Source: Acinetobacter phage SH-Ab 15599. Taken from it: a stretch of DNA of 64,000 nucleotides. The translations under genes and the position numbers were made by a program. Positions 1 to 64,000 of this stretch are shown here, piece by piece; within the stretch, counting starts at the first letter, position 1, and the number at the start of each line of letters is the position of its first letter. The stretch lies in sequence record MH517022.1; one strand, 5' to 3'. The notes under the pieces are model-generated. The model searched no databases. It saw only the letters and a list, made by a program, of their open reading frames with translations, and was not told the origin of the DNA.

Positions 1-240
1 CAAATTGCTGAACAGTCTGCTCTGAAAGCTGAAAATGACTTGAAGCGAATCAAGGTGGAAGGCGAACAACGAGTGGTATCTGCTAAGGCTGAAGCCGAGT
101 CTATCAAAATTCAGGCTGAAGCTATCAAAGCCAACGGCGGCGAAGAATATGTTCGTTTGACTGCTATCAAGAAGTGGGATGGACGTTTGCCAACAACTAT
201 GGTTCCAGGAACTGCAACTCCTATGGTTCACTTGAAATAA
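1..240 (+). CDS. SPFH/band-7 (prohibitin/HflK-like) protein, C-terminal fragment; the 5' end lies outside the window
   Basis: Frame 1 is open from base 1 (QIAEQSALKAENDLKRIKVEG...). Motifs AKAEAESIKIQAEAIKANGGEEYVRLTAIKKWDGRLP are typical of SPFH-domain C-termini. Confidence 0.45.
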   Translation, partial: QIAEQSALKAENDLKRIKVEGEQRVVSAKAEAESIKIQAEAIKANGGEEYVRLTAIKKWDGRLPTTMVPGTATPMVHLK

Positions 241-251
241 GGTAGTAGACA

Positions 252-674
252 ATGAAAGCATATGTAGCATTACCTGTAATTGTTCAAGCGGAACTTTGTA
301 CACTTGGACAATACAATGATTTACGCGGTTGGACAATGCCGGAAGGTGAAGACCGTACTGCCGAAGGTTATATGGTTGTAGATGCATCACAACCTTCAAA
401 TACTGACTTACATGTTGGTCATGTGACTTGGGTTCCAGCTGATAAGTTTGAAGCGAGTAATCTTATTCTTGATGCTCCAAGTGGTTTACCTCCTCATTTG
501 TTACGCGTTGTTGGTGAAGCGGCTATTCTTGAACTCAATCGAGATAAGTTACACAACTTCTTATCTGATGAAACCAAGTTTAAATTAGTTCCAGAACCGC
601 AAATCACTCTTATGCGTCAACAGAGTCATCTCCAATACCGTTTGTTGGACGTTCTGAAAGAACGTTTGAAATAA
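252..674 (+). CDS. hypothetical protein (140 aa)
   Basis: ORF begins 12 nt after the previous stop, runs in the same direction as its neighbours, and is followed by a terminator. Confidence 0.45.
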   Translation: MKAYVALPVIVQAELCTLGQYNDLRGWTMPEGEDRTAEGYMVVDASQPSNTDLHVGHVTWVPADKFEASNLILDAPSGLPPHLLRVVGEAAILELNRDKLHNFLSDETKFKLVPEPQITLMRQQSHLQYRLLDVLKERLK

Positions 675-692
675 AATATAATGGTAAACATG

Positions 693-720
693 AGCCTCCT
701 TCGGGAGGCTTTCTTGTGTT
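693..720 (+). terminator. rho-independent terminator (AGCCTCC-UUCG-GGAGGCT plus T-run)
   Basis: 7-bp GC stem with a UUCG tetraloop followed by ttcttgtgtt. The same 22-mer recurs at 8270. Confidence 0.6.
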
Positions 721-750
721 AATAATTCAGATAAACATTCGGACAGTAAG

Positions 751-942
751 ATGACTATATTTGTAATGATGATTACATTCGCCTTGACTTTGGTAACAAT
801 GATTGAGAAAACAGACATTCCAAAGTTTGCAGCTGTTATCATTGCAGCCATCTTCTCAGTCTGTGCAGCTATCATATTGAATTTTATAAATCTTAGTGTT
901 TTATTTTATGATATCTTCAGCATTTTGGAGACGCACAAATGA
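751..942 (+). CDS. small membrane protein (63 aa, two predicted TM helices)
   Basis: Hydrophobic sequence; its stop overlaps the next ATG (ATGA). Confidence 0.4.
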   Translation: MTIFVMMITFALTLVTMIEKTDIPKFAAVIIAAIFSVCAAIILNFINLSVLFYDIFSILETHK

Positions 943-1394
943 CAGAACCAACCAAACAAGATATTGTTAAAGCACACCCTAATTTTCAACAAGAACGAGT
1001 AAAACTGGGCAAAGTGATTATAGACACTTGCGAAGGGGAACATATCTATAATCATTTGTACATTAAATTGGGATTAGAAAAAGTTGAAGTTTCATTAAAC
1101 CCTACTGATCCAAGAGTGCAAGACCGTCTTAAAACTGCATCATTGTTAGCCAGTACTTGTGCAGATGTAAAGACTTCAGCTCTCTTGACAATACGAGAGA
1201 TGGCTAATCACTTGCCTATTGATATGGATTTGATAGATGATGTCTATTTTACTGCATTTGAACAACAGAAGTGCATTTGCTTGGTATTAGACAGAGGGAT
1301 AGCTCTGATTGATACAGTTCTATCCCTAGATATGCTTACGCGCCATTTGTATGAGAAATTAATGTCTGAATTATCTCTCTTCGTGAAACCTTAG
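939..1394 (+). CDS. hypothetical protein (151 aa)
   Basis: Start is coupled to the upstream stop (ATGA overlap). Confidence 0.5.
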   Translation: MTEPTKQDIVKAHPNFQQERVKLGKVIIDTCEGEHIYNHLYIKLGLEKVEVSLNPTDPRVQDRLKTASLLASTCADVKTSALLTIREMANHLPIDMDLIDDVYFTAFEQQKCICLVLDRGIALIDTVLSLDMLTRHLYEKLMSELSLFVKP

Positions 1395-1632
1395 CTTCAA
1401 GAATCTTTTGATAAGCCTCTTCATCAACTTTCAAAATTTCTTCTAATTCAACAAGAAAATCTGCCACGAGAGCTATTCCACTAGGAGTTGTTCTCGTTAC
1501 GCGTTCTCCTACTTTCAGACCAACGTACATTCCATTATAACTAACAATGGTTCCTACGCTTCCGTACAGCTTATCGCCTTGGGTTGATACCAAAACGCCT
1601 ATACGCCCGACCTTTATGTTCTTATCAATCAT
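1336..1632 (-). CDS. hypothetical protein (about 98 aa)
   Basis: Internal ATG at 1632 has a GGAG RBS 7 nt upstream. Convergent with the 939..1394 gene. Confidence 0.35.
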   Translation of the reverse strand: MIDKNIKVGRIGVLVSTQGDKLYGSVGTIVSYNGMYVGLKVGERVTRTTPSGIALVADFLVELEEILKVDEEAYQKILEAKVSRREIIQTLISHTNGA

Positions 1633-1717
1633 GATAAACTCCAAAGTTGATTTTAAGGTCAACAGATTTACTCTATTATAATTTACTCATTATTTCTAGA
1701 CTACAAATAGGTGTGTA

Positions 1718-2290
1718 ATGGAAAAGTCTTATGAACAAGTGTTGAAGGTCATTGAGGCTGCTACTATCAGCGATATGACTATGGTCAATGCTGGGCTTAT
1801 GGGGTTAAATTCAACTCAATTGACGATGGGCACTGTTAATCTCATTGAAGCGAAATACGATATTGACAACGGTCTATTTGAGACGCATGGCAAAGATATA
1901 ACAATGGTTTTGTTACAGGGAGAAGCTGAGATTCAATATGCTATCCCAAGTTTCAAATCTGAAGAAAGTAATGTAATTTACGCCAAAGCATGGAAGTCTA
2001 AATCGGAACCTAACAAATTAACGTATAAAACAGATAACCCTCTTTCATGCGATGAGTATAAGATTGAAAAATACGAACTTCAAACCGCTCAATGGGCTGT
2101 GATTCATAATGAAGTATTTCGTCGTTTGATTATCAAACGCGGTTCAAAATTAGTTGTATTTGAAGGGGAATACTCTAATCGAGATTTCACTTACGCTTTG
2201 TTCCAAGTGGCTGACAACGGGAAAGCTTACAACCCATTAGATGTAACAAACTTTTATGAACATAAAACAGAACCAAAATTCAAGGAGTAA
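1718..2290 (+). CDS. hypothetical protein (190 aa)
   Basis: Long ORF with no domain I recognise. Confidence 0.55.
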   Translation: MEKSYEQVLKVIEAATISDMTMVNAGLMGLNSTQLTMGTVNLIEAKYDIDNGLFETHGKDITMVLLQGEAEIQYAIPSFKSEESNVIYAKAWKSKSEPNKLTYKTDNPLSCDEYKIEKYELQTAQWAVIHNEVFRRLIIKRGSKLVVFEGEYSNRDFTYALFQVADNGKAYNPLDVTNFYEHKTEPKFKE

Positions 2291-2293
2291 CAA

Positions 2294-2971
2294 ATGAAGA
2301 TTTTAGGTGCACTTGACGTAATGAAGAATGCAACAGCTAATGAGACATTCTTGTTGAATTTCGGAGCTGTTGGTTTAGACAAATGTTTAAAAAACAAGGG
2401 AGAAACATTCTTCCTTGAAGCAAAGTATGAAACAGAACTTCCAAACCCAATCAGTTACAGTTGTAACTTGATTATGTTTGTTATGTCTGGTTCTATTATT
2501 ATGCACAAGTATAACTCAATAGACGCTCTACAATTTGATGACACTAGTGATAAGAACGTCAGATTCATTGAAGAACCTGTGAACCCAGATATGTCTCCTA
2601 AACGAGATTTGGCTGTCTTGAACGCGCCGTCACATTGGGAAATTTCTGAATCTGAAGTTTGGGAAGTTGGTTCTTGGCATTTCTTAAACAAATTTGATTT
2701 CCACTCTTTCCGTATGTCAAAGGGTACGAAAATTCTTTGTATTACAGATGATTTCAATATCGTTCCAACTGATGCTCTTTTCAAAGTTGGACGCGGCGGC
2801 GAACCTATCATTCCAAATGATAAATCTTTCTTGAATAAGCATTTTGCGCCCCCGCAACAACCTAGAGCTAACTTCACAGTTGATAAGACCTCAAAGCATT
2901 CTGAAGATGCAGCTCTTTTTTCTTCGGATTCATCACTTCCTAAAGCGGGCAGCGCCCCAACGAAGAAATAA
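2294..2971 (+). CDS. hypothetical protein (225 aa); possible distant paralogue of the 1718..2290 gene (shared EAKY motif)
   Basis: ORF starts 4 nt after the previous stop. Confidence 0.55.
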   Translation: MKILGALDVMKNATANETFLLNFGAVGLDKCLKNKGETFFLEAKYETELPNPISYSCNLIMFVMSGSIIMHKYNSIDALQFDDTSDKNVRFIEEPVNPDMSPKRDLAVLNAPSHWEISESEVWEVGSWHFLNKFDFHSFRMSKGTKILCITDDFNIVPTDALFKVGRGGEPIIPNDKSFLNKHFAPPQQPRANFTVDKTSKHSEDAALFSSDSSLPKAGSAPTKK

Positions 2972-3046
2972 GGAGGAGAAACTTGAATAGCGTTCAATTT
3001 ACGGCGGTGCTTTTGATAGTATCCACAATATTTTTAACAAGCGACT

Positions 3047-3400
3047 ATGCTCCTAATACATTATCCAAGTTGGGATTCGGCGTTTGTTTTGTATGTTTCT
3101 TCATTGCTTATAAGTTGCAAAAAAGAAACCAACAGTGAGTTTATGTTTATGTTAGAACTATCAAATGAAGATATAAAGTTAGTGGAACAGGCTGGGTTTG
3201 AAGTTAGAATTGCAGCTGAACTCAATTACTATGAAGGTGGTATTGAAACTTTACCCAGATTGAACAGCGCCAGAGTTGAAGTGTTTATTAGATCAGCTCA
3301 ATCTAACGGGGTTACTGGTACTATTCATCCAGTTGATATTGTAATCCCTACAGATAAGATTGTTGCTCTAATACGTTTGGCCAGAGGTCAACCAGTATAA
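3047..3400 (+). CDS. hypothetical protein; an alternative start at 3142 (MFMLELS...) would give 86 aa
   Basis: ORF is present but neither start has a strong RBS. Confidence 0.4.
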   Translation: MLLIHYPSWDSAFVLYVSSLLISCKKETNSEFMFMLELSNEDIKLVEQAGFEVRIAAELNYYEGGIETLPRLNSARVEVFIRSAQSNGVTGTIHPVDIVIPTDKIVALIRLARGQPV

Positions 3401-3468
3401 CCTTCAAATTCAAGAATGACTCCTTTATGGGGTCATTTTTATTTCTTAAAATAAATTAAAAATATTTA

Positions 3469-3507
3469 TTTGATTTTAAGGGTTATTTTCGTTAATGCTA
3501 TATAATA
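3469..3507 (+). promoter_or_regulatory. candidate sigma70-like promoter upstream of tRNA-Arg (TTGATT ... TATAAT, non-optimal spacing)
   Basis: TATAAT at 3502-3507 lies about 35 nt upstream of the tRNA 5' end, in an AT-rich spacer. Confidence 0.25.
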
Positions 3508-3541
3508 GCTCTCATGAAACAAGTATGAAGATATTTGTAAT

Positions 3542-3618
3542 GCGCTTGTAGCTCAGTTGGATAGAGCATCCGCCTTCTAAGCGGATGGTCACAGGTTCGA
3601 GTCCTGTCAGGCGCGCCA
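3542..3618 (+). tRNA. tRNA-Arg (anticodon TCT)
   Basis: Hand-folded cloverleaf: acceptor GCGCTTG/CAGGCGC, D-arm GCTC-AGTTGGATA-GAGC, anticodon stem TCCGC/GCGGA with loop CTTCTAA, T-arm ACAGG-TTCGAGT-CCTGT, encoded CCA. Confidence 0.85.
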
Positions 3619-3636
3619 ATTTATGAGGTTGTTGTC

Positions 3637-4089
3637 GTGGTTAAGATTACTAACAATGTTGTTATTGACAGTAATGGTTGTTGGATTTGGAACAAATCCT
3701 TTTCTAGTAACGGATATGGTCAGTTGACTGTAGATAAGCGTTACTGGTTGGCTCACCGTTACTCTTACACGATGTCTAAGGGAGAGATTCCAGCCGACAA
3801 CGTCGTAAGACACAAGTGTCATAACAAGAAGTGTTGTAATCCAGAACACCTTGAAGTTGGTACTCAAGCTGAGAACTGGCAAGACTCTAAAGAAGTTCAT
3901 TTGAACAATGCCAAGAACAGACGCAAGCAATGGTCTATCAATGGTAAGTCTTTTGATACTCTTATGGAGGCTCAACGTTCTTCAGGTGTACCAGCTAAGA
4001 CAATAGCAAAATATACCGTAAGAGGCGTATTTGATTTAGAGCGTTACAGACAAAGTTGCGCTAGAATAAAACGCGAACCAAAGATTTGA
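3637..4089 (+). CDS. HNH homing endonuclease (freestanding, inside the tRNA cluster)
   Basis: HNH motif ...HKCHNKKCCNPEHLEVGTQAENWQD plus upstream CWIWNK...GYGQ, as in phage HNH family members such as I-HmuI. Start lies 19 nt after the tRNA-Arg CCA. Confidence 0.8.
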   Translation: MVKITNNVVIDSNGCWIWNKSFSSNGYGQLTVDKRYWLAHRYSYTMSKGEIPADNVVRHKCHNKKCCNPEHLEVGTQAENWQDSKEVHLNNAKNRRKQWSINGKSFDTLMEAQRSSGVPAKTIAKYTVRGVFDLERYRQSCARIKREPKI

Positions 4090-4327
4090 TTCGCACGGTG
4101 AGTGAACTTGTAAACGGTTGAAGCCCCAGATGTGCGGTGGATACGTGAGCTGAAATTGTCTTGAGTAAGCTCTGAGGGACTAGACAAACCTCTCAGTCAG
4201 AAGTTCATTCAACCATGCGAAAGCAATAGACAGAGAACCGATTTGTTCCTTCTCTGGTGCGCGATTAGCATTGACGCGGTGGATGTCTATAAAGCCACAT
4301 CACTTTCTTATGTATGTAAGAGGTGAT

Positions 4328-4403
4328 TCCCTAGTAGCTCAGTTGGTAGAGCGACGGACTGTTAATCCGTGGGTCGCTGGTTCGAGTCCAGCCTAGGGAG
4401 CCA
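4328..4403 (+). tRNA. tRNA-Asn (anticodon GTT)
   Basis: Cloverleaf: acceptor TCCCTAG/CTAGGGA, D-arm GCTC-AGTTGGTA-GAGC, anticodon stem ACGGA/TCCGT with loop CTGTTAA, T-arm GCTGG-TTCGAGT-CCAGC, discriminator G and CCA. Confidence 0.85.
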
Positions 4404-4948
4404 GATTCAAGACAGTAGCCCGAGAGGGTTATGAGGTGGCTGAGAGAGTGAGCACAAATTGTAAGTACGCATGGTTTGCGAACCACTTGACTTCTAGGAA
4501 GATAGCTAGATGACTGCTGGAAAGACAGCAACCAGATTCTGACTGAATCCATATCGCGGTTGCAGGAAATACCACATGAAATGGTGGCGCGAGACACTAA
4601 CAGTAGACTAATCAGTTGTAAATTCTATTCCCTGAAAGGCTGTCTAATAGGGTATAAACTAACAGCAAAGATGTTTGGATAGGTCAAATAGCAGGTACGT
4701 CTATGCTTCCTGCTTAAAACTCAATAGGATAGGTTATGACAAACAACGGGTTTTGTTAGGATGATAACCTTGTAACTGCTCCGGCAAGTGCAGAACAATC
4801 AAAGAATTTAAGAATAAGGCTGTTGAAGGGCAGCCACCTCTAGCTATCTTTCAGGGTAGTCATGAGAATGATAGTGTAAAGGTCTTTGCTGAAGATTCAC
4901 CTTTACATGAAAGGTCTCAGGAGCCGAGAGTTAAACAAACCCTTCATT

Positions 4949-5022
4949 CCCTGGCTGGTGTAACAGGTAGCACAATGATCTTTCAGATCATGGTTTAGGT
5001 TCGAATCCTAGGCTCGGGGCCA
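4949..5022 (+). tRNA. tRNA-like gene, possibly tRNA-Glu (TTC); imperfect acceptor stem, short variable loop
   Basis: D-arm GTGT-AACAGGTA-GCAC, anticodon stem ATGAT/ATCAT with loop CTTTCAG, T-arm TTAGG-TTCGAAT-CCTAG, then GCTCGGG-G-CCA. Acceptor 5' CCCTGGC pairs with one T-C mismatch and one GU. Confidence 0.4.
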
Positions 5023-5240
5023 TTTCGAAAGCCAATTGTAAAGCACTTATCAAATACAAAGATCGCAACTTTGGGTGGATGAGGAAGGTGCTTCAAACTC
5101 CGAAAGGATACCTCGCCAAATCACAGTTGGCTTTCGAAATTGCTGCTAATAACAAATAAAATAATAATTTGAAATACTCACTCCTCTCTAAACTACATTA
5201 TACTTCCTTCATACAAACTATCTCTCAATGGAGAAATGTA

Positions 5241-5576
5241 ATGAAGCTGTGTAAAATCAATAATGCCTTTGAACAAGGCGAAGAAAACAACTACCTCTCT
5301 CAAGATGATATCAATGAATATCGTACTCACCCTGTCTTCAATGAACTGTACGAAAAGGTTATTGGGGATAAACCTCTTGCGCTCTTAGGGCCAGATGAAG
5401 ATTTTGAAGATTCAATCTTCCCTTGTGATCTCCCTTCTTTGGCTCTACGCTATAAAGATGCTTCTGTTGGTAATCTTACAATGGGCGATATCTATCACGG
5501 CGTAGTGGATGGAGTAGAGTGTTTCGGTATGCACTGGGACTATACAGGCTTGTTATTGTTCGCGGCAGGGGAATGA
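5241..5576 (+). CDS. hypothetical protein (111 aa; ATG at 5241 preferred over the upstream TTG)
   Basis: GGAGA RBS 6 nt upstream of the ATG. Confidence 0.5.
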   Translation: MKLCKINNAFEQGEENNYLSQDDINEYRTHPVFNELYEKVIGDKPLALLGPDEDFEDSIFPCDLPSLALRYKDASVGNLTMGDIYHGVVDGVECFGMHWDYTGLLLFAAGE

Positions 5577-5577
5577 T

Positions 5578-6048
5578 ATGGAATATATCATTATTGCTAT
5601 CATTTCTATAGCATTTGGGTACTGGATTGGTTTACGCAATGGAGTAGCCAAAGGGGTAGAGTCAGTTGAATCATACTGGTTGCCTGATATAGTTATGTCT
5701 GATATCAAAGGCGCTTCGGACATAACATTCCAAAACTTCATCCAAGATTTCTTTTCTGAATTTATCAGAATTTGTAATTCAAACGGCGAAGTTGCCTTTG
5801 ATGATATTAGTCTTGTACTCTCCGTATTTAAGGAGACGCATCCTATTTTCAAGAAATATGATTGTCTTAGACATACCGACAATTATTTGATCTATGAAGA
5901 CAAATATCGTTCTATAGTCATAGGAACAGACGGCGATTTATTCAAGTTATATGAATTACGGGAAGGTATAACGGGAATAAATTATAGCCAAAAATATCAA
6001 ATGTTTGGTCTTTTTGACAAATCATTCAGCGGTGGAGGGATGTATTAA
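5578..6048 (+). CDS. membrane-anchored protein; paralogue A of a tandem pair
   Basis: N-terminal TM helix and GGGGAA RBS. Shares VESYW.P.I...F.NFI.DFF.E.I...VLSVF...HPIFKKY...DGD..KLYE with the next gene. Confidence 0.6.
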   Translation: MEYIIIAIISIAFGYWIGLRNGVAKGVESVESYWLPDIVMSDIKGASDITFQNFIQDFFSEFIRICNSNGEVAFDDISLVLSVFKETHPIFKKYDCLRHTDNYLIYEDKYRSIVIGTDGDLFKLYELREGITGINYSQKYQMFGLFDKSFSGGGMY

Positions 6049-6515
6049 TGGATATTTTAATGACATCAATTGGCGTAGGCGGTATAGTCTTAGGTTACGT
6101 TTGTTACTTGTTCGGTCACTATTCTGGTTACAAATCTGGAATTGAGACTGTGGAATCTTATTGGAAACCAAATATAATTTTAGATGAAAATTTCCAAGGT
6201 GCGAAGACTCTCGAGTTTCATAATTTTATCAAAGACTTCTTCACAGAGTACATTACCCTCTGTGAAGAACAGGGTGTAAAGCCTTATGATCAGATTGGTC
6301 AAGTTCTCTCTGTATTTCACGATAACCACCCGATATTCAAGAAGTATAAACACCTCCACAGAATCAACGGAGTAATTTATTATGCTGACGATTTCCGTAA
6401 AATTGAATTCAAAGCAGACGGGGATGTATACAAATTATATGAAATTAAGAGCGATTCTGTGGGATACAGTTATAATTACAATTATTTCTATTTTGTACAG
6501 TCTTTGGATTACTAA
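6048..6515 (+). CDS. membrane-anchored protein; paralogue B of the tandem pair
   Basis: ATGA start/stop overlap, GGAGGGA RBS and N-terminal TM helix. Confidence 0.6.
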   Translation: MDILMTSIGVGGIVLGYVCYLFGHYSGYKSGIETVESYWKPNIILDENFQGAKTLEFHNFIKDFFTEYITLCEEQGVKPYDQIGQVLSVFHDNHPIFKKYKHLHRINGVIYYADDFRKIEFKADGDVYKLYEIKSDSVGYSYNYNYFYFVQSLDY

Positions 6516-6516
6516 T

Positions 6517-6813
6517 ATGAAGAAGTTACAATTTTTATACATGTATTTGAAAGTATTCCCATTCTACTATTGGGCAACATTTTGGTTAATGCCAAGATTG
6601 TATAAGAGTTACCCTCATGACTCCACAGTAGCAGTATATGAAGTGGAGGTTATCCGCTTCACTGAAATCTCTTCAGTTGTTGCTCACTCTCAGCGTATGA
6701 GAAAGACTAAGAATGAAGCATACTTGAGAATGCGTCTTGCAGCCCTACAAATTGATTTTAGAACCCCAGCAATGTTCGGTATATCGTTCCGTTTAAGAAA
6801 GGTTGGAGAATAA
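6517..6813 (+). CDS. small aromatic and hydrophobic protein (about 98 aa)
   Basis: ATG immediately after the previous stop. Starts MKKLQFLYMYLKVFPFYYWATFWLMP. The longer ORF from 6382 overlaps the upstream gene and is rejected. Confidence 0.4.
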   Translation: MKKLQFLYMYLKVFPFYYWATFWLMPRLYKSYPHDSTVAVYEVEVIRFTEISSVVAHSQRMRKTKNEAYLRMRLAALQIDFRTPAMFGISFRLRKVGE

Positions 6814-6815
6814 AC

Positions 6816-7166
6816 ATGAAATACAAATTAGAAAGTGGAGAAGAAATCAGTGAGGGTCTTCTTGTGCCAGTACAATATGCAGAAGGGCCGAATGGAGGGC
6901 GTTATAATATTGACCTTGAAGCCTTTCAACACAAACGTTTCTTTGTTCTACTTAATGATAAGTTGAACGAATTACCTCTCGGAGAAGTAGTCGAGGTTAA
7001 TGGGAACGGCGTATTTGCTCCTTGGAATCGTAAAGATTTACACTTCGTTGTTCATAATACCGAGTTTGGCCCGTCCATATTCAATTCTAAGGAACTGGCA
7101 ACCAATCCGCATTTACATTTCTACATGCTCAATGATGAAGTAAATGTAGTCTTTGAGACCTTTTAA
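6816..7166 (+). CDS. hypothetical protein; paralogue A of a second tandem pair (M.KYKL..GEEI...)
   Basis: GGAG RBS. Related to the next ORF (KYKL.SGEEI / KRFFV motifs). Confidence 0.55.
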   Translation: MKYKLESGEEISEGLLVPVQYAEGPNGGRYNIDLEAFQHKRFFVLLNDKLNELPLGEVVEVNGNGVFAPWNRKDLHFVVHNTEFGPSIFNSKELATNPHLHFYMLNDEVNVVFETF

Positions 7167-7176
7167 GGGGACTGAT

Positions 7177-7515
7177 ATGTCAAAGTACAAGTTGATAACT
7201 GGCGAAGAAATTGAAATGAACAATCTCACCGAAATCTCTTACATTGGAGGTTGGAGCGGAGGCTGCTATAATTTCAAAGTCAAAGAGTCTCTAGACAAAC
7301 GGTTCTTTGTATATGTTCTGAGCATTCATACTATTATGGAGTTGCCAAAACCTAAATTAGTTGAGATGACGGGCACAGATTATGATCACGGCCATAACTA
7401 CGCTTGGAAAAGAGATGATCTACAATTCAAGATCAGTACTCAATATGGGTTTGATTCTACATTTACGTTATATGATATTGTAACTCAATTCAAGCAGAAA
7501 GTTTGGATGATGTAA
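7177..7515 (+). CDS. hypothetical protein; paralogue B (MSKYKLITGEEIE...)
   Basis: AAGGGGA RBS before the ATG at 7177. Confidence 0.55.
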   Translation: MSKYKLITGEEIEMNNLTEISYIGGWSGGCYNFKVKESLDKRFFVYVLSIHTIMELPKPKLVEMTGTDYDHGHNYAWKRDDLQFKISTQYGFDSTFTLYDIVTQFKQKVWMM

Positions 7516-7534
7516 TATAGCCTTAAATGTATAA

Positions 7535-7560
7535 GTCTCCAAACGGAGGCTTTATTTTTA
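7535..7560 (+). terminator. rho-independent terminator (GTCTCC-AAAC-GGAGGC plus TTTATTTTTA)
   Basis: Same stem as the 693 and 8270 terminators with a different loop. Confidence 0.6.
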
Positions 7561-7661
7561 TAAATTTTCAAATTATTTTTCTTAAACCACTTTACTTCTC
7601 AAGTTGAAACCATTATATTAATACTCATTAACACACTATCTTACTCATCGGAGTACATCAA

Positions 7662-8252
7662 ATGACTACATTAACAACAAATCAAGAAAACGTTCTTTTG
7701 GCTCTTGCTAAAGACACTCAATTATTAACGCAGCCTTGGGTATCAACAGCTGAAATTGCTGAAGTTACGGGTCTCACTAAATTGGTTACATCTGGTCTTG
7801 TATGTTCAATGATCCACAAAGGTCTTTTGATTTCATTGAAACAAAAGAAATGGGATGGCTCAAGATACCAGTACACTGAAGAAGGTTTAGCTGCTATTCA
7901 ACACAAATTGACTCCAGTTCAAGAAAAACCTGCTAAACAAAGAACCAAATATGTTACATTTGCAGGTCAACGTATCACCGAGAACCAAGCTGCAGTAATC
8001 AAAGCCCTAGCATACAGTCAATATACACAGGCTAACGGCGCTCCAGAAACAGCGCAAAGCATTGATGAACTTAGCACTTGGTTATATGTAGATGAAATTG
8101 CTAAAGAATGCGGTATGACCGTTAAAACGGCTAAGGCAGTGGTTGGAACATTAGTGAAATCTGGTTATTATACAGTTGCCGAAGATGAAGACAATATTGC
8201 ATGCCCAACTGAACTCGGTTTTGAGATCATCAAAGCAATGGTTCAAAAATAA
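7662..8252 (+). CDS. protein made of two tandem winged-helix-like DNA-binding repeats
   Basis: Internal duplication: ENVLLALAKD...AEIAEVTGLTKLVTSGLVCSMIHKGLL versus ENQAAVIKALAYSQ...DEIAKECGMTVKTAKAVVGTLVKSGYY. GGAG RBS. Confidence 0.55.
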   Translation: MTTLTTNQENVLLALAKDTQLLTQPWVSTAEIAEVTGLTKLVTSGLVCSMIHKGLLISLKQKKWDGSRYQYTEEGLAAIQHKLTPVQEKPAKQRTKYVTFAGQRITENQAAVIKALAYSQYTQANGAPETAQSIDELSTWLYVDEIAKECGMTVKTAKAVVGTLVKSGYYTVAEDEDNIACPTELGFEIIKAMVQK

Positions 8253-8269
8253 TTCAAATGAAATATACA

Positions 8270-8298
8270 GTCTCCTTCGGGAGGCTTTCTTGTTTTTA
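8270..8298 (+). terminator. rho-independent terminator (GTCTCC-UUCG-GGAGGC plus T-run); 22-nt identity with the 693 site
   Basis: ctccttcgggaggctttcttgt is repeated exactly. Confidence 0.6.
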
Positions 8299-8352
8299 AA
8301 GATCATTATCTTATTCAGTTATAATATTATCATCTACCTCTGGACAACTACA

Positions 8353-8955
8353 ATGATCAAATTTTCTGATTTCAAAGATAAGTCTTATTCCCTTGCAAGT
8401 CTTCAAGACATTTTGAATAAGGCGACCCAAGAATACGTTAAGGCTAATGACGCCGTGCGTCTTCCGCCTATAAACCCCTCTTCTCCTGGTTACCAACATC
8501 ATATGGTTCGTTGCGAAGCGTATGTTGATATTTTGGAAATGGCAATTGTCGGTAAAACAAAATTTGGAGCATATCCAGAAGGGAATAAACAACTGCATCT
8601 TCCTGATCGTTTATCGTCTTTCAAATTTTTATATACAACTGAAGTTTGTGTCATTGTATCTGAAGACAGTTACGTTCAATCTGCTCTTCTGAAATTGTTT
8701 GCTTCAGCTAAAATTCAGTTCAAACTAGCAAATGCGCGTAGTGGACACTCCGTGTTCCGCAGCGCAATGGATAGACCATTACACGTTTGTTTATTCTTGG
8801 TTGAAACATTAGAAGATTCTTTATTTGGTGCTCCAATCATGGTAGTGAACAATATCAATGAAGATGTTCTGATCAAAACCGAAGAACGTCTTGCAGCAAT
8901 CAAGAATGAAATGTTCAACAGAGGTTATTTGAAAGATAGTCTCACTCAAGTATAA
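8353..8955 (+). CDS. hypothetical protein (about 200 aa)
   Basis: Start set at MIKFSDFK after the terminator. The longer ORF from 8176 overlaps the upstream gene. Confidence 0.5.
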   Translation: MIKFSDFKDKSYSLASLQDILNKATQEYVKANDAVRLPPINPSSPGYQHHMVRCEAYVDILEMAIVGKTKFGAYPEGNKQLHLPDRLSSFKFLYTTEVCVIVSEDSYVQSALLKLFASAKIQFKLANARSGHSVFRSAMDRPLHVCLFLVETLEDSLFGAPIMVVNNINEDVLIKTEERLAAIKNEMFNRGYLKDSLTQV

Positions 8956-9033
8956 ACAAAACTTGATTTTTAATTGAATTCCTTTTTAAGATTATAATCC
9001 ATTTATGATTTGAAATACTAAAAGGAATTCAAG

Positions 9034-9150
9034 ATGAAAATTTACTCAGCAACTATCTTAACATGCCGTTATTGCTTCAAACCTGTTAACAACTATAACC
9101 GCATTTGTGGTTTGTGCGATGCAGTGTTGCAAGAGGGCTTTGGCTACTAG
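9034..9150 (+). CDS. small zinc-ribbon protein (38 aa, CxxC...CxxC)
   Basis: AAAGGAA RBS. Sequence MKIYSATILTCRYCFKPVNNYNRICGLCDAVLQEGFGY. Below the ORF-track size cutoff. Confidence 0.4.
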   Translation: MKIYSATILTCRYCFKPVNNYNRICGLCDAVLQEGFGY

Positions 9151-9161
9151 GAGTTCATTAA

Positions 9162-9383
9162 ATGAACGACAAACAATTATTGAAGTTAATGGCTTCAAAT
9201 ATTGCAGCAGGTATGGTCTCTTCGTTAAAAGATCAAAAGGATTATGACCGTTTCAAAGAAATGGCGGATAGAGAAGGTCTCAAAGTGAGAACGTGGATTA
9301 CTAAAAATTCCGTTCGTCAAGCCAAGTCTATCTCCAAAGAAGTTGATCAGACATATACCGTCGTTGATGAGCAGAAGGATTAA
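9162..9383 (+). CDS. hypothetical protein (73 aa)
   Basis: Strong AGGAG RBS. Confidence 0.55.
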   Translation: MNDKQLLKLMASNIAAGMVSSLKDQKDYDRFKEMADREGLKVRTWITKNSVRQAKSISKEVDQTYTVVDEQKD

Positions 9384-9388
9384 AAGAG

Positions 9389-9694
9389 ATGGCAACTTAC
9401 ATTCTTGAAAAACAAGACTTTGAACGTCATCTCGGATCAAAAACATTTACCTTTTGTAAGTTGCATACGACTTGGGACAGAAGAGATAATCAAAGTATTT
9501 CTGAACTTTGGAAAGAGCATGTAAACCCTCATTTCAATGACTTCAGACATTCTGAGTTAAAAACGGCGTTTGTGGCTCTTCAACCTGTATTCCGTTGCGT
9601 TTCATTTTGTATGAGAGTTGAATTATCTCAAGAAGAAATGGATCATCTATTCAGATTAATTGAATTAGCGAATAGTGGAAAGGGTTCACTATAA
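9389..9694 (+). CDS. hypothetical protein (101 aa)
   Basis: AAAGAG RBS; starts 6 nt after the previous stop. Confidence 0.5.
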   Translation: MATYILEKQDFERHLGSKTFTFCKLHTTWDRRDNQSISELWKEHVNPHFNDFRHSELKTAFVALQPVFRCVSFCMRVELSQEEMDHLFRLIELANSGKGSL

Positions 9695-9985
9695 TAACTC
9701 TACTGATAATGATATGAGTTATGGTGAAGATGAGTTCCGACTTGTTTAACCCCTAAGACACTGAAGCCCTCGGGCATAACCAATAATGAGGATGTAGAAG
9801 ACAGTAAGTTGATAAGGTTGAAATTCTTATCATCTGATATAGTTCTAAGATAGAAGGAGAGTATCAACTCTCAAACCAAGAGTCACTGCGGCTATTAAAG
9901 AATAGACATACTCATATCCTTCTTGAGAATTCAGCTTGTCGGTCGTTTTAGATGTTCAACAGCAACTTAAAAATATTTAGATGAA

Positions 9986-10019
9986 AGAGGGAGCATTTCA
10001 GACTGGCTCCCTCTTTTAA
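9986..10019 (+). terminator. rho-independent terminator (AGAGGGAGC ... GCTCCCTCT plus TTTTAAT)
   Basis: 9-bp stem followed by a T-run. Confidence 0.5.
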
Positions 10020-10082
10020 TTTGAGAATAACAATAACCCTAATGATCCAATATAATAAAGAAAATCAACAGAGACTCTCAAT

Positions 10083-10352
10083 ATGCTCACGCCAGAAGAA
10101 CAACTCACCAAGCTTATAGCTTTCAAGGCTAAGATCGAATTGATCAAACCCCGTATCCCCTTGATGGGTTTAGAAGTTGAACAAGCTTGTCAAATCATGT
10201 TTGAACTTGGAGAAGCTAATAACAGCATTTGGTTAGCGACTCGAAATCAATTGAGTCAAGGTATTGTTTGTAAATTAATTGAAATTATTGAAACTCGATA
10301 CGGTCAAATATTAGATCAAGCAGAACAGGATGATTGGAATGAAGTTGATTAA
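10083..10352 (+). CDS. hypothetical protein (89 aa)
   Basis: ORF present. Confidence 0.45.
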   Translation: MLTPEEQLTKLIAFKAKIELIKPRIPLMGLEVEQACQIMFELGEANNSIWLATRNQLSQGIVCKLIEIIETRYGQILDQAEQDDWNEVD

Positions 10353-10461
10353 ATCAATAATTGGAAAAACGTTTTGTATCCTTGCTTTACCATTCTTTGG
10401 AATTGGTATGGCTTGTTTATACATTGCTGCAGTCATTACAGATACATTCATTGATTGGTGA
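10339..10461 (+). CDS. possible hydrophobic micropeptide (40 aa)
   Basis: MKLIKSIIGKTFCILALPFFGIGMACLYIAAVITDTFIDW. Overlaps the end of the upstream gene. Low confidence. Confidence 0.2.
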   Translation: MKLIKSIIGKTFCILALPFFGIGMACLYIAAVITDTFIDW

Positions 10462-10467
10462 TTCAAA

Positions 10468-10641
10468 ATGAGCAGAACGCGTAAGGGTAGTAAACCAGTT
10501 GGATATGAATACTGGGGCAAGCGTCCAGGGTCTTATTGGGTAGACAGAAAGACCTGCCATCGTAAAGAGCGCATGGAAGGCAAAGATGAGGTTAGAAACA
10601 ATCTCAAGAATGAGGAGAAACATAATGCAGATGTGTTATGA
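10468..10641 (+). CDS. possible small highly basic protein (57 aa)
   Basis: MSRTRKGSKPVGYEYWGKRPGSYWVDRKTCHRKER.... Its stop overlaps the start region of the next gene. Confidence 0.3.
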   Translation: MSRTRKGSKPVGYEYWGKRPGSYWVDRKTCHRKERMEGKDEVRNNLKNEEKHNADVL

Positions 10642-11059
10642 CAGTACATATTTCGACTGGGGAACCTACCCAAGCTGGGTCAATTGTATATTAGTTTCAA
10701 GAGTAAAACGGGAAGAGTATGATGAGTCTACAGGTTCCAATAAGCAAGTAACTTATCGCCTTTCATCTCCTCTTATGGATATGCCTACATTTGAAAATGG
10801 CGTTTATAGATTTGAGGGATTGTATATTCAGAAACAAATTGATGAAGGTACTCTTGAGCCTCTGGAGTTACACACTAAACCTACTCCGTGTCCATTTCAA
10901 ATAGGAGAGATTGTTGAACTATTTTATGAAGGGCGTACAGTGGTGGGCAATGGTTCTAGAGTTCAATTGCTTGAAATACTCGGTAATGGTTGGGTTGTAG
11001 TTACGACTGGTATTAGTCAATGGCCTGAGCGTGTATCTAATATTCGTAAATGTTCATGA
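10625..11059 (+). CDS. hypothetical protein (144 aa; start MQMCYDS with a GAGGAG RBS)
   Basis: Strong RBS 7 nt upstream of the ATG at 10625. The TTG start at 10586 is rejected. Confidence 0.55.
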   Translation: MQMCYDSTYFDWGTYPSWVNCILVSRVKREEYDESTGSNKQVTYRLSSPLMDMPTFENGVYRFEGLYIQKQIDEGTLEPLELHTKPTPCPFQIGEIVELFYEGRTVVGNGSRVQLLEILGNGWVVVTTGISQWPERVSNIRKCS

Positions 11060-11087
11060 ACAAAAATTTTTAAATTCCATAAAAATT

Positions 11088-11111
11088 GCCCTGTTATTAA
11101 CAGGGCTTTTT
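11088..11111. terminator. bidirectional rho-independent terminator (GCCCTG-TTATTAA-CAGGGC flanked by A-run and T-run)
   Basis: Sits between convergent genes: the plus gene ends at 11059 and terL ends at 11150. Confidence 0.6.
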
Positions 11112-11149
11112 AGTGTCTTATTTTGTCTCCCAGCCTACCGTGTGACTGG

Positions 11150-12961
11150 TTAATTCCAATATCCATTTCTTCCATAAGAATCATGAACATAAGGGTCATA
11201 CATATCTGTACCTCTTAATCCAGCGTAAGGGTCGGGATCATTATCAGCAAAGAACTGTTCCACGCTTCTGTTTTTAAGATATGCTAAACGTTCTTCATCT
11301 TCATTCTGCATAGATGTTGAGCTGAAGAATGTAGCCATAGCGGTATCAGACAATTTAGCGTCATGGATAGCTTTTAGACGGTCTTGAATAGTCTTTTTAT
11401 CAGCCGTCTCAAACTCTGAAATGAAGAACGGGTCTTTCACCAACCAACTGAATAACACAAGTGTCATTACAGTATCGTCTTTCGCGCCTTCATCTGCCTC
11501 ATATGATCCAGTCTTGTTAGCTACGAAAGTGCCCAACTCATCAATCATGATCTCAGATTCAATAACTAATGATTCCGTTTCTAACAAGGTTTTAAGGTTA
11601 GAACAACCAATAGATTTAGTTGCTTTAGTTGTCTTAATGCCTGGTTTAGCTCCAGAACCACCAATTTGTAAACCAAGACCGTTCTTTTTAGCAGATGTCA
11701 AGAATACATTTTCATATTCAATTTCATAGTACAGAATCTGAATAATTTGAGAACCAACGGCGTTATTCTCTACCAGACACCAAGCATTGTTGTACTGAGT
11801 ACAGATTCTTTCTATCTCATAAGGGAATAGGAGTGGCGAGATAGTGTTAGAATGATATGTGGCCACAACTTTGTATGGCTTCTCAGTTACATCAAAGATC
11901 GTAATGACGGAGTTGTCTTGACCTACCCCCTCGGCACAGTCCACTGTTGCCACATATAGACGTTCTTTATCAGGAGCTGTTAAAATTTCATACGCGCCGT
12001 CATCAAATGAATGAATCGGAGACGCAAATGACATTTTCTCAAGAATATTTGAAGAAATCAAACCGCCAGCTGATGCAAGGAACTTACACTCATGTTCTTG
12101 AGAGAATCTAGAATCGCCCAATGATTTACGAGTTTTGTTAGCCCAATCTTCAGTACGTCCAGGCACACTTCTCCAAGTAACAAGAAGTGATTTGAATCCA
12201 TTCCAATTTTCTCCTTTACCTTGAGAGCCTTGCCAGATTTTATGGAATTGACCTCTGGCTCCCTTAGGAGTAGATGTGATGAGAATCTTAGATGTTTCAC
12301 CTGAAGATACAACTGGGAATACAGAATCAACAAAGTCTTCGTCATTGGCTAAGAACGCCATCTCATCAAGATACAGTAATGATGCTGAACGACCACGAAT
12401 AGAGTCAGAAGATGATGCATGACCTTCACAAGATGAACCATTTTCAAACAAGATGTTACCTTGGTTGAATGCGACTGCGCCCTGTTGTAAGAAGTATGGC
12501 AATTCTTCATATAAACGTCTTAGACGCTTCATGATTTCCATTGCCTGAGCTTCTTTGTTAGCAAGTACGTGACAATCTTTCTCAGCATGGAAGATCAAAT
12601 ACCAAGCCAAGAACCCTACAACAGCAGTAGTCTTACCAGCCTGACGACAAGTAAGAGCAATATTATAGCGATTCTCTTGATAGTTCTTGATCATTTCCTC
12701 TTGATATGGGTATAACTCAAGAGGTACAAGACCTCGGTCAACGTGTACTACGCGTCCATAGGTCTTCAAGAAGTAAATTGGATCTTTCTTACACTTCAGC
12801 CATTCTTTGATCTGAGCTTCAGACATGTCAATAGACACACCAGCTCTCTTCACACGAGGTTTACCAACAAACAATTGTTCTTTTGTAAGAATGGAATCCT
12901 CTACAGGCCAAGGGTATTTGCCACCATTCTTTTGAAATGTAGTGATTCCATCTGCTTTCAT
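11150..12961 (-). CDS. terminase large subunit (T4 gp17-like)
   Basis: Walker A TCRQAGKTT and T4 gp17-like motifs (YQEEM, LYLDEMAF, ILITSTPKG). 603 aa. Confidence 0.9.
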   Translation of the reverse strand: MKADGITTFQKNGGKYPWPVEDSILTKEQLFVGKPRVKRAGVSIDMSEAQIKEWLKCKKDPIYFLKTYGRVVHVDRGLVPLELYPYQEEMIKNYQENRYNIALTCRQAGKTTAVVGFLAWYLIFHAEKDCHVLANKEAQAMEIMKRLRRLYEELPYFLQQGAVAFNQGNILFENGSSCEGHASSSDSIRGRSASLLYLDEMAFLANDEDFVDSVFPVVSSGETSKILITSTPKGARGQFHKIWQGSQGKGENWNGFKSLLVTWRSVPGRTEDWANKTRKSLGDSRFSQEHECKFLASAGGLISSNILEKMSFASPIHSFDDGAYEILTAPDKERLYVATVDCAEGVGQDNSVITIFDVTEKPYKVVATYHSNTISPLLFPYEIERICTQYNNAWCLVENNAVGSQIIQILYYEIEYENVFLTSAKKNGLGLQIGGSGAKPGIKTTKATKSIGCSNLKTLLETESLVIESEIMIDELGTFVANKTGSYEADEGAKDDTVMTLVLFSWLVKDPFFISEFETADKKTIQDRLKAIHDAKLSDTAMATFFSSTSMQNEDEERLAYLKNRSVEQFFADNDPDPYAGLRGTDMYDPYVHDSYGRNGYWN

Positions 12962-13470
12962 TAAGAGTTACCGCCTTGACTATTACGTTCAGCTTCAGCT
13001 TCATCAGCTAATCTGAGGAGTTCAGATGTATTTACTGCTACTGTCTTAGCGATGTTAATTGTTGTACCTTCTTCAGCCTCTTCAGGTGGCGTCTTAGGAA
13101 CAACTTTAGCGTCTTTGTAAATGGTCTTCATGTTACTATGAAGTGAAACAAGTTCTTTCACAGAGTTCAAAGCATTTGAAGATGCAGAGTTGAAAGCCTC
13201 AATTGCTCGAGGGTGTTCAGTCTCTTTAGCAACTGTAGATGCTCTATGAGTGATCTCAAGGTTCATTGTAATCAATGCATGAATGGCACTACGAGCAAAA
13301 GACAAGTCTGGTTTAGCATCAGAGTCTTCAATATCAGGCGCATTGGATGGTTTGATTTCAAGCTCAAAATCTTCGCGCTGCGGTCTCTCATCTGGAGATA
13401 CGTCTCCTAGATTTGTATCTGAGCCTGCGGGGATAATCCCCAACTCAGATAAAAGGTTATTCATGCTCAT
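12961..13470 (-). CDS. terminase small subunit (T4 gp16-like)
   Basis: Immediately upstream of terL. C-terminal similarity to T4 gp16 (…LHSNMKTIYKDAKVV… / …LKLHKDMKDITSEQVG…). Confidence 0.7.
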   Translation of the reverse strand: MSMNNLLSELGIIPAGSDTNLGDVSPDERPQREDFELEIKPSNAPDIEDSDAKPDLSFARSAIHALITMNLEITHRASTVAKETEHPRAIEAFNSASSNALNSVKELVSLHSNMKTIYKDAKVVPKTPPEEAEEGTTINIAKTVAVNTSELLRLADEAEAERNSQGGNS

Positions 13471-14242
13471 TCATATCCTCCACAACAACCTGTTTCAATG
13501 ATCTCAATTCTACATCTTCAGAAGGTGCAATGGTTGTGATCCATTTATTTTCTTCCAAATTAGTGTCAATTTGGAGAACAACTGGAACATCATCAATTGA
13601 ATTGTACAAGTATCCCTTCAGCGTGAACATCAGGTTGAACTCTACAATTCTGGTTTGATCCATATCCTCGAAATTGTCAGTAAGATCCATTGATGGATGT
13701 TTTCTTATATTTATGACTCTGGTAACGTCAAGAATTGAAGAATCCAAAACTCTAACGTTCACGCCCTTTGCAAATGCAGATTCGATCTGTTCAAAGATCA
13801 ATAATGCCTCGGTTGTTGTATTTGTTCTTACAGTTAACACATAATCTACATTATATGGAGATGGAGCAAGAGCTGATTTAGAAAAAGCTGTATTTCTTTT
13901 GTAATAAATGCTGGCACTCTTTACTCTGGCATGATCCACTGTTTGTCTAGAACCATCCCTTTGAATGGAACCGAAAGTGAATGCCATAGCTGGTAGAGTA
14001 GGTTTAGCCTTTGGGGTCCCGCTATCATTCAGTTGCGTATCACCTTTGTTTCTCACATTACCATTGGCAAAACGGATTGGTACGGGGATTTCTTTCCCAC
14101 CCAATCTGATCTTGAACCCAGAGAACAATGCACCGAAGATTGCTGAATAACGACTCAGTTGAGATTGCTCTACAATATGATGTCCATCTGCAAATAAAGA
14201 AAACTGGTTAGACATATCATTCTCCAAATGGGTTATCAACAT
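13457..14242 (-). CDS. gp15-like tail completion / sheath stabiliser (assigned by synteny)
   Basis: Position matches the T4 order 13-14-15-16-17, with overlapping starts and stops. Confidence 0.45.
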   Translation of the reverse strand: MLITHLENDMSNQFSLFADGHHIVEQSQLSRYSAIFGALFSGFKIRLGGKEIPVPIRFANGNVRNKGDTQLNDSGTPKAKPTLPAMAFTFGSIQRDGSRQTVDHARVKSASIYYKRNTAFSKSALAPSPYNVDYVLTVRTNTTTEALLIFEQIESAFAKGVNVRVLDSSILDVTRVINIRKHPSMDLTDNFEDMDQTRIVEFNLMFTLKGYLYNSIDDVPVVLQIDTNLEENKWITTIAPSEDVELRSLKQVVVEDMNEHE

Positions 14243-14846
14243 CGAACTTGACTACAGCTTCAATAGCATTAGCTGCCGTATCTTCAAAATTCTCACTTTC
14301 ATCCTGAGAAGGAAGTCCTTTGGCAAGATCGTCAAGAACGCCTTGGAAAACGTAATCTTGATTATCAAAAGCATCTTCATGTTTTGGTTGATAGATTGTA
14401 CAGTTGATAATCCAGCTATATCGTTTAGCCCCGACATAATATGTGTCATCAGTTCTCACGCGTCTTATTTCCCAGAGTCTATTACCAACTGGGTCATATA
14501 ACACGTCTCCCTCTTTGGGTTCGGAAATATTGAAGGGCTTTGATTCTTCCTTAAATCGACTCATAGCAAATCTAAGGACGGCTGTATCTGAAGGGATTAC
14601 ACCCCAGTTACTGAAGATATCAGCCTCGCCCCCGAAATTCTGGATTTCAATAACTTCACCCTCAATGGTGAATTGACGGGCTAATTTTTTGATTTCAGCA
14701 TCATTCAAAGCATTATGTTCAGATTCGATCAACTGAATATATTTGAAATCAATGCCTACAACTTGAATAGCCTCAACAACTAGATCATTGTATAGGTCGC
14801 ATTCTCCATCCGTTACTTGGATGGCATTTAACATTGGATTTAGCAT
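14217..14846 (-). CDS. gp14-like neck protein (by synteny)
   Basis: Position in the conserved neck and terminase block. Confidence 0.45.
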   Translation of the reverse strand: MLNPMLNAIQVTDGECDLYNDLVVEAIQVVGIDFKYIQLIESEHNALNDAEIKKLARQFTIEGEVIEIQNFGGEADIFSNWGVIPSDTAVLRFAMSRFKEESKPFNISEPKEGDVLYDPVGNRLWEIRRVRTDDTYYVGAKRYSWIINCTIYQPKHEDAFDNQDYVFQGVLDDLAKGLPSQDESENFEDTAANAIEAVVKFDVDNPFGE

Positions 14847-14868
14847 CAGTTGATCTCCTCTGGTCTAT

Positions 14869-15654
14869 TTACGCTAGATAAAATAAATCACATGCTTCAT
14901 TGCGTAAACGTTGCATAATGTCATCTTCATCTTGACGCCCTTGCTCTAACATAGCTTGACCGCTGATAACTTGTCCGCCAGGCAAGCGCATACCTTCGTA
15001 TTTCGACATTGTTTGACCAATAATCTGTTTACAAAAGGCAGTAGCCAAATCTTGCATGGTTTCATTATCAAAGATAAGACCGCCGTTGATTTCACTAATT
15101 GGAACAGTTTGGTTCATACCAGTATGTTGTTCTTCAGGAGGATAATCTTCAATGGCTCTTACGCAGATCATATCATTCAATTTCACAGGAAACTTTAACA
15201 TAACGCGGTGATTGAATTTAGAGAATACAAATGGAAAGATGTCCATACCAGTGGTAATCTTATATGTATCAACCCGAGCTAATGCCGCAAAATAGTCTAC
15301 CATAGACAAAGGTGTCATAAACACCCCATTTAGGAACACATTGCGAGTGAGAGTGAATTCAGTTGTAGCAAAGTACAATGGATCTGAATTTGTATTACCA
15401 GCCGGGATAATATCAGTGACGGCGTCAAATGTATCTGGTACTACAAAATAACCTTGGTCAAGAATCTCTTGGGTAATCTTAACAACACAGAAAGATTCAA
15501 ATGAAAAGTTGGTATGCCATCTCCACATTTTCTTCAGTGCGCCGTCAATAGCCCCGTTCATCTGCTCATCAGTAATGTTGATCTTCACTACTGGATAACC
15601 TAAAGAGTTCATGATGCGAGATTTTACATCAGCTCTCGTTCTATTTCTGTACAT
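14869..15654 (-). CDS. gp13-like neck protein (by synteny)
   Basis: Position in the conserved block. Confidence 0.45.
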   Translation of the reverse strand: MYRNRTRADVKSRIMNSLGYPVVKINITDEQMNGAIDGALKKMWRWHTNFSFESFCVVKITQEILDQGYFVVPDTFDAVTDIIPAGNTNSDPLYFATTEFTLTRNVFLNGVFMTPLSMVDYFAALARVDTYKITTGMDIFPFVFSKFNHRVMLKFPVKLNDMICVRAIEDYPPEEQHTGMNQTVPISEINGGLIFDNETMQDLATAFCKQIIGQTMSKYEGMRLPGGQVISGQAMLEQGRQDEDDIMQRLRNEACDLFYLA

Positions 15655-15865
15655 TGTTCATTAACTCCCGTATCTGCTCTTGCTGTTCATTATACAGACG
15701 TTTTAATGTTAGGACATCAGATTCAAGACTTTCAATTCTTTGTTTCTGAGTCCTAACAATTTCTCTTGATTTTACAAACTGAAGGAAGCCTTCGGTATCG
15801 TTATTTGATACCGAAGCCCCTTGTCTAATCCATTTATCGCTCATATTAGCCTTACGCCAACGCAA
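15641..15865 (-). CDS. small coiled-coil protein (74 aa)
   Basis: Heptad-rich C-terminus (QKQRIESLESDVLTLKRLYNEQQEQIRELMNN). Lies between the large structural gene and the gp13-like gene, where T4 has wac. Confidence 0.4.
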   Translation of the reverse strand: MRWRKANMSDKWIRQGASVSNNDTEGFLQFVKSREIVRTQKQRIESLESDVLTLKRLYNEQQEQIRELMNNVQK

Positions 15866-18800
15866 TCAAACGCAATTCACTCAATTCAGGGGCTTGGTTC
15901 CCTTCAGACGCAAACAGTTCAATGCGAAGTTTTAATCCCAAGAATGTATCTTGAGTATTAATCTCATATTCAGCTTCATATGAATCGGAGTTAGAGTTTT
16001 TGAAGTTCTTAACAACAGAAACATCCTTCCATTCTTTGTTTGTCAAGTTCTCATCCCCAGAAGTCAAATCCTTGTATTTCAACTTCACACTAGAACCATA
16101 TGGAATGTTACCAACCAAGTAGATTCTAGCAGATGTTGAAGGGTTGTTGAACTTCATAGAACGGGTGATGACCTTAGCAATTACATCAGTCGCATTAGTG
16201 CTGATACGCGAACCAATTAATTCAAGTCCAGCTCCATCTAGATCAATCATTGGAGTAACCCATTCATTGTCAGATTTCATTGTAATTGAAAGTTTTGGTT
16301 TAAGGTCTTTAGTTGAAATTCCATCAAATGGCATATCAGCTAATGTATCAGGTAATAGACCTGTGAATGTTGCAGCTGTTCTGTTACCTTGTTGATGAGT
16401 TAACAAGTCAAGAGATAAAGATGTACTATCAAGAACAAATGTTCCTAACCAAGGGCACACTTTATCAAACGGGTTGTTACAAGCTACCATGATAGCGCCA
16501 CCGCCAATGGAACCGCTAACCAAAGCAGGGGTAGTTGCATCAATAGTGAACCAGTCTACATCTGCAGTTACAACGCGTTGTTCTTGGTTGATACGCGATG
16601 CATCAATTCCATTACCAGATACTGCTCCAGTAATAGAGACGTAATCGCCCACTTTCAGACCGTGACCAAGACACTCTACTTTTAACGAAGAGCTTGCTTC
16701 TGTAGTAGAGATTGAGTTGTATGGTAAAAGTCTTGCGCTTGGTGAAGAACCTTCTAAAACGGCGGTATAAGCTGTATCGGTCTTAAATTTACAACCCATG
16801 ATCTTGAATTTCAAGTCTTCTAACTGATTAGGAGTCCAAGTTTGGCCGTTAGAAGATACAAAGAAAACGCCAGTATGAGGTTGTTTAGCAACAACATAGT
16901 TGTTAGCAAGATCAATCTCTCCCATACGAGCTAAGAATACATTGTACTCTTGGGTATCTGCAAGCAATACAATAGCATATTCCTTATCTTTCTCAAGATA
17001 AACAGGATCAGAAAATTCAAATCTTGTTGCTACTGTACCGTTGTTTGAAACATTCACTTGGTCTGGGTTCTTAATAACTTCACCAAACATCAACACTTCA
17101 TTTGAAGGAGTACCATTGTATACATTACGGATTTGCAATGTCACAGGGATACTACGGGCTTTAGTTGAGAAGTAAATGTCAACTGCTTTAATGAACCCAC
17201 CTCCATCTTTAGAGATAGAGAATGTTTGAGCAACAGGGTCACGATTCCAACGCGCTGTAACTCTTGATGAAGATGAAGTCCATTTGGTTTGGATTGCTCT
17301 GAGGGTTTTAGTTACAGTTGTAGTCTTTTGACGAGTCTCTAACTCACCGCCAGATACAAAGGCCGCTTCGCCCATAGTGAAGTTGTTATTTGGATCATCA
17401 GAGTTTGTCTGAGAATCTGTGAACTTCAGAATATTCGTACCATTCTTGAAGCGGAAGTCAGTTGTAGTAGGGATTCTAAATGTTCCTGTTGCTGAGCCGT
17501 TAGCATCAGTTACAATAGCTTCACCAAAGTCCTTACCAGTTTGGCGACACTGAGATGATACTGCAATACCTGAGAAGAATGGATACAAACGAGTCAATGG
17601 TTTGAAACCTTTCAAATCGAATGAAATATCAATACCACGCATGTAAGGTAATACTTGGATTGATACTCTTGAATCAGTAACCTTAACACTTGTACTTTCT
17701 TGAATCTTAGTGTTTACAAATGTATCAGTTGTAGTCTGAATAGTCTCACCTAGACGTTGTGTCAAACGAGTGGTTTCAGATACGACTGAAGAGAGAAGTT
17801 CATCACCTGCTTTCAAACCATTAGTCAAATCATTTGTTTCATTCAAAACGATAGGTTTGTTGTATACAGTATCTTTCCAGAAATCCTGCATTGGATTCAA
17901 AGTAACCGTACCGCCCCAAGTGAATACTGCAAATGGGTTGATGTTAGATGTAGTTGTAGCATAAACCTGAGAAGCAAACTCTACAAGATCATACGGTAAT
18001 GTAACTGTTGAACCATGTTTAACGCCACCACTCAAATATGATAGATCAATACCATTTTGTACGATAGGAGCAGAAACAATTCCTTCTTCAGTATCAATAG
18101 ACGCAGCCCACTCTTGATCTAAAATATCAATCAAACGGAAGTCTTTGAAACGGTCAGCAGCAATACCGTTTTTGTAGCGGTTGTTACCTGTATCTGGATC
18201 CAGAATCTGAGTGCGTTCAGCCTTGGTCTCTACTTGACTCAATGTAGCATAATATTCAACATTTTTCAAGCGTTGATCGATCTTACCAATATCAGCCATT
18301 GTATAGCGTCTATTCTCGACAACACTAGCTTTCACAGACAGAATTGTATCTGTATAAGCAGGAATATTGAGTTGATATAGAGCCATAGAGTCAGCAGGTA
18401 TTTTTGGAGCTACAGGAGTCTCAGATGACGTACCCTTAGCAACAGAATAATTTCCTGCAGCTGAAACGTACAAAATGTCAATACGTGGCAAGAACATTGT
18501 TAAATCAATACGCACGTTATCATTTGGATTAACAATATCATAAGCAGTAGGCAAGTTCGTGAAACTACCGTTAGAAGTCTTCAACAGACGGAAATCAATA
18601 CAGTCAGCAAGGCTGCGCAATACTCGGTCTGAAGACTCTTTAGACGTTGGAATATCAGTACGTGGAACATTATATGAATCTACGCAGAAGAACTCTCCTG
18701 AGTTAGAGTGTTCAAAGTATTCATAAGTCACAGTGATGTTAGCAGTAACAGTACCAGATGTTGAAATCAAAGAACCAGTTTCATACCAGTTAGGGCGTTG

Positions 18801-20663
18801 ACCGTCAAAGAATGTAAACCCTGAAGTCATATCTAAACCACTATCTGTATTGATAACTGAAACAATACGATAGATGTCAGCTTTTGAAAGACTAACAGAA
18901 GACGCATCATTCAATGAAAGATTTTCAGTCGTCTCTCTGAGCGTCTTTGTCTTGTATGTTGGGTTGGTTTTGATGATTGTAGCAATTACACGCAAAGCAA
19001 CGCCAGCATATGAATTGCCGTAGTCAACATTCAAAACTTTACCTGTAGGTGAACCACCTAATGCTAAACCAGTTACAGGTAGAGTTCCAGAACCATTTTG
19101 ACAAACAAGATAGTCCAGAGAATTGATAGAATTAAAGATTTCAGAGCCAGTTAAACCAATTGAAGATTTACCCGTAGCATCTAAAACGATATCAAAAGAA
19201 CGGGTAACATTGAATGTAACATCTAGGCCACCAGTTCCAGTTAATGAACTAACATTTGCATATGGCAGAGGGAATAACAAGCTGTCTACCGTACCACCGA
19301 ACACGCTAGAAACAACTAATGAAGCCTCGAATGTATCTAGAGTTGAAAAACTAGCAACAATACGTTTTACGTTGGAAAACGCTTGGTTAGCGTTCATCTT
19401 GATATCCATTAGATATAATACAAGATTTTCTCCATCGCGTTTAGCAGCACGGACTTTACAAGTCCCGAGAATTGTATTTGCATCATCTACAAGGTTATGA
19501 GTTCTGGTGAGATCCAGTTTTGGCAAACCTTTGATTACACTGGTTACAATATAAGAACCGTATTGAGATTGTACTACACCATTGTTGATGATTTTGGTAT
19601 CTCTGGCCTTCTCTACAACAACATCTTTGTAGTTAGAAATTTCATGACGGTAGCCCTGAACATAAGAAACGCCACGTTTCAAACGCATAACCATCAAAGA
19701 CTCATTACCACCTTCAACTGGAGTATACAATCCATCGACATGTGATTCATCTCGAATATGGTCTAAAATCTCAACAGGAGGGTGAGTGACGGTGTAGTTA
19801 CCAGACTCTTCATATGTGCGTTGAGCCAAGATGTCATTAAAAGCAGCATATTGAGTAGTATCATTGACATTCAACACATCGCCTTCTTGAATTTCTACAA
19901 TTTCAATGAATGTATCATCTTTAGCAGAACGGTCAATTGCTTCAAGACTTAATGAGAGTTTAAGACGACATGCCCCTGCCCCCTTGTAGTTAGGTTCACC
20001 AGAAGCGTTAGAGAATAGCGATGCATCCATAGTCTCATCAATGATTTCTTCATGAATTCTGAAGCCAACCAATTTTGAAGGAGACGGTTCTGGGATCAAG
20101 ATAGATTGAGCTGGAGACAATACAAATGAACCGTTTACAAAATAAACACCTTCAATGATACCAGCATAGAAGCCTTTTGACTTTTCAGCAATAACAGCTG
20201 TAGTGATATCAACTTCAGTACCGTCAATCAATTGAGAAACAATTAACGATTCTTCAAGAGCATATTCTGTTTTAGTTTCGCCGTCTGTATTCAGATACTC
20301 AATAGCAAACCAACCTGTATTACCGCTGATATCCAAGTATTTTAAGATTTTAGCGCGTAAGCCACTGTTTGCTCCACGAAGATAAAAATCATTGCTCTGA
20401 GACAAGAAATTAGATTGGAAATCAGTTGGGAACAATACACGTAATGTATCTTGATCTTCACGAACTGATACTGAACCCTCACCTACAACAGATCCAGATT
20501 TGAAGAAGTGTGAACCAATACGATTAATTTGTTCTTCAATGATTGACTGCAACTGGTTCATTTCACGAACTTGCACAGAACGACCTGGGCGGAACAATAC
20601 CTTGTGGAATCCCTTACTTGGATCAAAGTCATCGTAGAAAGGTGATGCGTTTGTGTCAACCAT
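15852..20663 (-). CDS. giant virion structural protein (1603 aa); baseplate or fibre component
   Basis: Very long ORF rich in T, S, N and G inside the structural module. Followed by a terminator. Confidence 0.7.
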   Translation of the reverse strand: MVDTNASPFYDDFDPSKGFHKVLFRPGRSVQVREMNQLQSIIEEQINRIGSHFFKSGSVVGEGSVSVREDQDTLRVLFPTDFQSNFLSQSNDFYLRGANSGLRAKILKYLDISGNTGWFAIEYLNTDGETKTEYALEESLIVSQLIDGTEVDITTAVIAEKSKGFYAGIIEGVYFVNGSFVLSPAQSILIPEPSPSKLVGFRIHEEIIDETMDASLFSNASGEPNYKGAGACRLKLSLSLEAIDRSAKDDTFIEIVEIQEGDVLNVNDTTQYAAFNDILAQRTYEESGNYTVTHPPVEILDHIRDESHVDGLYTPVEGGNESLMVMRLKRGVSYVQGYRHEISNYKDVVVEKARDTKIINNGVVQSQYGSYIVTSVIKGLPKLDLTRTHNLVDDANTILGTCKVRAAKRDGENLVLYLMDIKMNANQAFSNVKRIVASFSTLDTFEASLVVSSVFGGTVDSLLFPLPYANVSSLTGTGGLDVTFNVTRSFDIVLDATGKSSIGLTGSEIFNSINSLDYLVCQNGSGTLPVTGLALGGSPTGKVLNVDYGNSYAGVALRVIATIIKTNPTYKTKTLRETTENLSLNDASSVSLSKADIYRIVSVINTDSGLDMTSGFTFFDGQRPNWYETGSLISTSGTVTANITVTYEYFEHSNSGEFFCVDSYNVPRTDIPTSKESSDRVLRSLADCIDFRLLKTSNGSFTNLPTAYDIVNPNDNVRIDLTMFLPRIDILYVSAAGNYSVAKGTSSETPVAPKIPADSMALYQLNIPAYTDTILSVKASVVENRRYTMADIGKIDQRLKNVEYYATLSQVETKAERTQILDPDTGNNRYKNGIAADRFKDFRLIDILDQEWAASIDTEEGIVSAPIVQNGIDLSYLSGGVKHGSTVTLPYDLVEFASQVYATTTSNINPFAVFTWGGTVTLNPMQDFWKDTVYNKPIVLNETNDLTNGLKAGDELLSSVVSETTRLTQRLGETIQTTTDTFVNTKIQESTSVKVTDSRVSIQVLPYMRGIDISFDLKGFKPLTRLYPFFSGIAVSSQCRQTGKDFGEAIVTDANGSATGTFRIPTTTDFRFKNGTNILKFTDSQTNSDDPNNNFTMGEAAFVSGGELETRQKTTTVTKTLRAIQTKWTSSSSRVTARWNRDPVAQTFSISKDGGGFIKAVDIYFSTKARSIPVTLQIRNVYNGTPSNEVLMFGEVIKNPDQVNVSNNGTVATRFEFSDPVYLEKDKEYAIVLLADTQEYNVFLARMGEIDLANNYVVAKQPHTGVFFVSSNGQTWTPNQLEDLKFKIMGCKFKTDTAYTAVLEGSSPSARLLPYNSISTTEASSSLKVECLGHGLKVGDYVSITGAVSGNGIDASRINQEQRVVTADVDWFTIDATTPALVSGSIGGGAIMVACNNPFDKVCPWLGTFVLDSTSLSLDLLTHQQGNRTAATFTGLLPDTLADMPFDGISTKDLKPKLSITMKSDNEWVTPMIDLDGAGLELIGSRISTNATDVIAKVITRSMKFNNPSTSARIYLVGNIPYGSSVKLKYKDLTSGDENLTNKEWKDVSVVKNFKNSNSDSYEAEYEINTQDTFLGLKLRIELFASEGNQAPELSELRLIALA

Positions 20664-20718
20664 TCTGGTATCTCCAATGTTGAAATTATGTGTACTATAT
20701 TGTTTTATTTAGTTAAAA

Positions 20719-20748
20719 GACAAAAGAAAGGGAGCCATTAAGCTCCCT
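20719..20748 (-). terminator. rho-independent terminator (minus strand; AGGGAGC-loop-GCTCCCT plus TTTCTTTTG)
   Basis: Located after the stop of the 935-aa gene. Confidence 0.55.
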
Positions 20749-20754
20749 TGATCT

Positions 20755-23562
20755 TTACCATCCACCCCGTATATAGGAGTTTTCATTGTAGTACTGAGAT
20801 GATGTGATCAAGCTGCCATTCTTCTTGATAACAAGAGTTCCGGAACCAGATTTGATATTACCGTATGTTCCAGCCGCCGTATTAGAACCAGAACCTGTTG
20901 CAACAGAACCCGATAGACCTGCATCACCACCTTTACCACCGTTGAATACAGTAGTTACAGAAGTGCCTGGGTCAGTATAAGAATATGAACCGCCATCTCC
21001 ACCGATTGTTCTAGTTGCAACAACACCATTGTAATCGCCTGTACCAGCTGCACCTGTAGAAGCGCCACCGCCCCCGCCAATGTTCTTTCCATTAACAGCT
21101 ACACCGCCGCCGCCGCCGCCGCCTGATGCAATGATACAATCGGAGGTAGAGATGTTCAAGTTCAGAGTAAGACCAGAACCTACTTCAATACATGGCCCAC
21201 CGTTTGCTCCTACTTGAGAAAGACCAGGAGATGCACCCTTACCACCTTTACCTACAACGCCGCCAGTACTGTTCCAGAAAATGTTCATTTCTGTACCAGC
21301 TAACCAGTTAACATTTCTCAGAGCAGCGCCCAGAGTAGAAGACGCTGTGAACCAACACTCTCCAGTAATGTACAAGTTACAAATCCAAGCAACGTCTTGA
21401 GTGCCAAATTGGGCTTCAAACAACGACTTGAGATCAACATCTGTAAGGTTTGAACCAGAGAGATACATATTCATCACAGGTGTCAAAGAGGTATCTTTCA
21501 CCAGTAATTGTTTGTTTGAATCTCCTACAACTTGAGATGTAGTTTGGTTGACCCATTCCATCAATAACAATTCATCTCCTTCAGTCTTCTTATCAGCAAT
21601 GATTTCAATCTTTTGAGCAAGAATCATATTGCCTGTATATTGTTTAGCGACCATTGTACTGTTAGTGATATCAACATCTTGTCCTTCTACGATTTCACCT
21701 GTTGTAGATACTGATTTAATTGTAGGTTTGAAATAGGTATTGATAAGCGTTCCAGACGGTACTCTTAGGATCAAATAAACTGTTTTACCTTCATCAGATT
21801 GAGTGATGATATCCGTCCCATTTGGATTAGTTGAATACCAAGTTTCAGCCTTCCAAGCAGTGTCAATAATGATGAGAGCAGTAGATGTAACAACAGCACC
21901 TAAACGTCTCACTTCAAGAGTGATTGTTTCTGTACCTTCATATGGTTTAGTTGGATCAGCCTCTAATGTAACAGGTACAATAATCAAGTTATTGTTAATG
22001 TTTCTTGGAGTACCAAATTCAACAATGTTACTGATATCCGAGTCACTTGAACTGGTAAATGTGAATTCAGTACCATTTGCTACATATTTTGTTTCAAGAA
22101 CCAAATAAACAGTATCGCCTTCATTAGCTTGGGTAATGGTATTTGATCCATCTGCATAGCGAGAGACTCTTGATGCATACTCCGGAGGGCCAGATACATC
22201 AATAACATCTATTTCTTTGAAAGTATTAGATGCTGACAAAGTGAAACGTAACTTCTCAGTTGCTTCAGGTAAAAAGTCTTGTACAATAGGAATATCTACA
22301 ATACCGTTGCCACTTCTGATTTCTACATTCCCAGATAATGGGATACCAATATCGGATTGCGATACTTGAGTGATGTTATATGCCAATAAAGAACCGTCTG
22401 CATTTTGAGGGGCGTTAACAATAACGCGTAGCATTTGTCCTTCACTGACAGTTGTAGATTCAATAAACGCAGAACCCTGTAATATACCCATCTGTAAAGA
22501 ATATGTCATTTCTTCTGATGAAGAGTATGATTCCATGATTGTCCAGTTGATCTTCCCTGTCCAGTTACCACCAGAATCATTTTTAGCAACAAGTCCAAAT
22601 GATCCATTAGCCCGATTTGTTACTTCAACGCCTCCGCAGACAGCTGAGATTTTCTCTGGAGTAGTCAGAATTACAAATCTTTCTCTTGAGAGATCAATGC
22701 CTGGAACGGATACATCAAATGGGGATGTAGGACTGAATGTAGTCACTGCGCTCCCAGCTGCTACAACCTTCGGATAAATCTTAGTTGTATAGATTTGAGT
22801 CCAGAACCCATAAGCGCCGTTGACCTTAGAACGGAAATACATCTCATTTTCTTCTGAGATGAACATTTGCGCTCCCATTGAGGCGTTATATGTTCCTGCA
22901 ATTGTTTGACAAACGCCTTTACCATTCGCATTAGGTCTAGAGCCAGGAGTAGCTGGATTACAATAAACGATAGATGAGAATGAAATTGAGTTCAAGTCTA
23001 CATTGACCCCAGCTGCATCATCTTTCACTTCAACGCTGTTAACATACCCGTATTTGCGTTGTACAACGGTACGCTCAAACAAATTGTAATTTGTTGACGG
23101 CGATAAACGACCTTGAGTACTGAGACCAGTAATTTCAACAGATGCTGCATCATAAACTGTGCTGATAGCAGTCATGGTCAGAATGATACCTACTGAAGTG
23201 GTACCAATCTTTTGCGCCAATGATAATTCTTTAAATTTGAATAAAGATGGATCTTCATTCAGAACGCTAATGATATTCACACTGTTATCGATAGCCGCGC
23301 CCGTATTTCTACCTTGACCACTAACTGCTACGACAAGATTGAAACGCTTTCTGTTCATAGAGAAATCAATAATGTAGAATCCATTAATCAATTCCCCCTC
23401 GTCAATCAATACGTTGTATTCCCCGTCCTTTCTTGTAACAACAATAGGAGAGGGAGTTGTATCAATCGTCATGTTTTTGTCAAAAGACATATATCCCAAC
23501 CCAGAAATATTCGGGGCTTGAATACCCTGAGGGAACTGGGTTGCTACATTATTATCAGACAT
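20755..23562 (-). CDS. structural protein (935 aa) with a glycine-rich C-terminal region; paralogue of the 24005..26437 gene
   Basis: Poly-Gly tracts (GGGGGGGVAVNGKNIGGGGGAS...). Shares blocks with the 810-aa protein, including MYFRSK and IGIPLSGN...G.VDIPIV.D..PE..E. Confidence 0.65.
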   Translation of the reverse strand: MSDNNVATQFPQGIQAPNISGLGYMSFDKNMTIDTTPSPIVVTRKDGEYNVLIDEGELINGFYIIDFSMNRKRFNLVVAVSGQGRNTGAAIDNSVNIISVLNEDPSLFKFKELSLAQKIGTTSVGIILTMTAISTVYDAASVEITGLSTQGRLSPSTNYNLFERTVVQRKYGYVNSVEVKDDAAGVNVDLNSISFSSIVYCNPATPGSRPNANGKGVCQTIAGTYNASMGAQMFISEENEMYFRSKVNGAYGFWTQIYTTKIYPKVVAAGSAVTTFSPTSPFDVSVPGIDLSRERFVILTTPEKISAVCGGVEVTNRANGSFGLVAKNDSGGNWTGKINWTIMESYSSSEEMTYSLQMGILQGSAFIESTTVSEGQMLRVIVNAPQNADGSLLAYNITQVSQSDIGIPLSGNVEIRSGNGIVDIPIVQDFLPEATEKLRFTLSASNTFKEIDVIDVSGPPEYASRVSRYADGSNTITQANEGDTVYLVLETKYVANGTEFTFTSSSDSDISNIVEFGTPRNINNNLIIVPVTLEADPTKPYEGTETITLEVRRLGAVVTSTALIIIDTAWKAETWYSTNPNGTDIITQSDEGKTVYLILRVPSGTLINTYFKPTIKSVSTTGEIVEGQDVDITNSTMVAKQYTGNMILAQKIEIIADKKTEGDELLLMEWVNQTTSQVVGDSNKQLLVKDTSLTPVMNMYLSGSNLTDVDLKSLFEAQFGTQDVAWICNLYITGECWFTASSTLGAALRNVNWLAGTEMNIFWNSTGGVVGKGGKGASPGLSQVGANGGPCIEVGSGLTLNLNISTSDCIIASGGGGGGGVAVNGKNIGGGGGASTGAAGTGDYNGVVATRTIGGDGGSYSYTDPGTSVTTVFNGGKGGDAGLSGSVATGSGSNTAAGTYGNIKSGSGTLVIKKNGSLITSSQYYNENSYIRGGW

Positions 23563-23586
23563 TAGTCAAATCCTCTGCTTCATACG

Positions 23587-23595
23587 TTATTTATG
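23587..23595 (-). promoter_or_regulatory. late-promoter-like motif CATAAATAA (T4 TATAAATA / NATAAATA type), 26 nt upstream of the start
   Basis: Motif read on the minus strand. Confidence 0.3.
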
Positions 23596-23600
23596 TTATA

Positions 23601-24002
23601 TCACACTTTCAACGCATAATACTTGTATCCTATTACTTTATCAGCATAGTTGACGTGTTGTATCTGAATGATTACATTACCAAACCAATTTGATGGTATT
23701 GAGAACAACCAAATACATTCACTGCCATTTACAAATTTGATTTCAGTCAATTCCATACGAGCTGTTGATTCAGTACCCACGGGTTGAATAAAGGCTCTTA
23801 ATGTATCTCCGTTCACCAATCCACTAAAAGATTTCAATGAAATGGTATGTTGAGTTGATTTTTTAATATCATTGACCTCAACATTATTCAACTTCACCAT
23901 TGGGACAACAGTAGAGGCTCTGGTCACTCTTGACACTTGAGCCATACCCGTTTTGAGAGGGTTGTTGTTATGTTTTACTGTAGCAACTACTGTAGCAGCC
24001 AT
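23601..24002 (-). CDS. small structural-module protein (about 134 aa; start MAATVV)
   Basis: Sits between the two large paralogues. The longer ORF would overlap the upstream gene. Confidence 0.45.
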   Translation of the reverse strand: MAATVVATVKHNNNPLKTGMAQVSRVTRASTVVPMVKLNNVEVNDIKKSTQHTISLKSFSGLVNGDTLRAFIQPVGTESTARMELTEIKFVNGSECIWLFSIPSNWFGNVIIQIQHVNYADKVIGYKYYALKV

Positions 24003-24004
24003 GT

Positions 24005-26437
24005 TTATCTCCCAGAAATCCAACCAGAATAGTTTCTGATATCTACATTATGTTCATTTGTTTCAATAATTTTACCCTTCAAACCGCCCTTGCCTGGAGC
24101 TAAAGCAACATACCAAGTACCAGTATAGTTGAATATTCCGTCACTGCCGTCGGCTCCAATGTCGCCGCCATTGCCTGGTTTCATAGGGCGCATAGTTGGG
24201 TCATACTGTTGAGGAGCCGTTGTAGCGTTCCCTACTGGTCCAACGTCTGTTTGAACTTCTTGTCCAGACGGGTATCGTCTATAAACTTTATCATTTTTGG
24301 AATAGGCTGAAAAGTCGTAAGCATCAGTCCAGATCGGCCAAGACTGTAGATCGGGAGAAATTAGAGTTTGAGGCGTGTACATCATTTTAGGCGTAATTCC
24401 ATAAGGAGCGCCGCCGCTTCCAGCTACAATAGGGTGCCAAGCGTTTCGGTTACTCATTTCAGTACTTGCGCCCACACCAGAAGCGCCACCTCCGCCGCCG
24501 CCTCCAGCTACAACTCCATAGTTCTCAAAGATCAAGAAATTGTTATTTGATCCAGATATACAACTCCCGCCATCCTCTCCATTAAAGTTTGTTGTATTCA
24601 AAGGGGATATTGCATATCCACCTTGACCACCTCTGCCCCAGACAGAACCAAAGTTTACATACTTGATCTTTGACCCATAAGGGAAATCTCCAACAGTGAT
24701 AGCTGAGATGGCAGTAGACGATGCTACAACAACCGTTCCATAGTTTTGAGTAAACTTGATGTTCACAGGGTTGGTTACATCTACGCCCTTTGACTTAGCA
24801 AAATTGTAAAGATTCAAATCAACCATATCTGTAGAAATGTTAATAACAATTTCATTTACAACTGGTTGGTTAAACAACAACGGATAATAAAAGCGCCCGT
24901 TATTATCCAGTGAAACATCTATCTCATTGGGAACGGAGTTGATAAGAGAGGATGCAAAGTCGGAACCTTCAAAGGAAAGTCTATATGTTTGCTGAGGGTC
25001 ATAAACAATACCCACGACCTGAACATATAATACAAATCCATCTTTCAGATCAGTGACAGGCATATTACCTTGGATATCAGAAGAGAAATATACATTAAAT
25101 TCAGGTGCAATTGAAGTATCTTGAATTATCATAGAAGCTGACACGCCAGAACCATTTTGTAATGTTAGGGTCATTGTTTCTTGACCTTCTGGTGTCATAT
25201 CTTTGATTACTGGAACATCTATTACACCAGAGGAGTTCATGATAGTGAAATTACCAGATAATGGGATACCAATATCGGTCTCTGTAACGCCAGTAATCAA
25301 AAATGGAATCAGCGTACCGTTAGGGACATTCAAAGTCGAAAGAACGAATCTTACAGTTTGCCCCTCCTCAACCGAAGTAACTGGAGTTGTATCTGACCCA
25401 TCTAAGCGTCCAGCATACATATTATATCTTGGCGCGTTAGAAGGAGCGTAAGCCTCTGATATGTTATAATTGATTACGCCCGCCCAAGCTGTCTTCAAAA
25501 CAATATCAAAGAATCCATAACCTCTATCAGCAATCTGAGGAGTTGGAGATAGATCAATGTTATCATATTGGGTAGACATATTGATAACATAAGCTTCGTT
25601 GGTAAGATCAATGTTGCCTACGCTTATTCTGATCAATTGGGTTCCAGTACCAGCTGCTACAAATTGAATACCACTTTTGACCAGTTTAGGATATTTGTCA
25701 TCACTTAATGCTTCCTCCCAACTTGTACCCGTTGATCTGAAATACATCTTTCTGTTTTCTGAGACAAATATCTGATTGACCTTATCGCCAAAGGCAAAGG
25801 TCATACAAACGCCAACCCCGTTGAAATCTGGTCTAGAATTAACAGAAGCTGGTTGACATAAATTGATGGAGTTTTCTTTGATATTATTCAAATCAACATT
25901 TGTAATGTCATCAACTCTTAGAATATTCTTTGGATTAATGATAGAGGCGTCAATATTATTAGTGTAATTGTTATAATTGAGATTTGGAGAGACTTCTATC
26001 TGTGAACCAATATGAACAATTGAGCAACTTAATGGGCCGTGAGTTCCAGCGCCGTTGGTTCCAATTTTCAATAACAAACCTACATCTGTTGATGCATTAG
26101 CTCTTAAATCAACATCTTTGAGATAAATTGGGCCTGGGTTTGAGATGCTCAAGATGTTGAGTGTGTTACTACCTGAATCAGCTGATTGTCTTCCATTAGC
26201 TGAAGCCAGGATCATGAGTTTTTCATTATCTGGGTTAGTGAATGTAATGAAATACAGACCACTTATGGTTTGTTTTGAGTCTACAACAAATAAATATTCA
26301 TCGCCATTAACAGGAATATTAGCAACATCCTTTCTTGAGCTGCCAAAATTTCTAGAGAATTTCAATCCATCGATACCAATGAGGCTTTTTGCTCCAACTC
26401 CTCTAGGGTAGATGGATGGTAATTTCACGTCAGCCAT
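24005..26437 (-). CDS. structural protein (810 aa), glycine-rich; paralogue of the 20755..23562 gene
   Basis: Shared N-terminal and central blocks plus Gly-rich tract (GGGGGGASGVGAS...GNGGDIGADGSDG). Confidence 0.65.
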   Translation of the reverse strand: MADVKLPSIYPRGVGAKSLIGIDGLKFSRNFGSSRKDVANIPVNGDEYLFVVDSKQTISGLYFITFTNPDNEKLMILASANGRQSADSGSNTLNILSISNPGPIYLKDVDLRANASTDVGLLLKIGTNGAGTHGPLSCSIVHIGSQIEVSPNLNYNNYTNNIDASIINPKNILRVDDITNVDLNNIKENSINLCQPASVNSRPDFNGVGVCMTFAFGDKVNQIFVSENRKMYFRSTGTSWEEALSDDKYPKLVKSGIQFVAAGTGTQLIRISVGNIDLTNEAYVINMSTQYDNIDLSPTPQIADRGYGFFDIVLKTAWAGVINYNISEAYAPSNAPRYNMYAGRLDGSDTTPVTSVEEGQTVRFVLSTLNVPNGTLIPFLITGVTETDIGIPLSGNFTIMNSSGVIDVPVIKDMTPEGQETMTLTLQNGSGVSASMIIQDTSIAPEFNVYFSSDIQGNMPVTDLKDGFVLYVQVVGIVYDPQQTYRLSFEGSDFASSLINSVPNEIDVSLDNNGRFYYPLLFNQPVVNEIVINISTDMVDLNLYNFAKSKGVDVTNPVNIKFTQNYGTVVVASSTAISAITVGDFPYGSKIKYVNFGSVWGRGGQGGYAISPLNTTNFNGEDGGSCISGSNNNFLIFENYGVVAGGGGGGGASGVGASTEMSNRNAWHPIVAGSGGAPYGITPKMMYTPQTLISPDLQSWPIWTDAYDFSAYSKNDKVYRRYPSGQEVQTDVGPVGNATTAPQQYDPTMRPMKPGNGGDIGADGSDGIFNYTGTWYVALAPGKGGLKGKIIETNEHNVDIRNYSGWISGR

Positions 26438-26458
26438 TTCTTTATCTCAATAATTGCC

Positions 26459-26466
26459 AATTTATA
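26459..26466 (-). promoter_or_regulatory. late-promoter-like TATAAATT, 22-29 nt upstream of the start at 26437
   Basis: Plus strand reads aatttata; the reverse complement is TATAAATT. Confidence 0.25.
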
Positions 26467-26523
26467 CTTTATTTACAAAACATTCAAGATTGTAAATAAT
26501 ACTGAGCAAGAGAGGAAATCAAC

Positions 26524-26910
26524 ATGACTCCTAAGAACCATCTTACATTGGAATGTCACTACGGCACCAATCTGACAACTACGGTGACAGGTATTGATCC
26601 AGAGACGTCATTAACGTACCGTTTTGATCAGTTCACAGATATTCAAATGCACATTTCAGTATCTGCAATTGACCCTCCATACAAAATCGTACCCCTAGAA
26701 TTTGATCAGGGCGATCCTAGACAATTGGTTGTGGAGGTATTAGAGACGCAATTGATGAACTCAGATGTAGTGTCATCAATGGTATTAGTGAATCCACCGC
26801 CTTACTTTGTATTTTCAATAATTGGAAAGAAAGACGGCGTTAACAAGGTGTTGTTTGATGGTATAATCAATTATACCAGATTTGGAGCTATGAAGTTCTC
26901 ACGACTTTGA
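26524..26910 (+). CDS. hypothetical protein (128 aa); the only plus-strand gene inside the minus-strand structural block
   Basis: Strong GAGAGGAAA RBS. Convergent with the gp25-like gene. Confidence 0.5.
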   Translation: MTPKNHLTLECHYGTNLTTTVTGIDPETSLTYRFDQFTDIQMHISVSAIDPPYKIVPLEFDQGDPRQLVVEVLETQLMNSDVVSSMVLVNPPPYFVFSIIGKKDGVNKVLFDGIINYTRFGAMKFSRL

Positions 26911-27259
26911 TGAAATCAGTAGAGGCATCAAGTTCATTCTCATACAGATAAATGATACGTATGGTCAGCTGATGCCTCTCAATACTCTCAAACAATACAT
27001 CTTTCACTGTAATTCTAGGTTCATCAATCCTAGCAATTTCTTCAATCCGACTCTTCACTTGATTTCTTATAAGAGCATTATCATTCTGGAACAGAGTGTT
27101 GTAAACTTCCCCGCCATGAATATCAGTTCTCATAATAAAATCTGTGATGCTAGACAATACAAGTGTCTTAAATGATTGAAAAACTGCTCGCTTTCCAGTG
27201 AGTAAGAACAAATCCTGAGTCTCTGGATGGGATAAAAATCTAGGGTCAAAATCGGCCAT
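26888..27259 (-). CDS. baseplate wedge protein, gp25/GPW family
   Basis: About 123 aa with the EPRI motif (RIDEPRITVKDV) characteristic of gp25-like proteins. Adjacent to the hub and lysozyme genes. Confidence 0.6.
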   Translation of the reverse strand: MADFDPRFLSHPETQDLFLLTGKRAVFQSFKTLVLSSITDFIMRTDIHGGEVYNTLFQNDNALIRNQVKSRIEEIARIDEPRITVKDVLFESIERHQLTIRIIYLYENELDASTDFIKVVRTS

Positions 27260-27269
27260 TTTAGATACC

Positions 27270-28730
27270 TCAAGGACTAGGCGTAGGTGTTACGGGCGCA
27301 CCCAAAGGGAATATTTTGTTTCCAACGCCCAAATACACTGAGTCATTATGAATGAACATCCCAGAGTATGTTGTTGGCATAGAATTCAAAGTTGGAACAA
27401 TCATACCAGCTGCAACATTGATTGGTGAGTTGAAAGATACCTCTCCAGCTGTACCTCCACTACCACCTTCCCCTCCACTTGGAGGTTGAACGTTGATTGC
27501 TCCAGAAAGACCTGCTAATGCCGCTCCAGCTGCACTGCCTGGGGCTAATGCGTTTGCGACCTTAGCAAGTTCTGATGAAGCTGCGTTCAACTGAGCAATA
27601 GGGGCTTTACAAGTCAACTCTTGAGTATCAATACTCTTGGCATCAACAGGTTGAGCAAATGCTGCCGGAGAGTTGACTTGAAGGTCTTTAGATTCAATAG
27701 TCATATTGTCGTTAGACATGACCTTTTGTCCAGTTTTCTCATAAGACTGACCTTCAACAATTTCAGCTTGGTCTTCCTTTTGAAGCTTTTGGACTGACCC
27801 ATTAGCCAACAAAAATAGGTCTTTATGCGCTTTGATTACAATATCTCCATCTGCGTGCATCTCAATATATGAGCCACTCATATGAAATATCATAATGCGT
27901 TCAACCCCAGGGGTATCGTCAATCTCAATACAGTGACCAGACGGAGATTGATACACCTTATTATGAGGATATTGCGGGGCTGCTCTACTTCTTGGTTCAG
28001 TTACACCTGAAGAACGAGAATTTGGGGTCGGTGAATCAGTAGAAGTACCAGACTCAGGGACAGCTTCATCCAAATCCTCAACTTCCTTTCCCGTGAGGAC
28101 ACTCAAAGCGCGTTTGTACATTGTAGTACGTTCTTCAAAATGGAGACTTGCTGCGTTGATTCGCTTAACAACAACAGCCCAGTTACCAGCATCGGCTTGT
28201 CTATTCAGAGATTTGTTACCCCAGAACCAACAAGCGGAAAGAGCCGCGTTTTGTTTCTGTTGTAAAGACTCTGGATTGTTTACAGCCCCAGAACTCGGTT
28301 CACTGCGTTGGAAATCGGCATAGTTCCCTCTGCCCGTCAATTGGATGATACCTTGTCCTCGATATCTCCAACCGTCTCCAGACGCTTCATTGCCATTACC
28401 AATCTTGTTAGCATAGACGTAGTTTGCAATCTTTTGAGGGTTGCGAGCATATGCATTAGCCTGAGCTGAGGTTTTGAACTTGCTAGGGAATACTTCCATC
28501 AAACGTTCAGCTGAATAATTGAGGTTCTCAACCAGTCTGCTAAAGTTACTTGATTCAACAGAAACATTTCCAAAGAACATTGCAATACGATACAACTTTA
28601 CAATCTGATACTTTTGCATTGAAGGCCAGAGTGCAGCATGCCAACCAGCTGCATTACTCGCACTCAAACCAAATATCTTCTGAACATGTTCTACAGTGAG
28701 AACAATATCCTTATTTTCTAATTCAGCCAT
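27270..28730 (-). CDS. virion-associated peptidoglycan hydrolase: GH19 glycosidase domain plus C-terminal extension
   Basis: GH19 signature YRGQGIIQLTGRGNY plus upstream GDGWRYRG. Starts 1 nt after the gp5-like ORF stop. C-terminus is Gly/Ala-rich. Confidence 0.65.
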   Translation of the reverse strand: MAELENKDIVLTVEHVQKIFGLSASNAAGWHAALWPSMQKYQIVKLYRIAMFFGNVSVESSNFSRLVENLNYSAERLMEVFPSKFKTSAQANAYARNPQKIANYVYANKIGNGNEASGDGWRYRGQGIIQLTGRGNYADFQRSEPSSGAVNNPESLQQKQNAALSACWFWGNKSLNRQADAGNWAVVVKRINAASLHFEERTTMYKRALSVLTGKEVEDLDEAVPESGTSTDSPTPNSRSSGVTEPRSRAAPQYPHNKVYQSPSGHCIEIDDTPGVERIMIFHMSGSYIEMHADGDIVIKAHKDLFLLANGSVQKLQKEDQAEIVEGQSYEKTGQKVMSNDNMTIESKDLQVNSPAAFAQPVDAKSIDTQELTCKAPIAQLNAASSELAKVANALAPGSAAGAALAGLSGAINVQPPSGGEGGSGGTAGEVSFNSPINVAAGMIVPTLNSMPTTYSGMFIHNDSVYLGVGNKIFPLGAPVTPTPSP

Positions 28731-28731
28731 G

Positions 28732-29700
28732 TTATTTCGCCTTTAAATTAGCAACATCTGGAAAGACTGCTGCAATGAGACTTGATCTAGCAAAGGTTGT
28801 TCTTGTAACTTCCCCGCCATTCTGTTTGTTCTTAGCCGATTGGTTACCACCCACAGCATGTATACGCCCATCTTTTTCATATTCACAGAAAAATACGTGA
28901 CCAGAAGATGCGCCCCTGTTACCCGCAATTACACAAATACTGCCTGGCGGAATAGGCTTCTGATTAAGAGTTGATTTACCGTATCTTGTATAAGAACGGG
29001 CTGCAGCTGAGCCAGATCCTTTGATACCAACCTTTTGTAAACACCAACCCACAAAGGATGCACACCATGGAGTCTCTCCTCCCCATTTAGATGAACCACC
29101 GCCTTTGGCGTGATACTCTCTAATTTGAGCAGGGTTATCTCTTTCATCAACACCCAATTGAGAAATAGCTACAGCCAACCAAGGATAGTTTTTCAACTCC
29201 TCTGGACTAATCTGCGTATCATTTGGATTGTTAGCGCCGTCAATGTCACCAGAAATGGCATTTGCGTCTTTCTGAGCATATACATCTGATGAAGTTACAA
29301 TACCACGGGCCAAGGGGTTGACGTCATGGTCAGTACCATTTGGAAAGGGAACTGAAGGGTCAATGAGATTGTTACGCTGTCCGGCAATAGTGAATTGAAC
29401 TTCCCATTCTTGAAAGTCATTTGATGACTTAGGTCTCAATCTGACCAAAGAACCTTCTAGAAGTCCTAGAGGGGCAGTTCCTAAACCACTTACAAATGGA
29501 TTTGTAGCTGGTACTGCTATAGTACACCAAGGTAATTTTTCTTTCGGGACCTCTGCTGGGTTCAAAGAATGAATACCAAAAATGCGAACTCTCACGCGTC
29601 CACACTCTTTTGGATCCATAAGGTCTTCAACAATCCCTATATGATCTCCACAATACAATGGTAATTCTTTTCTTGACATAATAAATGCCCGATAACACAA
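28732..29700 (-). CDS. baseplate hub protein with gp5-like N-terminal OB domain fused to a CHAP peptidase domain
   Basis: GIVEDLMDPKECGRVRVRIFGIHS matches the T4 gp5 N-terminus. C-terminal CHAP motifs: catalytic Cys in TPWCASFVGWCLQ and His in SGHVFFCEY. Confidence 0.75.
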   Translation of the reverse strand: MCYRAFIMSRKELPLYCGDHIGIVEDLMDPKECGRVRVRIFGIHSLNPAEVPKEKLPWCTIAVPATNPFVSGLGTAPLGLLEGSLVRLRPKSSNDFQEWEVQFTIAGQRNNLIDPSVPFPNGTDHDVNPLARGIVTSSDVYAQKDANAISGDIDGANNPNDTQISPEELKNYPWLAVAISQLGVDERDNPAQIREYHAKGGGSSKWGGETPWCASFVGWCLQKVGIKGSGSAAARSYTRYGKSTLNQKPIPPGSICVIAGNRGASSGHVFFCEYEKDGRIHAVGGNQSAKNKQNGGEVTRTTFARSSLIAAVFPDVANLKAK

Positions 29701-29724
29701 TATATTGAATATTTAGCTTCAGGC

Positions 29725-29748
29725 ATAAAGAAAGGGGCTTTCGCCCCT
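29725..29748 (-). terminator. rho-independent terminator (AGGGGC-GAAA-GCCCCT plus TTTCTTTAT on the minus strand)
   Basis: Located after the stop of the 29751..30089 gene. Confidence 0.55.
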
Positions 29749-29750
29749 GT

Positions 29751-30089
29751 TTAGATTTTAGACCAAGTCACTTCAAATTGATGAATTGTTTTGAGATTAC
29801 CGCAGGGAGAACCCTCATGTCCAATTATAGCGGTTTGTTTCTCTTCATCTACTTCTAAAACGCAACCTACAATCCCTTTGAATAATATACCTCTCTTTCT
29901 TAGCATGTCCCATAAAGGTATAGCGTAGATTGAGTTGTTCATATCAATACATTTTACGATAGTATCAAACTCAATTTCACCTGCTTTAGCATGGTCAGTT
30001 TCCAAACTTGTTACATTTACGTGGTAGCGATTTTTCTCATTATTTTCCATGACCTTCTCCTTAGAATAAATGTGGGCCAAATAGATCAA
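29751..30089 (-). CDS. hypothetical protein (112 aa)
   Basis: ORF present. Confidence 0.5.
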   Translation of the reverse strand: MIYLAHIYSKEKVMENNEKNRYHVNVTSLETDHAKAGEIEFDTIVKCIDMNNSIYAIPLWDMLRKRGILFKGIVGCVLEVDEEKQTAIIGHEGSPCGNLKTIHQFEVTWSKI

Positions 30090-30390
30090 TTGAAACTAGC
30101 ATATGTTTATATTCATTAAGCATACGTTGGTCAAACGGGTAGTGACAAGCTTTGATATATTCAACTGCTTCAGAGAATGTAGGGAAATGTCTAGCATCGC
30201 CGCCGTCACAAGCTTCTATACTTGAATCATTTACTTCAAACAAACCGCCAGCTGAATCAACAGCTTTATCAAAAGCGATATAGATCCAACGGTCGCCTTT
30301 AACATAGTTCATAGCAGGTAAACAGCTTAGTGATTCATCACGAGAATCAATGTAAACGTTTTCAGAAAGGTCTTTGCGAATGTTAGTCAT
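30061..30390 (-). CDS. hypothetical protein (109 aa)
   Basis: ORF present. Confidence 0.5.
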   Translation of the reverse strand: MTNIRKDLSENVYIDSRDESLSCLPAMNYVKGDRWIYIAFDKAVDSAGGLFEVNDSSIEACDGGDARHFPTFSEAVEYIKACHYPFDQRMLNEYKHMLVSIDLFGPHLF

Positions 30391-30475
30391 ATTCTACTCC
30401 GTTGAGTGATAGTATGTTTGATAGAGATATAATAACCGTTTTCAAGTTTCAAGTAAAGTGGTTTACTTGAAAATT

Positions 30476-30715
30476 TTAATAAAGATTATTAAAACATATC
30501 TTTCTGATAGTTCCAACCCAAACAACTTTAGGTTTATTATCAGCTAAACATTTGCTCTTAACAATATCGCTTTTACCAACCCATGCGAAATATACTGCGG
30601 CTGCTATCACTAATAACAAACCAATCACCAACCCAATATTTTTCAACCAAGACTCTACCGCAAATGTAATACCGCTATGATTCAATGAGAGGTACCATTT
30701 TAAGAATTTGTTCAT
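30476..30715 (-). CDS. small single-pass membrane protein (79 aa)
   Basis: Central TM helix GLVIGLLLVIAAAVYFAWVG. Confidence 0.5.
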   Translation of the reverse strand: MNKFLKWYLSLNHSGITFAVESWLKNIGLVIGLLLVIAAAVYFAWVGKSDIVKSKCLADNKPKVVWVGTIRKICFNNLY

Positions 30716-30830
30716 TGTTGCTCCGTTGAGCGTTATTCAGATGTAATATATTAGCCCTCTAAAGTGTACAAGTAAAGTGGTATTTTAATATTGTTCCACA
30801 CGGTAGGCTGAGAGGTAAAATATACACATT

Positions 30831-30861
30831 AAAAAGCCTGTACTAGACAGGCTTAATTTTT
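30831..30861. terminator. bidirectional terminator (AGCCTGT-ACTA-ACAGGCT flanked by A-run and T-run)
   Basis: Located between the gene that ends at 30891 and the 30715 gene. Confidence 0.55.
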
Positions 30862-30890
30862 GGCTTTTTATAAAATAATGTTCATGAACA

Positions 30891-31532
30891 TTATTCTTTA
30901 TCTGCGGCCGCTTCTTTAGCTGCATTTGCCTCAGTCGCTTTCTTAGCAGCTGCACGGGCTTTTGCTGCTAATGAAAGATTTACGCGGCGTTTGATTTCTT
31001 CATCATCCAGACCTTCGTATTTCGGGTCTTTCTTAGCCGCTGCAAACGCTTCATCAAATAGGATTTCTTCAGATGTTTTACCGCCGTTAGCATCTACAAT
31101 CACTTGACTGACTTCTTGTACAGAACGTTGGTCATCTGTACCTTCAAATGCTACTTCTTTGTCTTCTGGCGTCTGTTCTGATACAGGGGTTTGCTCGGTC
31201 TCAGCAGGAGTTTCAGCTGGGGTTGAGTCAACGTCACCTGTTGTATCTGTTGATTTGGTATCATCTTGTCCAGAAGTTTCATCAGCGTCTTCATCTTTAT
31301 CTTCTTCATCAGATGTAGTTTCAACAGGTTTACCAGTAGCAATAGCAAGGTTTTCAGCTTGTTCTGCACGGATGGCATCAAAGTGCTCAGCATAGTCTTG
31401 ATCTGCATTCGGTAGACCAATTAATAGCTCATCCAACTTCCCTTCTCGGATTAATACAACACCGCGCTCTGTTAGAACAGCATTTGGATTCTTACGAATC
31501 TCATTTTCAATATGTGCAGGCATTTTGTTCAT
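30891..31532 (-). CDS. highly acidic protein (213 aa, Asp/Glu/Thr-rich centre)
   Basis: Low-complexity acidic region TSDEEDKDEDADETSGQDDTKSTDTTGDVDSTPAETPAETEQTPVSEQTPEDKE. Confidence 0.6.
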   Translation of the reverse strand: MNKMPAHIENEIRKNPNAVLTERGVVLIREGKLDELLIGLPNADQDYAEHFDAIRAEQAENLAIATGKPVETTSDEEDKDEDADETSGQDDTKSTDTTGDVDSTPAETPAETEQTPVSEQTPEDKEVAFEGTDDQRSVQEVSQVIVDANGGKTSEEILFDEAFAAAKKDPKYEGLDDEEIKRRVNLSLAAKARAAAKKATEANAAKEAAADKE

Positions 31533-31951
31533 TATAGAACCTCATTCAATATAACTGGGCGAAATATGTTTAGATGTAATTCCATCTGATTAACTTGAAC
31601 GCCATTAGCCCTCAAGTAATTGATGCCATCTGGAAGACGATAATCAAGAATATAACTTACATATGGTATTCCCGCTTCAACAATCTTCTTAGCGCATTCT
31701 ATACAAGGAGAATGGGTCACATGTAGATGTAAGATATCATCACACTGACTGATAACATGACACTCTGCATGTTCCACGTCTGGTTTGGATTGTTCTAGGG
31801 TAATTTCACAAGGTGAACCATCTTTCATATGATTCCAACCCAAATAATGAGTACCCTTGTAATCAATACCAATACACCCGACTTGGAGTCGGATGCATTT
31901 GGAATTAGAAGCCACCTTGAACAAATCACTTGGTCGGATCAATTGGTTCAA
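31532..31951 (-). CDS. cd: dCMP deaminase
   Basis: Zinc-binding motifs HAECH and SPCIECAK of the deoxycytidylate deaminase family. About 139 aa. Confidence 0.75.
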   Translation of the reverse strand: MNQLIRPSDLFKVASNSKCIRLQVGCIGIDYKGTHYLGWNHMKDGSPCEITLEQSKPDVEHAECHVISQCDDILHLHVTHSPCIECAKKIVEAGIPYVSYILDYRLPDGINYLRANGVQVNQMELHLNIFRPVILNEVL

Positions 31952-32438
31952 CTTTCATATCCTTCAAACGGAAGCTATCAATATTGGTTGTGCCAATTAG
32001 CACATAGCGTTTACCAGATAGAGAGTTGGCATACACTTTGCGTTCATCTTCAATAGTTGTTCTAATACCCCATTGAGATAAATCAATTTTGAGGTCTTCT
32101 TCATTGAGTTTATCAACAATAAACTCAGGAATCATTACATCCATAAGGCTCTCCGCGTGAGCTATTTTCACTTTCAAAATATCTAGCAGACGTTTGAAAT
32201 CAGCCTTACACTCAGCCATATTATGACCAACACCTTCTATATGAAGACGACCCAAATAACTGATATCGCCAGAAGTGCTATCTCCTAGATCAACAGCAAA
32301 CTGTTTGAAAAAGTTATGTTCTGGATGATTTACATCATGGTATCGAGTGTAACCGTATTCAACCTTTACATTTGATTCGCCAGATGCGCAGCGGTCTTTC
32401 CAAAATTGTACTGAAGGATCAATTTCTTTGTTATCCAT
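31926..32438 (-). CDS. hypothetical protein (170 aa)
   Basis: ORF present; translationally coupled to its neighbours. Confidence 0.5.
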   Translation of the reverse strand: MDNKEIDPSVQFWKDRCASGESNVKVEYGYTRYHDVNHPEHNFFKQFAVDLGDSTSGDISYLGRLHIEGVGHNMAECKADFKRLLDILKVKIAHAESLMDVMIPEFIVDKLNEEDLKIDLSQWGIRTTIEDERKVYANSLSGKRYVLIGTTNIDSFRLKDMKVEPIDPTK

Positions 32439-33238
32439 TAGAATAAATCCATGAGATTGGTCGTAGATTGGTATTGACGTTTCAGAGCTTCAGATGGAAC
32501 ATACATCTCCCCATCTCTCATCTTCTGGGAATACAATTCCATGTCTGGAACAAAGAAATGTTCTTTAGTGAAATCAACCCCTTCCAAGGTATTTTCTCTA
32601 AGAAGTCTTACAATGCGTGGCACCAAGTAGTCAGTATCGCCCCAAAGAACATAGGAGCCATAATAAACTGCATGGTTAGTGCCAGTATTAATTGATTTGA
32701 CCTTTCCAATTACATTTTTCAATTGCATTGGTTCAAATACGCCACGCTTAGCCCGTCTTTCCATGATACGGTCAAGATGAGTTTGACAATCCCATTGGAA
32801 TGCACACCATACAGAGGCATGACCCATTTCTCTCAGTTCTCTGTCTAGACGATGCATAGCAGAGAAGACTGAAGACCAAAGTACGCCTTCCATGAGTATA
32901 GATTTGGTTCCAATCAGTTGTTTAACCAATGGAGCAATTACATAGAAGTCTCTCACACCGTCAAGACCGCCGCACTCATTGTCATATGAGCCTAACACAT
33001 AGAAGGTTTCATATTCATCTACAGGGACTTTGACTGTACCGTATTTTTCACTAGGCATATCAAATACATGTCTAGCAATAGGCTTATGAAACTGACTAAC
33101 AACCTTACGGATACAATATGATTTACCTGAACCATTTGAACCACGTAAGTTTACCAGAATGTTGCCAGTATGCTGGAAAGCAGGGAGTTGTGAAACTCCC
33201 TCCATCCCTGAAATTGTTTTAGACAATTTGAAAATCAA
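32438..33238 (-). CDS. P-loop NTPase (putative kinase), function unknown
   Basis: Walker A motif GSNGSGKS near the N-terminus. Confidence 0.55.
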   Translation of the reverse strand: MIFKLSKTISGMEGVSQLPAFQHTGNILVNLRGSNGSGKSYCIRKVVSQFHKPIARHVFDMPSEKYGTVKVPVDEYETFYVLGSYDNECGGLDGVRDFYVIAPLVKQLIGTKSILMEGVLWSSVFSAMHRLDRELREMGHASVWCAFQWDCQTHLDRIMERRAKRGVFEPMQLKNVIGKVKSINTGTNHAVYYGSYVLWGDTDYLVPRIVRLLRENTLEGVDFTKEHFFVPDMELYSQKMRDGEMYVPSEALKRQYQSTTNLMDLF

Positions 33239-33441
33239 GATTCGTTGCTCCCATTCAAATAATACCGCGAATCAGTTCTGTTACCATTCGGAGATACTAT
33301 AAAGCCTATAACATCCCGAGTTTCAGAATCAATAATGTTAACGCGGTTAGACTGTTTATCGTCAGGTTCATTGATATAAGACTTTCCGCGCAAGTGGTTT
33401 ATGAAATCAAAATACGTGACTCTTTTCATTTTGAATCTCAA
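33235..33441 (-). CDS. hypothetical protein (68 aa)
   Basis: Small ORF in the operon. Confidence 0.4.
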   Translation of the reverse strand: MRFKMKRVTYFDFINHLRGKSYINEPDDKQSNRVNIIDSETRDVIGFIVSPNGNRTDSRYYLNGSNES

Positions 33442-33625
33442 CTAGAATATTGGTCACTTTAGCAACACACTTCCATTTCCCAAATTTGTTATCATTGTAA
33501 CGTTGACGCATGTATAGGTCTCCGTTTTCAATGTTCATCTGAGGGTTATTTGGCCCGCCATTCACAACATTAGAAACATCTTCAACTGTTACATTGTACT
33601 GACTAACGATATTTTTTAATTTCAT
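33407..33625 (-). CDS. hypothetical protein (72 aa)
   Basis: Small ORF in the operon. Confidence 0.4.
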   Translation of the reverse strand: MKLKNIVSQYNVTVEDVSNVVNGGPNNPQMNIENGDLYMRQRYNDNKFGKWKCVAKVTNILVEIQNEKSHVF

Positions 33626-33632
33626 GTTTACA

Positions 33633-35336
33633 TTATCCTTGTTTAACTTCTACGATGCTGTCGAGGAACCACTGCGGGAAAAGATTCATTTGTTTGCCTT
33701 CATAAAGAACGCGCTGGAAATTGGAGTCAATGATATAGGTATCAGCATAATCATCAACACCGCGTACTGAACGCCCGCACATTTGAACAATTGATAAAAT
33801 TGCTTTACGCAGATACCATCCAGAACGATATTCAGAATTCAATTTGATAAGAGGGTCGCCCAAATAACCAAATGGAACTTTAGCAATAATTTGGAAACGA
33901 CTCATATCTCCCTTGAAGTCATAACCCTTCACAATAGACGGGCTGATACATACTGCACCCGTCTTATGACGAGCCATTTCATTAACAATTTCATTACGGT
34001 CTCGGCCAATAAAAGCACCGCCTTTGTTCTGAAGGTTCTGAAAGATGTTATTACCCAGAGCATAACTGACACAGTGTACTAGACCATTATGAGGGGCATG
34101 TCGGTCAATCAATTTTCCAACTACATTAGCCAAAGCAGGGTAATCTTTGAATTGAGCGTTCATTTTGAATTTAGGGATAACATACACCTTACGGTTATCA
34201 ACTGGAATTGGATTCTGAAGTTCTCCATATTGGAACTTCTCAAGACCAAGAGTTGATGCATATTCATCAATACCGCAAATGGTAGCAGACATGTGTAAGA
34301 ATATATCACCCTTTCTGAATAGAGCATAGTCAGCTACTTGCCAAGCGAAAACTGGTTTAATAGTTGCCATTTGACTTTCATCATTGTTGCTGTACTCATT
34401 TACAATCCACTTAGCTCCCGCTTCAGCTTCACCAAATAGAGTCAATTTATCGCTGATAGATTGAATTGTCTCAAGCATATCTCCTAACTTCTCAATGCGA
34501 GAATCAGAAGCACCTTCTTCAATTTCCGCTTCTAAAGCTTCAATGATATCTTCAGCAATAACATGAAGATCATGACAACTTTGACGCAGATCATCTGGTG
34601 TATCAAAATATTCCATTTTAGAATATTTTTCAATTACCTCAAGAAGTTCTTTCATGCCAACAAAAAATTGAGGGAATCCAAGTTCTTCCGTAAATTTGTA
34701 CATGTTAGGGAAGATTGAAATGGTTGTATGATCTACAATTGCATCATCAATTTCATGACATTCATCAATGATAATGAGATTTGCGCGGTTTTCTTCTTTT
34801 GTACAAAGAGTGTCGCATGCTTCAATTTGGAAACTGAAATTAGAAGAACGCAACATTGCTTCGTTACACCAACGTTTTCTACGGATCACATAAGGGCAAT
34901 CCAAATGTTTGCGACAACCGCCGTTGCGAACCATAGCTCGACATTGACCGCTGTTGTATGGTCCTTTGTTATGAGGGCAACTGTAATTTGTACGTCCACG
35001 GATATCATAGATTGTACGATCTGATTCACAATACTGATCTTGTAAACCAATAGTGGCGGTCACAATTGTACTACGGAAATTATTCACCAGATCAGCTAAG
35101 ACCTTATGCACTACAATTGCGAACACACTTTTACCGAAGCCTGTAGGGGCCTGAACAATTACGTGCTTCTCTCCAGCGAGGAACTGTACTACAGCCCAAA
35201 CAACTGCCTCAATCTGACCTGGGTTTGGAACGTCAAATGGAAAATGTTTTTTAGCAAGATCCATTATGGCTTCGTGAGAAATTGATACATTTCTCAAATT
35301 AGAAATATCTGGAGCTGCGTTTTTAGATTCATTCAT
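33633..35336 (-). CDS. DinG/XPD (Rad3)-family Fe-S DNA helicase
   Basis: Walker A APTGFGKS and DEAH-like box IIDECHEI. Four-cysteine cluster (C...C...C...C) between the motifs, typical of the Fe-S domain. Confidence 0.65.
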   Translation of the reverse strand: MNESKNAAPDISNLRNVSISHEAIMDLAKKHFPFDVPNPGQIEAVVWAVVQFLAGEKHVIVQAPTGFGKSVFAIVVHKVLADLVNNFRSTIVTATIGLQDQYCESDRTIYDIRGRTNYSCPHNKGPYNSGQCRAMVRNGGCRKHLDCPYVIRRKRWCNEAMLRSSNFSFQIEACDTLCTKEENRANLIIIDECHEIDDAIVDHTTISIFPNMYKFTEELGFPQFFVGMKELLEVIEKYSKMEYFDTPDDLRQSCHDLHVIAEDIIEALEAEIEEGASDSRIEKLGDMLETIQSISDKLTLFGEAEAGAKWIVNEYSNNDESQMATIKPVFAWQVADYALFRKGDIFLHMSATICGIDEYASTLGLEKFQYGELQNPIPVDNRKVYVIPKFKMNAQFKDYPALANVVGKLIDRHAPHNGLVHCVSYALGNNIFQNLQNKGGAFIGRDRNEIVNEMARHKTGAVCISPSIVKGYDFKGDMSRFQIIAKVPFGYLGDPLIKLNSEYRSGWYLRKAILSIVQMCGRSVRGVDDYADTYIIDSNFQRVLYEGKQMNLFPQWFLDSIVEVKQG

Positions 35337-35992
35337 TAAATTGTCTCATTCCCTGCAAATGTTTCAATAAAACGGTATGCATCAAGCGCGGCATCATGAG
35401 CTGCGTGATGGTATTTGAAGTTTGGAGATGTAATTGAGTCCACTGGAATGTTTGCATAGTTATCATTTGTGAACAGTTTAAACATCTGAGAACATTCCCA
35501 ATATGCGTATTGGTTATAAGGCAATTTGACCTTCGTTTCAGAAGCATCATTTCCTAATGTTACGGCATGGATATGTTGTAATTTTGAAACGTCATAATGT
35601 TTGCGATCAACTAAACGGGTTTGATCAAGCGTAACGCCGTAATGAATATGGTAAGCCTGTAATAAATTGAAGATTTCCGTAATAGAAAGATCATCTTCAG
35701 AAGGCTTAATCACTTCATCATATACTTCAGCAGGTTGTTCTTTCCAAAATTGGATAGCGCTCTTTGTTGTAGTACGCCCTAGACGCGCTTGTTCCTTAAC
35801 ATCAAACTTCCAAGAGTTTGCGCGGTTGATCAATGCGTCAATGTTATTTGTTGTTTCGCCGTTCAGATGACCTTGCTTCAACTCTTCATTAGAAATGAAA
35901 CAAACTCCAGTCATTGCAATAATAGAGCTATCCCAATGCCCTAATGTTTCATGGTCGATGAAAGTCCAACCAAGGGGTGTTTTATGAGCCAT
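35336..35992 (-). CDS. DnaQ-like DEDDh 3'-5' exonuclease (DexA-like)
   Basis: Exo I FIDHETLG and Exo III HHAAHDAALDA motifs. Confidence 0.65.
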   Translation of the reverse strand: MAHKTPLGWTFIDHETLGHWDSSIIAMTGVCFISNEELKQGHLNGETTNNIDALINRANSWKFDVKEQARLGRTTTKSAIQFWKEQPAEVYDEVIKPSEDDLSITEIFNLLQAYHIHYGVTLDQTRLVDRKHYDVSKLQHIHAVTLGNDASETKVKLPYNQYAYWECSQMFKLFTNDNYANIPVDSITSPNFKYHHAAHDAALDAYRFIETFAGNETI

Positions 35993-36002
35993 GTTATTTG
36001 TC

Positions 36003-36031
36003 CTAAAATAAAGGAGACCAAATCGTCTCCT
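36003..36031 (-). terminator. rho-independent terminator (AGGAGAC-loop-GTCTCCT plus TTATTTT on the minus strand)
   Basis: Located after the stop of the 36066 gene. Confidence 0.5.
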
Positions 36032-36065
36032 CTATTATAACTTTGTTTAATGATTTATGGAATTA

Positions 36066-36935
36066 TCAAATAGGTTTACCGTCTTCGCCAACCAATTCAA
36101 TTTTAGGAGTGTTTTGAACAATATCAACAGCTGCAGCAGCATGAGCAGCTTCAATAGGAGAATGTTTCACCATAGGCGCAAATACTGGATCCATGAATTC
36201 AACAGATTTCAAGAATTTATTGGCTTCATATTTTTTGCCGTGACAGTCTACTTGGTCACCTAAAGAATATACCGCATACACGTCATGCTCAACTTCTTTA
36301 TGGAACAATTTAATGCCAATTGCAGCATATTTCGAATATGTTGAATCTAAAGACGTTGTGCCATAACAAAGTTTAGAGACGTTTGAAACTGTAACAGCAT
36401 ATAAGTCGTCTACTGGATCAACACCAATGAATACCGAGATATGAATTAATGCATTGATCAATTTATCAAGGTCTTGGCAGAATTTTTCATTTGTGTAGTT
36501 TTTAGTTTTCAAAGAAGTTGCAATGTCTTTTACAAGAGTATCAATTTCATCGCGATATTCTTCAAACTCTACAGTTAGCAAGTTACGCTCTGTGCTGTTC
36601 ACATGAGCAAAGCCGCCGCGAATTTCAGCAATAGTTTGAGTGAAATAATATTGAGTATCAACACCAGCGCGCCAAATACTACCAATAGAAGTAGTCAAAC
36701 AATCAGATAGACCATCACGTAATTCATCAGAAACATAACCGTGATTCAATGCTAATAGGACTTCATCCCATTCAGATTCAGTATAAGAATGTTGATCAAT
36801 TGCATTTTGGGTTCCAGCTTCTGCATCACCTAAAGCGCGACCAAACAATGAATTCATATAAGCAATTTGACCAGCAAATGTTTGCTTTTCTTTTAAACTA
36901 GCAACAGAAAGAAGCATTTTGTTATTTCCTAACAT
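36066..36935 (-). CDS. hypothetical protein, possibly a tandem MazG-like NTP pyrophosphohydrolase
   Basis: Two helical segments with EExxE/D-rich motifs (EFEEYRDEIDTLVKD ... DPVDDLYAVTVSNVSK). Function assignment is tentative. Confidence 0.35.
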   Translation of the reverse strand: MLGNNKMLLSVASLKEKQTFAGQIAYMNSLFGRALGDAEAGTQNAIDQHSYTESEWDEVLLALNHGYVSDELRDGLSDCLTTSIGSIWRAGVDTQYYFTQTIAEIRGGFAHVNSTERNLLTVEFEEYRDEIDTLVKDIATSLKTKNYTNEKFCQDLDKLINALIHISVFIGVDPVDDLYAVTVSNVSKLCYGTTSLDSTYSKYAAIGIKLFHKEVEHDVYAVYSLGDQVDCHGKKYEANKFLKSVEFMDPVFAPMVKHSPIEAAHAAAAVDIVQNTPKIELVGEDGKPI

Positions 36936-36991
36936 GTTAAGGGGTTCACGGTAAAGTTTACCCCTTAATCTTAGTCAAGATAAAAATCAAA

Positions 36992-38983
36992 TTAAACTTT
37001 AAAAGAATCATCAGGCATGCGAGTAGAGATAGGCAGAGAGTTATACACGTTGGTACTGCTATTTGATACGTTGTTAGTCGTATTATTTTGAGTGGTCTGG
37101 TGAATAGCTGCTTGTGCTTTCTTCTCCTCTTTCTCCCTTTCTTCTTTGGTATCAAAGATATCCTTTAAAGAAGGCCAGTCAGATGTCCAACGCTCAATCA
37201 GAGGCTTTTTAGCCTCCTTCTCAGCGTCCTTTTGTTTAGCCTCTGGAGATGATTTCTCTTGTTTATCTGTATTTCCAATACTAGGAAAGAATTTGTCTCC
37301 TAGGTTACCAGGCAATACATTAAGCGCATCACGAGCCTTTTCTTGGAACAGTTTCTTCAAAGTCGGCCCGATATTGTCAATGAAATTAGATACGTCAGCA
37401 AATACATCTGTAATGAAAGTGAATCCAGATTCTATCTTGTCTTTAGCTGTAGAAAGACCGTCTGAGATAGTATTCTTCAGATCAACAAGAAAGGCGAATG
37501 ACTGAATGATAACATTAGGGATGTCTGCCAATTTCTTAGCAACGTATTGCTTAACAAATCCGCCAATATCAGTTTCAAACCCGAAGAATCCAGTGATAAC
37601 ATCTACGATACCAACGATACCGCCAATGAAACCCCCAACGCCAGCACTTACTTTGTCCCAAAGGGTTAATGCCTCTTTAGCCTTACCCAGTACTTGATCT
37701 GCATTGGAGAAAGCGTCAAAGAAATCAAACAGACCTACTACAACTGCAATGACCTGTCCAATAACGGGTATGCTCTTTGTCAATTTGCCCAATTTGGATA
37801 CCTTTCCAAGCGTACCCTTGAGGCCATCAAATGCTTCCCCGAGTTTACCGAACGCCCCTCCAATAAAGTCTTTTACAACAGTAATAACATTACCAGCGAA
37901 CTTGATCAGATTTTTAGGACTAAGGGCCGCCAAAACCATAACTCCAGCCCTAGCAATGAACGATACAATCCCTTTCATCAAGCCCTTGCGTCCAAACAAC
38001 AGAGGCGTTATGAAATCCAAAATGCCGCCTCCAGTGTCACCCTGAGGAGGGGCCAATGTTGGCGTTGTAGATACTGGGGTTGCTTTAGGTTTATAGTGAC
38101 GGAAATTGTTACCCATCTTCTCAGCATTACGAGCTTCAGCATCATTTTTACTCATAATGAGTTGTTCTTTGATATCTGCTGCAATAGCCTCAATATGAGT
38201 TAAGATACCCTGATCTACATCTTTTAGACCTAGAATATCAGCCTTCATTTCCTTGTAATCAAATGTAACTGGATTATTGATTACGACGGGAGCAGAACTT
38301 GCCACTGTTGGTTTTGGTAACTTAACAGGCTTAGTCTGTTCTTCAACCTCTGGGATTTTAGGAACAGGGAAAGGGCGCTCTTTCATATGATCAAGGAATG
38401 AAATCTGCGGAGCGCTCTTGGTCTTTCTTTCACTTCTGTCTACAATCTTTTTAGAGACGGATTTCACAACATCTTTCATTAGACCAAACAAAGGACCAGT
38501 TTGATCTGCAAAATCTCCCACTCCCATCTTATCCTTTTGGATATTAGATGCAATACGTTCCAATAGACTATCAGTTTTCACTGAATCAATAGCAACTTTA
38601 ACATTTTGTTTAACAGCCTCTTGATCTACATTATGTGTTGTAGAGTCTTCTGCCAACTTAATATTGCTGTTGATAGTTTTCAACGTCAACAATGCCTGAC
38701 GTCTCAGAGCAGGATCATTCAACGAGCGTAATTGCATTGATACATCTAGCGCCGTTTGAATAGCGGCAGACGTTATAGCATCAATCTGTTTATCTTCAGA
38801 CAATTTCACCTGTTCAGTGATTTTCTTCATTGCCTTCAAAAGTTCAGATTTATCTCCCTTGTCTTTTGACAGATCGTGCATTGCTTTGTTCAGCTCTTCT
38901 GCTGACTTAGCCGCCTCCAATTCCCGTTGACGTTCCAATGCTGCCTTAGATGGAGATGTTATTGGTTTGTTATCAGGTTCCAT
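36992..38983 (-). CDS. tape measure / baseplate hub protein (T4 gp29-like)
   Basis: 663 aa with a coiled-coil N-terminus and Gly-rich hydrophobic segments (GVGGFIGGIVGIVDVITGFFGF), typical of tape measure proteins. Confidence 0.65.
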   Translation of the reverse strand: MEPDNKPITSPSKAALERQRELEAAKSAEELNKAMHDLSKDKGDKSELLKAMKKITEQVKLSEDKQIDAITSAAIQTALDVSMQLRSLNDPALRRQALLTLKTINSNIKLAEDSTTHNVDQEAVKQNVKVAIDSVKTDSLLERIASNIQKDKMGVGDFADQTGPLFGLMKDVVKSVSKKIVDRSERKTKSAPQISFLDHMKERPFPVPKIPEVEEQTKPVKLPKPTVASSAPVVINNPVTFDYKEMKADILGLKDVDQGILTHIEAIAADIKEQLIMSKNDAEARNAEKMGNNFRHYKPKATPVSTTPTLAPPQGDTGGGILDFITPLLFGRKGLMKGIVSFIARAGVMVLAALSPKNLIKFAGNVITVVKDFIGGAFGKLGEAFDGLKGTLGKVSKLGKLTKSIPVIGQVIAVVVGLFDFFDAFSNADQVLGKAKEALTLWDKVSAGVGGFIGGIVGIVDVITGFFGFETDIGGFVKQYVAKKLADIPNVIIQSFAFLVDLKNTISDGLSTAKDKIESGFTFITDVFADVSNFIDNIGPTLKKLFQEKARDALNVLPGNLGDKFFPSIGNTDKQEKSSPEAKQKDAEKEAKKPLIERWTSDWPSLKDIFDTKEEREKEEKKAQAAIHQTTQNNTTNNVSNSSTNVYNSLPISTRMPDDSFKV

Positions 38984-38993
38984 TGTTTACACC

Positions 38994-40289
38994 TCAAGGA
39001 AGTAATTTCTGCGCAGGTGCATTCTCTGGAGGAGGAGCATCTTTGCTTTGGGCGGTCTTTTGATCTGTTTGAGGGACTTCTGGAAGCCCAATCTCAGCTT
39101 GAACATCTACAGCATAACTGTCTTTACATAATTCAAGAGCGCAACTGTAATTGTTCCCTTTGATCAAATGTCTGAGTGAAGTGATTAACCAACGTCCAGA
39201 CGTTAATGTTTCATTTTGTACATTTGAAGATGATAAATCAGGTACAGCCATTTCAATAATCTGACCCGCCTTGTATCCACTATCTCCTGGAACAATGACT
39301 TTGATCTTATAGAAATCCATAAGACCTATTAACATGTTGCGATAGACTTCACCCTCATGGCTCATATCAGCTCTGGTATACATGAAGTCCATTCTGAAGA
39401 AATTTTGGTCAGTTTCAGGATATAAAGGGAACTCATCAATTTTAGCAAAGTTTTCAGTACCAGATAGGGTTCTATAATCATATTGTTGCGTCTCTACAAT
39501 TCTGGAGTCGGCATTCAATAGGATCAGATTTACTCCCCACGCGCCGTTCTGAATTTGTTTCATACGGTCTGCTGATTTACAATATTCGTATTTTTGAACT
39601 CGTCTCCAAGCTCTATCTCCATCATCAGATACTCGACTCGGCTCAATATACAATCTGGTATAAGGTTCTTGAGAATATACATTATGTAATGATCTGAATT
39701 GATAACCGTCCATTGTTTCCCAGAATAAGAATGGATCGGTTTTTACACCGTATGCTCTCCCTGATATCCATTTACAAGCTTGTAAAGGAGAATAATATGG
39801 ACAAACGAAGGTTTGATTGTAATTAGCAGTATCTTTTGTTAAAGAGGTTGTTGAACCCAAGTCTTTTAATAACATTTCAACAATAGCATCATATGTTCCA
39901 TCGTATGCTTTAGAAATGTTTAACTTGAAATCTCTGTAACGGTCTTGGGTGATCAAATACAATGTATAGATTTGTTTATTGGTTTGATCAGTCTCTAATC
40001 TATCCCCGACTTTGGCTACACAAAGAGTTATCAATTGAGTATCTTGATAAACTGGAGTTCTGAATCTAACATCTATCAACTCTCCGCCCACCAATGGAAA
40101 TGACTCAGGCAAGTTAATGAGATCATGCATTACAATAGTTCCGAATATTGTAGGCGAGAACATATCTTCATGAATAGCTAGTTCAAAGACAAAATCTCTG
40201 ATATCAAATTTTTCGTCTTCAGTCATACCCTCTCTATACATCAATATGCTTTCTATTCGGAATGTATCCAAAGGAACAAAATCACTCAT
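38994..40289 (-). CDS. baseplate hub protein (gp27 / gpD / VgrG-N-like)
   Basis: 431 aa with ...SGRWLITSLRHLI... near the C-terminus, a motif typical of gp27-like hubs. Adjacent to the tape measure gene. Confidence 0.5.
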   Translation of the reverse strand: MSDFVPLDTFRIESILMYREGMTEDEKFDIRDFVFELAIHEDMFSPTIFGTIVMHDLINLPESFPLVGGELIDVRFRTPVYQDTQLITLCVAKVGDRLETDQTNKQIYTLYLITQDRYRDFKLNISKAYDGTYDAIVEMLLKDLGSTTSLTKDTANYNQTFVCPYYSPLQACKWISGRAYGVKTDPFLFWETMDGYQFRSLHNVYSQEPYTRLYIEPSRVSDDGDRAWRRVQKYEYCKSADRMKQIQNGAWGVNLILLNADSRIVETQQYDYRTLSGTENFAKIDEFPLYPETDQNFFRMDFMYTRADMSHEGEVYRNMLIGLMDFYKIKVIVPGDSGYKAGQIIEMAVPDLSSSNVQNETLTSGRWLITSLRHLIKGNNYSCALELCKDSYAVDVQAEIGLPEVPQTDQKTAQSKDAPPPENAPAQKLLP

Positions 40290-40831
40290 TTGAATAACTC
40301 CTCAATTTGACGAACAATGTTAGGGATATATTCCGGCAGAATCAATTTGATTTGTCTTTTCTTTTGGTTGATTTCATCTTCATAAGCAAAATACGTTACG
40401 GGTTTAAGACCATGTTTCGAAATTGCTTCTTGTGTTGAAATGCTCTCTCCAATCAACACATAAGCTTCTGGGTCTTGAACATTCCCATGTTCATCAATCC
40501 AATGGTATACGTCTCCGTATTCATTATCGGGGTACTTGTCTTTGAACCATTTTTCAAATGCGTATTGAGGTACAGGCCAACTGTCAACTATGTTAACCAT
40601 ATTGTTAGCAAGAACAATAACCCACCAATAATTGGGAGAACCATATACAATTCTGGATAGGTCTGAGAGTGTATCAGAATCTCTCAATGAATGTTCTGTC
40701 CAATATCTTGGATTGTTTTTGTATTGATCTGGAATTGCTACATGCTTGGTCAGATCGGGAATGGATACAATCTGACCCTGTTTATTGTATTCTGCCTTTC
40801 CGAAATAACGAGATAGCATCTCAATTCTCAC
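40286..40831 (-). CDS. baseplate-associated protein with a LysM-like segment (gp53-like?)
   Basis: SDTLSDLSRIVYGSPNYWWVIVLANN resembles a LysM fold. Lies in the baseplate module. Confidence 0.4.
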   Translation of the reverse strand: MRIEMLSRYFGKAEYNKQGQIVSIPDLTKHVAIPDQYKNNPRYWTEHSLRDSDTLSDLSRIVYGSPNYWWVIVLANNMVNIVDSWPVPQYAFEKWFKDKYPDNEYGDVYHWIDEHGNVQDPEAYVLIGESISTQEAISKHGLKPVTYFAYEDEINQKKRQIKLILPEYIPNIVRQIEELFK

Positions 40832-40898
40832 TTAGTCTTATCACTAATCGTACTTATGAGAATAGACATTCTATGAGTGAGCAGTAATTTCTAAAATC

Positions 40899-40931
40899 CA
40901 TAAAAATTGCCCTGATAGATACAGAGCAATT
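40899..40931 (-). terminator. rho-independent terminator (ATTGCTCTG-TATCTAT-CAGGGCAAT plus TTTTTAT on the minus strand)
   Basis: Located after the stop of the 40966 gene. Confidence 0.55.
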
Positions 40932-40965
40932 TGACCCAATTTTACCATTTCCACACGGTAGTGAC

Positions 40966-41991
40966 TCAATAAGATTCGTTCGGATCATCGTTGGCGTCTC
41001 TGACTAAACGCAACAACTCAACGAATTGTAGTTCTATTACTACAGACTGAGGAATATATTCGCCCTCTGGACTCTTGATAATACTCATGCCACCGTTAGG
41101 GGTTCTGTTCACATTGATGTTAGTCAACGCACAAGTCTGAAGTTTTGTCCAATATTTTGAACGTTTACCACTCTTAGCATCAACAAAGCTGATGTCAAAT
41201 GTGTAAGGTGCTCTGAAGTATGAACCATTATCAGTTCCGTTGACCCAAAGCTCAGGTAGAGAAGCTTGCTTCAGCCTATGGATCAACAACTGCATTGTTT
41301 CAGCTTCTTGTAGATTTCTAGGCGTTAATGTAAACTGAAAGGGAATCATACGGTTGTTTACATTAGAGAACAACATCTCAGTAAAGTCATTGGCTCTGAT
41401 ACCTGCCATTAACTCAACATAACGTTTAGCGCCATCAGCAACCTTTGAGAGATTGCTGCCCTTTCTACCAGCAACCTTTGCTAAAACAGAAGGAGCAGCA
41501 GCTGCTACTTGTTGCCCAGCCCCTGCATAATCGCCTTGAACAACTGACTGTACAAGCTCTGCATTGCGGGCTAATGCACCAAACTCAGTCTGAGACCAAC
41601 CGACGTTTAAGTTTTCAATCCACTGATCAGGTGGAGGTAGTACAATGGATTGACCCGTCTTTCTGTAACCAGGCAATGATGAACGCACAGAACCAGCGTT
41701 GGTAGAATTACCTTTCTTCTGCATCTCAACTTCAGTATTTTCAACACCTGTTGTATTTTTAGATGTCAAACTGGATTTGTTGTTTGTCTTAGTTGAAGCA
41801 TTATTGGTTGCGTTAGACGAGTCTTTGTTATAGTCAATAGCATTAAGCTCAAACATGACTACCAAACCAGAGTGATCCTCTCTGTTTAACAAATCAGTCG
41901 GCAATACCAATTGATCTTTGATTTTAGATTGGTTGTCATTCTTATCATTTGACAACTGTTGCTTAATTCTTTCTGCTACTGACGTTGCCAT
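40966..41991 (-). CDS. baseplate/tail-tube-associated protein (gp48/gp54-like?)
   Basis: 341 aa. Low-complexity N-terminus; C-terminal region (MIPFQFTLTPRNL...YFRAPYTFDISFV) resembles tail-tube-fold proteins. Confidence 0.4.
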   Translation of the reverse strand: MATSVAERIKQQLSNDKNDNQSKIKDQLVLPTDLLNREDHSGLVVMFELNAIDYNKDSSNATNNASTKTNNKSSLTSKNTTGVENTEVEMQKKGNSTNAGSVRSSLPGYRKTGQSIVLPPPDQWIENLNVGWSQTEFGALARNAELVQSVVQGDYAGAGQQVAAAAPSVLAKVAGRKGSNLSKVADGAKRYVELMAGIRANDFTEMLFSNVNNRMIPFQFTLTPRNLQEAETMQLLIHRLKQASLPELWVNGTDNGSYFRAPYTFDISFVDAKSGKRSKYWTKLQTCALTNINVNRTPNGGMSIIKSPEGEYIPQSVVIELQFVELLRLVRDANDDPNESY

Positions 41992-42490
41992 TGACTTTCA
42001 CCTTTGGTTTCTTTGGTTGTCTATACGGTTTGATAGCATTTCTGTTAGGCATGATATGATCTTCAGTCAAGATGATGAAGACTGCTTTTTCAGCTTCTGC
42101 TACCTTCTTAGCCGCAGCCCATTTAGCGCTATTGATCGTCCAAGTCTTCACCTTCTCTTGCCAAGTGAATTCAGATTCCTTTGGCCCCCGTTTAGGCGGT
42201 TGAGTCTCGTGTTTAGGTTTGACTTCAACTAAGAACTTTGTCAACCCATCTTTTGTATTAGACCAAAACACAAAATCAATAATATATCTTCTCATCTTGC
42301 TCGAAGTTGGATCCCAATATGGTATCTCCTTCTCCTCAGATTGCCATCTAAGAATTTCAGGAGTTTCATCAAACCACTTCATGAGAATGCGTTCCCAAGA
42401 ACTTCTGAAAACGCAATTAGTGTGATCCCCAATATACTTCTCAGGATGTAAGATTCCATATTTGCCTTGTTGGAATTTTCCCCAAGCCAT
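41963..42490 (-). CDS. hypothetical protein (175 aa), possibly gp4-like head completion
   Basis: ORF with basic C-terminus. Assignment rests on remembered similarity only. Confidence 0.35.
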   Translation of the reverse strand: MAWGKFQQGKYGILHPEKYIGDHTNCVFRSSWERILMKWFDETPEILRWQSEEKEIPYWDPTSSKMRRYIIDFVFWSNTKDGLTKFLVEVKPKHETQPPKRGPKESEFTWQEKVKTWTINSAKWAAAKKVAEAEKAVFIILTEDHIMPNRNAIKPYRQPKKPKVKVNGNVSSRKN

Positions 42491-42841
42491 TTACATATCT
42501 CCTAGTTCAACCATATCAACAGTTTGTCCAGCTAATGAATGGTGGCAATCGCTCAAGAATTGAATCTTTCCATCTGTCATAAACAAATGACATTGATTAC
42601 TATCGCCTTGATTAACCATTAATGAAGGGGTGAACGTAGGTTTATCAATATCGCCGTTGAAGTTCCAAGTGATAGGATAACGAGCTGGATTGGTATGATA
42701 TGGGTGTAGACGGTCGCACCCAGGGCATCTGAAAAAGTAGATATCCTGAGAACGGTAGAAGAACTTGTTCAACGGCTTCCATTCATGGTCTTCGTCTTCA
42801 ATGGTATGATTCATTTCTTCTTCAATAATTTTATGTATCAT
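42491..42841 (-). CDS. small Cys/His-rich (zinc-binding?) protein (116 aa)
   Basis: CPGC...C.H...CHH pattern. Confidence 0.45.
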   Translation of the reverse strand: MIHKIIEEEMNHTIEDEDHEWKPLNKFFYRSQDIYFFRCPGCDRLHPYHTNPARYPITWNFNGDIDKPTFTPSLMVNQGDSNQCHLFMTDGKIQFLSDCHHSLAGQTVDMVELGDM

Positions 42842-43416
42842 TTCTTGACCACTCCGGCATTCGAATTAGATTTGTCCATTGACTTCAGTTTACGATACTT
42901 AAATGTAACTGTGAATGAACCGACAACATCTCTTTCTTCTCGGTTGATCGTTAAATCAGTAACAATGGATGGCCACACTTCCGTAGCAACGCATTTTCTT
43001 ACGTCTCTGTCCATTCGGTCTTTCAATATAATTGCGACTTGTTCTGAAACGTAATCGTCGTAAAATCCTACAGTATGATCTTCCTTGAAAATAACCTCAC
43101 GCCAAATGGTGAAGAATTTATGTTCAAGCATATCGCCCATACAAATGAATGTAATTGCGAAATCGCCATTTGATTTCTCATATGCCACATAAGCAGTAAA
43201 CCCCACATGAATCTCTGAAGCGGCAATAGAAAAACCAGGCAGGTTGGTGTCTCTAGCAGTGAGGTTAATACGGTTTAATATGGGATCATTATTGTATTCA
43301 GCATTGAATTTATTGAGCACAGCTTCAGGAACAGCCAATTGTACTGAAAATCTGTTAGTGCGCTGCACATCCTTAGTCTTGACTAAGTTGATGAACTGCT
43401 GTAATTGTTCAGACAT
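42838..43416 (-). CDS. tail tube family protein (gp19/gp48/gp54 fold)
   Basis: RTNRFSVQL...LPGFSI...EVWPSIVTDLTINREERDVVGSFTVTFKY parallels T4 gp19 (RPNLFQVEI...GLWPTNVGELQLDWDSNNEIQTFEVTL). Confidence 0.5.
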   Translation of the reverse strand: MSEQLQQFINLVKTKDVQRTNRFSVQLAVPEAVLNKFNAEYNNDPILNRINLTARDTNLPGFSIAASEIHVGFTAYVAYEKSNGDFAITFICMGDMLEHKFFTIWREVIFKEDHTVGFYDDYVSEQVAIILKDRMDRDVRKCVATEVWPSIVTDLTINREERDVVGSFTVTFKYRKLKSMDKSNSNAGVVKK

Positions 43417-43435
43417 GGTATCACCTCAACTTACA

Positions 43436-43449
43436 CATAAATATTTATG
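43436..43449. promoter_or_regulatory. perfect 14-bp palindrome CATAAATATTTATG giving a CATAAATA late-promoter-like motif on both strands of a divergent intergenic region
   Basis: Lies 26 nt from the minus-strand start at 43416 and 32 nt from the plus-strand start at 43475. Confidence 0.4.
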
Positions 43450-43474
43450 CTGGTATTGAAATGGGAGTAAATCA

Positions 43475-44152
43475 ATGGCAACAGCTAAAGAACAATTGAT
43501 GTCGCCTTTGGCTATTACCCGTTATTGGGATAAATTCTTCAAAGCGAATCCATATCAACAGAAGGTTTATAATGACGAAGCCGTTGAATGGTTCAGAAAA
43601 CGCGTCTCAAAAGACTTAAAGGTACAAGCTGAAAAGATCATTGATGCAAATTCTGGATATAAAAAGCGTACCCCAAAAGCAACTGCCAGACTATCTACCA
43701 GTTCATTGTATACATTCGAGTATAAAGCTGAGAGTCCAGGCAGCGATTTAGGATTCTATGATAGATTTCCAATGTGTTTCTTCTTCAATTCATATAAATC
43801 AAAAGAAGGGAAAACAATCATATTAGGATTGAATCTACACTATCTCACCCCTATGCAACGCGCACAATTGTTGAAGGCATTAATGAAAATCAAAAATGCC
43901 AAAGGTATTGATATGGGCAGACGTTTGAATCTCGAATGGCAAACAATTGTATCAGTTGCTGGTACAAAGATTGCCGAAGCGGCGGTGCATGCCTACAGAG
44001 CGGATAGATTCCTATCTCATACTGTAGAGGTAGCTCCTGAGGATTACATTGTAGCAGCCTTCCTACGCTCAGAAAGATGGGTTAAACCAGTTTCAGTTGA
44101 TCCTGCAGTTCAGTCTCATGTAAGAAGAATGATAAGAAAAGGCGCCAAATAA
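43475..44152 (+). CDS. hypothetical protein (225 aa)
   Basis: Divergently oriented from the structural genes. Confidence 0.55.
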   Translation: MATAKEQLMSPLAITRYWDKFFKANPYQQKVYNDEAVEWFRKRVSKDLKVQAEKIIDANSGYKKRTPKATARLSTSSLYTFEYKAESPGSDLGFYDRFPMCFFFNSYKSKEGKTIILGLNLHYLTPMQRAQLLKALMKIKNAKGIDMGRRLNLEWQTIVSVAGTKIAEAAVHAYRADRFLSHTVEVAPEDYIVAAFLRSERWVKPVSVDPAVQSHVRRMIRKGAK

Positions 44153-44162
44153 GCGCCTTCTT

Positions 44163-44789
44163 TTAAGCCAATATGCGTTTGGCCTTTTGAGTTTGATCAA
44201 TTATTTCTTGAAATCCATCAACATGTTGTATCCAAGCAGATTGAGGACCAGAAGATAACAATTTGTGTTCTTTCGGGGTTATCTGATTGGTTTGAATAAG
44301 CATAGCTGGAATACCAGAATTTGCAACATCTTGTAGCACTTTAGGGTTATCATCCACCAATAAGTGATACTGATATTTGCTTTTACAAACGTTGGCATCA
44401 ATTAGTTTCACATCCTGGCCGAAATGTTTTTTCAGGAAATTGAACTTAGAAGTAAAATGACCTGGATAACATACGCTCAAAAAGTAGAAGTCAATATTGT
44501 TTCTGCGTAACCACTCAACATATTCTTGTGAACCAGACATTGGATCTAAATGGTCGTATAAATCGGCGTTGCTCCAGAAGTCATTGATTTTGTCTTCATT
44601 TACGCCGTAAAGTTCGTTCAAATGTTTATTATAATGACCATCTATTGATTGATATTGAGGTCTGATATAATCTTCTGGATGATTAACCCCCATCCATTTT
44701 AACCAAGGTTGTAATACGTCAACAACCGTCATATCTACATCTATCGCTACTGTCAAAGACATTTCAAATTTCCCGTAGGTTGTTATCAA
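44163..44789 (-). CDS. HAD-superfamily phosphatase, putative 5'(3')-deoxyribonucleotidase
   Basis: N-terminal DxDxT motif (AIDVDMTVVD) and size and architecture consistent with NT5C-like nucleotidases. Confidence 0.55.
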   Translation of the reverse strand: MITTYGKFEMSLTVAIDVDMTVVDVLQPWLKWMGVNHPEDYIRPQYQSIDGHYNKHLNELYGVNEDKINDFWSNADLYDHLDPMSGSQEYVEWLRRNNIDFYFLSVCYPGHFTSKFNFLKKHFGQDVKLIDANVCKSKYQYHLLVDDNPKVLQDVANSGIPAMLIQTNQITPKEHKLLSSGPQSAWIQHVDGFQEIIDQTQKAKRILA

Positions 44790-44790
44790 G

Positions 44791-44816
44791 AATTAAAAGG
44801 GAGTCGCAAGACTCCC
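44791..44816 (-). terminator. rho-independent terminator (GGGAGTC-TTGC-GACTCCC plus TTTTAATT on the minus strand) after gene 32
   Basis: Strong hairpin followed by a T-run. Confidence 0.6.
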
Positions 44817-44823
44817 TCTTTCA

Positions 44824-45912
44824 TTACGCGTCTTTTAACAGATCGGATAATGCAGCCAAGGTATTCTCTTGTGGATTTGTACCAAGGGCTGGCTCATTCG
44901 CAGTAGCAGGTTGTGCTTCTGGAGTGGCAGCAGATTGAGCAACGGTATTAGTTGTCGCAGTCGAAGGAGCAGATGCACCCACAGACGGTTGAGCAACAGA
45001 ACCGATTTGATGAGCTGTAGTTGTACTTGTAGTACCAGATGAAGGCGCTTTTGGATTGTAGTCCGCGTCAAAATTCATGGCTTTACAGAATTCAGCTTTT
45101 GCATCATCATAATCTTTAGGGAAATGCTTACGATCCAAGAACTCTTGAAGAGAGTGGGCTTGACGCCAAATTTCTTCAATCTTTTCTTCAGATTCAGCAA
45201 TAGGTGTAGCATTAGGTTGCCAAGCGCAAAGATCGAATTTAGGAACCGAAACTTCACGACCATTGAAAGTACGGTTTTCAAAAGTCAATTTAAGTTCTAA
45301 GTTACGACCTTCGAAGGCATCAAACGGATCAAACGGCGCAGCACCAAAAGGCGGCTCGCTTGCTTGATCAATGTATTTACGAATTGCACGACCAAATTTG
45401 AATAAACGAACAGTACCATTGTTTTCAGGATGATTTAAATCAGAAACAATAAGAATGTTTGCGTAGTAATCTTCACTTGGGATGTAATTTTTCAATTCAT
45501 TTTTACGGCGTTCATAGTCAGGGTGACCTTCACCTAATTTTTTGAGATCGCCCCATAATGGCATAGACCATTCACGGACTGGATCTTCTTCACCGAAAGT
45601 AGCTAAAGAGTTTTTATTATACCATTTATTACTTGGTGTTTTGAAGCTGTGACGCAAGATTTTTACAACTGGAGATAGGTTTTCAGCTAACACTTCACCA
45701 GCTTCAGCTTTTTCCATATCAACAGCTGGAATAGGAAGAAAACGAATTACAGCGAGAGCTTCATTCTTTGCGTTCTTTTCATATTTCCAGATACGCGGAT
45801 CATCATAACTTGGACGCTCGGTTTTCTCCAAAGTTTTTTGGAGTTGAGCCATATTATTGGTTCCACTTTTACGTAAAGCACTAAAATCAATAGCCATTTT
45901 TTCATTACTCAC
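44824..45912 (-). CDS. single-stranded DNA-binding protein (T4 gp32-like) with an extended S/T/A-rich C-terminal tail
   Basis: Matches to T4 gp32: AVIRFLP, YYANILIVSDLNHPENNGTVRLFKFGRAIRKYI (T4: [33 protein letters not shown]). Confidence 0.85.
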   Translation of the reverse strand: MSNEKMAIDFSALRKSGTNNMAQLQKTLEKTERPSYDDPRIWKYEKNAKNEALAVIRFLPIPAVDMEKAEAGEVLAENLSPVVKILRHSFKTPSNKWYNKNSLATFGEEDPVREWSMPLWGDLKKLGEGHPDYERRKNELKNYIPSEDYYANILIVSDLNHPENNGTVRLFKFGRAIRKYIDQASEPPFGAAPFDPFDAFEGRNLELKLTFENRTFNGREVSVPKFDLCAWQPNATPIAESEEKIEEIWRQAHSLQEFLDRKHFPKDYDDAKAEFCKAMNFDADYNPKAPSSGTTSTTTAHQIGSVAQPSVGASAPSTATTNTVAQSAATPEAQPATANEPALGTNPQENTLAALSDLLKDA

Positions 45913-46017
45913 TTAATATCGCCATTCCTAAAGCGTGGTTGGCGGCCGACCAAAGACGGGTTTGAACCCTCGTGAGAATCTATCATATAGATAAAATCCC
46001 ACGCTATACTTAATCAA
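45913..46017 (-). promoter_or_regulatory. gene 32 5' leader: GC-rich structured segment followed by an AU-rich tract; candidate autoregulatory translational operator
   Basis: On the minus strand the leader reads ...cacgagggttcaaacccgtctttggtcggccgccaaccacgctttaggaatggcgatattaagtgagtaATG. It is locally GC-rich in an AT-rich genome. Confidence 0.3.
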
Positions 46018-46281
46018 TTAAAATAATTCTTTCAAAGAGATAGTTGTTTGTTCGACTTTGAGAATCCTTTGCTCAACGCATTCAGCTTCAATCTTGTCAA
46101 TGATCAGCTTGGCTACCATATTTTTGACTTTATGATAATCAATCTGATGCTCTTCAACTAACAAAGAGAGGGCTTCAGAATATGTAATGTCTTCAGCCCA
46201 TACAAGGTCTTCAACCGCCTTTGAGAATGCCTCAACGCTTCCGAAAGGGTTTTCAGACTCCTCTAATTCCTTCTCAATCAT
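46018..46281 (-). CDS. hypothetical acidic protein (87 aa)
   Basis: ORF present. Confidence 0.5.
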   Translation of the reverse strand: MIEKELEESENPFGSVEAFSKAVEDLVWAEDITYSEALSLLVEEHQIDYHKVKNMVAKLIIDKIEAECVEQRILKVEQTTISLKELF

Positions 46282-46535
46282 TCTGTATACTCCTGATTAT
46301 GAGCTTTTTTAATTCCTTTCACTAGGTCTTTGAAATCTTGAGGAACCTTTTTGTAGTTCAGCTGATCAGATTTGTTTGAAATATGAGAAGAACCGATTTT
46401 GATATAAATTTCACCCTGACAATTTGCACAAGGCGTTTCAGTTGGTATATTGCGGTCATCCACTTTATGTAATTGAGTGAATTCATTAGTACATGACCGA
46501 CAAGCGTATTGATATAGAGGCATGTCACTTTCCAA
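46278..46535 (-). CDS. zinc-ribbon protein (85 aa; CxxC ... CxxC)
   Basis: CRSC...CANC pattern. Confidence 0.5.
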   Translation of the reverse strand: MESDMPLYQYACRSCTNEFTQLHKVDDRNIPTETPCANCQGEIYIKIGSSHISNKSDQLNYKKVPQDFKDLVKGIKKAHNQEYTE

Positions 46536-46965
46536 TTAGCATATTGTACGTTTCAAGACCGAAATCATCAAATTCCACAATTTGCTCTAATTTGATAAAC
46601 TTTTTGATGATTTCAACGTCATCTTTATTAGTATACTCTAATAAAGCAGAGATATGATTTTTCAACCGTTCTATGTTGATTTCTTTATTCTCCCATTGTT
46701 CAATATCACGGAAGAATCTTTCAAAATTGAATTTATCAATCATACGCGTTTCACGCACTTTGATATCATCAATAACTTCAGCTACATGCACCAATTTGTA
46801 TTCGCGTTCCCCGAAGTAAATGTCCATAAAGGTCTTCATATGAGGAATTTTTGTGAATACAAATCGAGTTCTTGCGGCGCGTTCAGAAGAACCTTCAACA
46901 TCATTGATGTATTCCATTACTTCTGAAAACGGGGTAGCATAATCGAGAATAATTTTCTTAGTCAT
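46525..46965 (-). CDS. hypothetical protein (about 146 aa; start MTKKIILDY)
   Basis: Start chosen to avoid a 95-nt overlap with the upstream gene. Confidence 0.45.
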   Translation of the reverse strand: MTKKIILDYATPFSEVMEYINDVEGSSERAARTRFVFTKIPHMKTFMDIYFGEREYKLVHVAEVIDDIKVRETRMIDKFNFERFFRDIEQWENKEINIERLKNHISALLEYTNKDDVEIIKKFIKLEQIVEFDDFGLETYNMLIGK

Positions 46966-46972
46966 AACAGGC

Positions 46973-47530
46973 TCACATAAACATCTTTTTGGCGGCTTTC
47001 TCATCAAGGCGTACATCACAATGGGCAATTGAATAAGCATCGACCATGTCGTTTTCAGGAGTTTCATATTGTTTAGTCCCTAAAATTTCGTAGAATCTAG
47101 CGCCATGAACCTGATAGAACTTCTCGCACATCTCAGGCTTCCCTGCATTACCCATTCCAAAGAATGCTTTTTTATTTGTAGTAGGCGGTATGAAGTTGAC
47201 TTTGATACCAGCCTCATGAATCTTCATATAGAGGATTCCAGAATGCGCCCCGATATCGTATGTCGCTTGTCCAGAGGTAGAACCCATTGAGAATGATTCT
47301 AGATTGAGTTCAGTAACACCCTCGGACTTCAGAATGTTTATAGCCCAATCAGCCACGTATATCGCTCTTTCTAGCTTGGAAGCGTACTTGGGGTGACGTT
47401 TGATACAGATAGTGTCATTATCTTGTACTAGGCGTAAAACCTCTTGGATCAAGTACCACTTCTCACTTCCATCATCGCGTTTGACGTAGATACAAGGACA
47501 AGACATTGAATAATCTATACCAACTTTCAT
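46973..47530 (-). CDS. RuvC-family Holliday junction resolvase-like protein
   Basis: N-terminal MKVGIDYS (catalytic Asp strand) and C-terminal DAYSIAHC motif. GGAG RBS before the ATG at 47530. Confidence 0.55.
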   Translation of the reverse strand: MKVGIDYSMSCPCIYVKRDDGSEKWYLIQEVLRLVQDNDTICIKRHPKYASKLERAIYVADWAINILKSEGVTELNLESFSMGSTSGQATYDIGAHSGILYMKIHEAGIKVNFIPPTTNKKAFFGMGNAGKPEMCEKFYQVHGARFYEILGTKQYETPENDMVDAYSIAHCDVRLDEKAAKKMFM

Positions 47531-47535
47531 AACAA

Positions 47536-47676
47536 TTACTCCAAAGGTTCGCCGCAGAATGGGCAACATTCGGTTTTTTCATGGTTGTTATGAAGAACGA
47601 TATATTGCTTCTCACAATTCTGACAATCGTGAGTCTCACGCTGTTCAATATCTTCTTGGTCGTCTAAAATGCTCAT
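47536..47676 (-). CDS. small zinc-ribbon protein (46 aa)
   Basis: MSILDDQEDIEQRETHDCQNCEKQYIVLHNNHEKTECCPFCGEPLE. Its stop overlaps the RBS of the resolvase-like gene. Confidence 0.35.
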   Translation of the reverse strand: MSILDDQEDIEQRETHDCQNCEKQYIVLHNNHEKTECCPFCGEPLE

Positions 47677-47723
47677 TTACAATCTCTTTTGTTTGTCTAT
47701 GAACATATAAAGGGGCAAAGAAA

Positions 47724-47748
47724 ATCCCGCAATTTGCGGGATTTTTAT
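47724..47748. terminator. bidirectional terminator (ATCCCGCAA-TT-TGCGGGAT plus TTTTT)
   Basis: Near-perfect palindromic hairpin. Confidence 0.6.
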
Positions 47749-47759
47749 TACAGAATTAG

Positions 47760-48629
47760 TTATTCCGTAGGTTGCGCTACTTCAGCAGGTTGTTCTGTTT
47801 TAGTCTCTTCAGATTGAGCTTGTAACTCTTCAACGGCTTGATCAACAACTACCGTAGCAGCTGGAACTTCATCTGCCTTCGCTTTTTCAGCCGCTTCAGC
47901 TTGCTCAGCAGCCATAACTGCATTTTGAGCATCTTCAATACGCTTCAATGTAGCACGACCTGAAAGATAAGCTGCTTTAGCCGCAATCGCCATAACTTGA
48001 TCTGGATCAGCAACTAACACGTGACGACCTGACTCAGTACGTACTGGGGCAATCATACCAGCAATGTCAAGTTTAAGACCTTTGCGAGATAAACGCTCTT
48101 GCATATTCAAGGCCATTTCTAACACACCAACAGCGTCATCTGCAGGGAAACCAGAAACAAACACAGCATTTTGAATGTATTCAATTTCTTCAGCAGTTGC
48201 TTCAGGGCGCTGTTTTGCTACATCAGAACAATAAGCGAATTGTAATGTAGGATTACCAAATGAAGTAAGAGTATAAGTTCCATCAACGCAATCTAGTTGA
48301 GTATGCATGATGCTACCGTAATCAGTACCGAACTGAATAAAGATTGCTTTTACAACTTCAACAGTATCATTTGGATCAATTTCACCTTCAGCCAATTTTA
48401 CATTTTCTGAAATTGAAACTGGTAAAGGCGCTTCTACTTCTGAAACTTGTACAGTAGGCTCGTCTACTGTTACTTCAACGCCAGAAGCTACTTCAACTGA
48501 AGGATCTGAAGTTTCAGGTTGAGCAACTTCAGCGGCTTCGGTTTGTTTTGTTGCTTCAGATTGATCCAATTCTACATCTACAACTTCAGCAGCAGTAATT
48601 TCGTTCAATGTTTGAGTTGTCTGTGTCAT
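47760..48629 (-). CDS. hypothetical protein (289 aa) with acidic, low-complexity termini
   Basis: Central globular region flanked by E/A/Q/T-rich tails. Confidence 0.55.
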   Translation of the reverse strand: MTQTTQTLNEITAAEVVDVELDQSEATKQTEAAEVAQPETSDPSVEVASGVEVTVDEPTVQVSEVEAPLPVSISENVKLAEGEIDPNDTVEVVKAIFIQFGTDYGSIMHTQLDCVDGTYTLTSFGNPTLQFAYCSDVAKQRPEATAEEIEYIQNAVFVSGFPADDAVGVLEMALNMQERLSRKGLKLDIAGMIAPVRTESGRHVLVADPDQVMAIAAKAAYLSGRATLKRIEDAQNAVMAAEQAEAAEKAKADEVPAATVVVDQAVEELQAQSEETKTEQPAEVAQPTE

Positions 48630-48709
48630 TTCATATCTCCAAAATATATTTCTCTCTAACAGATAGGGCTATTATAAACCCTATCTGTCTACCCAATAAA
48701 AATCAATTA

Positions 48710-49753
48710 TTAGAATTTTTGCCCAAGAGCTAACATTTCATTCAAATCAAATTTACCAACAATCGCGCCGTCAACTTGGTATGAACTCACTTTTGTTTCA
48801 AAGAATGAGCTTACTTTGTTTTCAGTTAAGATTGGATCAATCCAGCTACAAGGGTTTGTAGTGATTTCAGTAAATTCTGGTTTCAAGCCCATTTGCACCA
48901 TACGGCGGTTAGACATAAAACGCATATACGCTTTGTTTTCATCAAGAGAGAATGTATCAAGTTGTAAAGCTCGATGAGCACGATCCAAGAATGTATCTTC
49001 AACCTGAATGAAACGACGGTTCAATTCATAAATCTCTTTCTTGAACTTGTCATTAACAATCGGGTGCTCATAAGTCAACTGTTGGAAGAACTTCACGTTG
49101 GCGTCTGTATGTAACGTTTCATCACGTAATGACCAAGCGTTGATTTTTGAGAAGCCTTTGAGACGACCACCGCGTTTACCGTTGAACGCAACTTTGTCAC
49201 GACGCATGAATTGTAATAAACTCACAAATACGCCGAACAGACCTACGCCTTCATCAATTACAGAGTGAGCGTGGTTGATTGCTAATTGATCTACAGTGTC
49301 GCAATCGAAATTGAAGAACATGCCTTCAAGACGTTCTTTCATTTCTTTGTATTCATGGAATGCTGCAAAGATAGAGTCATCCATGTTGAAGATTTCAGCC
49401 GCCAATGCATATGCTTCTTGGTGAATTGCTTCACGAGCTGCAATAGACATAAGCAGGTTACTTGCTTCATTGTTTTCATATTTTGTAAGGAAACACTTCT
49501 TGTAATTTTTAGCTACAACAACGTCACCTGTAGTGAAAACAGCAAAGATCAATTTGATGAATTTCTTCTCATCTTCTGTCAAGTTGTTTGCCCAGTCTTC
49601 ATGATCGTCTTGCATCTGGGCTTCGCCTGGAATCCAGTGAATTTTTTCATGCTCTTGGAACATCGTTTGAGCCCACATATAATGGAATGGGCGGTACACC
49701 AATGAGTCTTGGAACAGTGGACTTGAAGAGTCTTTAATTAAAATATTAGACAT
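48710..49753 (-). CDS. nrdB: ribonucleotide reductase class Ia beta subunit
   Basis: Di-iron/tyrosyl radical fold motifs including RDETLH. Immediately downstream of nrdA. Confidence 0.8.
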   Translation of the reverse strand: MSNILIKDSSSPLFQDSLVYRPFHYMWAQTMFQEHEKIHWIPGEAQMQDDHEDWANNLTEDEKKFIKLIFAVFTTGDVVVAKNYKKCFLTKYENNEASNLLMSIAAREAIHQEAYALAAEIFNMDDSIFAAFHEYKEMKERLEGMFFNFDCDTVDQLAINHAHSVIDEGVGLFGVFVSLLQFMRRDKVAFNGKRGGRLKGFSKINAWSLRDETLHTDANVKFFQQLTYEHPIVNDKFKKEIYELNRRFIQVEDTFLDRAHRALQLDTFSLDENKAYMRFMSNRRMVQMGLKPEFTEITTNPCSWIDPILTENKVSSFFETKVSSYQVDGAIVGKFDLNEMLALGQKF

Positions 49754-49759
49754 TATATG

Positions 49760-52381
49760 TTATCCTTGGCAATTCGAGCATTCTTTATCTTCAAACAGTG
49801 TATCTGCTTGAGCTTTATGTTCTTTGTAAAGGGCTTGTACTTCTTTCATACCGCCGATCCACTCTCCGTTCAAGAACACTTGAGGCACAGAACGAATAGA
49901 TGGGTCACCTGTAACTTCAGCCGCCGTTTTACCAACTTGTTGTAAATCAACAAATTTGAAATCAAGACCCATATCGCTTAACATACGTTTAACAGTGTTA
50001 CAGTTCGGACAAACCTTGGTACCATATACAATATTTTCACCCTTCTCTTTTTCTTTCTTCTCTGAATCTTTCAGAGCTTTACGAACAAGAGCTTGAGATA
50101 ATGTTTCAATCTCAACTTCAGGTTTTGTACGGTAGTAATAGAGAGATTTCAAACCCCACAACCAAGCGTGATAGTGACAAGCGAACACGTGGTTGATATC
50201 GCTGCCTGGTTTGAAGAACAAGTTCAGAGACTGAGCCTGACAGATATTAGGTTGACGGTCAGCAGCTAAACGTACAATACACATCTGATCAATTTCAAAT
50301 GCAGTTTTGAAGATTGCTCGTTCTAAATCTGTTAATTGTTTAAGATGAGCTACAGAACCTTCATTGTTAGCAATGTCTGTCCACGTTTCTTCATTATCAA
50401 TACCGTATTTTTGGAGAATCTCCTTCAAATACGGGTTGCGGCGTTCAAAGATACCAACACGAGTTTCTTTAGTGTAGATGTTAGCATACTCTGGCTCACA
50501 ACTAGCAGATGTTGTTAACATATCTGCGTTGTTTGAGTTAGGAGCAATAGCCAACAAGTGCATATTACGACGACCAACGTGAGGGTGATCCGTAGATGAT
50601 GCAGCATCTGGACACTCACCGCGCTCAGCCCCTAGACGAAGACTTTCAGCAACAGCTTGTTCTTTGATAGAACGGAACAAATCAATATTGAATTGTTTAG
50701 CTTCAGGAGACTCGAAAGGCATACCATGTTTCTGGAATGCATAGTGAAGACCCATTACACCAAGACCGATAGAACGTTCTTGTTTAGCTGAGTTAATCAC
50801 TTTATGTAATGCTAATTTGATCAATTCGCGATGACGCGGATTTGTATAACGGTTAGCAATCCAATCGGCGGTACGAATGAAGTGTTCAAGAGCGTTGTCC
50901 AAAGCGCGGACTAAGTCACCAACTAATGTAGGAGCCCACACGTCTGAATATTCGGCATTAAGAGAAGATAAACAACAAACTGGAGTACGGTCATCATTAG
51001 CAGGTAATGTAATTTCAGTACAGTTTGAAACTAACAACATCTTGTGGCTATGACCTTCACCACTGATGCTGATATAGAAGTTATGGTTGTCTTCAACTTC
51101 TAAACAATAAACTTCTTTTATTGCGCCGTCAAAAATTAGTTCAGCAACAATTGGATCAGAGTTTACATTTGATACATTACCATTGCGATACAAACGAGCA
51201 TCAAGACGTTTACCAATAGAATCTTTGGCTTTTACGCGGTGACCCTGAGTTGTAAACAATTCGTGATCTTTGGTACATTGAAAACGTTCACCAGAGTTTA
51301 GAACAACTGTAACAAGCTCTTTACGACCTGTTAAACGTGCAGTTGCTGTCTTCACTTCTGGGATTACTCGTCCACCAACTACTTTCCCTGACCAGACTTT
51401 GAAAGGAATTGAACCAGATGATTCACGAGCCAATTGTTTAACTGTAATTGGTTTACGACCGTCAGCTACCATCACCAATGTATCTTCAGATAAACAAAGG
51501 TTTGATGCGTATGAGTAAAGACCTAGACGCTTTTGAGCTTCTGGTAATGCGCGGTTAGCATTTCCGCGGAAATACATAAACGGTTCGCCAGTACGTCCAC
51601 GCTCAGTGAGCATAGATTGGAAGTATTCAGCTGGGTTTACTGTATCAATTACGCGTTTAGTATGAGGGTCGATCAAGTGATATTCTTTTTCGCCGTCACG
51701 GATACGTTCCATCAAGTCGTCATCAATAGAGAACCCGATATGAATGTTCTCAGCCTTACGGTTTGAGTCACCTGTTGGAGTACGAATTTTCAAGAACTCT
51801 TTAGCTGAACCGTGGTTAGCAGATAACCACGCAGCTTCAGCTCCGCGACGCACTTTACCTTGTTTCCAAGCTAAGATAGAAGCATCATCTTCAATTACAA
51901 ATGGAATTGGGCCAGGGCTTTTATCAGATACATAACGGACATCAAAATATTTCCCGATGCCACCGCCGATGACAGAGAGTAAAGATGTTTCCAATTTGCC
52001 CATAAGCAAAGATGGGATTGAGTCACTAACCATTGGTAGGAAACAACTGATGTTTTGTGATCCGTTATGTTCGAAATCATCTTCATGATCCCAAATAGGT
52101 AAACTTTGATTTGCCATTCCAGCTACCCAAATTTCTTCTTTGAGAAGAGGCGCATTGGAAAGCATTGGAGAAGACCACATGAAATGTAGTAAAGAGTTTG
52201 CATCATATAGGCGTTGTGCATGAGCTAAGTCATCAGACCAAGCCACGCAAGCTCGGGCTAGTCGCTCTTGTATTGTTTCTTTTCCACTTGTGTAGAATCC
52301 CTTGATTAAGTCTTTAGCAGGTTCTGTAAGGAGTTCATCTCGACTATCGTCAATTTGAATTCCAAGATAAACACGTGACAT
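49760..52381 (-). CDS. nrdA: ribonucleotide reductase class I alpha subunit with an in-frame mini-intein and a C-terminal glutaredoxin-like domain
   Basis: Catalytic-site sequence SNL|C..TEI is split by an intein. C-terminus VCPNC...VPQVFLNGEWIGG is a glutaredoxin fold. Confidence 0.9.
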   Translation of the reverse strand: MSRVYLGIQIDDSRDELLTEPAKDLIKGFYTSGKETIQERLARACVAWSDDLAHAQRLYDANSLLHFMWSSPMLSNAPLLKEEIWVAGMANQSLPIWDHEDDFEHNGSQNISCFLPMVSDSIPSLLMGKLETSLLSVIGGGIGKYFDVRYVSDKSPGPIPFVIEDDASILAWKQGKVRRGAEAAWLSANHGSAKEFLKIRTPTGDSNRKAENIHIGFSIDDDLMERIRDGEKEYHLIDPHTKRVIDTVNPAEYFQSMLTERGRTGEPFMYFRGNANRALPEAQKRLGLYSYASNLCLSEDTLVMVADGRKPITVKQLARESSGSIPFKVWSGKVVGGRVIPEVKTATARLTGRKELVTVVLNSGERFQCTKDHELFTTQGHRVKAKDSIGKRLDARLYRNGNVSNVNSDPIVAELIFDGAIKEVYCLEVEDNHNFYISISGEGHSHKMLLVSNCTEITLPANDDRTPVCCLSSLNAEYSDVWAPTLVGDLVRALDNALEHFIRTADWIANRYTNPRHRELIKLALHKVINSAKQERSIGLGVMGLHYAFQKHGMPFESPEAKQFNIDLFRSIKEQAVAESLRLGAERGECPDAASSTDHPHVGRRNMHLLAIAPNSNNADMLTTSASCEPEYANIYTKETRVGIFERRNPYLKEILQKYGIDNEETWTDIANNEGSVAHLKQLTDLERAIFKTAFEIDQMCIVRLAADRQPNICQAQSLNLFFKPGSDINHVFACHYHAWLWGLKSLYYYRTKPEVEIETLSQALVRKALKDSEKKEKEKGENIVYGTKVCPNCNTVKRMLSDMGLDFKFVDLQQVGKTAAEVTGDPSIRSVPQVFLNGEWIGGMKEVQALYKEHKAQADTLFEDKECSNCQG
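51023..51496 (-). mobile_element. mini-intein (about 158 aa, no homing endonuclease domain) inserted just before the NrdA catalytic cysteine
   Basis: Block A CLSEDTLV, Block B TKDHELFT, Block F VYCLEVEDNHNFYI, and C-terminal ...LLVSN|C. Flanking exteins rejoin as YSYASNL-CTEITLP, the conserved RNR active-site loop. Confidence 0.75.
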
Positions 52382-52496
52382 ATTTTCACCGTATCAGTTA
52401 ATGTAATTGTCTTTGGTTCAGCCCAATGACGCCTCAGCCTATTATAATGCTATTTATTAGATAGAGCATTATATCAAAATCATTTCGGAGCTACAT

Positions 52497-53234
52497 ATGT
52501 TACCATCTATTGCCGTTCAGAAGGTTAGCAAGAAGATCGGACACATTGATCTTAAATTTCAACCATTCAACGTTGGTTTGGAAAATTTACTTCTTATCGT
52601 AAAGGATTCCAAAGACCCGAAGGAAATTCTTGAAGCTATTCTCCAAATTGAAGATGAATGTTTATTGGACGATTGGCGCGGAAAAGCTAAAGCCCTTCCT
52701 TCATATATAGCTGAAATGCTTTTCATCGAGTTGCGTAAAGTCAGTAATGGAACAGAGATTCCAATCAATTTGAATTGTAAAAACATAATAAAAGATTCTT
52801 CAGGTAAAGAGAAGACTTGCGGCACTCAGGTTCAATCTATCATAGATTTGAACTCAGTTAAGATCATAACCCCCGAAGATTTTAAAGATACCTTTGTGAT
52901 TGAGGGAGAATCTAAAATTTATGTAAAATTGGGTGTGCTTTCAGCTGGCGAGATTGTTGAAGATTTAGACCAAATTTCTTCTTCCACAGGTATATACAAG
53001 CACCTAAAAAGTATCACAACGGGTGATGAAATTATCACCAAAGATGACGTATCAAAAGATGACCTTCTAGATTGGATTAATAAAATCCCATTAAGTGTTA
53101 AAGCGGATATGACAAAACACTTCTTCGGTAAAATGCCTCATATTCATCTAGGCATCCCGTTCAAGTGTACAAATGAGAATTGTAACCACGAACACAATCT
53201 TGAGTTCACATCAGTACTAGATTTTTTTATCTGA
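52497..53234 (+). CDS. hypothetical protein with C-terminal Cys-rich motifs (245 aa)
   Basis: CKNIIKDSSGKEKTCG and CTNENCNHEH pairs suggest a zinc ribbon. Confidence 0.5.
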   Translation: MLPSIAVQKVSKKIGHIDLKFQPFNVGLENLLLIVKDSKDPKEILEAILQIEDECLLDDWRGKAKALPSYIAEMLFIELRKVSNGTEIPINLNCKNIIKDSSGKEKTCGTQVQSIIDLNSVKIITPEDFKDTFVIEGESKIYVKLGVLSAGEIVEDLDQISSSTGIYKHLKSITTGDEIITKDDVSKDDLLDWINKIPLSVKADMTKHFFGKMPHIHLGIPFKCTNENCNHEHNLEFTSVLDFFI

Positions 53235-53387
53235 TCGCAGGAGAAGATGGAAAAGACCTCCTGCGAAGATTTGATGACACTCAAAAGCTGCAACAACACT
53301 TTGGTCAATCGATTGAAACATCTTACGCATTGACCCCTTGGGAATTTGAGTTGAGACTTGCATTGATCATAGAACAACAAAAAGAAA

Positions 53388-53410
53388 AGGACTCCTAGGA
53401 GTCCTTTTTA
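53388..53410. terminator. bidirectional terminator (AGGACTCC-TAGGAGTCCT plus TTTTTA)
   Basis: Perfect 18-bp palindrome. Confidence 0.6.
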
Positions 53411-53485
53411 TATAGAGCTTCAAAGTCTCAATGGAGGTCGGGATCGCTAACAATCATTGGACTGTGATTATATATGTATTTGATT

Positions 53486-54064
53486 TCATAATTCCATACT
53501 CACTTTATCTCTGCGATCAATCTTAGCATTGAGAATGCGTTTCATATATGCGTCAAAATGAGGAATTTTTATCAAAGGATTCTTCAAGTGTATATCAGTC
53601 TCGCTCATCCAGACGGCTGAGATATAACTTTGTATTTCTGTATAATCATCTTTAGTAAACGTATTTCCATATACAGATAGCGTCTGAGTATAGAATTCAT
53701 ATTCGAGCTTTTGCAACAGTTTGAACTCTCGCTCAGTATAATCAATTTGATCATCAACGTAGAGTTTAAATTGATTGCCCATGAATTCAATACAGAATGG
53801 CGTACCCTTTATGAGAATCAAATTGGGGTTGCGTTCTAACATATAAGCATATGTCCCACTTCTGAACTGTTCCCTCAGTTCTGGTTTAGGTTCAACAATT
53901 GGATCTGACGTCACATATCTTGAATATCTTGACGTATATTCTCCTACAGCTGTATCAGCCCAAATCTTCATTCTTTCTGGGAATTTTCCGTCTGTAGCAT
54001 AAGCAGTTGCAACGCTGCGCCAAAGCTCTCTGCATTCATCATCAAATTGGGTTTTAGTTACCAT
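53486..54064 (-). CDS. hypothetical protein (192 aa)
   Basis: ORF present. Confidence 0.5.
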   Translation of the reverse strand: MVTKTQFDDECRELWRSVATAYATDGKFPERMKIWADTAVGEYTSRYSRYVTSDPIVEPKPELREQFRSGTYAYMLERNPNLILIKGTPFCIEFMGNQFKLYVDDQIDYTEREFKLLQKLEYEFYTQTLSVYGNTFTKDDYTEIQSYISAVWMSETDIHLKNPLIKIPHFDAYMKRILNAKIDRRDKVSMEL

Positions 54065-54435
54065 TACTCTTGTTCCTCAGAAAGTTGCCAAAATTGAACT
54101 CTGCGCCATATACTGTCTGCTATAGACTTTGTAAATGAAGACAGATCGATTATTTGTTTCTTACAATCAACAGTTCCTATCTCCTCATAGATCATTCTAT
54201 ATTTCTGTTCTATGAATATTGGTACATTCTCCAAAATCTCTGGTCTTATCTGTTGATAACCATAGATTGCCATAACATTACTTCTGATAAGCAACGCGAC
54301 TACATCCAACGCCTCCAATTCAGCCGCTGAGAACTGTTCAATGTTGCGGATACATAACTCAAGTTGTAATGTATCAGGAGACAGTCCCAAAGCGAACGGG
54401 GTATTTTTGATAGCATCAAATCTTCTGATGTTCAT
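54064..54435 (-). CDS. hypothetical protein (123 aa)
   Basis: Start and stop overlap with neighbouring genes. Confidence 0.5.
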   Translation of the reverse strand: MNIRRFDAIKNTPFALGLSPDTLQLELCIRNIEQFSAAELEALDVVALLIRSNVMAIYGYQQIRPEILENVPIFIEQKYRMIYEEIGTVDCKKQIIDLSSFTKSIADSIWRRVQFWQLSEEQE

Positions 54436-54788
54436 TTGTATTTCTCCAAAACGAGTTCAAGAGAACTCTCATATATTGTCTTGCAATTTCTTCTCAAAAT
54501 TACGGATACCAAATCCCTTATTATTGTATGAACATCTTTCGACTTCATATTTTCAATATTTGGAATCTTATTCAATCTTTCAGCAATAACATGAGTCATA
54601 TGATGCAAAGCACTATATGTATAAGGGCGCTTCTCAATATCCTCATCAATACAAATAGTTCTTCCGTCAAATCCAGACAAATAGAAAATTGTACCTTCAA
54701 CCCATTGTTCTGGTCTAGGAGTATACTTTTGAATGGTCATCATATCACTATTGATGCCAGAGTAAAGAGGGTTGGGGATTGTAATCAT
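54432..54788 (-). CDS. hypothetical protein (118 aa)
   Basis: ORF present. Confidence 0.5.
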   Translation of the reverse strand: MITIPNPLYSGINSDMMTIQKYTPRPEQWVEGTIFYLSGFDGRTICIDEDIEKRPYTYSALHHMTHVIAERLNKIPNIENMKSKDVHTIIRDLVSVILRRNCKTIYESSLELVLEKYK

Positions 54789-54849
54789 GATAGTATGCTT
54801 TAGCCGTAATTCTGCGAATTATAATACTATTTTTATTATTGTATAAAAA

Positions 54850-54872
54850 TCAAGAAAGGGGCGCAAGCCCCT
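54850..54872 (-). terminator. terminator hairpin (AGGGGC-TTGC-GCCCCT) after the endolysin gene
   Basis: GC stem but a weak T-run. Confidence 0.45.
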
Positions 54873-54876
54873 TATC

Positions 54877-55488
54877 TCACTTAGGATATTTCGCCCAAGA
54901 CAATTGGTAGTGTGGCCCGTCTTTGAAAGACTTCCAATCGCCTCCCCATTCCAGACCTTCAATGTTAAGCTCTTTAGCAGCTTGCTTCATAGCTTCTTCA
55001 ATCATGTAGTAGTATTTCCAATCCCAAGAAACAACTCCATTAGGGTAGGCAATAAGGTCTACTGCATGACCAGTGAGATGACGGCTGTTCAGAGTCTGAG
55101 TTGCGCCCTGTTTGATTAGAACCTTCTGACGTTCTAAAGTGCGCATACCCTCTCCAACCTGAAACTGAATGTTGGACAACTGAATGGCGCGTTTCACAAT
55201 CTTTTGAAGGATTGGGTTGATTTCTGACAGACGCTTGAGAGAAGTTTCGCTCAAAGAGAAATCAGTTGTAGGTTTGAGACCCAACTGAAGTCCTAAATGA
55301 GCAGCTGTCTTATCTCCTACAATACCATCAAATGGCTTGATATTATTATCGGTCTGATATTTCTTGACAGCGTCTTTCGTACCCTGACCAAAGATATCAT
55401 CAATGCGTTTGTTGTAATATCCTTGTTGATGAAGAAGCTCTTGAAGCTCCTTCACCTTCGGGCTTTTATCTCCGAGTTTCAAAATCAT
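54877..55488 (-). CDS. endolysin: peptidoglycan-binding domain plus M15 (L-alanyl-D-glutamate peptidase) catalytic domain
   Basis: N-terminal PG_binding_1-like repeat (LKLGDKSPKVKELQELL...YQTDNNIKPFDGIVGDKT). C-terminal SRHLTGHAVDL...DWGGDW...DGPHYQL zinc-peptidase motifs. Confidence 0.75.
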   Translation of the reverse strand: MILKLGDKSPKVKELQELLHQQGYYNKRIDDIFGQGTKDAVKKYQTDNNIKPFDGIVGDKTAAHLGLQLGLKPTTDFSLSETSLKRLSEINPILQKIVKRAIQLSNIQFQVGEGMRTLERQKVLIKQGATQTLNSRHLTGHAVDLIAYPNGVVSWDWKYYYMIEEAMKQAAKELNIEGLEWGGDWKSFKDGPHYQLSWAKYPK

Positions 55489-55525
55489 TTGATGCTCCTC
55501 TTATTTTCATCTCTCTGAATAAAAT

Positions 55526-58327
55526 TTAAACCATTTGGATTATTAAATTTCCCGATTCCACAGTCACAGATACAGCGGTTGGGTTAGTGTGGTAGACAGT
55601 GAAATTGTCAACAGAAGTTACTTCGGCATAAAACCTAGTTCCGCCTTTCGGTTTATCCATTTCAACCGCTAATCTATCGCCAAGTTTTAAACCAGTTATA
55701 GTTCCTGTTCGAGCTACAACTGTAGCTCCCGCGGATAAAGCTGCAGGAGAATACAATAATTTTACTGGCTTAGCTTCTATTACTCTTAAAACAGCATCTG
55801 TACCGACTACACCAGCTTGCTCCACTATATACTTATAAGGCGCACCAGCACCAGCGCCTAAATTATAAACATAATCATTAGCACTAACCTTGGCGCCAGT
55901 AATTAAGGTTCCAGCCTGCCATTCTCTGTTTCGCCCAGAGCACTTAATAGAAGAACCACCGCTTACTGCAACTGTAATCGTTCCAGATACAACATCATAA
56001 GAATCTAATTCTACTGGGTCTGAAATGGGATTAGAGTTGTTTACTAGGAAATTGTTTGAATAAGAAGGATCCAATACCATAATCTTTCCTACTTTTAGCG
56101 TTTTGCCTAAACTAGCAGTATTAGCAGATGAAACAACGCAGTAAGAATTTCCATGTTCAGTTACGATAATCTCATCAACTATTGTATTTAAAGCTAATTC
56201 ATTTCTTAAAGCTGTTCTAAATACGGTGTTGGAACTAGTGACTCCATATCTAATACATTCCATTCTACCCACTTTAGTATTTTTGGGTAATTTGGATGGA
56301 TCATTACCCGTTCCGATGACATTAACTGGATTAATTTTGGAATCTTTACTTATTAAATTATCAACTACTACATTGTTGGCTAAATTTCTGACGTATAAAC
56401 TAGAATAGAAATATTGACTTTCTGCATTTATTACTCTAAAATTACCTCCTCCGTTATCTCCGTTTATGAGAATATTAGACGCATTTCCAGTTTCTAATTT
56501 GCCAAAACAATTAATTGCCTCCACTAAACCAGAAATCTTAGCTAGATAATCGTCTGGAGTTGGAGTAAAACCAGCATTAGTAGTATCGTCAACAGTTGCA
56601 TATAGAGCATTGCCAAGCATACCTATACCTAAAGCATAAGAAGTTCCTTGTATTGAACCCACTTGGATATTTCTCATTCTATTCCTCTTGTCTTTCTCAT
56701 TTGCGTAAGCAAATCCTAGATCGCCAGCAGTTAAGAATAATAGACCTTTCCCTGTTATAGTATGATCCAAAATAGATCCTTCAATCTTTCCAATCTTAAT
56801 ATCGTAACCAGCAGAAATCAAAACCACTCCGGAATAATCATTAGTGTCGCAAGTTAAATTTCCAGCAGAAATTTCCTCGATTATACAATCGTGAGGGTGA
56901 GTAGTAGGTAACCAACCAACCTTATGTCTGTAGGTTCCGTTGTCATTATAATGATCTTGGAAGTTGCCCCAATGAGCCATAAAGACTCTACCAATAACTG
57001 CAGAATCGCCGCATTCGATCCTCTTTCCCCTAACTAGATTCGCTCCCCCAGCCATCACAAATCCATTACAATTAAAATGCCCCCCCTTTAAGATTAGGGT
57101 GTCAAAATAAAAACCAGAAATTTGTGGTTCTCTATTAGTGAAACTATCTATTCTGACGTGACACTTTTCTCCCCACCCTACAGTTGGATTTCCCATGTCT
57201 ACTGTAAGAGTTCCAATTATTCTAACATTAGATTCCGGAGCTAAACCAGATGCACTAGCACTTTGACTTGCGGCGCCTACTTGCTTTAGTGTTGAATTGT
57301 TACTAAACCATACCAAACCACTTTTAGGTTTAAATTCTTGATTAACTTCGTATACTTTTTCAGAAGTTAATAGAATACCATTGTTAGCTACTGCATAATC
57401 GGAAGCTAAGATAATATCGTCTCCAAACATCTCTGGTAGGACAATTAATTTCGATCTGATATCAAAATAACTTTTAGCTGTAATACCGTTCCACTCAACC
57501 AACTCTGAGTTAGTCGTTTTAAACTTCCAACCCGTCATATCTACATTAGGATTTTTCTTGTTACCATTTACAGTAGAATACACTTCCCCCGTATTGTTGT
57601 CAAGACGGATCACTGCCCCAAACGGATAACCACCTATTTTAAGGAATTTGTCTTCCCAATAGTTCTCATTGGTAACTCGGACAAGATCCAATTTTTCATC
57701 CAGTTTATCTCTGGTATAGGTCTTATTTTCCAATAGCGCTGCAATACCATCTGCACTTAATGTCTCAGATTTAGTATAGACATTCGTTTTGTCAGCTTTT
57801 GAATCGTATAAATCTTGAATAACTGGACTCAAATCTGGAATCTTATCATAAGATGGTAACTGTTCTTGAATAATTTTACCATCTTCTCCAAGCGTAGCCT
57901 TTGAACGCTCAAGTTGATCAGTACGCGTTACCATATCATGACGAGCTTCATTAGCTACATCATTTAGAGCAGTTTCAAATTCTGGATAAGAACCGAGAGA
58001 TGGTAGTTGATTTGTAGGGACCTTCCCTTCAACCAAGTCAGCTTTACGAGCTGCTACATCATCGGTATATGCTTCTGCGTAGTCTTTAGCAGTTTGAAGA
58101 TTATTGGTTAGAGCAAGATCAACCTGAGAGAGTTTGAGGTTGACTTCTTGAATATGTTGACTAATGAAGTCTGGCAGTTGAGATGAAACTAATTTGTTGT
58201 CATCCCCCAAATCAGCTTTTTTAACCAAACCTGCGCTCAATTGCTCCTTTGTAGCAAAGAAGCTTGCAATCTCACCTTCCATGGTGAGTTCGCTTATCAA
58301 GCATTCCAATCTTAGAGTCTGTGTCAT
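55526..58327 (-). CDS. tail fibre / tailspike 1 with a parallel beta-helix-like central region
   Basis: N-terminal repeats KADLVEGKVPTNQLP / EDGKIIQEQLPSYDKIP shared with the other two fibres. Gly/Asn-rich beta-helix-type repeats. 933 aa. Confidence 0.75.
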   Translation of the reverse strand: MTQTLRLECLISELTMEGEIASFFATKEQLSAGLVKKADLGDDNKLVSSQLPDFISQHIQEVNLKLSQVDLALTNNLQTAKDYAEAYTDDVAARKADLVEGKVPTNQLPSLGSYPEFETALNDVANEARHDMVTRTDQLERSKATLGEDGKIIQEQLPSYDKIPDLSPVIQDLYDSKADKTNVYTKSETLSADGIAALLENKTYTRDKLDEKLDLVRVTNENYWEDKFLKIGGYPFGAVIRLDNNTGEVYSTVNGNKKNPNVDMTGWKFKTTNSELVEWNGITAKSYFDIRSKLIVLPEMFGDDIILASDYAVANNGILLTSEKVYEVNQEFKPKSGLVWFSNNSTLKQVGAASQSASASGLAPESNVRIIGTLTVDMGNPTVGWGEKCHVRIDSFTNREPQISGFYFDTLILKGGHFNCNGFVMAGGANLVRGKRIECGDSAVIGRVFMAHWGNFQDHYNDNGTYRHKVGWLPTTHPHDCIIEEISAGNLTCDTNDYSGVVLISAGYDIKIGKIEGSILDHTITGKGLLFLTAGDLGFAYANEKDKRNRMRNIQVGSIQGTSYALGIGMLGNALYATVDDTTNAGFTPTPDDYLAKISGLVEAINCFGKLETGNASNILINGDNGGGNFRVINAESQYFYSSLYVRNLANNVVVDNLISKDSKINPVNVIGTGNDPSKLPKNTKVGRMECIRYGVTSSNTVFRTALRNELALNTIVDEIIVTEHGNSYCVVSSANTASLGKTLKVGKIMVLDPSYSNNFLVNNSNPISDPVELDSYDVVSGTITVAVSGGSSIKCSGRNREWQAGTLITGAKVSANDYVYNLGAGAGAPYKYIVEQAGVVGTDAVLRVIEAKPVKLLYSPAALSAGATVVARTGTITGLKLGDRLAVEMDKPKGGTRFYAEVTSVDNFTVYHTNPTAVSVTVESGNLIIQMV

Positions 58328-58348
58328 GAGGAGAAATCCGTAACTATT

Positions 58349-58365
58349 GAATTTCTCCTATTTAT
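58349..58365 (-). promoter_or_regulatory. late-promoter-like AACATAAATAGGAG, 31 nt upstream of the fibre start
   Basis: Plus strand reads ctcctatttatgtt. Confidence 0.3.
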
Positions 58366-58596
58366 GTTCTAAATGTAACTGTTGTTTGCCTCATATTACA
58401 ATAAATCCATGATGATCTTCCACTAAGCTTGAATGACGTCTTCCATGCGCCGTTTAGTAAAATATAAGAGTTATACCCTGACCCGCTTTACGCAATTAAC
58501 CCAATAGATATACGTCAACTACATGAACTTTTAGCCACTCCAGAATCATTCCAACAAATTCCACTATAGAACATCCTATATAAGTTTTACTTATAA

Positions 58597-58620
58597 TAGC
58601 AAAAAACCCCCGAAGGGGTT
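58597..58620 (-). terminator. rho-independent terminator (AACCCC-TTCG-GGGGTT plus TTTTTTGC on the minus strand)
   Basis: Located after the stop of the 58626 gene. Confidence 0.65.
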
Positions 58621-58625
58621 AGTTA

Positions 58626-61019
58626 TTAACTTGTAGCAGTAAAGGCGACTGTAAACCTATGCGGGTCAACCAGCGTCCCCGCTGCATCGCGCCAAAATAC
58701 CTTAAATCCCGCTGCTTCGGTGAAAGAAGTCCATGATCCAGGATATGTTTCAATCATTTGAACTCCATGAGTAGCACCTGTTCCAGTCCCCAAACGAGAA
58801 CCCATTAAGGGTGAGCCAACAACAATATGCCCATTTGTGATTACTGATGTATTTCCAGAAACTCGTTCAACTCGGTATACTCCTGTTGACTCTTTTACGA
58901 TCTGCCATCCGTTGTTATTTTGAGGTGTGCTGAATGACTGATCATAAGTCAGCATCATTGGTGCATAGAATGCACCCGCATTATTTGAGCCGTGGTTATA
59001 TGTTCCCCACTTGCGAGAAAGCTTTGTATAGGTGTCTGATGCAAGGTATTGTGCTCCAGAGCCATCTGCGCCAATAACACGTCTCTTAACTAATGGTGTT
59101 ACGGTAGATGAACTAATGTGCGTTTCATCAATCGTTGCATTGCCAGTCTTAAAGCCACTTGGCAGCATAAGCATTTTTGCCTTATTGCCAGCATTCACAA
59201 TAGCGATACCTTCTGCACTGACTGAAACACCACCATAGTTATTTGTTGGTAAGGAGTCCAAAGTGGGCGAAGTTTTTGATGTCCACCCGCCTAATAGTTT
59301 CGTGTATGCATAAAAGCTATTTCCATAACAGCTATTGGTTCCAGTAACCTCCAGCCAATCTTTAGATGTCTCTGTCTTTAGGTTTTCACACCAAAATTTA
59401 CCAAAACCGCAATGTGCTACTGTTCGAGCCTTGATACCTCCATTCATGCTTTCAAAAATAATATTTCCAAAATCACATCCATGAATATCTCTATCGAAAA
59501 TCATCGAATAGCCATCACCTAACTGGAAATAAATATTGTGGAATGTTCCAGTTGTGCTAACTCGGTTCAATGGGTCTTCACAATAAATTCCAGCATTTCG
59601 CGAGTAATATAGCCAAGCATTTGTGAAATTGAATCCCACAAGTGCTTGCTTAACAACAATTTGATTATAAAAATTAACAAGGGTAATGTGGTCAATATTA
59701 GCTAAGTACCCATCTATTTCAATGAATGATACTTGCTTGCCAGCGCCATTTGAACATCGAGCTGTTACATTCTGGATTGTAGGTCCGCAGTTAATGAATG
59801 CCGACTTGTTTGTAAGTGATGGAGAGCTACCATCCACATCAATACAACCAAGATTGTAGTAAAATTCGGAAACTTTCCCACAACCGTTACCAACCAAACC
59901 CTTACCTTTAAGGTCTACTTGGTTTTTTATTATGTATCGACCTTTTGCACCCAGATATAAATTTTGTCCAGTCAATGGACTATCACAGTAGGCCTGAAAA
60001 GCGGCACTATCATCAGTAATACCATCACCCTTTGCTCCAAAATTATCAACAGTAATAACATTTCCGTTAATTACTGATTGCGACAATCCGAAAAGATCGT
60101 CAAAAATATTCTTTGTAGAGTTAACCTTAACCCATCCCGTCATATCCACATTTGGGTCTGTGGTATTGTTTGGCATTGTATTTTTAACGATATCCCCATT
60201 TTCCAACATTACTCTGTCATTTAGAGCGTATCCACCAGATTTCGATTTCCATTTATAATCAATCTGAGACGTATGATAAATTTTCGATGACCAACCAGTA
60301 GTATTAACGTTTGGATTAGCTGCATTATCATCAACATTGTTAACGTATTCCACTCCGCTATCCAACAATATTCTAGAACCCTTTTTATAAGGCGCAAGAG
60401 TTGAGACATATAACGGAGTTTCGCCTTTATTATAATGAACAATAGCGCTTTCAGAAGCTTCCAAACGATTATCAAAATCATTTACTTGTGCATTGACCTG
60501 TTGTTCAAACTCGGAGAATGTATTATCAATATACTCTCTTTGTTCATTTACTTTGCTATCAACGTAAATTTTTGTATTGTTTTCTGATGTACCGATAGCT
60601 TGCATAAGAGTTTGATTGCCAGCGTCAATCTCTTGACGCACCTCGGTAAACTCATTTGCAATATTTTGTTCAAAATTTACTGGATATGGTAATTGTTGAT
60701 GAGGGATTTTCCCTTCAACAAGATCAGCTTTTTTAGCCAACTCAGTTGATAATTTGGTGTCTGTATAGGATTGAGAGTCCGTTACGGCTTGGGTTTTACT
60801 AGCAACGATATCTTCCTCAATATCTTCAAATTTTTCCGGTAAACCAGCAATCTGATCGTAATCTGGTAATTGAGAAGCGACAATTTTTCCATCTTCGCCT
60901 AAAGAGACGCGCTTGGATAATTCACTATCTACATAATCTTTAGTTGGGAATTCAGACGCAATAACCCCATTAGGGTCAAGATCGTCAATGGCTACTTCGA
61001 TTTTAAGTGTCTTTGACAT
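58626..61019 (-). CDS. tailspike 2 with a pectate-lyase-superfamily beta-helix (putative polysaccharide depolymerase)
   Basis: DNFGAKGDGITDDSAAFQAY hallmark of pectate lyase 3 / P22-like tailspikes. N-terminal fibre repeats. Start may be 61034 (longest ORF) or 61019, which is favoured by the spacing of the CATAAATA motif at 61047-61054. Confidence 0.75.
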   Translation of the reverse strand: MSKTLKIEVAIDDLDPNGVIASEFPTKDYVDSELSKRVSLGEDGKIVASQLPDYDQIAGLPEKFEDIEEDIVASKTQAVTDSQSYTDTKLSTELAKKADLVEGKIPHQQLPYPVNFEQNIANEFTEVRQEIDAGNQTLMQAIGTSENNTKIYVDSKVNEQREYIDNTFSEFEQQVNAQVNDFDNRLEASESAIVHYNKGETPLYVSTLAPYKKGSRILLDSGVEYVNNVDDNAANPNVNTTGWSSKIYHTSQIDYKWKSKSGGYALNDRVMLENGDIVKNTMPNNTTDPNVDMTGWVKVNSTKNIFDDLFGLSQSVINGNVITVDNFGAKGDGITDDSAAFQAYCDSPLTGQNLYLGAKGRYIIKNQVDLKGKGLVGNGCGKVSEFYYNLGCIDVDGSSPSLTNKSAFINCGPTIQNVTARCSNGAGKQVSFIEIDGYLANIDHITLVNFYNQIVVKQALVGFNFTNAWLYYSRNAGIYCEDPLNRVSTTGTFHNIYFQLGDGYSMIFDRDIHGCDFGNIIFESMNGGIKARTVAHCGFGKFWCENLKTETSKDWLEVTGTNSCYGNSFYAYTKLLGGWTSKTSPTLDSLPTNNYGGVSVSAEGIAIVNAGNKAKMLMLPSGFKTGNATIDETHISSSTVTPLVKRRVIGADGSGAQYLASDTYTKLSRKWGTYNHGSNNAGAFYAPMMLTYDQSFSTPQNNNGWQIVKESTGVYRVERVSGNTSVITNGHIVVGSPLMGSRLGTGTGATHGVQMIETYPGSWTSFTEAAGFKVFWRDAAGTLVDPHRFTVAFTATS

Positions 61020-61046
61020 GGGAGTGGATTCCATAAACGTTTGAAC

Positions 61047-61054
61047 TATTTATG
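61047..61054 (-). promoter_or_regulatory. late-promoter-like CATAAATA upstream of tailspike 2
   Basis: Plus strand reads tatttatg. Confidence 0.3.
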
Positions 61055-61069
61055 GAATCCACTTTTCAA

Positions 61070-63949
61070 TTAGTACATCATGCGTTTAATAATTTCGCTG
61101 CAGATGTAGTTCGATTGTAAAAGTTTACCAGCTGCATTAGGGTGTAGACCGTCTCTCAAGAATGTGCCGGCATCTGGGTCTGTTGGATTCGCCTTCCAAA
61201 CTTCTAATTCTTTAATAATTCCAGAATTAGCATATTGGTCAATTACATTAAACCCATATTGACGAGCCATTCTTGCAAGGTTCGTATTCAAATCTTTTCG
61301 AGCTTGTGTCTCAAGATCAGCGCGTTGTAAAGGTAAGCAATAGAAGCAGACCGCATTTGGCCATTTCTGTCTTAAAGTCCATAACGCCCAACGCATAGAT
61401 TCCAAAGTAAGCGCTCTGTTTAAATCATCCAGAGTTGGTTTGCTCATAGCAGTATCAAAATCACCTAGATTCACGCCTGCATCATTTGTGCCACAAGCAA
61501 GTACAATAACCCCTGGATTAAATCCGCTAGCAATAGCAGTATTGATTTGATGAGAAATCTTCTGCCATGTTAACTGCCCCGCATATTCCCTGAAAGCAGC
61601 TCCGCTTCTACCAACGTTCATATAACCGCCCATTTTCAGGGTAACATATGCATAGGTTGGCCAGTTAGGATACCAGTTAGGATCATAATACATTCCATTT
61701 TCAACATCGCAAGTTACTGTAATGGAATCTCCAATCATCAAATAAGAAGCACCAAATGCTCTTGAAACCATTGAGCTGGAACCACCGCCACTTTCGCCGC
61801 CTCTGATGATATCAACGCCGTTTATACCAGATATGCCTGGTTTAAATGCTTCATATGCGGTTGCAACAGTTCCAGATTCGATTTGTGTGGCGCTAATATC
61901 GAAAATTGTAGCAGTACGTTGAAGTAAACTCACTTGGAACCATTTAGCATTTGCTGGAACCGTAATTGTATAGAAAGAATCTGGATTTGGGACTTGAGCT
62001 TTTAAAATAAGCGTATTGTTCGCATCTAGGAATCTGTAATATCTAGGAATTTCTGGGTTTGGTTGAAGACCACTCAATGTAATATTTTGTAAACCACTCA
62101 CATTGATCAAATCTGTCGTAATACTTTGAGCCTGTGGTAATAAAGTACCATCACCATACACTTCAGTGCCCATAAGGATAGTGGCAGGGTTGAGAAGGTT
62201 TTTTGCTATTGCCTCATACCCGAGTTTTAAGTCAGTCTGTTTTATATGACTGCCATGAATACCAATCACATCTCCTTTACTGAATGCAGTATAGGAAGTT
62301 ATCACGCTTCCATATTCAATTTGAGCTGTAGAAGTATTCAAAGGATCTGAGTTACGTTGTTTGATAGACAACTGGAACCAAACAGCGTTAGCTGGTACCG
62401 TAAGAACTCTTTGATTGACTAAACCAATACTCGTTATTGTACCGACTAGATTCTCATCTTTATCTAAAAATCTGTAAAGACGCCCAATTTGAGGGTTTAG
62501 TTGTAGACCAGATATTGCAATTGAAGACGCACCTCTTACATCGATATAATCAGTTGTTACACTGTTCGCCTCAGCTATCAATCCAAGCGTAGCGTGCAAT
62601 TCATATCCCACTAAAAGATTCTGTGTATCCAAAATATTCTTAGTGGTAGAAGCGTAAATTGGGTGGGTGAGAGTTTTGATCGAATTTTTGATTGTATTAA
62701 CAATATTAGTAGTCAATACAGAGTCATCGCTATAATAAGTCCAAGGAGTCCAAACATTTGCTGTATCGCATAAACGCATTGCGAAAGCTTTAGCATTCAT
62801 ACACACTACCATCTGACAAACTACCGTTGCAGATACTGGCAATACAAATAATTGACCCCATTGGTTGGTATAACTTGGTTTATTAGCGCAACTATTCCAA
62901 ACTGTACCGCTCACAAACGTATGAAGACCGTATGTTTTCAGTGAGTTGAAGTCGACTGCTGAAGAAATTACCATTGGATTAAACATTCTGTTAGAATCCG
63001 CATAACTCTTAGCTAAAGCATATGGATCATAAGCAGATTTAGAGAACGCTGTACCATTCCACTGCCAATCTCCGTTGTTAGAGGCAGTTGAGTCATTCGT
63101 TACTGTGATTTTAGAATTGACTGGTAGAGTCGCTTTGTTAGCGTCCATCTCCGCATATGTTTTATAAGCTTTGTTGCCAGTACCAATAGCATTGATCTGA
63201 GCTTGTAGAACATTTTCTTGAGATACTGCTCTGTCTCGTTCTTCTATAATAGTATTGTTAATTTTCAATACCTGAGCGTCGGTATCGGTTTTATTGTAAA
63301 CGTCGGTTATATTAGCTTTGTTCGCAACTTTATTGTTTGTAGAGATCATATATGAATTAAAATCATTATTCATATTCTCTTGAAAATCATTTTGTTGATC
63401 CGTAATTGTTTCAACAAAATGATTTAATTCAGCATCTCTGGTAACGCCATCTGGAATTACAGTAATTGGTAACTTTCCAGACGCGTCCATCTTAGGAACT
63501 TTTACGCTGAGCTCATCGACTTTTGAATCAGTATATTGTTTAGATGCCAACTTCGCTGCGTCAACAGCCTCTTTAGCCCCAGGAACGTGTTTGAATTCAG
63601 TTGCTTGAGTATTTGGTACGCGGCCAGATACCAAGTCGGCTTTATTCTGAAGACCTGCAGTCATTTGTTGTCCGAGATTTTGAGACGCAGTTGCAACCTT
63701 TGTATCAGTCTCATCTCTCAATGTAGTTGCCAACTCATCAAATTTTTGAGTAACGCCGTTTAGATTTTGAAAGTCTGGCAGCTGATCTGGATCAACCTTT
63801 CCATCTTGAAGCAAGTCAGCCTTCTTAGCTTGATCAACCTCATATTGAGATTGGGCTACATATTCTGAAAGAACAATGCCGTCATCCCCGACATCAGCCA
63901 CCACAACGTCTAGCTTTAAATTGTTATCGGCCATGATCAGCCTCTCCAC
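61070..63949 (-). CDS. tail fibre 3 with a C-terminal SGNH/GDSL hydrolase (esterase) domain
   Basis: C-terminal blocks IGDSIT (I), GTND (III) and DGLHPN (V). N-terminal KADLLQDGKVDPDQLPDF repeats. GGAGAGG RBS. Confidence 0.75.
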   Translation of the reverse strand: MERLIMADNNLKLDVVVADVGDDGIVLSEYVAQSQYEVDQAKKADLLQDGKVDPDQLPDFQNLNGVTQKFDELATTLRDETDTKVATASQNLGQQMTAGLQNKADLVSGRVPNTQATEFKHVPGAKEAVDAAKLASKQYTDSKVDELSVKVPKMDASGKLPITVIPDGVTRDAELNHFVETITDQQNDFQENMNNDFNSYMISTNNKVANKANITDVYNKTDTDAQVLKINNTIIEERDRAVSQENVLQAQINAIGTGNKAYKTYAEMDANKATLPVNSKITVTNDSTASNNGDWQWNGTAFSKSAYDPYALAKSYADSNRMFNPMVISSAVDFNSLKTYGLHTFVSGTVWNSCANKPSYTNQWGQLFVLPVSATVVCQMVVCMNAKAFAMRLCDTANVWTPWTYYSDDSVLTTNIVNTIKNSIKTLTHPIYASTTKNILDTQNLLVGYELHATLGLIAEANSVTTDYIDVRGASSIAISGLQLNPQIGRLYRFLDKDENLVGTITSIGLVNQRVLTVPANAVWFQLSIKQRNSDPLNTSTAQIEYGSVITSYTAFSKGDVIGIHGSHIKQTDLKLGYEAIAKNLLNPATILMGTEVYGDGTLLPQAQSITTDLINVSGLQNITLSGLQPNPEIPRYYRFLDANNTLILKAQVPNPDSFYTITVPANAKWFQVSLLQRTATIFDISATQIESGTVATAYEAFKPGISGINGVDIIRGGESGGGSSSMVSRAFGASYLMIGDSITVTCDVENGMYYDPNWYPNWPTYAYVTLKMGGYMNVGRSGAAFREYAGQLTWQKISHQINTAIASGFNPGVIVLACGTNDAGVNLGDFDTAMSKPTLDDLNRALTLESMRWALWTLRQKWPNAVCFYCLPLQRADLETQARKDLNTNLARMARQYGFNVIDQYANSGIIKELEVWKANPTDPDAGTFLRDGLHPNAAGKLLQSNYICSEIIKRMMY

Positions 63950-64000
63950 TAATTGAATACATCTTCAGTTGAAGATATTTAGGGAAATTGAGACATAAAA

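Follow-up and report, generated by a model that had tools for sequence, protein, structure and literature searches.

The window analyzed here, a stretch of 64,000 nucleotides from Acinetobacter phage SH-Ab 15599 (MH517022.1), carries three large open reading frames on its minus strand at 55526-63949, which we designate ORFs A, B and C (Table 1). All three were found in our ORF calls as the first-pass annotation had listed them. The start of ORF B is probably Met6, at coordinate 61019, where its orthologs begin and where the earlier annotation had also placed it. The database protein for ORF C is 954 aa long and starts at Met6 (coordinate 63934), 3' of a GGAGAGG Shine-Dalgarno sequence; from this residue onward, ORF C is 100% identical to SHAb15599_00197 of a 143,204-bp contig. 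From Met16 onward, ORF A (residues 16-933) has exactly the sequence of P0050, a database protein of 918 aa, and ORF B matches the published description of gp196.

Table 1. Features of the tailspike locus in the analyzed window
Feature	Coordinates	Strand	Description
Endolysin (PG_binding_1 + Peptidase_M15_4)	54877..55488	-	Directly downstream of A; neighbor conserved in nACB2, L002 and L060
ORF A = gp195	55526..58327	-	933 aa; A-class head and predicted APK77/AbP2-type depolymerase body
A neck module	57518..57655	-	aa ~225-270, GGYPFGAVIRLDN...NPNVDMTGW; junction to exchangeable body
A head	57683..58327	-	aa 1 to ~215; from alignments: conserved N-terminal peptide, helical segments and three putative KADL/GK.P/QLP hairpin knots
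Gene A leader	58328..58365	-	CATAAATAG, then 11-bp hairpin abutting ATG
Intrinsic-terminator-like hairpin	58605..58620	-	AACCCCTTCGGGGGTT and T-run, 6 nt past B stop codon
ORF B = gp196	58626..61034	-	802 aa; B-class head and predicted phiAB6-type K2 capsule glycosidase body
B catalytic dyad codons	59385..59453	-	E528 (59451-59453) and E550 (59385-59387), equivalent to phiAB6 Glu425 and Glu447
B neck modules, two in tandem	60120..60389	-	aa ~216-252, NPNVNTTGW; aa ~262-305, DPNVDMTGW
B head	60390..61034	-	aa 1 to ~215; from alignments and tree
ORF C = gp197	61070..63949	-	959 aa from GTG; C-class head, beta-sandwich modules, C-terminal SGNH esterase
SGNH/GDSL esterase domain of C	61073..61747	-	aa 735-959; G740-D741-S742, G820-x-N822-D823, D933-x-x-H936
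Tandem ~140-aa beta-sandwich modules in C	61814..62662	-	aa 430-571 and aa 573-712
C neck module	62990..63187	-	aa ~255-320, GNKAYKTYAEMDA...VTNDSTASNNGDWQWNG; common to tailspikes of unrelated Acinetobacter phages
C head	63200..63949	-	aa 1 to ~250; three putative GK/GR..P knots; from alignments and tree

The same object, a trio of tandem tailspike genes in SH-Ab 15599, is already in print (Viruses 2023 15:643, PMC10057805; Viruses 2024 16:771, PMC11126041). The available portions of these papers call gp195 a K77-like depolymerase, gp196 a K2/phiAB6-like depolymerase and gp197 a GDSL esterase, read the trio as recognizing several capsules, and describe gp164/gp165/gp166 of phage nACB2 beside it. 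The three genes in the window agree with Table 3 and section 3.4.3 of PMC11126041 and with the corresponding text of PMC10057805. The tailspike trio is real, was correctly read in the first-pass annotation, and is already known and ordinary. Those portions give no account of the paralogy of the three heads or of three orthologous head classes, and mention neither the missing canonical XD/TD modules nor the two gp38-like-tipped fibers at the canonical TSP locus, both of which are taken up below.

The earlier proposal that the three proteins share their N-termini is borne out well beyond chance in all three pairs. In blastp comparisons covering 145-308 columns, the heads of A and B align with E=4e-22 (29.5% identity over 308 columns), those of B and C with E=2e-11, and those of A and C with E=3e-7. 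Local alignment of the first ~215 aa gives scores of 134-196 against 38-40 +/- 7 in 1000 shuffles (z = 13.5-22.8), and even the first 36 residues, which lie upstream of any repeat, align with a score reached by at most one in 2000 shuffles. The KADL..GK.P..QLP motif sits where it had been claimed; it reads KADLVEGKVPTNQLP at aa 95-109 of A, KADLVEGKIPHQQLP in B and KADLVSGRVPNTQAT in C. The second motif, LGEDGKI..QLP.YD.I, occupies aa 146-163 of A and aa 45-62 of B, and LLQDGKVDPDQLPDFQNL is its counterpart in C. The first of these motifs is a generic fiber repeat, carried by 96 of the 118 otherwise unrelated long proteins from our profile search; one protein of 3523 aa has as many as 16 stretches that match the profile. 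It is the head as a whole (~170 aa), and not the KADL repeat, that establishes the paralogy.

Head homologs were recovered by an exhaustive HMM search. A word-indexed protein search with the B head alone returned no homologs, and a 14-sequence head profile returned only four short proteins from the same type of search. A neighbor-joining tree of 37 heads resolves into three clean clades (A, B and C), and each clade unites the protein from SH-Ab 15599 with nACB2-like relatives and with members of a third lineage known from metagenomes, so that every head class is present in three or more phage lineages. Identity is 43-53% between orthologous heads and 25-35% between paralogous ones; aa 6-319 of C are 39.8% identical to nACB2 gp166. 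In nACB2 and in an IMG/VR contig (L002), the genes likewise run C-B-A and then endolysin, and the pairing of A with the endolysin also occurs in a contig of the third lineage (L060). For the genomic context of this third lineage, a scan of JGI metagenomes gave a repeat-level match only, while two short ENA contigs supply partial context. Two IMG/VR loci of 154-161 kb (L003 and L005) were rejected as relatives, their matches being repeat-level and in ORF-dense, apparently high-GC contigs.

The heads matched no Pfam family, and a head profile searched against PDB sequences gave no match below E=0.28. An AF2 monomer model of the A head places helices at residues 53-96 and 115-142 and forms short strands where the motifs lie, at low confidence (mean pLDDT 66.6, pLDDT <50 at aa 1-22, pTM 0.26); a Foldseek search of this model against the PDB gave no match below E=6. 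With a monomer model of this low confidence, the knotted coiled-coil architecture and the trimeric state of the heads are putative. No docking partner for them was found within the window.

Each head is joined to its body through a short neck. The A neck has a match in the N-terminal domain of two Acinetobacter tailspikes of known structure (24qi, 24qj), is the only segment common to the A and B bodies in hhalign comparisons, and marks the point at which similarity of ORF A to AbP2 begins; similarity of ORF B to phiAB6 begins in its second neck module. In tblastn searches, the tailspikes of SWH-Ab-1, Phab24, Aristophanes and PD-6A3 match C over aa 185-318 only, and the C neck module is also present in two further proteins (P0017 and P0018). 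Downstream of the necks, about 32 unrelated clusters of bodies occur among the approximately 34 head-bearing proteins. The body common to L002_A and P0074 (85% identical) is attached to a head of class A in the one phage and of class B in the other. Both the A body and the B body are also found on Friunavirus and Obolenskvirus anchors, and the C body on at least eight other N-termini, one of them within a prophage tail module. At the 3' side of gene B, megablast matches run from ~60200 to ~58500 in the window and end 100-126 nt beyond the stop codon, and the terminator-like hairpin falls within DNA common to the K2 tailspike genes of other phages. The three orthologous head classes and the shuffling of bodies among them are additions to the published account.

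The body of ORF A shows homology to APK77/AbP2-type tailspikes across the whole receptor-binding region. In tblastn searches, aa 230-933 are 49% identical to the tail fibers of AbP2 and MRABphi22 (75% of A covered), and the APK77 tailspike is 42% identical (71% of A covered). A four-sequence alignment of aa 225-933 gives 50% identity to the AbP2-type proteins and 40% to APK77, with more than 200 invariant columns. ORF A also matches phrog_25305 ('tail fiber protein') with E=1.8e-273; it has no match in Pfam, and a search for a solved relative of its catalytic body found only the neck match. The published K77 assignment of gp195 is weak because the A body is only about 40-42% identical to the APK77 tailspike, and K77 specificity is not transferable from APK77 to A at ~40% identity. 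The Gly/Asn-rich label given on first pass to the putative beta-helix of A is weak, as its content of G (10.7%) and N (8.2%) is about equal to that of B. Upstream of gene A, the sequence CATAAATAG resembles a T4-type late promoter, and the only GGAG of the leader lies inside the 11-bp hairpin (leader RNA fold -13.8 kcal/mol, z = -3.0). In nACB2 and L002, CATAAATAG is accompanied by a different 7-bp hairpin at the equivalent site.

ORF B can be assigned in more detail. Its aa 261-802 align with chain positions 178-719 of the phiAB6 tailspike (PDB 5JS4) at 1131 bits with scattered substitutions only, so that neck, beta-helix, two beta-prisms and C-terminal domain correspond end to end, whereas in place of the podovirus particle-binding domain that makes up residues 1 to ~157 of phiAB6, B has a 260-aa B-class head and an extra copy of the neck. 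Residues of the phiAB6 catalytic site and pseudaminic-acid pocket have been assigned their roles (PMC5314372), and of the 16 that we mapped onto B (catalytic, Pse-pocket or sugar-contact), 15 are identical, including E528, E550, H541, N614 and A615, which correspond to phiAB6 Glu425, Glu447, His438, Asn511 and Ala512. In Pfam, B matches Pect-lyase_RHGA_epim (PF12708) at aa 327-425 with 30.4 bits, just above the cut-off of 27, as well as TSP_Ig-like (PF20745). The description of B as a pectate-lyase-type beta-helix fits the fold family; as to the chemistry, experiments have shown the phiAB6 tailspike family, to which the B body belongs, to be retaining glycoside hydrolases rather than lyases (PMC5314372). 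By residue-level homology, the B body is predicted to be a phiAB6-type retaining glycosidase for pseudaminic-acid-containing K2 capsule. At the DNA level, B is 80-84% identical to the K2 tailspike genes of Friunavirus and Obolenskvirus; transfer of the body was not recent, given an identity to phiAB6-type genes of only about 84%.

That the third protein ends in an SGNH esterase, as proposed earlier, agrees with three lines of evidence. Its aa 739-941 match Lipase_GDSL_2 (PF13472) with E=3.5e-15 (57.4 bits versus a cut-off of 32.9); all eight residues of block I (GDS), block III (GxND) and block V (DxxH) are invariant among the 46 homologs that span the region; and the AF2 model of the domain adopts a three-layer alpha/beta/alpha fold with pLDDT of about 90-97 over most of its length. 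The catalytic motifs of C thus survive careful alignment, as do the Glu425/Glu447 equivalents of B. Foldseek matches the model to 3dc7 (E=3.8e-9, TM 0.74), to other GDSL esterases and to sialate and peptidoglycan O-acetylesterases, and also to CE2 esterases, which combine a beta-sandwich with an SGNH domain. The C body is laid out as three beta-sandwich modules, one small and then a tandem pair, followed by the esterase. The tandem modules align to each other with a local score of 261 (29.8 +/- 4.8 for shuffles), are modeled as two all-beta domains with pLDDT mostly 85-93, and are probably carbohydrate-binding. The ester substrates of SGNH enzymes are diverse; given the spike context and the carbohydrate, sialate and peptidoglycan O-acetylesterases among its structural neighbors, the C esterase is most likely a capsule O-deacetylase. 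ViI-like phages have Vi-antigen acetyl esterase spikes, which like C end in an SGNH-type esterase and modify a surface polysaccharide rather than cleave it. The same holds for Aristophanes gp41, cited as a capsule deacetylase in PMC11126041, a spike that in addition has its neck module in common with C. The catalytic body of C has no detectable sequence similarity to these spikes and, unlike them, carries the tandem beta-sandwich pair upstream of its SGNH domain.

Taken together, the three genes very probably encode virion tailspikes gp195-gp197 of SH-Ab 15599, each built from a paralogous head, a neck and an exchangeable enzymatic body. Branched tailspike morphology, reported for this phage in PMC8878043, is in keeping with this assignment. 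All of our tests agree with the first-pass view of a modular multi-RBP system in which paralogous heads carry different enzymatic bodies, which is also the published reading (PMC10057805, PMC11126041). The head would comprise about 170-250 aa and open with a conserved N-terminal peptide of ~25 residues; in the helical part behind it, two or three 'KADL-x2-GK-x-P-x2-QLP' hairpin knots would separate the segments. The neck, common to tailspikes of unrelated Acinetobacter phages, would be the site at which recombination swaps bodies, here an APK77/AbP2-family depolymerase (A), a K2 glycosidase (B) and an esterase (C). Each tailspike would be a homotrimer and every head class would occupy its own baseplate site, in which case the virion would bear three enzymes together, each opening a different capsule chemistry or, for the esterase, preparing the substrate. 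A broad or multi-step host range may follow. An arrangement in which the three heads heterotrimerize into one branched fiber was rejected by reasoning: a phiAB6-type body has to assemble as a homotrimer, since its binding groove lies between subunits (PMC5314372).

How these spikes are anchored is best discussed beside CBA120 (TSP1-4; PMC8432352), which like SH-Ab 15599 is a myovirus filed under Ackermannviridae with tandem enzymatic tailspikes, an orf209 homolog, and conserved N-termini joined to exchangeable C-terminal receptor modules. CBA120 has four spikes, of which TSP1 and TSP3 have paralogous heads; SH-Ab 15599 has three, all with mutually paralogous heads, located ~30 kb from the orf209-linked locus and adjoining the endolysin. 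XD1 and XD2, located at the N-termini of two of the spikes, are reported to be kept in all Ackermannviridae phages analyzed in PMC8432352, whereas the SH-Ab 15599 spikes have no XD (gp10-like) or TD modules detectable at the sequence level: hhalign gave the heads a probability of 0.08% against the TSP1/TSP3 N-termini (TD1/TD2) and 0.05% against those of TSP2/4 (XD1/XD2), and blastp and tblastn were negative for both. In a tblastn search of all phages with the TSP4 N-terminus, a weak indicator, Acinetobacter was absent from the ten top-listed genera. The CBA120 layout of four tandem TSP genes just 3' of the orf209 homolog is also absent; its place is taken by two non-enzymatic fibers, E (20755-23562) and F (24005-26437), that end in gp38-like adhesin tips. 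Klebsiella multi-spike phages have gp10-like anchor domains as well (PMC8432352, discussion), and none were detected in SH-Ab 15599. Acinetobacter phage TaPaz, with two spikes, is similar in having several spikes per virion and exchanging cassettes at conserved junctions. Possibly, though less probably than not, the SH-Ab 15599/nACB2 clade has swapped gp10-like (XD/TD) branching for a different, undescribed anchoring, with three head-class slots, imported bodies and a five-RBP virion. The head would then consist of an N-terminal docking peptide and a knotted coiled coil, for which there is no Pfam model or solved structure; bodies would be imported freely from podoviruses, myoviruses and prophages via the common neck modules; and the ancestral TSP locus would have been taken over by the two gp38-like-tipped fibers.

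A rather unlikely alternative is that the trio is a highly diverged CBA120-type complex whose heads are TSP1/TSP3-type clients seated on gp10-like domains, most plausibly those of E and F. SH-Ab 15599 groups with the Ackermannviridae and its branched tailspike morphology has been reported (PMC8878043); CBA120 orf209 has its counterpart in ORF D (15852-20663; full-length identity 34.6%), which is followed by E and F at the exact site of TSP1-4. The N-terminal region of ~490 aa common to E and F (E=7e-55) parallels the XD domains common to TSP2 and TSP4, and the TSP1 and TSP3 heads, 69% identical, set a precedent for clients with related heads. The hhalign probabilities of at most 0.1% tell against this reading, as do the E and F N-termini, which show no similarity to TSP2/4 and no gp9/gp10 match in Pfam, and the gp38-like tips, with which E and F look like independent fibers.

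It is highly improbable that only the two depolymerases are tailspikes and that C is a soluble or lysis-associated esterase or lipase of fiber-gene ancestry. Such a role would suit the proximity of the endolysin, the SH-Ab 15599 annotation of C as 'hypothetical' and that of its nACB2 counterpart as 'putative tail with lipase activity', and a 2022 survey that credited SH-Ab 15599 with two depolymerases only, but C has a full-length head forming a separate orthologous class that is kept in three lineages, a neck in common with genuine tailspikes such as the Aristophanes spike, body homologs within prophage tail modules, and an N-terminus that, read by eye, has no signal peptide-like or membrane feature. 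The idea that the N-terminal likeness reflects nothing but the generic repeat, for which its wide occurrence in unrelated long proteins might speak, is refuted by the alignment of the 36 pre-repeat residues, the 145-308-column alignments, the three orthologous clades and the conserved gene order, and has practically no chance of being correct.

The capsule types of Acinetobacter baumannii restrict phage therapy, and a phage with three predicted capsule-active enzymes offers an obvious starting point for a broad or engineered host range, as already argued in print for SH-Ab 15599. In the design of chimeric spikes for this phage, a CBA120-type attachment architecture should not be presumed. What our analysis newly provides is a usable junction map for body exchange, consisting of the neck modules and a 3' boundary past the terminator, and the recognition of three head classes as conserved 'sockets' that take dozens of unrelated bodies.

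Three long ORFs, A, B and C, encoding the tailspikes gp195, gp196 and gp197, occupy 55526-63949 of the window, all on the minus strand. The first-pass annotation had described these ORFs as sharing related N-termini ahead of different bodies, and this is confirmed. The N-terminal heads (roughly the first 170-250 aa) are paralogous beyond chance, with blastp E-values of 4e-22 (A-B), 2e-11 (B-C) and 3e-7 (A-C), and with z-scores of 13.5-22.8 when the first ~215 aa are compared with shuffled sequences. The first 36 residues, which lie ahead of any repeat, align as well, their observed score being reached by at most 1 in 2000 shuffles.

Features of the tailspike region, the orf209-linked locus, other genes in the window and related loci
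Feature	Coordinates	Strand	Length	Remarks
ORF A	55526-58327	minus	933 aa	
ORF B	58626-61034	minus	802 aa	
ORF C	61070-63949	minus	959 aa	counted from GTG
Endolysin	54877-55488			next after A; PG_binding_1 + Peptidase_M15_4
Terminator-like hairpin	58605-58620			6 nt beyond B stop codon
A leader	58328-58365	minus		
A-leader element, L001	6240-6289			
A-leader element, L002	9215-9257			
D, orf209 homologue	15852-20663			
E	20755-23562	minus	935 aa	Pfam GP38 adhesin-like glycine-rich tip
Small ORF between E and F	23601-24023			
F	24005-26437	minus	810 aa	Pfam GP38 adhesin-like glycine-rich tip
Two tail-lysozyme-type genes	27270-29700	minus	486 aa; 322 aa	adjoining
Ribonucleotide reductase, large subunit	49760-52381	minus		
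A-class ORF, contig L060	910-1713		267 aa	head without body

Database entries begin some of these genes later. From Met16, A matches the database protein P0050 (918 aa) exactly. Every A-class orthologue keeps the 15 codons upstream of that start (58283-58327; MTQTLRLECLISELT), and for this reason the P0050 start is probably too late and the true start of gp195 probably lies at 58327. The B orthologues start at Met6 of B (61019), and the database version of C also starts at Met6 (63934), preceded by GGAGAGG; from there C is 100% identical to SHAb15599_00197 (‘hypothetical protein’ of Acinetobacter phage SH-Ab 15599, 954 aa). The spacer ahead of A measures 298 bp. Its leader carries CATAAATAG, similar to a T4-type late promoter, followed by a hairpin that abuts the ATG (11-bp stem, -13.8 kcal/mol, z = -3.0) and holds the only GGAG. 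The leaders in the related Acinetobacter phage nACB2 and in L002 have the same CATAAATAG and, where the 11-bp stem would lie, a different stem of 7 bp, AGTTCAA/TTGAACT. This arrangement may serve as a conserved element for the control of translation.

Alignment of A, B and C with the nACB2 proteins gives one common head plan. The N-terminal consensus M-T-x-N-L-K-I-E-V-L-x-x-D-x-x-x-x-G-x-V-x-S-x-F leads into knot 1 (KKADL..DGK...QLPDF), which is separated by a helix from knot 2 (KADLV.GKVP..QLP). Beyond knot 2 lies another helix, after which A and C have knot 3. An AF2 monomer of low confidence (pLDDT 66.6, pTM 0.26, residues 1-22 below 50) agrees with this plan in its secondary structure, placing helices at 53-96 and 115-142 and short strands at the knots. 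The head has no match among Pfam families, PDB sequences or PDB folds. When 1.84 billion representatives were searched exhaustively by HMM, 209 proteins matched at E<=0.001, about 33 of which have the whole head at the N-terminus, the non-fragments being ~800-1055 aa long. Most of the remaining matches hold only repeated copies of the knot 2 motif, which is found in 96 of 118 such proteins; one protein of 3523 aa has 16 profile-matching stretches together with CBM_5_12 domains. No Pfam model exists for the motif, apart from a single weak ‘Phage tail repeat like’ match in one protein. The motif is a generic fibre repeat, widespread among long fibrous proteins of diverse origin (P0051, P0083-P0199).

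In a neighbour-joining tree of 37 heads, three clades correspond to A, B and C, and each comprises SH-Ab 15599, an nACB2-like lineage (including the IMG/VR contig L002) and a third, metagenomic lineage. Identity is 43-53% between orthologous heads, as against 25-35% between paralogous ones. nACB2 and L002 share the gene order C-B-A-endolysin, and A followed by the endolysin recurs in the third-lineage contig L060. The triplication of the head is old, and its three classes have stayed separate; three distinct attachment sites would be the simplest explanation. On L060, a low-coverage ENA contig, the A-class ORF is complete as a head alone with the endolysin directly next to it, which reflects either natural truncation or an artefact of the assembly.

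The bodies are exchangeable cassettes. The regions past residue 300 in 34 head-bearing proteins fall into ~32 unrelated clusters, among which Pfam identifies esterases, beta-helices and a BNR/sialidase-like body, and one body is carried by both an A head and a B head (L002_A and P0074, 85% identical). The body of A (aa 230-933) is also found on Obolenskvirus (49% identity) and Friunavirus (42%) anchors, that of B on anchors of the same two groups with a DNA identity of 80-84%, and that of C on at least eight other N-termini, one of them inside a siphovirus-like prophage tail module of A. calcoaceticus. The junctions fall at short neck modules. One, ‘GGYP...LDN...NPNVDMTGW’, occurs once in A and twice in B and is the only segment common to their bodies; the neck of C, ‘AYKTYAEMDA...NNGDWQWNG’, is common to the SWH-Ab-1, Phab24, Aristophanes and PD-6A3 spikes. 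The DNA similarity of B to Friunavirus and Obolenskvirus K2 tailspike genes runs 100-126 nt past the stop codon (58500-58625), terminator hairpin included, so that the 3' flank is part of the cassette that is exchanged. The initial reading of a modular multi-receptor-binding-protein system is supported.

Over aa 261-802, the body of B can be aligned to the phiAB6 tailspike, whose structure is solved (PDB 5JS4), with a score of 1131 bits. The catalytic dyad Glu425/Glu447 and the pseudaminic-acid pocket residues of phiAB6 are conserved, with 15 of 16 mapped residues identical. Mutagenesis has established this dyad, and phiAB6 hydrolyses its substrate by a retaining mechanism (PMC5314372), so the earlier label ‘pectate-lyase-type’ describes no more than the fold of B. 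The proposed SGNH esterase at the end of C is borne out as a prediction: the GDS740-742, GxND820-823 and DxxH933-936 blocks are invariant in 46 homologues, and the AF2 model of the body (aa 320-959, pLDDT 85) runs from a small beta domain through a helix, two tandem ~140-aa beta-sandwiches and a Gly/Ser linker to an SGNH domain. The sandwiches are duplicates (score 261 versus 30 +/- 5 for shuffles), and this architecture is common to many phage proteins. Foldseek neighbours include GDSL esterases, CE2 carbohydrate esterases, and sialate and peptidoglycan O-acetylesterases. A has no Pfam match and, outside the neck, no relative with a solved structure; its body is assigned as a putative depolymerase because it is 40-50% identical to spikes that have been annotated or characterised, and the published K77 prediction is considered weak at that identity.

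In CBA120, the branched tailspikes TSP1-4 directly follow orf209. SH-Ab 15599 instead has, after D, its homologue of orf209 (34.6% identity across 1626 aligned columns), the paralogous ORFs E and F (E=7e-55) with a 140-aa ORF between them, and its enzymatic trio, unlike the CBA120 tailspikes, lies ~30 kb from this locus. The nACB2 orthologues of E and F (gp125 and gp127) are annotated as hypothetical; the two are probably further receptor-binding fibres, which would bring the total to five. The XD1/XD2 modules are reported as preserved in all Ackermannviridae analysed, an account in which SH-Ab 15599 is unmentioned (PMC8432352). By blastp, tblastn and hhalign, neither the heads of A, B and C nor the N-termini of E and F show similarity to the CBA120 tailspike N-termini; judged by sequence, SH-Ab 15599 thus appears to lack the modules that define the canonical complex. 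In structure the two systems may nevertheless be equivalent, and E and F may act as adaptors.

Elsewhere in the window, the ribonucleotide reductase gene seems to be interrupted by a mini-intein at its NLC|...|CTEI active-site motif, with a weak Pfam Intein_splicing match below the cut-off, and has a fused C-terminal glutaredoxin domain (PF00462, E=1.2e-10). The longer tail-lysozyme-type gene has no Pfam match and an nACB2 counterpart annotated ‘tail associated lysozyme’; the shorter has a Gp5 OB domain and a CHAP domain.

Within the annotated phage collection, nACB2 alone resembles the rest of the window at the DNA level (74.9% identity over parts), and it too carries the three-gene cluster, with a peptidase gene after it. 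The host genome is JBXTSJ000000000 (PMC13458397). Branched tail ends have been reported for SH-Ab 15599 (PMC8878043, 2022), and a pectin-lyase fold is listed for gp196 (PMC11058221, 2024). The tailspike account of this phage (PMC11126041, 2024, section 3.4.3, Table 3) lists gp195 as APK77-like with K77 predicted and gp196 as phiAB6-like with K2 predicted, describes gp197 as resembling nACB2 gp166 in its first 314 aa and Acinetobacter GDSL esterases in its body, and includes AlphaFold models. Because the gp195-gp197 trio is already in print, the three-tailspike finding is a correct rediscovery of a known object. The residual novelty is modest: the three head classes conserved as putative sockets, an anchor that would differ from the canonical one, and two probable additional fibres at the place where the canonical tailspikes are encoded.

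Follow-up and report, generated by a model that had tools for sequence, protein, structure and literature searches.

The 64,000-nucleotide stretch of DNA from Acinetobacter phage SH-Ab 15599 (MH517022.1) that was analyzed here (the window) contains three tandem receptor-binding genes, all on the minus strand: gp195 (55526..58327), gp196 (58626..61034), and gp197 (61070..63934), of which gp197 is the first; all features of gp197 given below are on the same strand. SH-Ab 15599 is a myovirus, and gp197 is its third receptor-binding protein, a tail fiber or tailspike of 954 amino acids (plus the stop codon) with a C-terminal esterase domain. In the list of open reading frames (ORFs), this gene appears as 61070..63949, opening with GTG and encoding 959 aa; the ATG at 63934, which has GGAGAGG just before it and yields 954 aa, is likely to be the true start, and the database protein SHAb15599_00197 is also 954 aa long. 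A query with the 714 N-terminal residues matched this protein, gp197 of SH-Ab 15599 (AXF41548, UniProt A0A345AXB5), at 100% identity along its whole length, and the model of the C-terminal domain found a 100% identical self-match in BFVD. In GenBank, the product is still named 'hypothetical protein'. The gene had no megablast match in the phage collection, which evidently lacks the source phage, and the ORF list holds no plus-strand ORF of at least 50 aa in 61070..61770.

The N-terminal region of gp197 (aa 1-160, 63455..63934) is common to both neighboring tailspikes, with BLASTP identities of 27% over 165 aa to gp196 (E 1e-15) and 25% over 159 aa to gp195 (E 2e-10). It contains KADLxxGKxPxxQLP-type motifs, which were located in the sequence, and presumably serves for attachment to the virion or baseplate; neither Pfam nor PHROG searches yielded a family for the first 220 aa. 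The other two proteins carry K2-like (gp196) and K77-like (gp195) capsule depolymerase heads that are approximately 84% identical at the DNA level to depolymerase genes of A. baumannii phages. The gp195-gp197 genes, which stand in tandem and encode similar N-termini joined to differing heads, are arranged like the Ackermannviridae multi-tailspike clusters. In phage CBA120, TSP2 and TSP4 bear N-terminal T4 gp10-like (XD) branching domains. The spacer between gp197 and gp196 is only 35 nt long and lacks a terminator-like site, which suggests that the two genes are co-transcribed; a promoter scan found sites no more numerous than in shuffled sequences. The tail-fiber context of gp197 is supported by its N-terminus, which is paralogous to those of the adjacent tailspikes, by its homology to gp166 of phage nACB2, and by the presence of its relatives in tail modules, and gp197 is accordingly predicted from sequence to be a virion-attached receptor-binding protein with an N-terminal anchor.

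Downstream of the N-terminal region, a fibrous shaft segment (aa 161-237, 63224..63454), for which the Pfam search gave no match, lies within the span of the nACB2 gp166 match. It is followed by a conserved 76-aa 'neck' (aa 238-313, 62996..63223) that is common to many Acinetobacter phage receptor-binding proteins with differing enzymatic heads. This module shows 42% identity to aa 203-276 of gp41 of phage Aristophanes and has tblastn matches in several Acinetobacter phage fibers, and the proteins that match it carry SGNH, BNR_2 sialidase-like, or SASA heads. The exchangeable head starts with a beta-rich domain (aa 315-405, 62720..62992) that is conserved across prophage homologs in the alignment and has a pLDDT of 73-85 in the AF2 model of this segment. 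Two beta-sandwich repeats follow (aa 427-564, 62243..62656, and aa 573-709, 61808..62218), each delimited on the basis of the internal duplication and the AF2/Foldseek results; the duplication is evident from a Smith-Waterman score of 262 versus 30 +/- 5 in shuffles. Foldseek matches of the repeat region include tandem CBM51/CBM22 modules, Vip3 CBM domains, an R-pyocin fiber, and a phi812 baseplate protein, all with low TM-scores, and the AF2 model that spans the middle of the protein (aa 310-725) is of low confidence (pLDDT 62, pTM 0.31; TM-scores of fold matches not above 0.2). These models hint that the tandem modules are CBM-like, in which case they probably bind polysaccharide. The last two parts of the protein are a flexible Gly/Ser-rich linker read from the sequence, GGESGGGSSS (aa 712-721, 61772..61801), which has a pLDDT below 50 in both models, and a 233-residue SGNH/GDSL esterase domain (aa 722-954, 61073..61771) that is delimited by Pfam, conservation, AF2, and Foldseek. 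When the whole of gp197 was compared with PDB sequences by phmmer, scFv antibody chains were the sole matches; they were rejected as an artefact, because the linker together with 'GDSITVTC' mimics a (G4S)n linker followed by 'GDRVTITC'.

The first-pass annotation had placed an SGNH/GDSL esterase domain at the distal end of a tail fiber, at 61070-61770, which coincides almost exactly with the domain delimited here plus the stop codon. The Pfam search that it had proposed identified Lipase_GDSL_2 (PF13472) at 57.4 bits, where the gathering cut-off is 32.9, and with an E-value of 3.5e-15, far beyond chance; the match covers residues 739-941 of the 959-aa GTG ORF (734-936 in the 954-aa numbering) and positions 2-175 of the 178 in the profile. 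By checking the residues codon by codon in the 954-aa numbering, which is used throughout, all three motifs that had been called intact were confirmed. Block I (IGDSIT, aa 734-739) lies at 61718..61735 with Ser737 at 61724..61726, block III (GTND, aa 815-818) at 61481..61492 with the oxyanion Asn817 at 61484..61486, and block V (DGLHPN, aa 928-933) at 61136..61153 with Asp928 at 61151..61153 and His931 at 61142..61144. Besides these, the oxyanion Gly778 of block II (RSGAA) is found at 61601..61603.

The AF2 model of the domain (pLDDT 80.4, pTM 0.83) consists of alternating strands and helices, and a Foldseek search of the PDB matched it to solved SGNH esterases with a probability of 1.00, E-values down to 1.4e-9, and target TM-scores of up to 0.73. 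Many of the best matches are carbohydrate acetyl-esterases, including CE2 enzymes (2wao/4xvh), the acetyl xylan esterase 7ddy, Est24 (5hoe), and the sialic acid esterase 7pzh; TesA, PAF acetylhydrolase, and phospholipase A1 are also among the fold matches. In BFVD, the domain model has over 100 matches to viral SGNH proteins, tail fiber and tailspike entries included. As modeled, the domain has the three-layer alpha/beta/alpha architecture of the SGNH fold. The C-terminus of phage fibers is usually distal, and the C-terminal position together with this usual polarity indicates that the domain would lie at the distal end of the fiber, in agreement with the first-pass annotation.

The conservation of the catalytic residues was examined at two levels. 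In the alignment of the close homologs that cover the sites, Ser, Gly, Asn, Asp, and His are all invariant. In a broader set of 150 representatives clustered at 50% identity, Ser was found in 149/149, Gly in 146/151, Asn in 151/151, Asp in 150/150, and His in 150/150. A Ser/Asp/His triad that varied among relatives would have spoken against the assignment, and the opposite was observed in both sets. The subfamily comprises 344 clusters at E <= 1e-30, and in 97% of its matches, whose median protein length is 624 aa, the domain ends no more than 10 residues from the C-terminus. Relatives within it match the tail-fiber family phrog_5240, and some are named 'lysophospholipase L1-like esterase' in databases. 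A search of the PDB with the subfamily-alignment profile gave weak SGNH matches only (E about 1e-3 to 1e-4); by sequence, the SGNH domain of gp197 is without a close relative of solved structure, and this large subfamily appears to have no characterized or solved member. For the esterase part, a tblastn search of the whole of gp197 against 50,697 phage records yielded a single weak match (E 2e-6), which lies in a fecal contig without annotation. Close homologs of the head with 44-67% identity are encoded in Acinetobacter prophage tail modules, and homologous heads also occur in tail modules of other phages. The head, comprising the CBM-like modules and the esterase, has been swapped among myo-, sipho-, and podovirus-type Acinetobacter phages.

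The esterase-like nature of gp197 has already been published. It was called the third tailspike of SH-Ab 15599 in a study that noted similarity to nACB2 gp166 for its first 314 aa and to Acinetobacter GDSL-type esterase/lipase proteins for the remainder (Viruses 2024;16:771, PMC11126041), an account given without catalytic-residue analysis, dissection of the head domains, or experiment; gp197 or its nACB2 counterpart has been described as a GDSL-type esterase tailspike in two papers (PMC11126041, PMC10057805; Viruses 2024, 2023). The nACB2 protein, which is annotated as 'putative tail with lipase activity', is likewise the first gene of a syntenic three-tailspike cluster. It shows 40% identity to the N-terminal ~314 aa of gp197 by tblastn (aa 6-319 of the 959-aa ORF), a match that was not recovered in the BLASTP comparison. 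The two proteins have the same layout, gp166 having repeated modules of ~150 aa ahead of a C-terminal SGNH domain in which GDSIT, GTND, and DGVH are intact. Its head is nevertheless a different module: its repeats are unrelated to those of gp197 at the BLAST level, the SGNH domains share ~24% identity, and gp166 reaches 25.8 bits on the family profile.

Sugar-deacetylating tail fibers are a known and common kind of protein, and several provide precedents. Aristophanes gp41 deacetylates the K26 capsule, acting on its 4-O-acetyl-6-deoxytalose, and is needed for infection (PMC8471582). Like gp197, it is an A. baumannii phage fiber or tailspike with the 76-aa neck (42%) and a C-terminal SGNH-type esterase, and it offers a mechanistic precedent for modifying a receptor without depolymerization; unlike SH-Ab 15599, Aristophanes is a podovirus with a single tailspike, and the SGNH domain of gp41 is Ape1/4K7J-like, scoring -1.5 bits on the gp197 subfamily profile. 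In Escherichia phage G7C, gp63.1 is an O-antigen O-acetyl esterase tailspike within a branched receptor-binding complex and deacetylates the receptor polysaccharide (as cited in PMC13123978). It too carries an SGNH esterase on a receptor-binding protein, but its domain is internal, whereas that of gp197 is C-terminal behind a linker, and the profile touches only motif-sized stretches of this 851-aa protein (aa 271-488, 6.2 bits). The family profile thus does not place either proven phage deacetylase in the same sequence subfamily as gp197, and their relationship to it is at the superfamily level only. SGNH fibers of Klebsiella prophages are active on p-nitrophenyl acetate (PMC13123978), and the concept is shared between gp197 and the Klebsiella and Acinetobacter prophage fibers (PMC13123978, PMC12115436); unlike these, gp197 rides on a large virulent myovirus beside two depolymerases.

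The reading favored here, to which a probability of about 0.7 is assigned, is that gp197 is an anchored third receptor-binding protein whose tethered C-terminal SGNH esterase deacetylates Acinetobacter surface polysaccharide. O-deacetylation appears to be its most likely function, as it is best supported by the analogy with Aristophanes gp41, G7C gp63.1, and the Klebsiella prophage fibers. The N-terminal region would anchor gp197 to the tail, and the shaft and conserved neck would lead to the exchangeable head, in which a single beta domain precedes the two duplicated beta-sandwich modules and the flexible linker would then tether the esterase. Ser737 would act as the nucleophile, activated by His931 and Asp928, with Gly778 and Asn817 forming the oxyanion hole, and we infer that such catalysis would be specific for acetyl esters. 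By hydrolyzing O-acetyl esters of a surface polysaccharide, either capsule or lipooligosaccharide (LOS), the enzyme would modify the receptor and not cut it, and could thereby contribute to adsorption as a third host specificity or open a processive route through the capsule. An unlikely variant is that the tethered esterase, unlike the rigid tailspike deacetylases, is a swinging 'editing' enzyme or acts on a non-capsular substrate such as LOS; as an editing enzyme, it might strip O-acetyl groups so that gp196 (K2-like) and gp195 (K77-like) could cut otherwise protected capsule variants.

The SGNH fold also covers lipases, lysophospholipases, and thioesterases. Since TesA/lysophospholipase L1 and phospholipase A1 are SGNH enzymes and are found among the fold matches, the domain might be a lipid esterase (a lipase, lysophospholipase, or lipid A/LOS deacylase) acting on the outer membrane at the fiber tip. 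Names such as 'lysophospholipase L1-like esterase' for relatives and 'tail with lipase activity' for nACB2 gp166 would agree with this, but they are generic automatic labels, and carbohydrate esterases are numerous among the better fold matches. Moreover, the tested phage fiber-borne SGNH domains cited here are all acetyl or sugar esterases (PMC8471582, PMC13123978), and the position behind two CBM-like modules and beside two capsule depolymerases points to the polysaccharide layer, which together make a lipid substrate rather improbable. It is also quite improbable that the domain is a lectin-like binding module or is catalytically dead despite its intact motifs. Enzyme folds do serve non-catalytically in receptor-binding proteins, and one related lineage has kept the fiber gene although a frameshift cuts off its esterase part; yet the five catalytic and oxyanion residues are almost invariant among representatives that share no more than 50% identity, the pattern expected from purifying selection on catalysis.

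Two further readings concern the site of action. Aristophanes gp41 and several prophage esterases have been modeled on 4K7J, a peptidoglycan O-acetylesterase from Neisseria (PMC8471582, PMC12115436), which would suggest an enzyme of this Ape-like kind for wall penetration or lysis, but 4K7J is absent from the best 50 fold matches of the gp197 domain and the gp41 domain fails the subfamily profile. The distal tip of a 954-aa fiber, behind CBM-like modules, would face the capsule and not the periplasmic wall, and related prophages keep the gene among the tail genes and have separate endolysin genes close by; this reading is therefore very improbable. Hardly credible is the possibility that gp197 is not in the virion at all, for example as a secreted or accessory enzyme adjoining the tailspike genes, as the label 'hypothetical protein' might allow. 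Its N-terminal region has paralogs in both adjoining tailspikes, the 76-aa neck is common to proven tailspikes such as Aristophanes gp41, the short spacer to gp196 has no terminator-like site, and the arrangement is syntenic in nACB2.

This analysis confirms that the catalytic machinery of gp197 is intact and conserved and places the esterase in a large, uncharacterized subfamily; the modest interest that remains lies in the absence of a characterized member from this subfamily, and none of the implications of gp197 for host range, as a reagent, or as a cassette is conceptually new. A recombinant form of the esterase could be used as a reagent for typing or modifying capsules, and the gp197 head, as it has been swapped between phage types, is a candidate cassette for engineering host range. 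The hosts that therapeutic phages can infect among carbapenem-resistant A. baumannii are limited by capsule type; for SH-Ab 15599, a third receptor-binding protein that does not depolymerize would broaden or modulate this range.

An SGNH/GDSL esterase domain, placed at the tip of a tail fibre by the first-pass annotation, occupies 61070..61770 on the minus strand, which corresponds to residues 722-954 and the stop codon of gp197 (SHAb15599_00197; numbering of the 954-aa form). By checking the motifs codon by codon, block I (IGDSIT, aa 734-739, with Ser737; 61718..61735), block III (GTND, aa 815-818, with Asn817; 61481..61492) and block V (DGLHPN, aa 928-933, with Asp928 and His931; 61136..61153) were all found intact, as had been claimed, and block II (RSGAA) could be added with Gly778 (61601..61603), all on the minus strand. 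The Pfam search proposed in the same annotation returned Lipase_GDSL_2 (E 3.5e-15; 57.4 bits, cut-off 32.9). For aa 710-954, AlphaFold2 with ten homologues as input gave a model with a pLDDT of 80.4 and a pTM of 0.83, in which strands and helices alternate. Compared with the PDB by Foldseek, this model had 83 matches at E <= 0.001; those listed, 50 in number, are solved GDSL/SGNH-type or related esterases, including the structural-genomics GDSL proteins 7bxd and 3dc7, the CE2 carbohydrate esterases 2wao and 4xvh, the acetyl xylan esterase 7ddy, the sialic acid esterase 7pzh and TesA. A profile search of the PDB found no close solved structure for this SGNH subfamily (best E ~2e-4). Approximately 55 antibody fragments from a plain PDB sequence search (E 0.001 to 1) were rejected as an artefact, because the linker directly before the esterase (GGESGGGSSS, aa 712-721; 61772..61801, minus strand), together with 'MIGDSITVTC', mimics an scFv with its G4S linker and light-chain 'GDRVTITC'.

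Nine homologues of the domain (42-72% identity) were detected by a word-indexed search; none of the nine deviates at Gly, Asn, Asp or His, and the six that cover block I retain the GDS motif. A HMMER search with their alignment against 1.84 billion representatives identified 3729 proteins at E <= 0.001, 1127 at E <= 1e-10 and 344 at E <= 1e-30. Among the best 150 matches, Ser737 is conserved in 149/149, Gly778 in 146/151, Asn817 in 151/151, Asp928 in 150/150 and His931 in 150/150. Because the catalytic residues are conserved among relatives, the concern that the Ser/Asp/His triad might be lost in alignment can be set aside. In 97% of these hits (median protein length, 624 aa) the domain ends no more than 10 residues from the C-terminus, and several relatives fall into tail-fibre PHROGs, phrog_5240 among them.

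The gp197 ORF, the last large minus-strand ORF in the window, extends over 61070..63949 from a GTG codon. Translation likely starts at the ATG at 63934, which is preceded 7 nt upstream by a GGAGAGG ribosome-binding site and gives 954 aa, the length of the database protein. Starting from the GTG would add five codons (63935..63949, minus strand) and give MERLI-MADNN. The queried N-terminal 714 residues are 100% identical to the 954-aa 'hypothetical protein SHAb15599_00197' of Acinetobacter phage SH-Ab 15599, encoded on a 143,204-bp contig and listed in BFVD as A0A345AXB5. The window therefore belongs to an already published phage genome (MH517022). The N-terminal anchor (aa 1-160) has similar counterparts at the N-termini of both following gene products (27% identity, E 1e-15; 25% identity, E 2e-10), with KADLxxGKxPxxQLP-type motifs present also in gp196 and gp195. 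Residues 6-319 of the 959-aa form read from the GTG share 40% identity with gp166 of Acinetobacter phage nACB2, annotated as 'putative tail with lipase activity'. The 76-residue neck (aa 238-313; 62996..63223, minus strand), which contains GNKAYKTYAEMDANKATLPVNSKITVTNDSTASNNGDWQWNGTAFSKSAYDP, shows 42% identity to aa 203-276 of the Aristophanes tailspike deacetylase and occurs at 40-75% identity in many receptor-binding proteins of Acinetobacter phages and prophages. The proteins sharing it carry quite different heads, of SGNH, BNR_2 sialidase-like, SASA sialate O-acetylesterase or GH43-like type. The neck has the look of a universal adaptor placed at a head-swap junction. The head (aa ~315-954) comprises a beta domain, two ~138-residue modules, the linker and the esterase. 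The modules (aa 427-564 and aa 573-709) are a clear internal duplication (score 262 vs 30 +/- 5 in shuffles), and their low-confidence model (pLDDT 62) matches tandem CBM51/CBM22, Vip3 CBM domains, R-pyocin fibres and a phi812 baseplate protein, a hint that they might be carbohydrate-binding beta-sandwiches.

In the alignment of head homologues, the whole head (beta domain, both repeats and SGNH domain) recurs at 44-67% identity on proteins with unrelated N-termini. Such heads were found in three settings: in an A. calcoaceticus prophage whose tail module is of siphovirus type, flanked by a Phage_BR0599-type protein on one side and by NlpC/P60 plus a gpJ-like protein on the other; in A. baumannii prophage remnants; and on a contig where a T7-type terminase occurs together with genes for holin and endolysin. 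More distant relatives, of the esterase domain alone, lie downstream of gpJ-like genes in metagenomic siphoviruses. The head is a mobile cassette exchanged among phage morphotypes. In a related metagenomic lineage (loci L010:2160-2200, L012:11700-11840 and L011), the fibre gene is broken precisely where the linker meets the esterase: the product (clusters P0011-P0013) is 586 aa and stops just past '...SKAF', the extra base sits within the run GCTTTCCGGGGCG, and in L010, where the frame was read, the esterase with GDSIT resumes in the +1 frame. Since three protein clusters from at least three sequencing runs show this split, it does not stem from a single assembly error. The esterase could have become a pseudogene, the run could be phase-variable, or a long isoform could depend on frameshifting.

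gp197 (61070..63934), gp196 (58626..61034) and gp195 (55526..58327) lie in tandem and form a minus-strand receptor-binding cluster. The gp196 and gp195 heads match PHROG tail-fibre families (E 7e-217 and 2e-273), the stretch that spans the gp196 head is ~84% identical in DNA to genes for tail fibres (tailspike depolymerases) in podoviruses and myoviruses of A. baumannii, and K2 (phiAB6-like) and K77-like specificities have been assigned to gp196 and gp195, respectively (PMC11126041). The three genes are arranged alike in nACB2, the nearest phage in the collection (75% identity across 23% of a 25-kb query). The 35-nt gp197/gp196 spacer, where no terminator-like site was found, suggests co-transcription of these genes. 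A terminator-like hairpin right after the gp196 stop (58605..58620, minus strand; AACCCC-TTCG-GGGGTT, then TTTTGC), followed by a ~300-nt gap to gp195, likewise suggests one gp197-gp196 unit and a separate promoter for gp195. The spacer is filled by a perfect 14-bp stem, GUGGAUUCCAUAAA ... UUUAUGGAAUCCAC (61022..61060, minus strand; MFE -22.3 kcal/mol, z-score -5.4 vs shuffles), between the gp197 stop (61070..61072) and the gp196 start. Lacking a downstream T-run, this stem is not a classical terminator; it may serve RNA stability, RNA processing or translational coupling. The gp196 ORF has its first in-frame ATG (61034) sequestered by the stem. A second ATG at 61019 (MSKTLKIEV...), resembling by eye the gp197 N-terminus (MADNNLKLDV...), may be the real start. 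Elsewhere in the window are a 1603-aa protein (15852..20663, minus strand) whose PHROG matches have no known function and a fusion of ribonucleotide reductase with a thioredoxin-like C-terminus (49760..52381, minus strand).

The best-supported reading is that gp197 would remove O-acetyl groups from a surface polysaccharide of Acinetobacter by hydrolysis; a serine esterase at the fibre tip would modify the receptor during adsorption without depolymerising the polysaccharide. The present analysis itself establishes the fold, the intact and conserved active-site residues, the distal location, the tail setting and the modular exchange, whereas activity, acetyl specificity, the polysaccharide substrate and a part in adsorption are inferred from analogous phage esterases. 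Placed beside the intact catalytic residues, a binding-only SGNH domain appears less likely, and so does a non-virion protein beside the tail context. A lipid esterase is less likely for a domain that follows two CBM-like modules and neighbours two capsule depolymerases, and a peptidoglycan O-acetylesterase is less likely for one at the distal tip of a fibre.

That phage fibres can carry SGNH esterases is established for Acinetobacter, E. coli and Klebsiella. It has been reported that Aristophanes gp41 strips 4-O-acetyl from 6-deoxytalose of the K26 capsule and that pre-treating cells with it blocks infection (PMC8471582). Two Klebsiella prophage SGNH fibres hydrolyse p-nitrophenyl acetate (PMC13123978), and the same source describes O-antigen deacetylation by G7C gp63.1. 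The gp197 subfamily profile scores nACB2 gp166 at 25.8 bits, G7C gp63.1 at 6.2 bits and Aristophanes gp41 at -1.5 bits; at the sequence level, the analogy with characterised phage deacetylases holds for the superfamily only. The esterase finding is correct and already known, since three tandem putative depolymerases, one an esterase, were described in nACB2 and likewise three in SH-Ab 15599 (PMC10057805), and a 2024 review explicitly named gp197 as the third tailspike, pointed to the similarity of its head to GDSL-type esterase/lipase and presented an AlphaFold trimer (PMC11126041). The present analysis adds conservation at the level of single residues, a breakdown of the head into duplicated CBM-like modules plus tether, the size of an uncharacterised SGNH subfamily and its strictly C-terminal placement, and its exchange among phage morphotypes.
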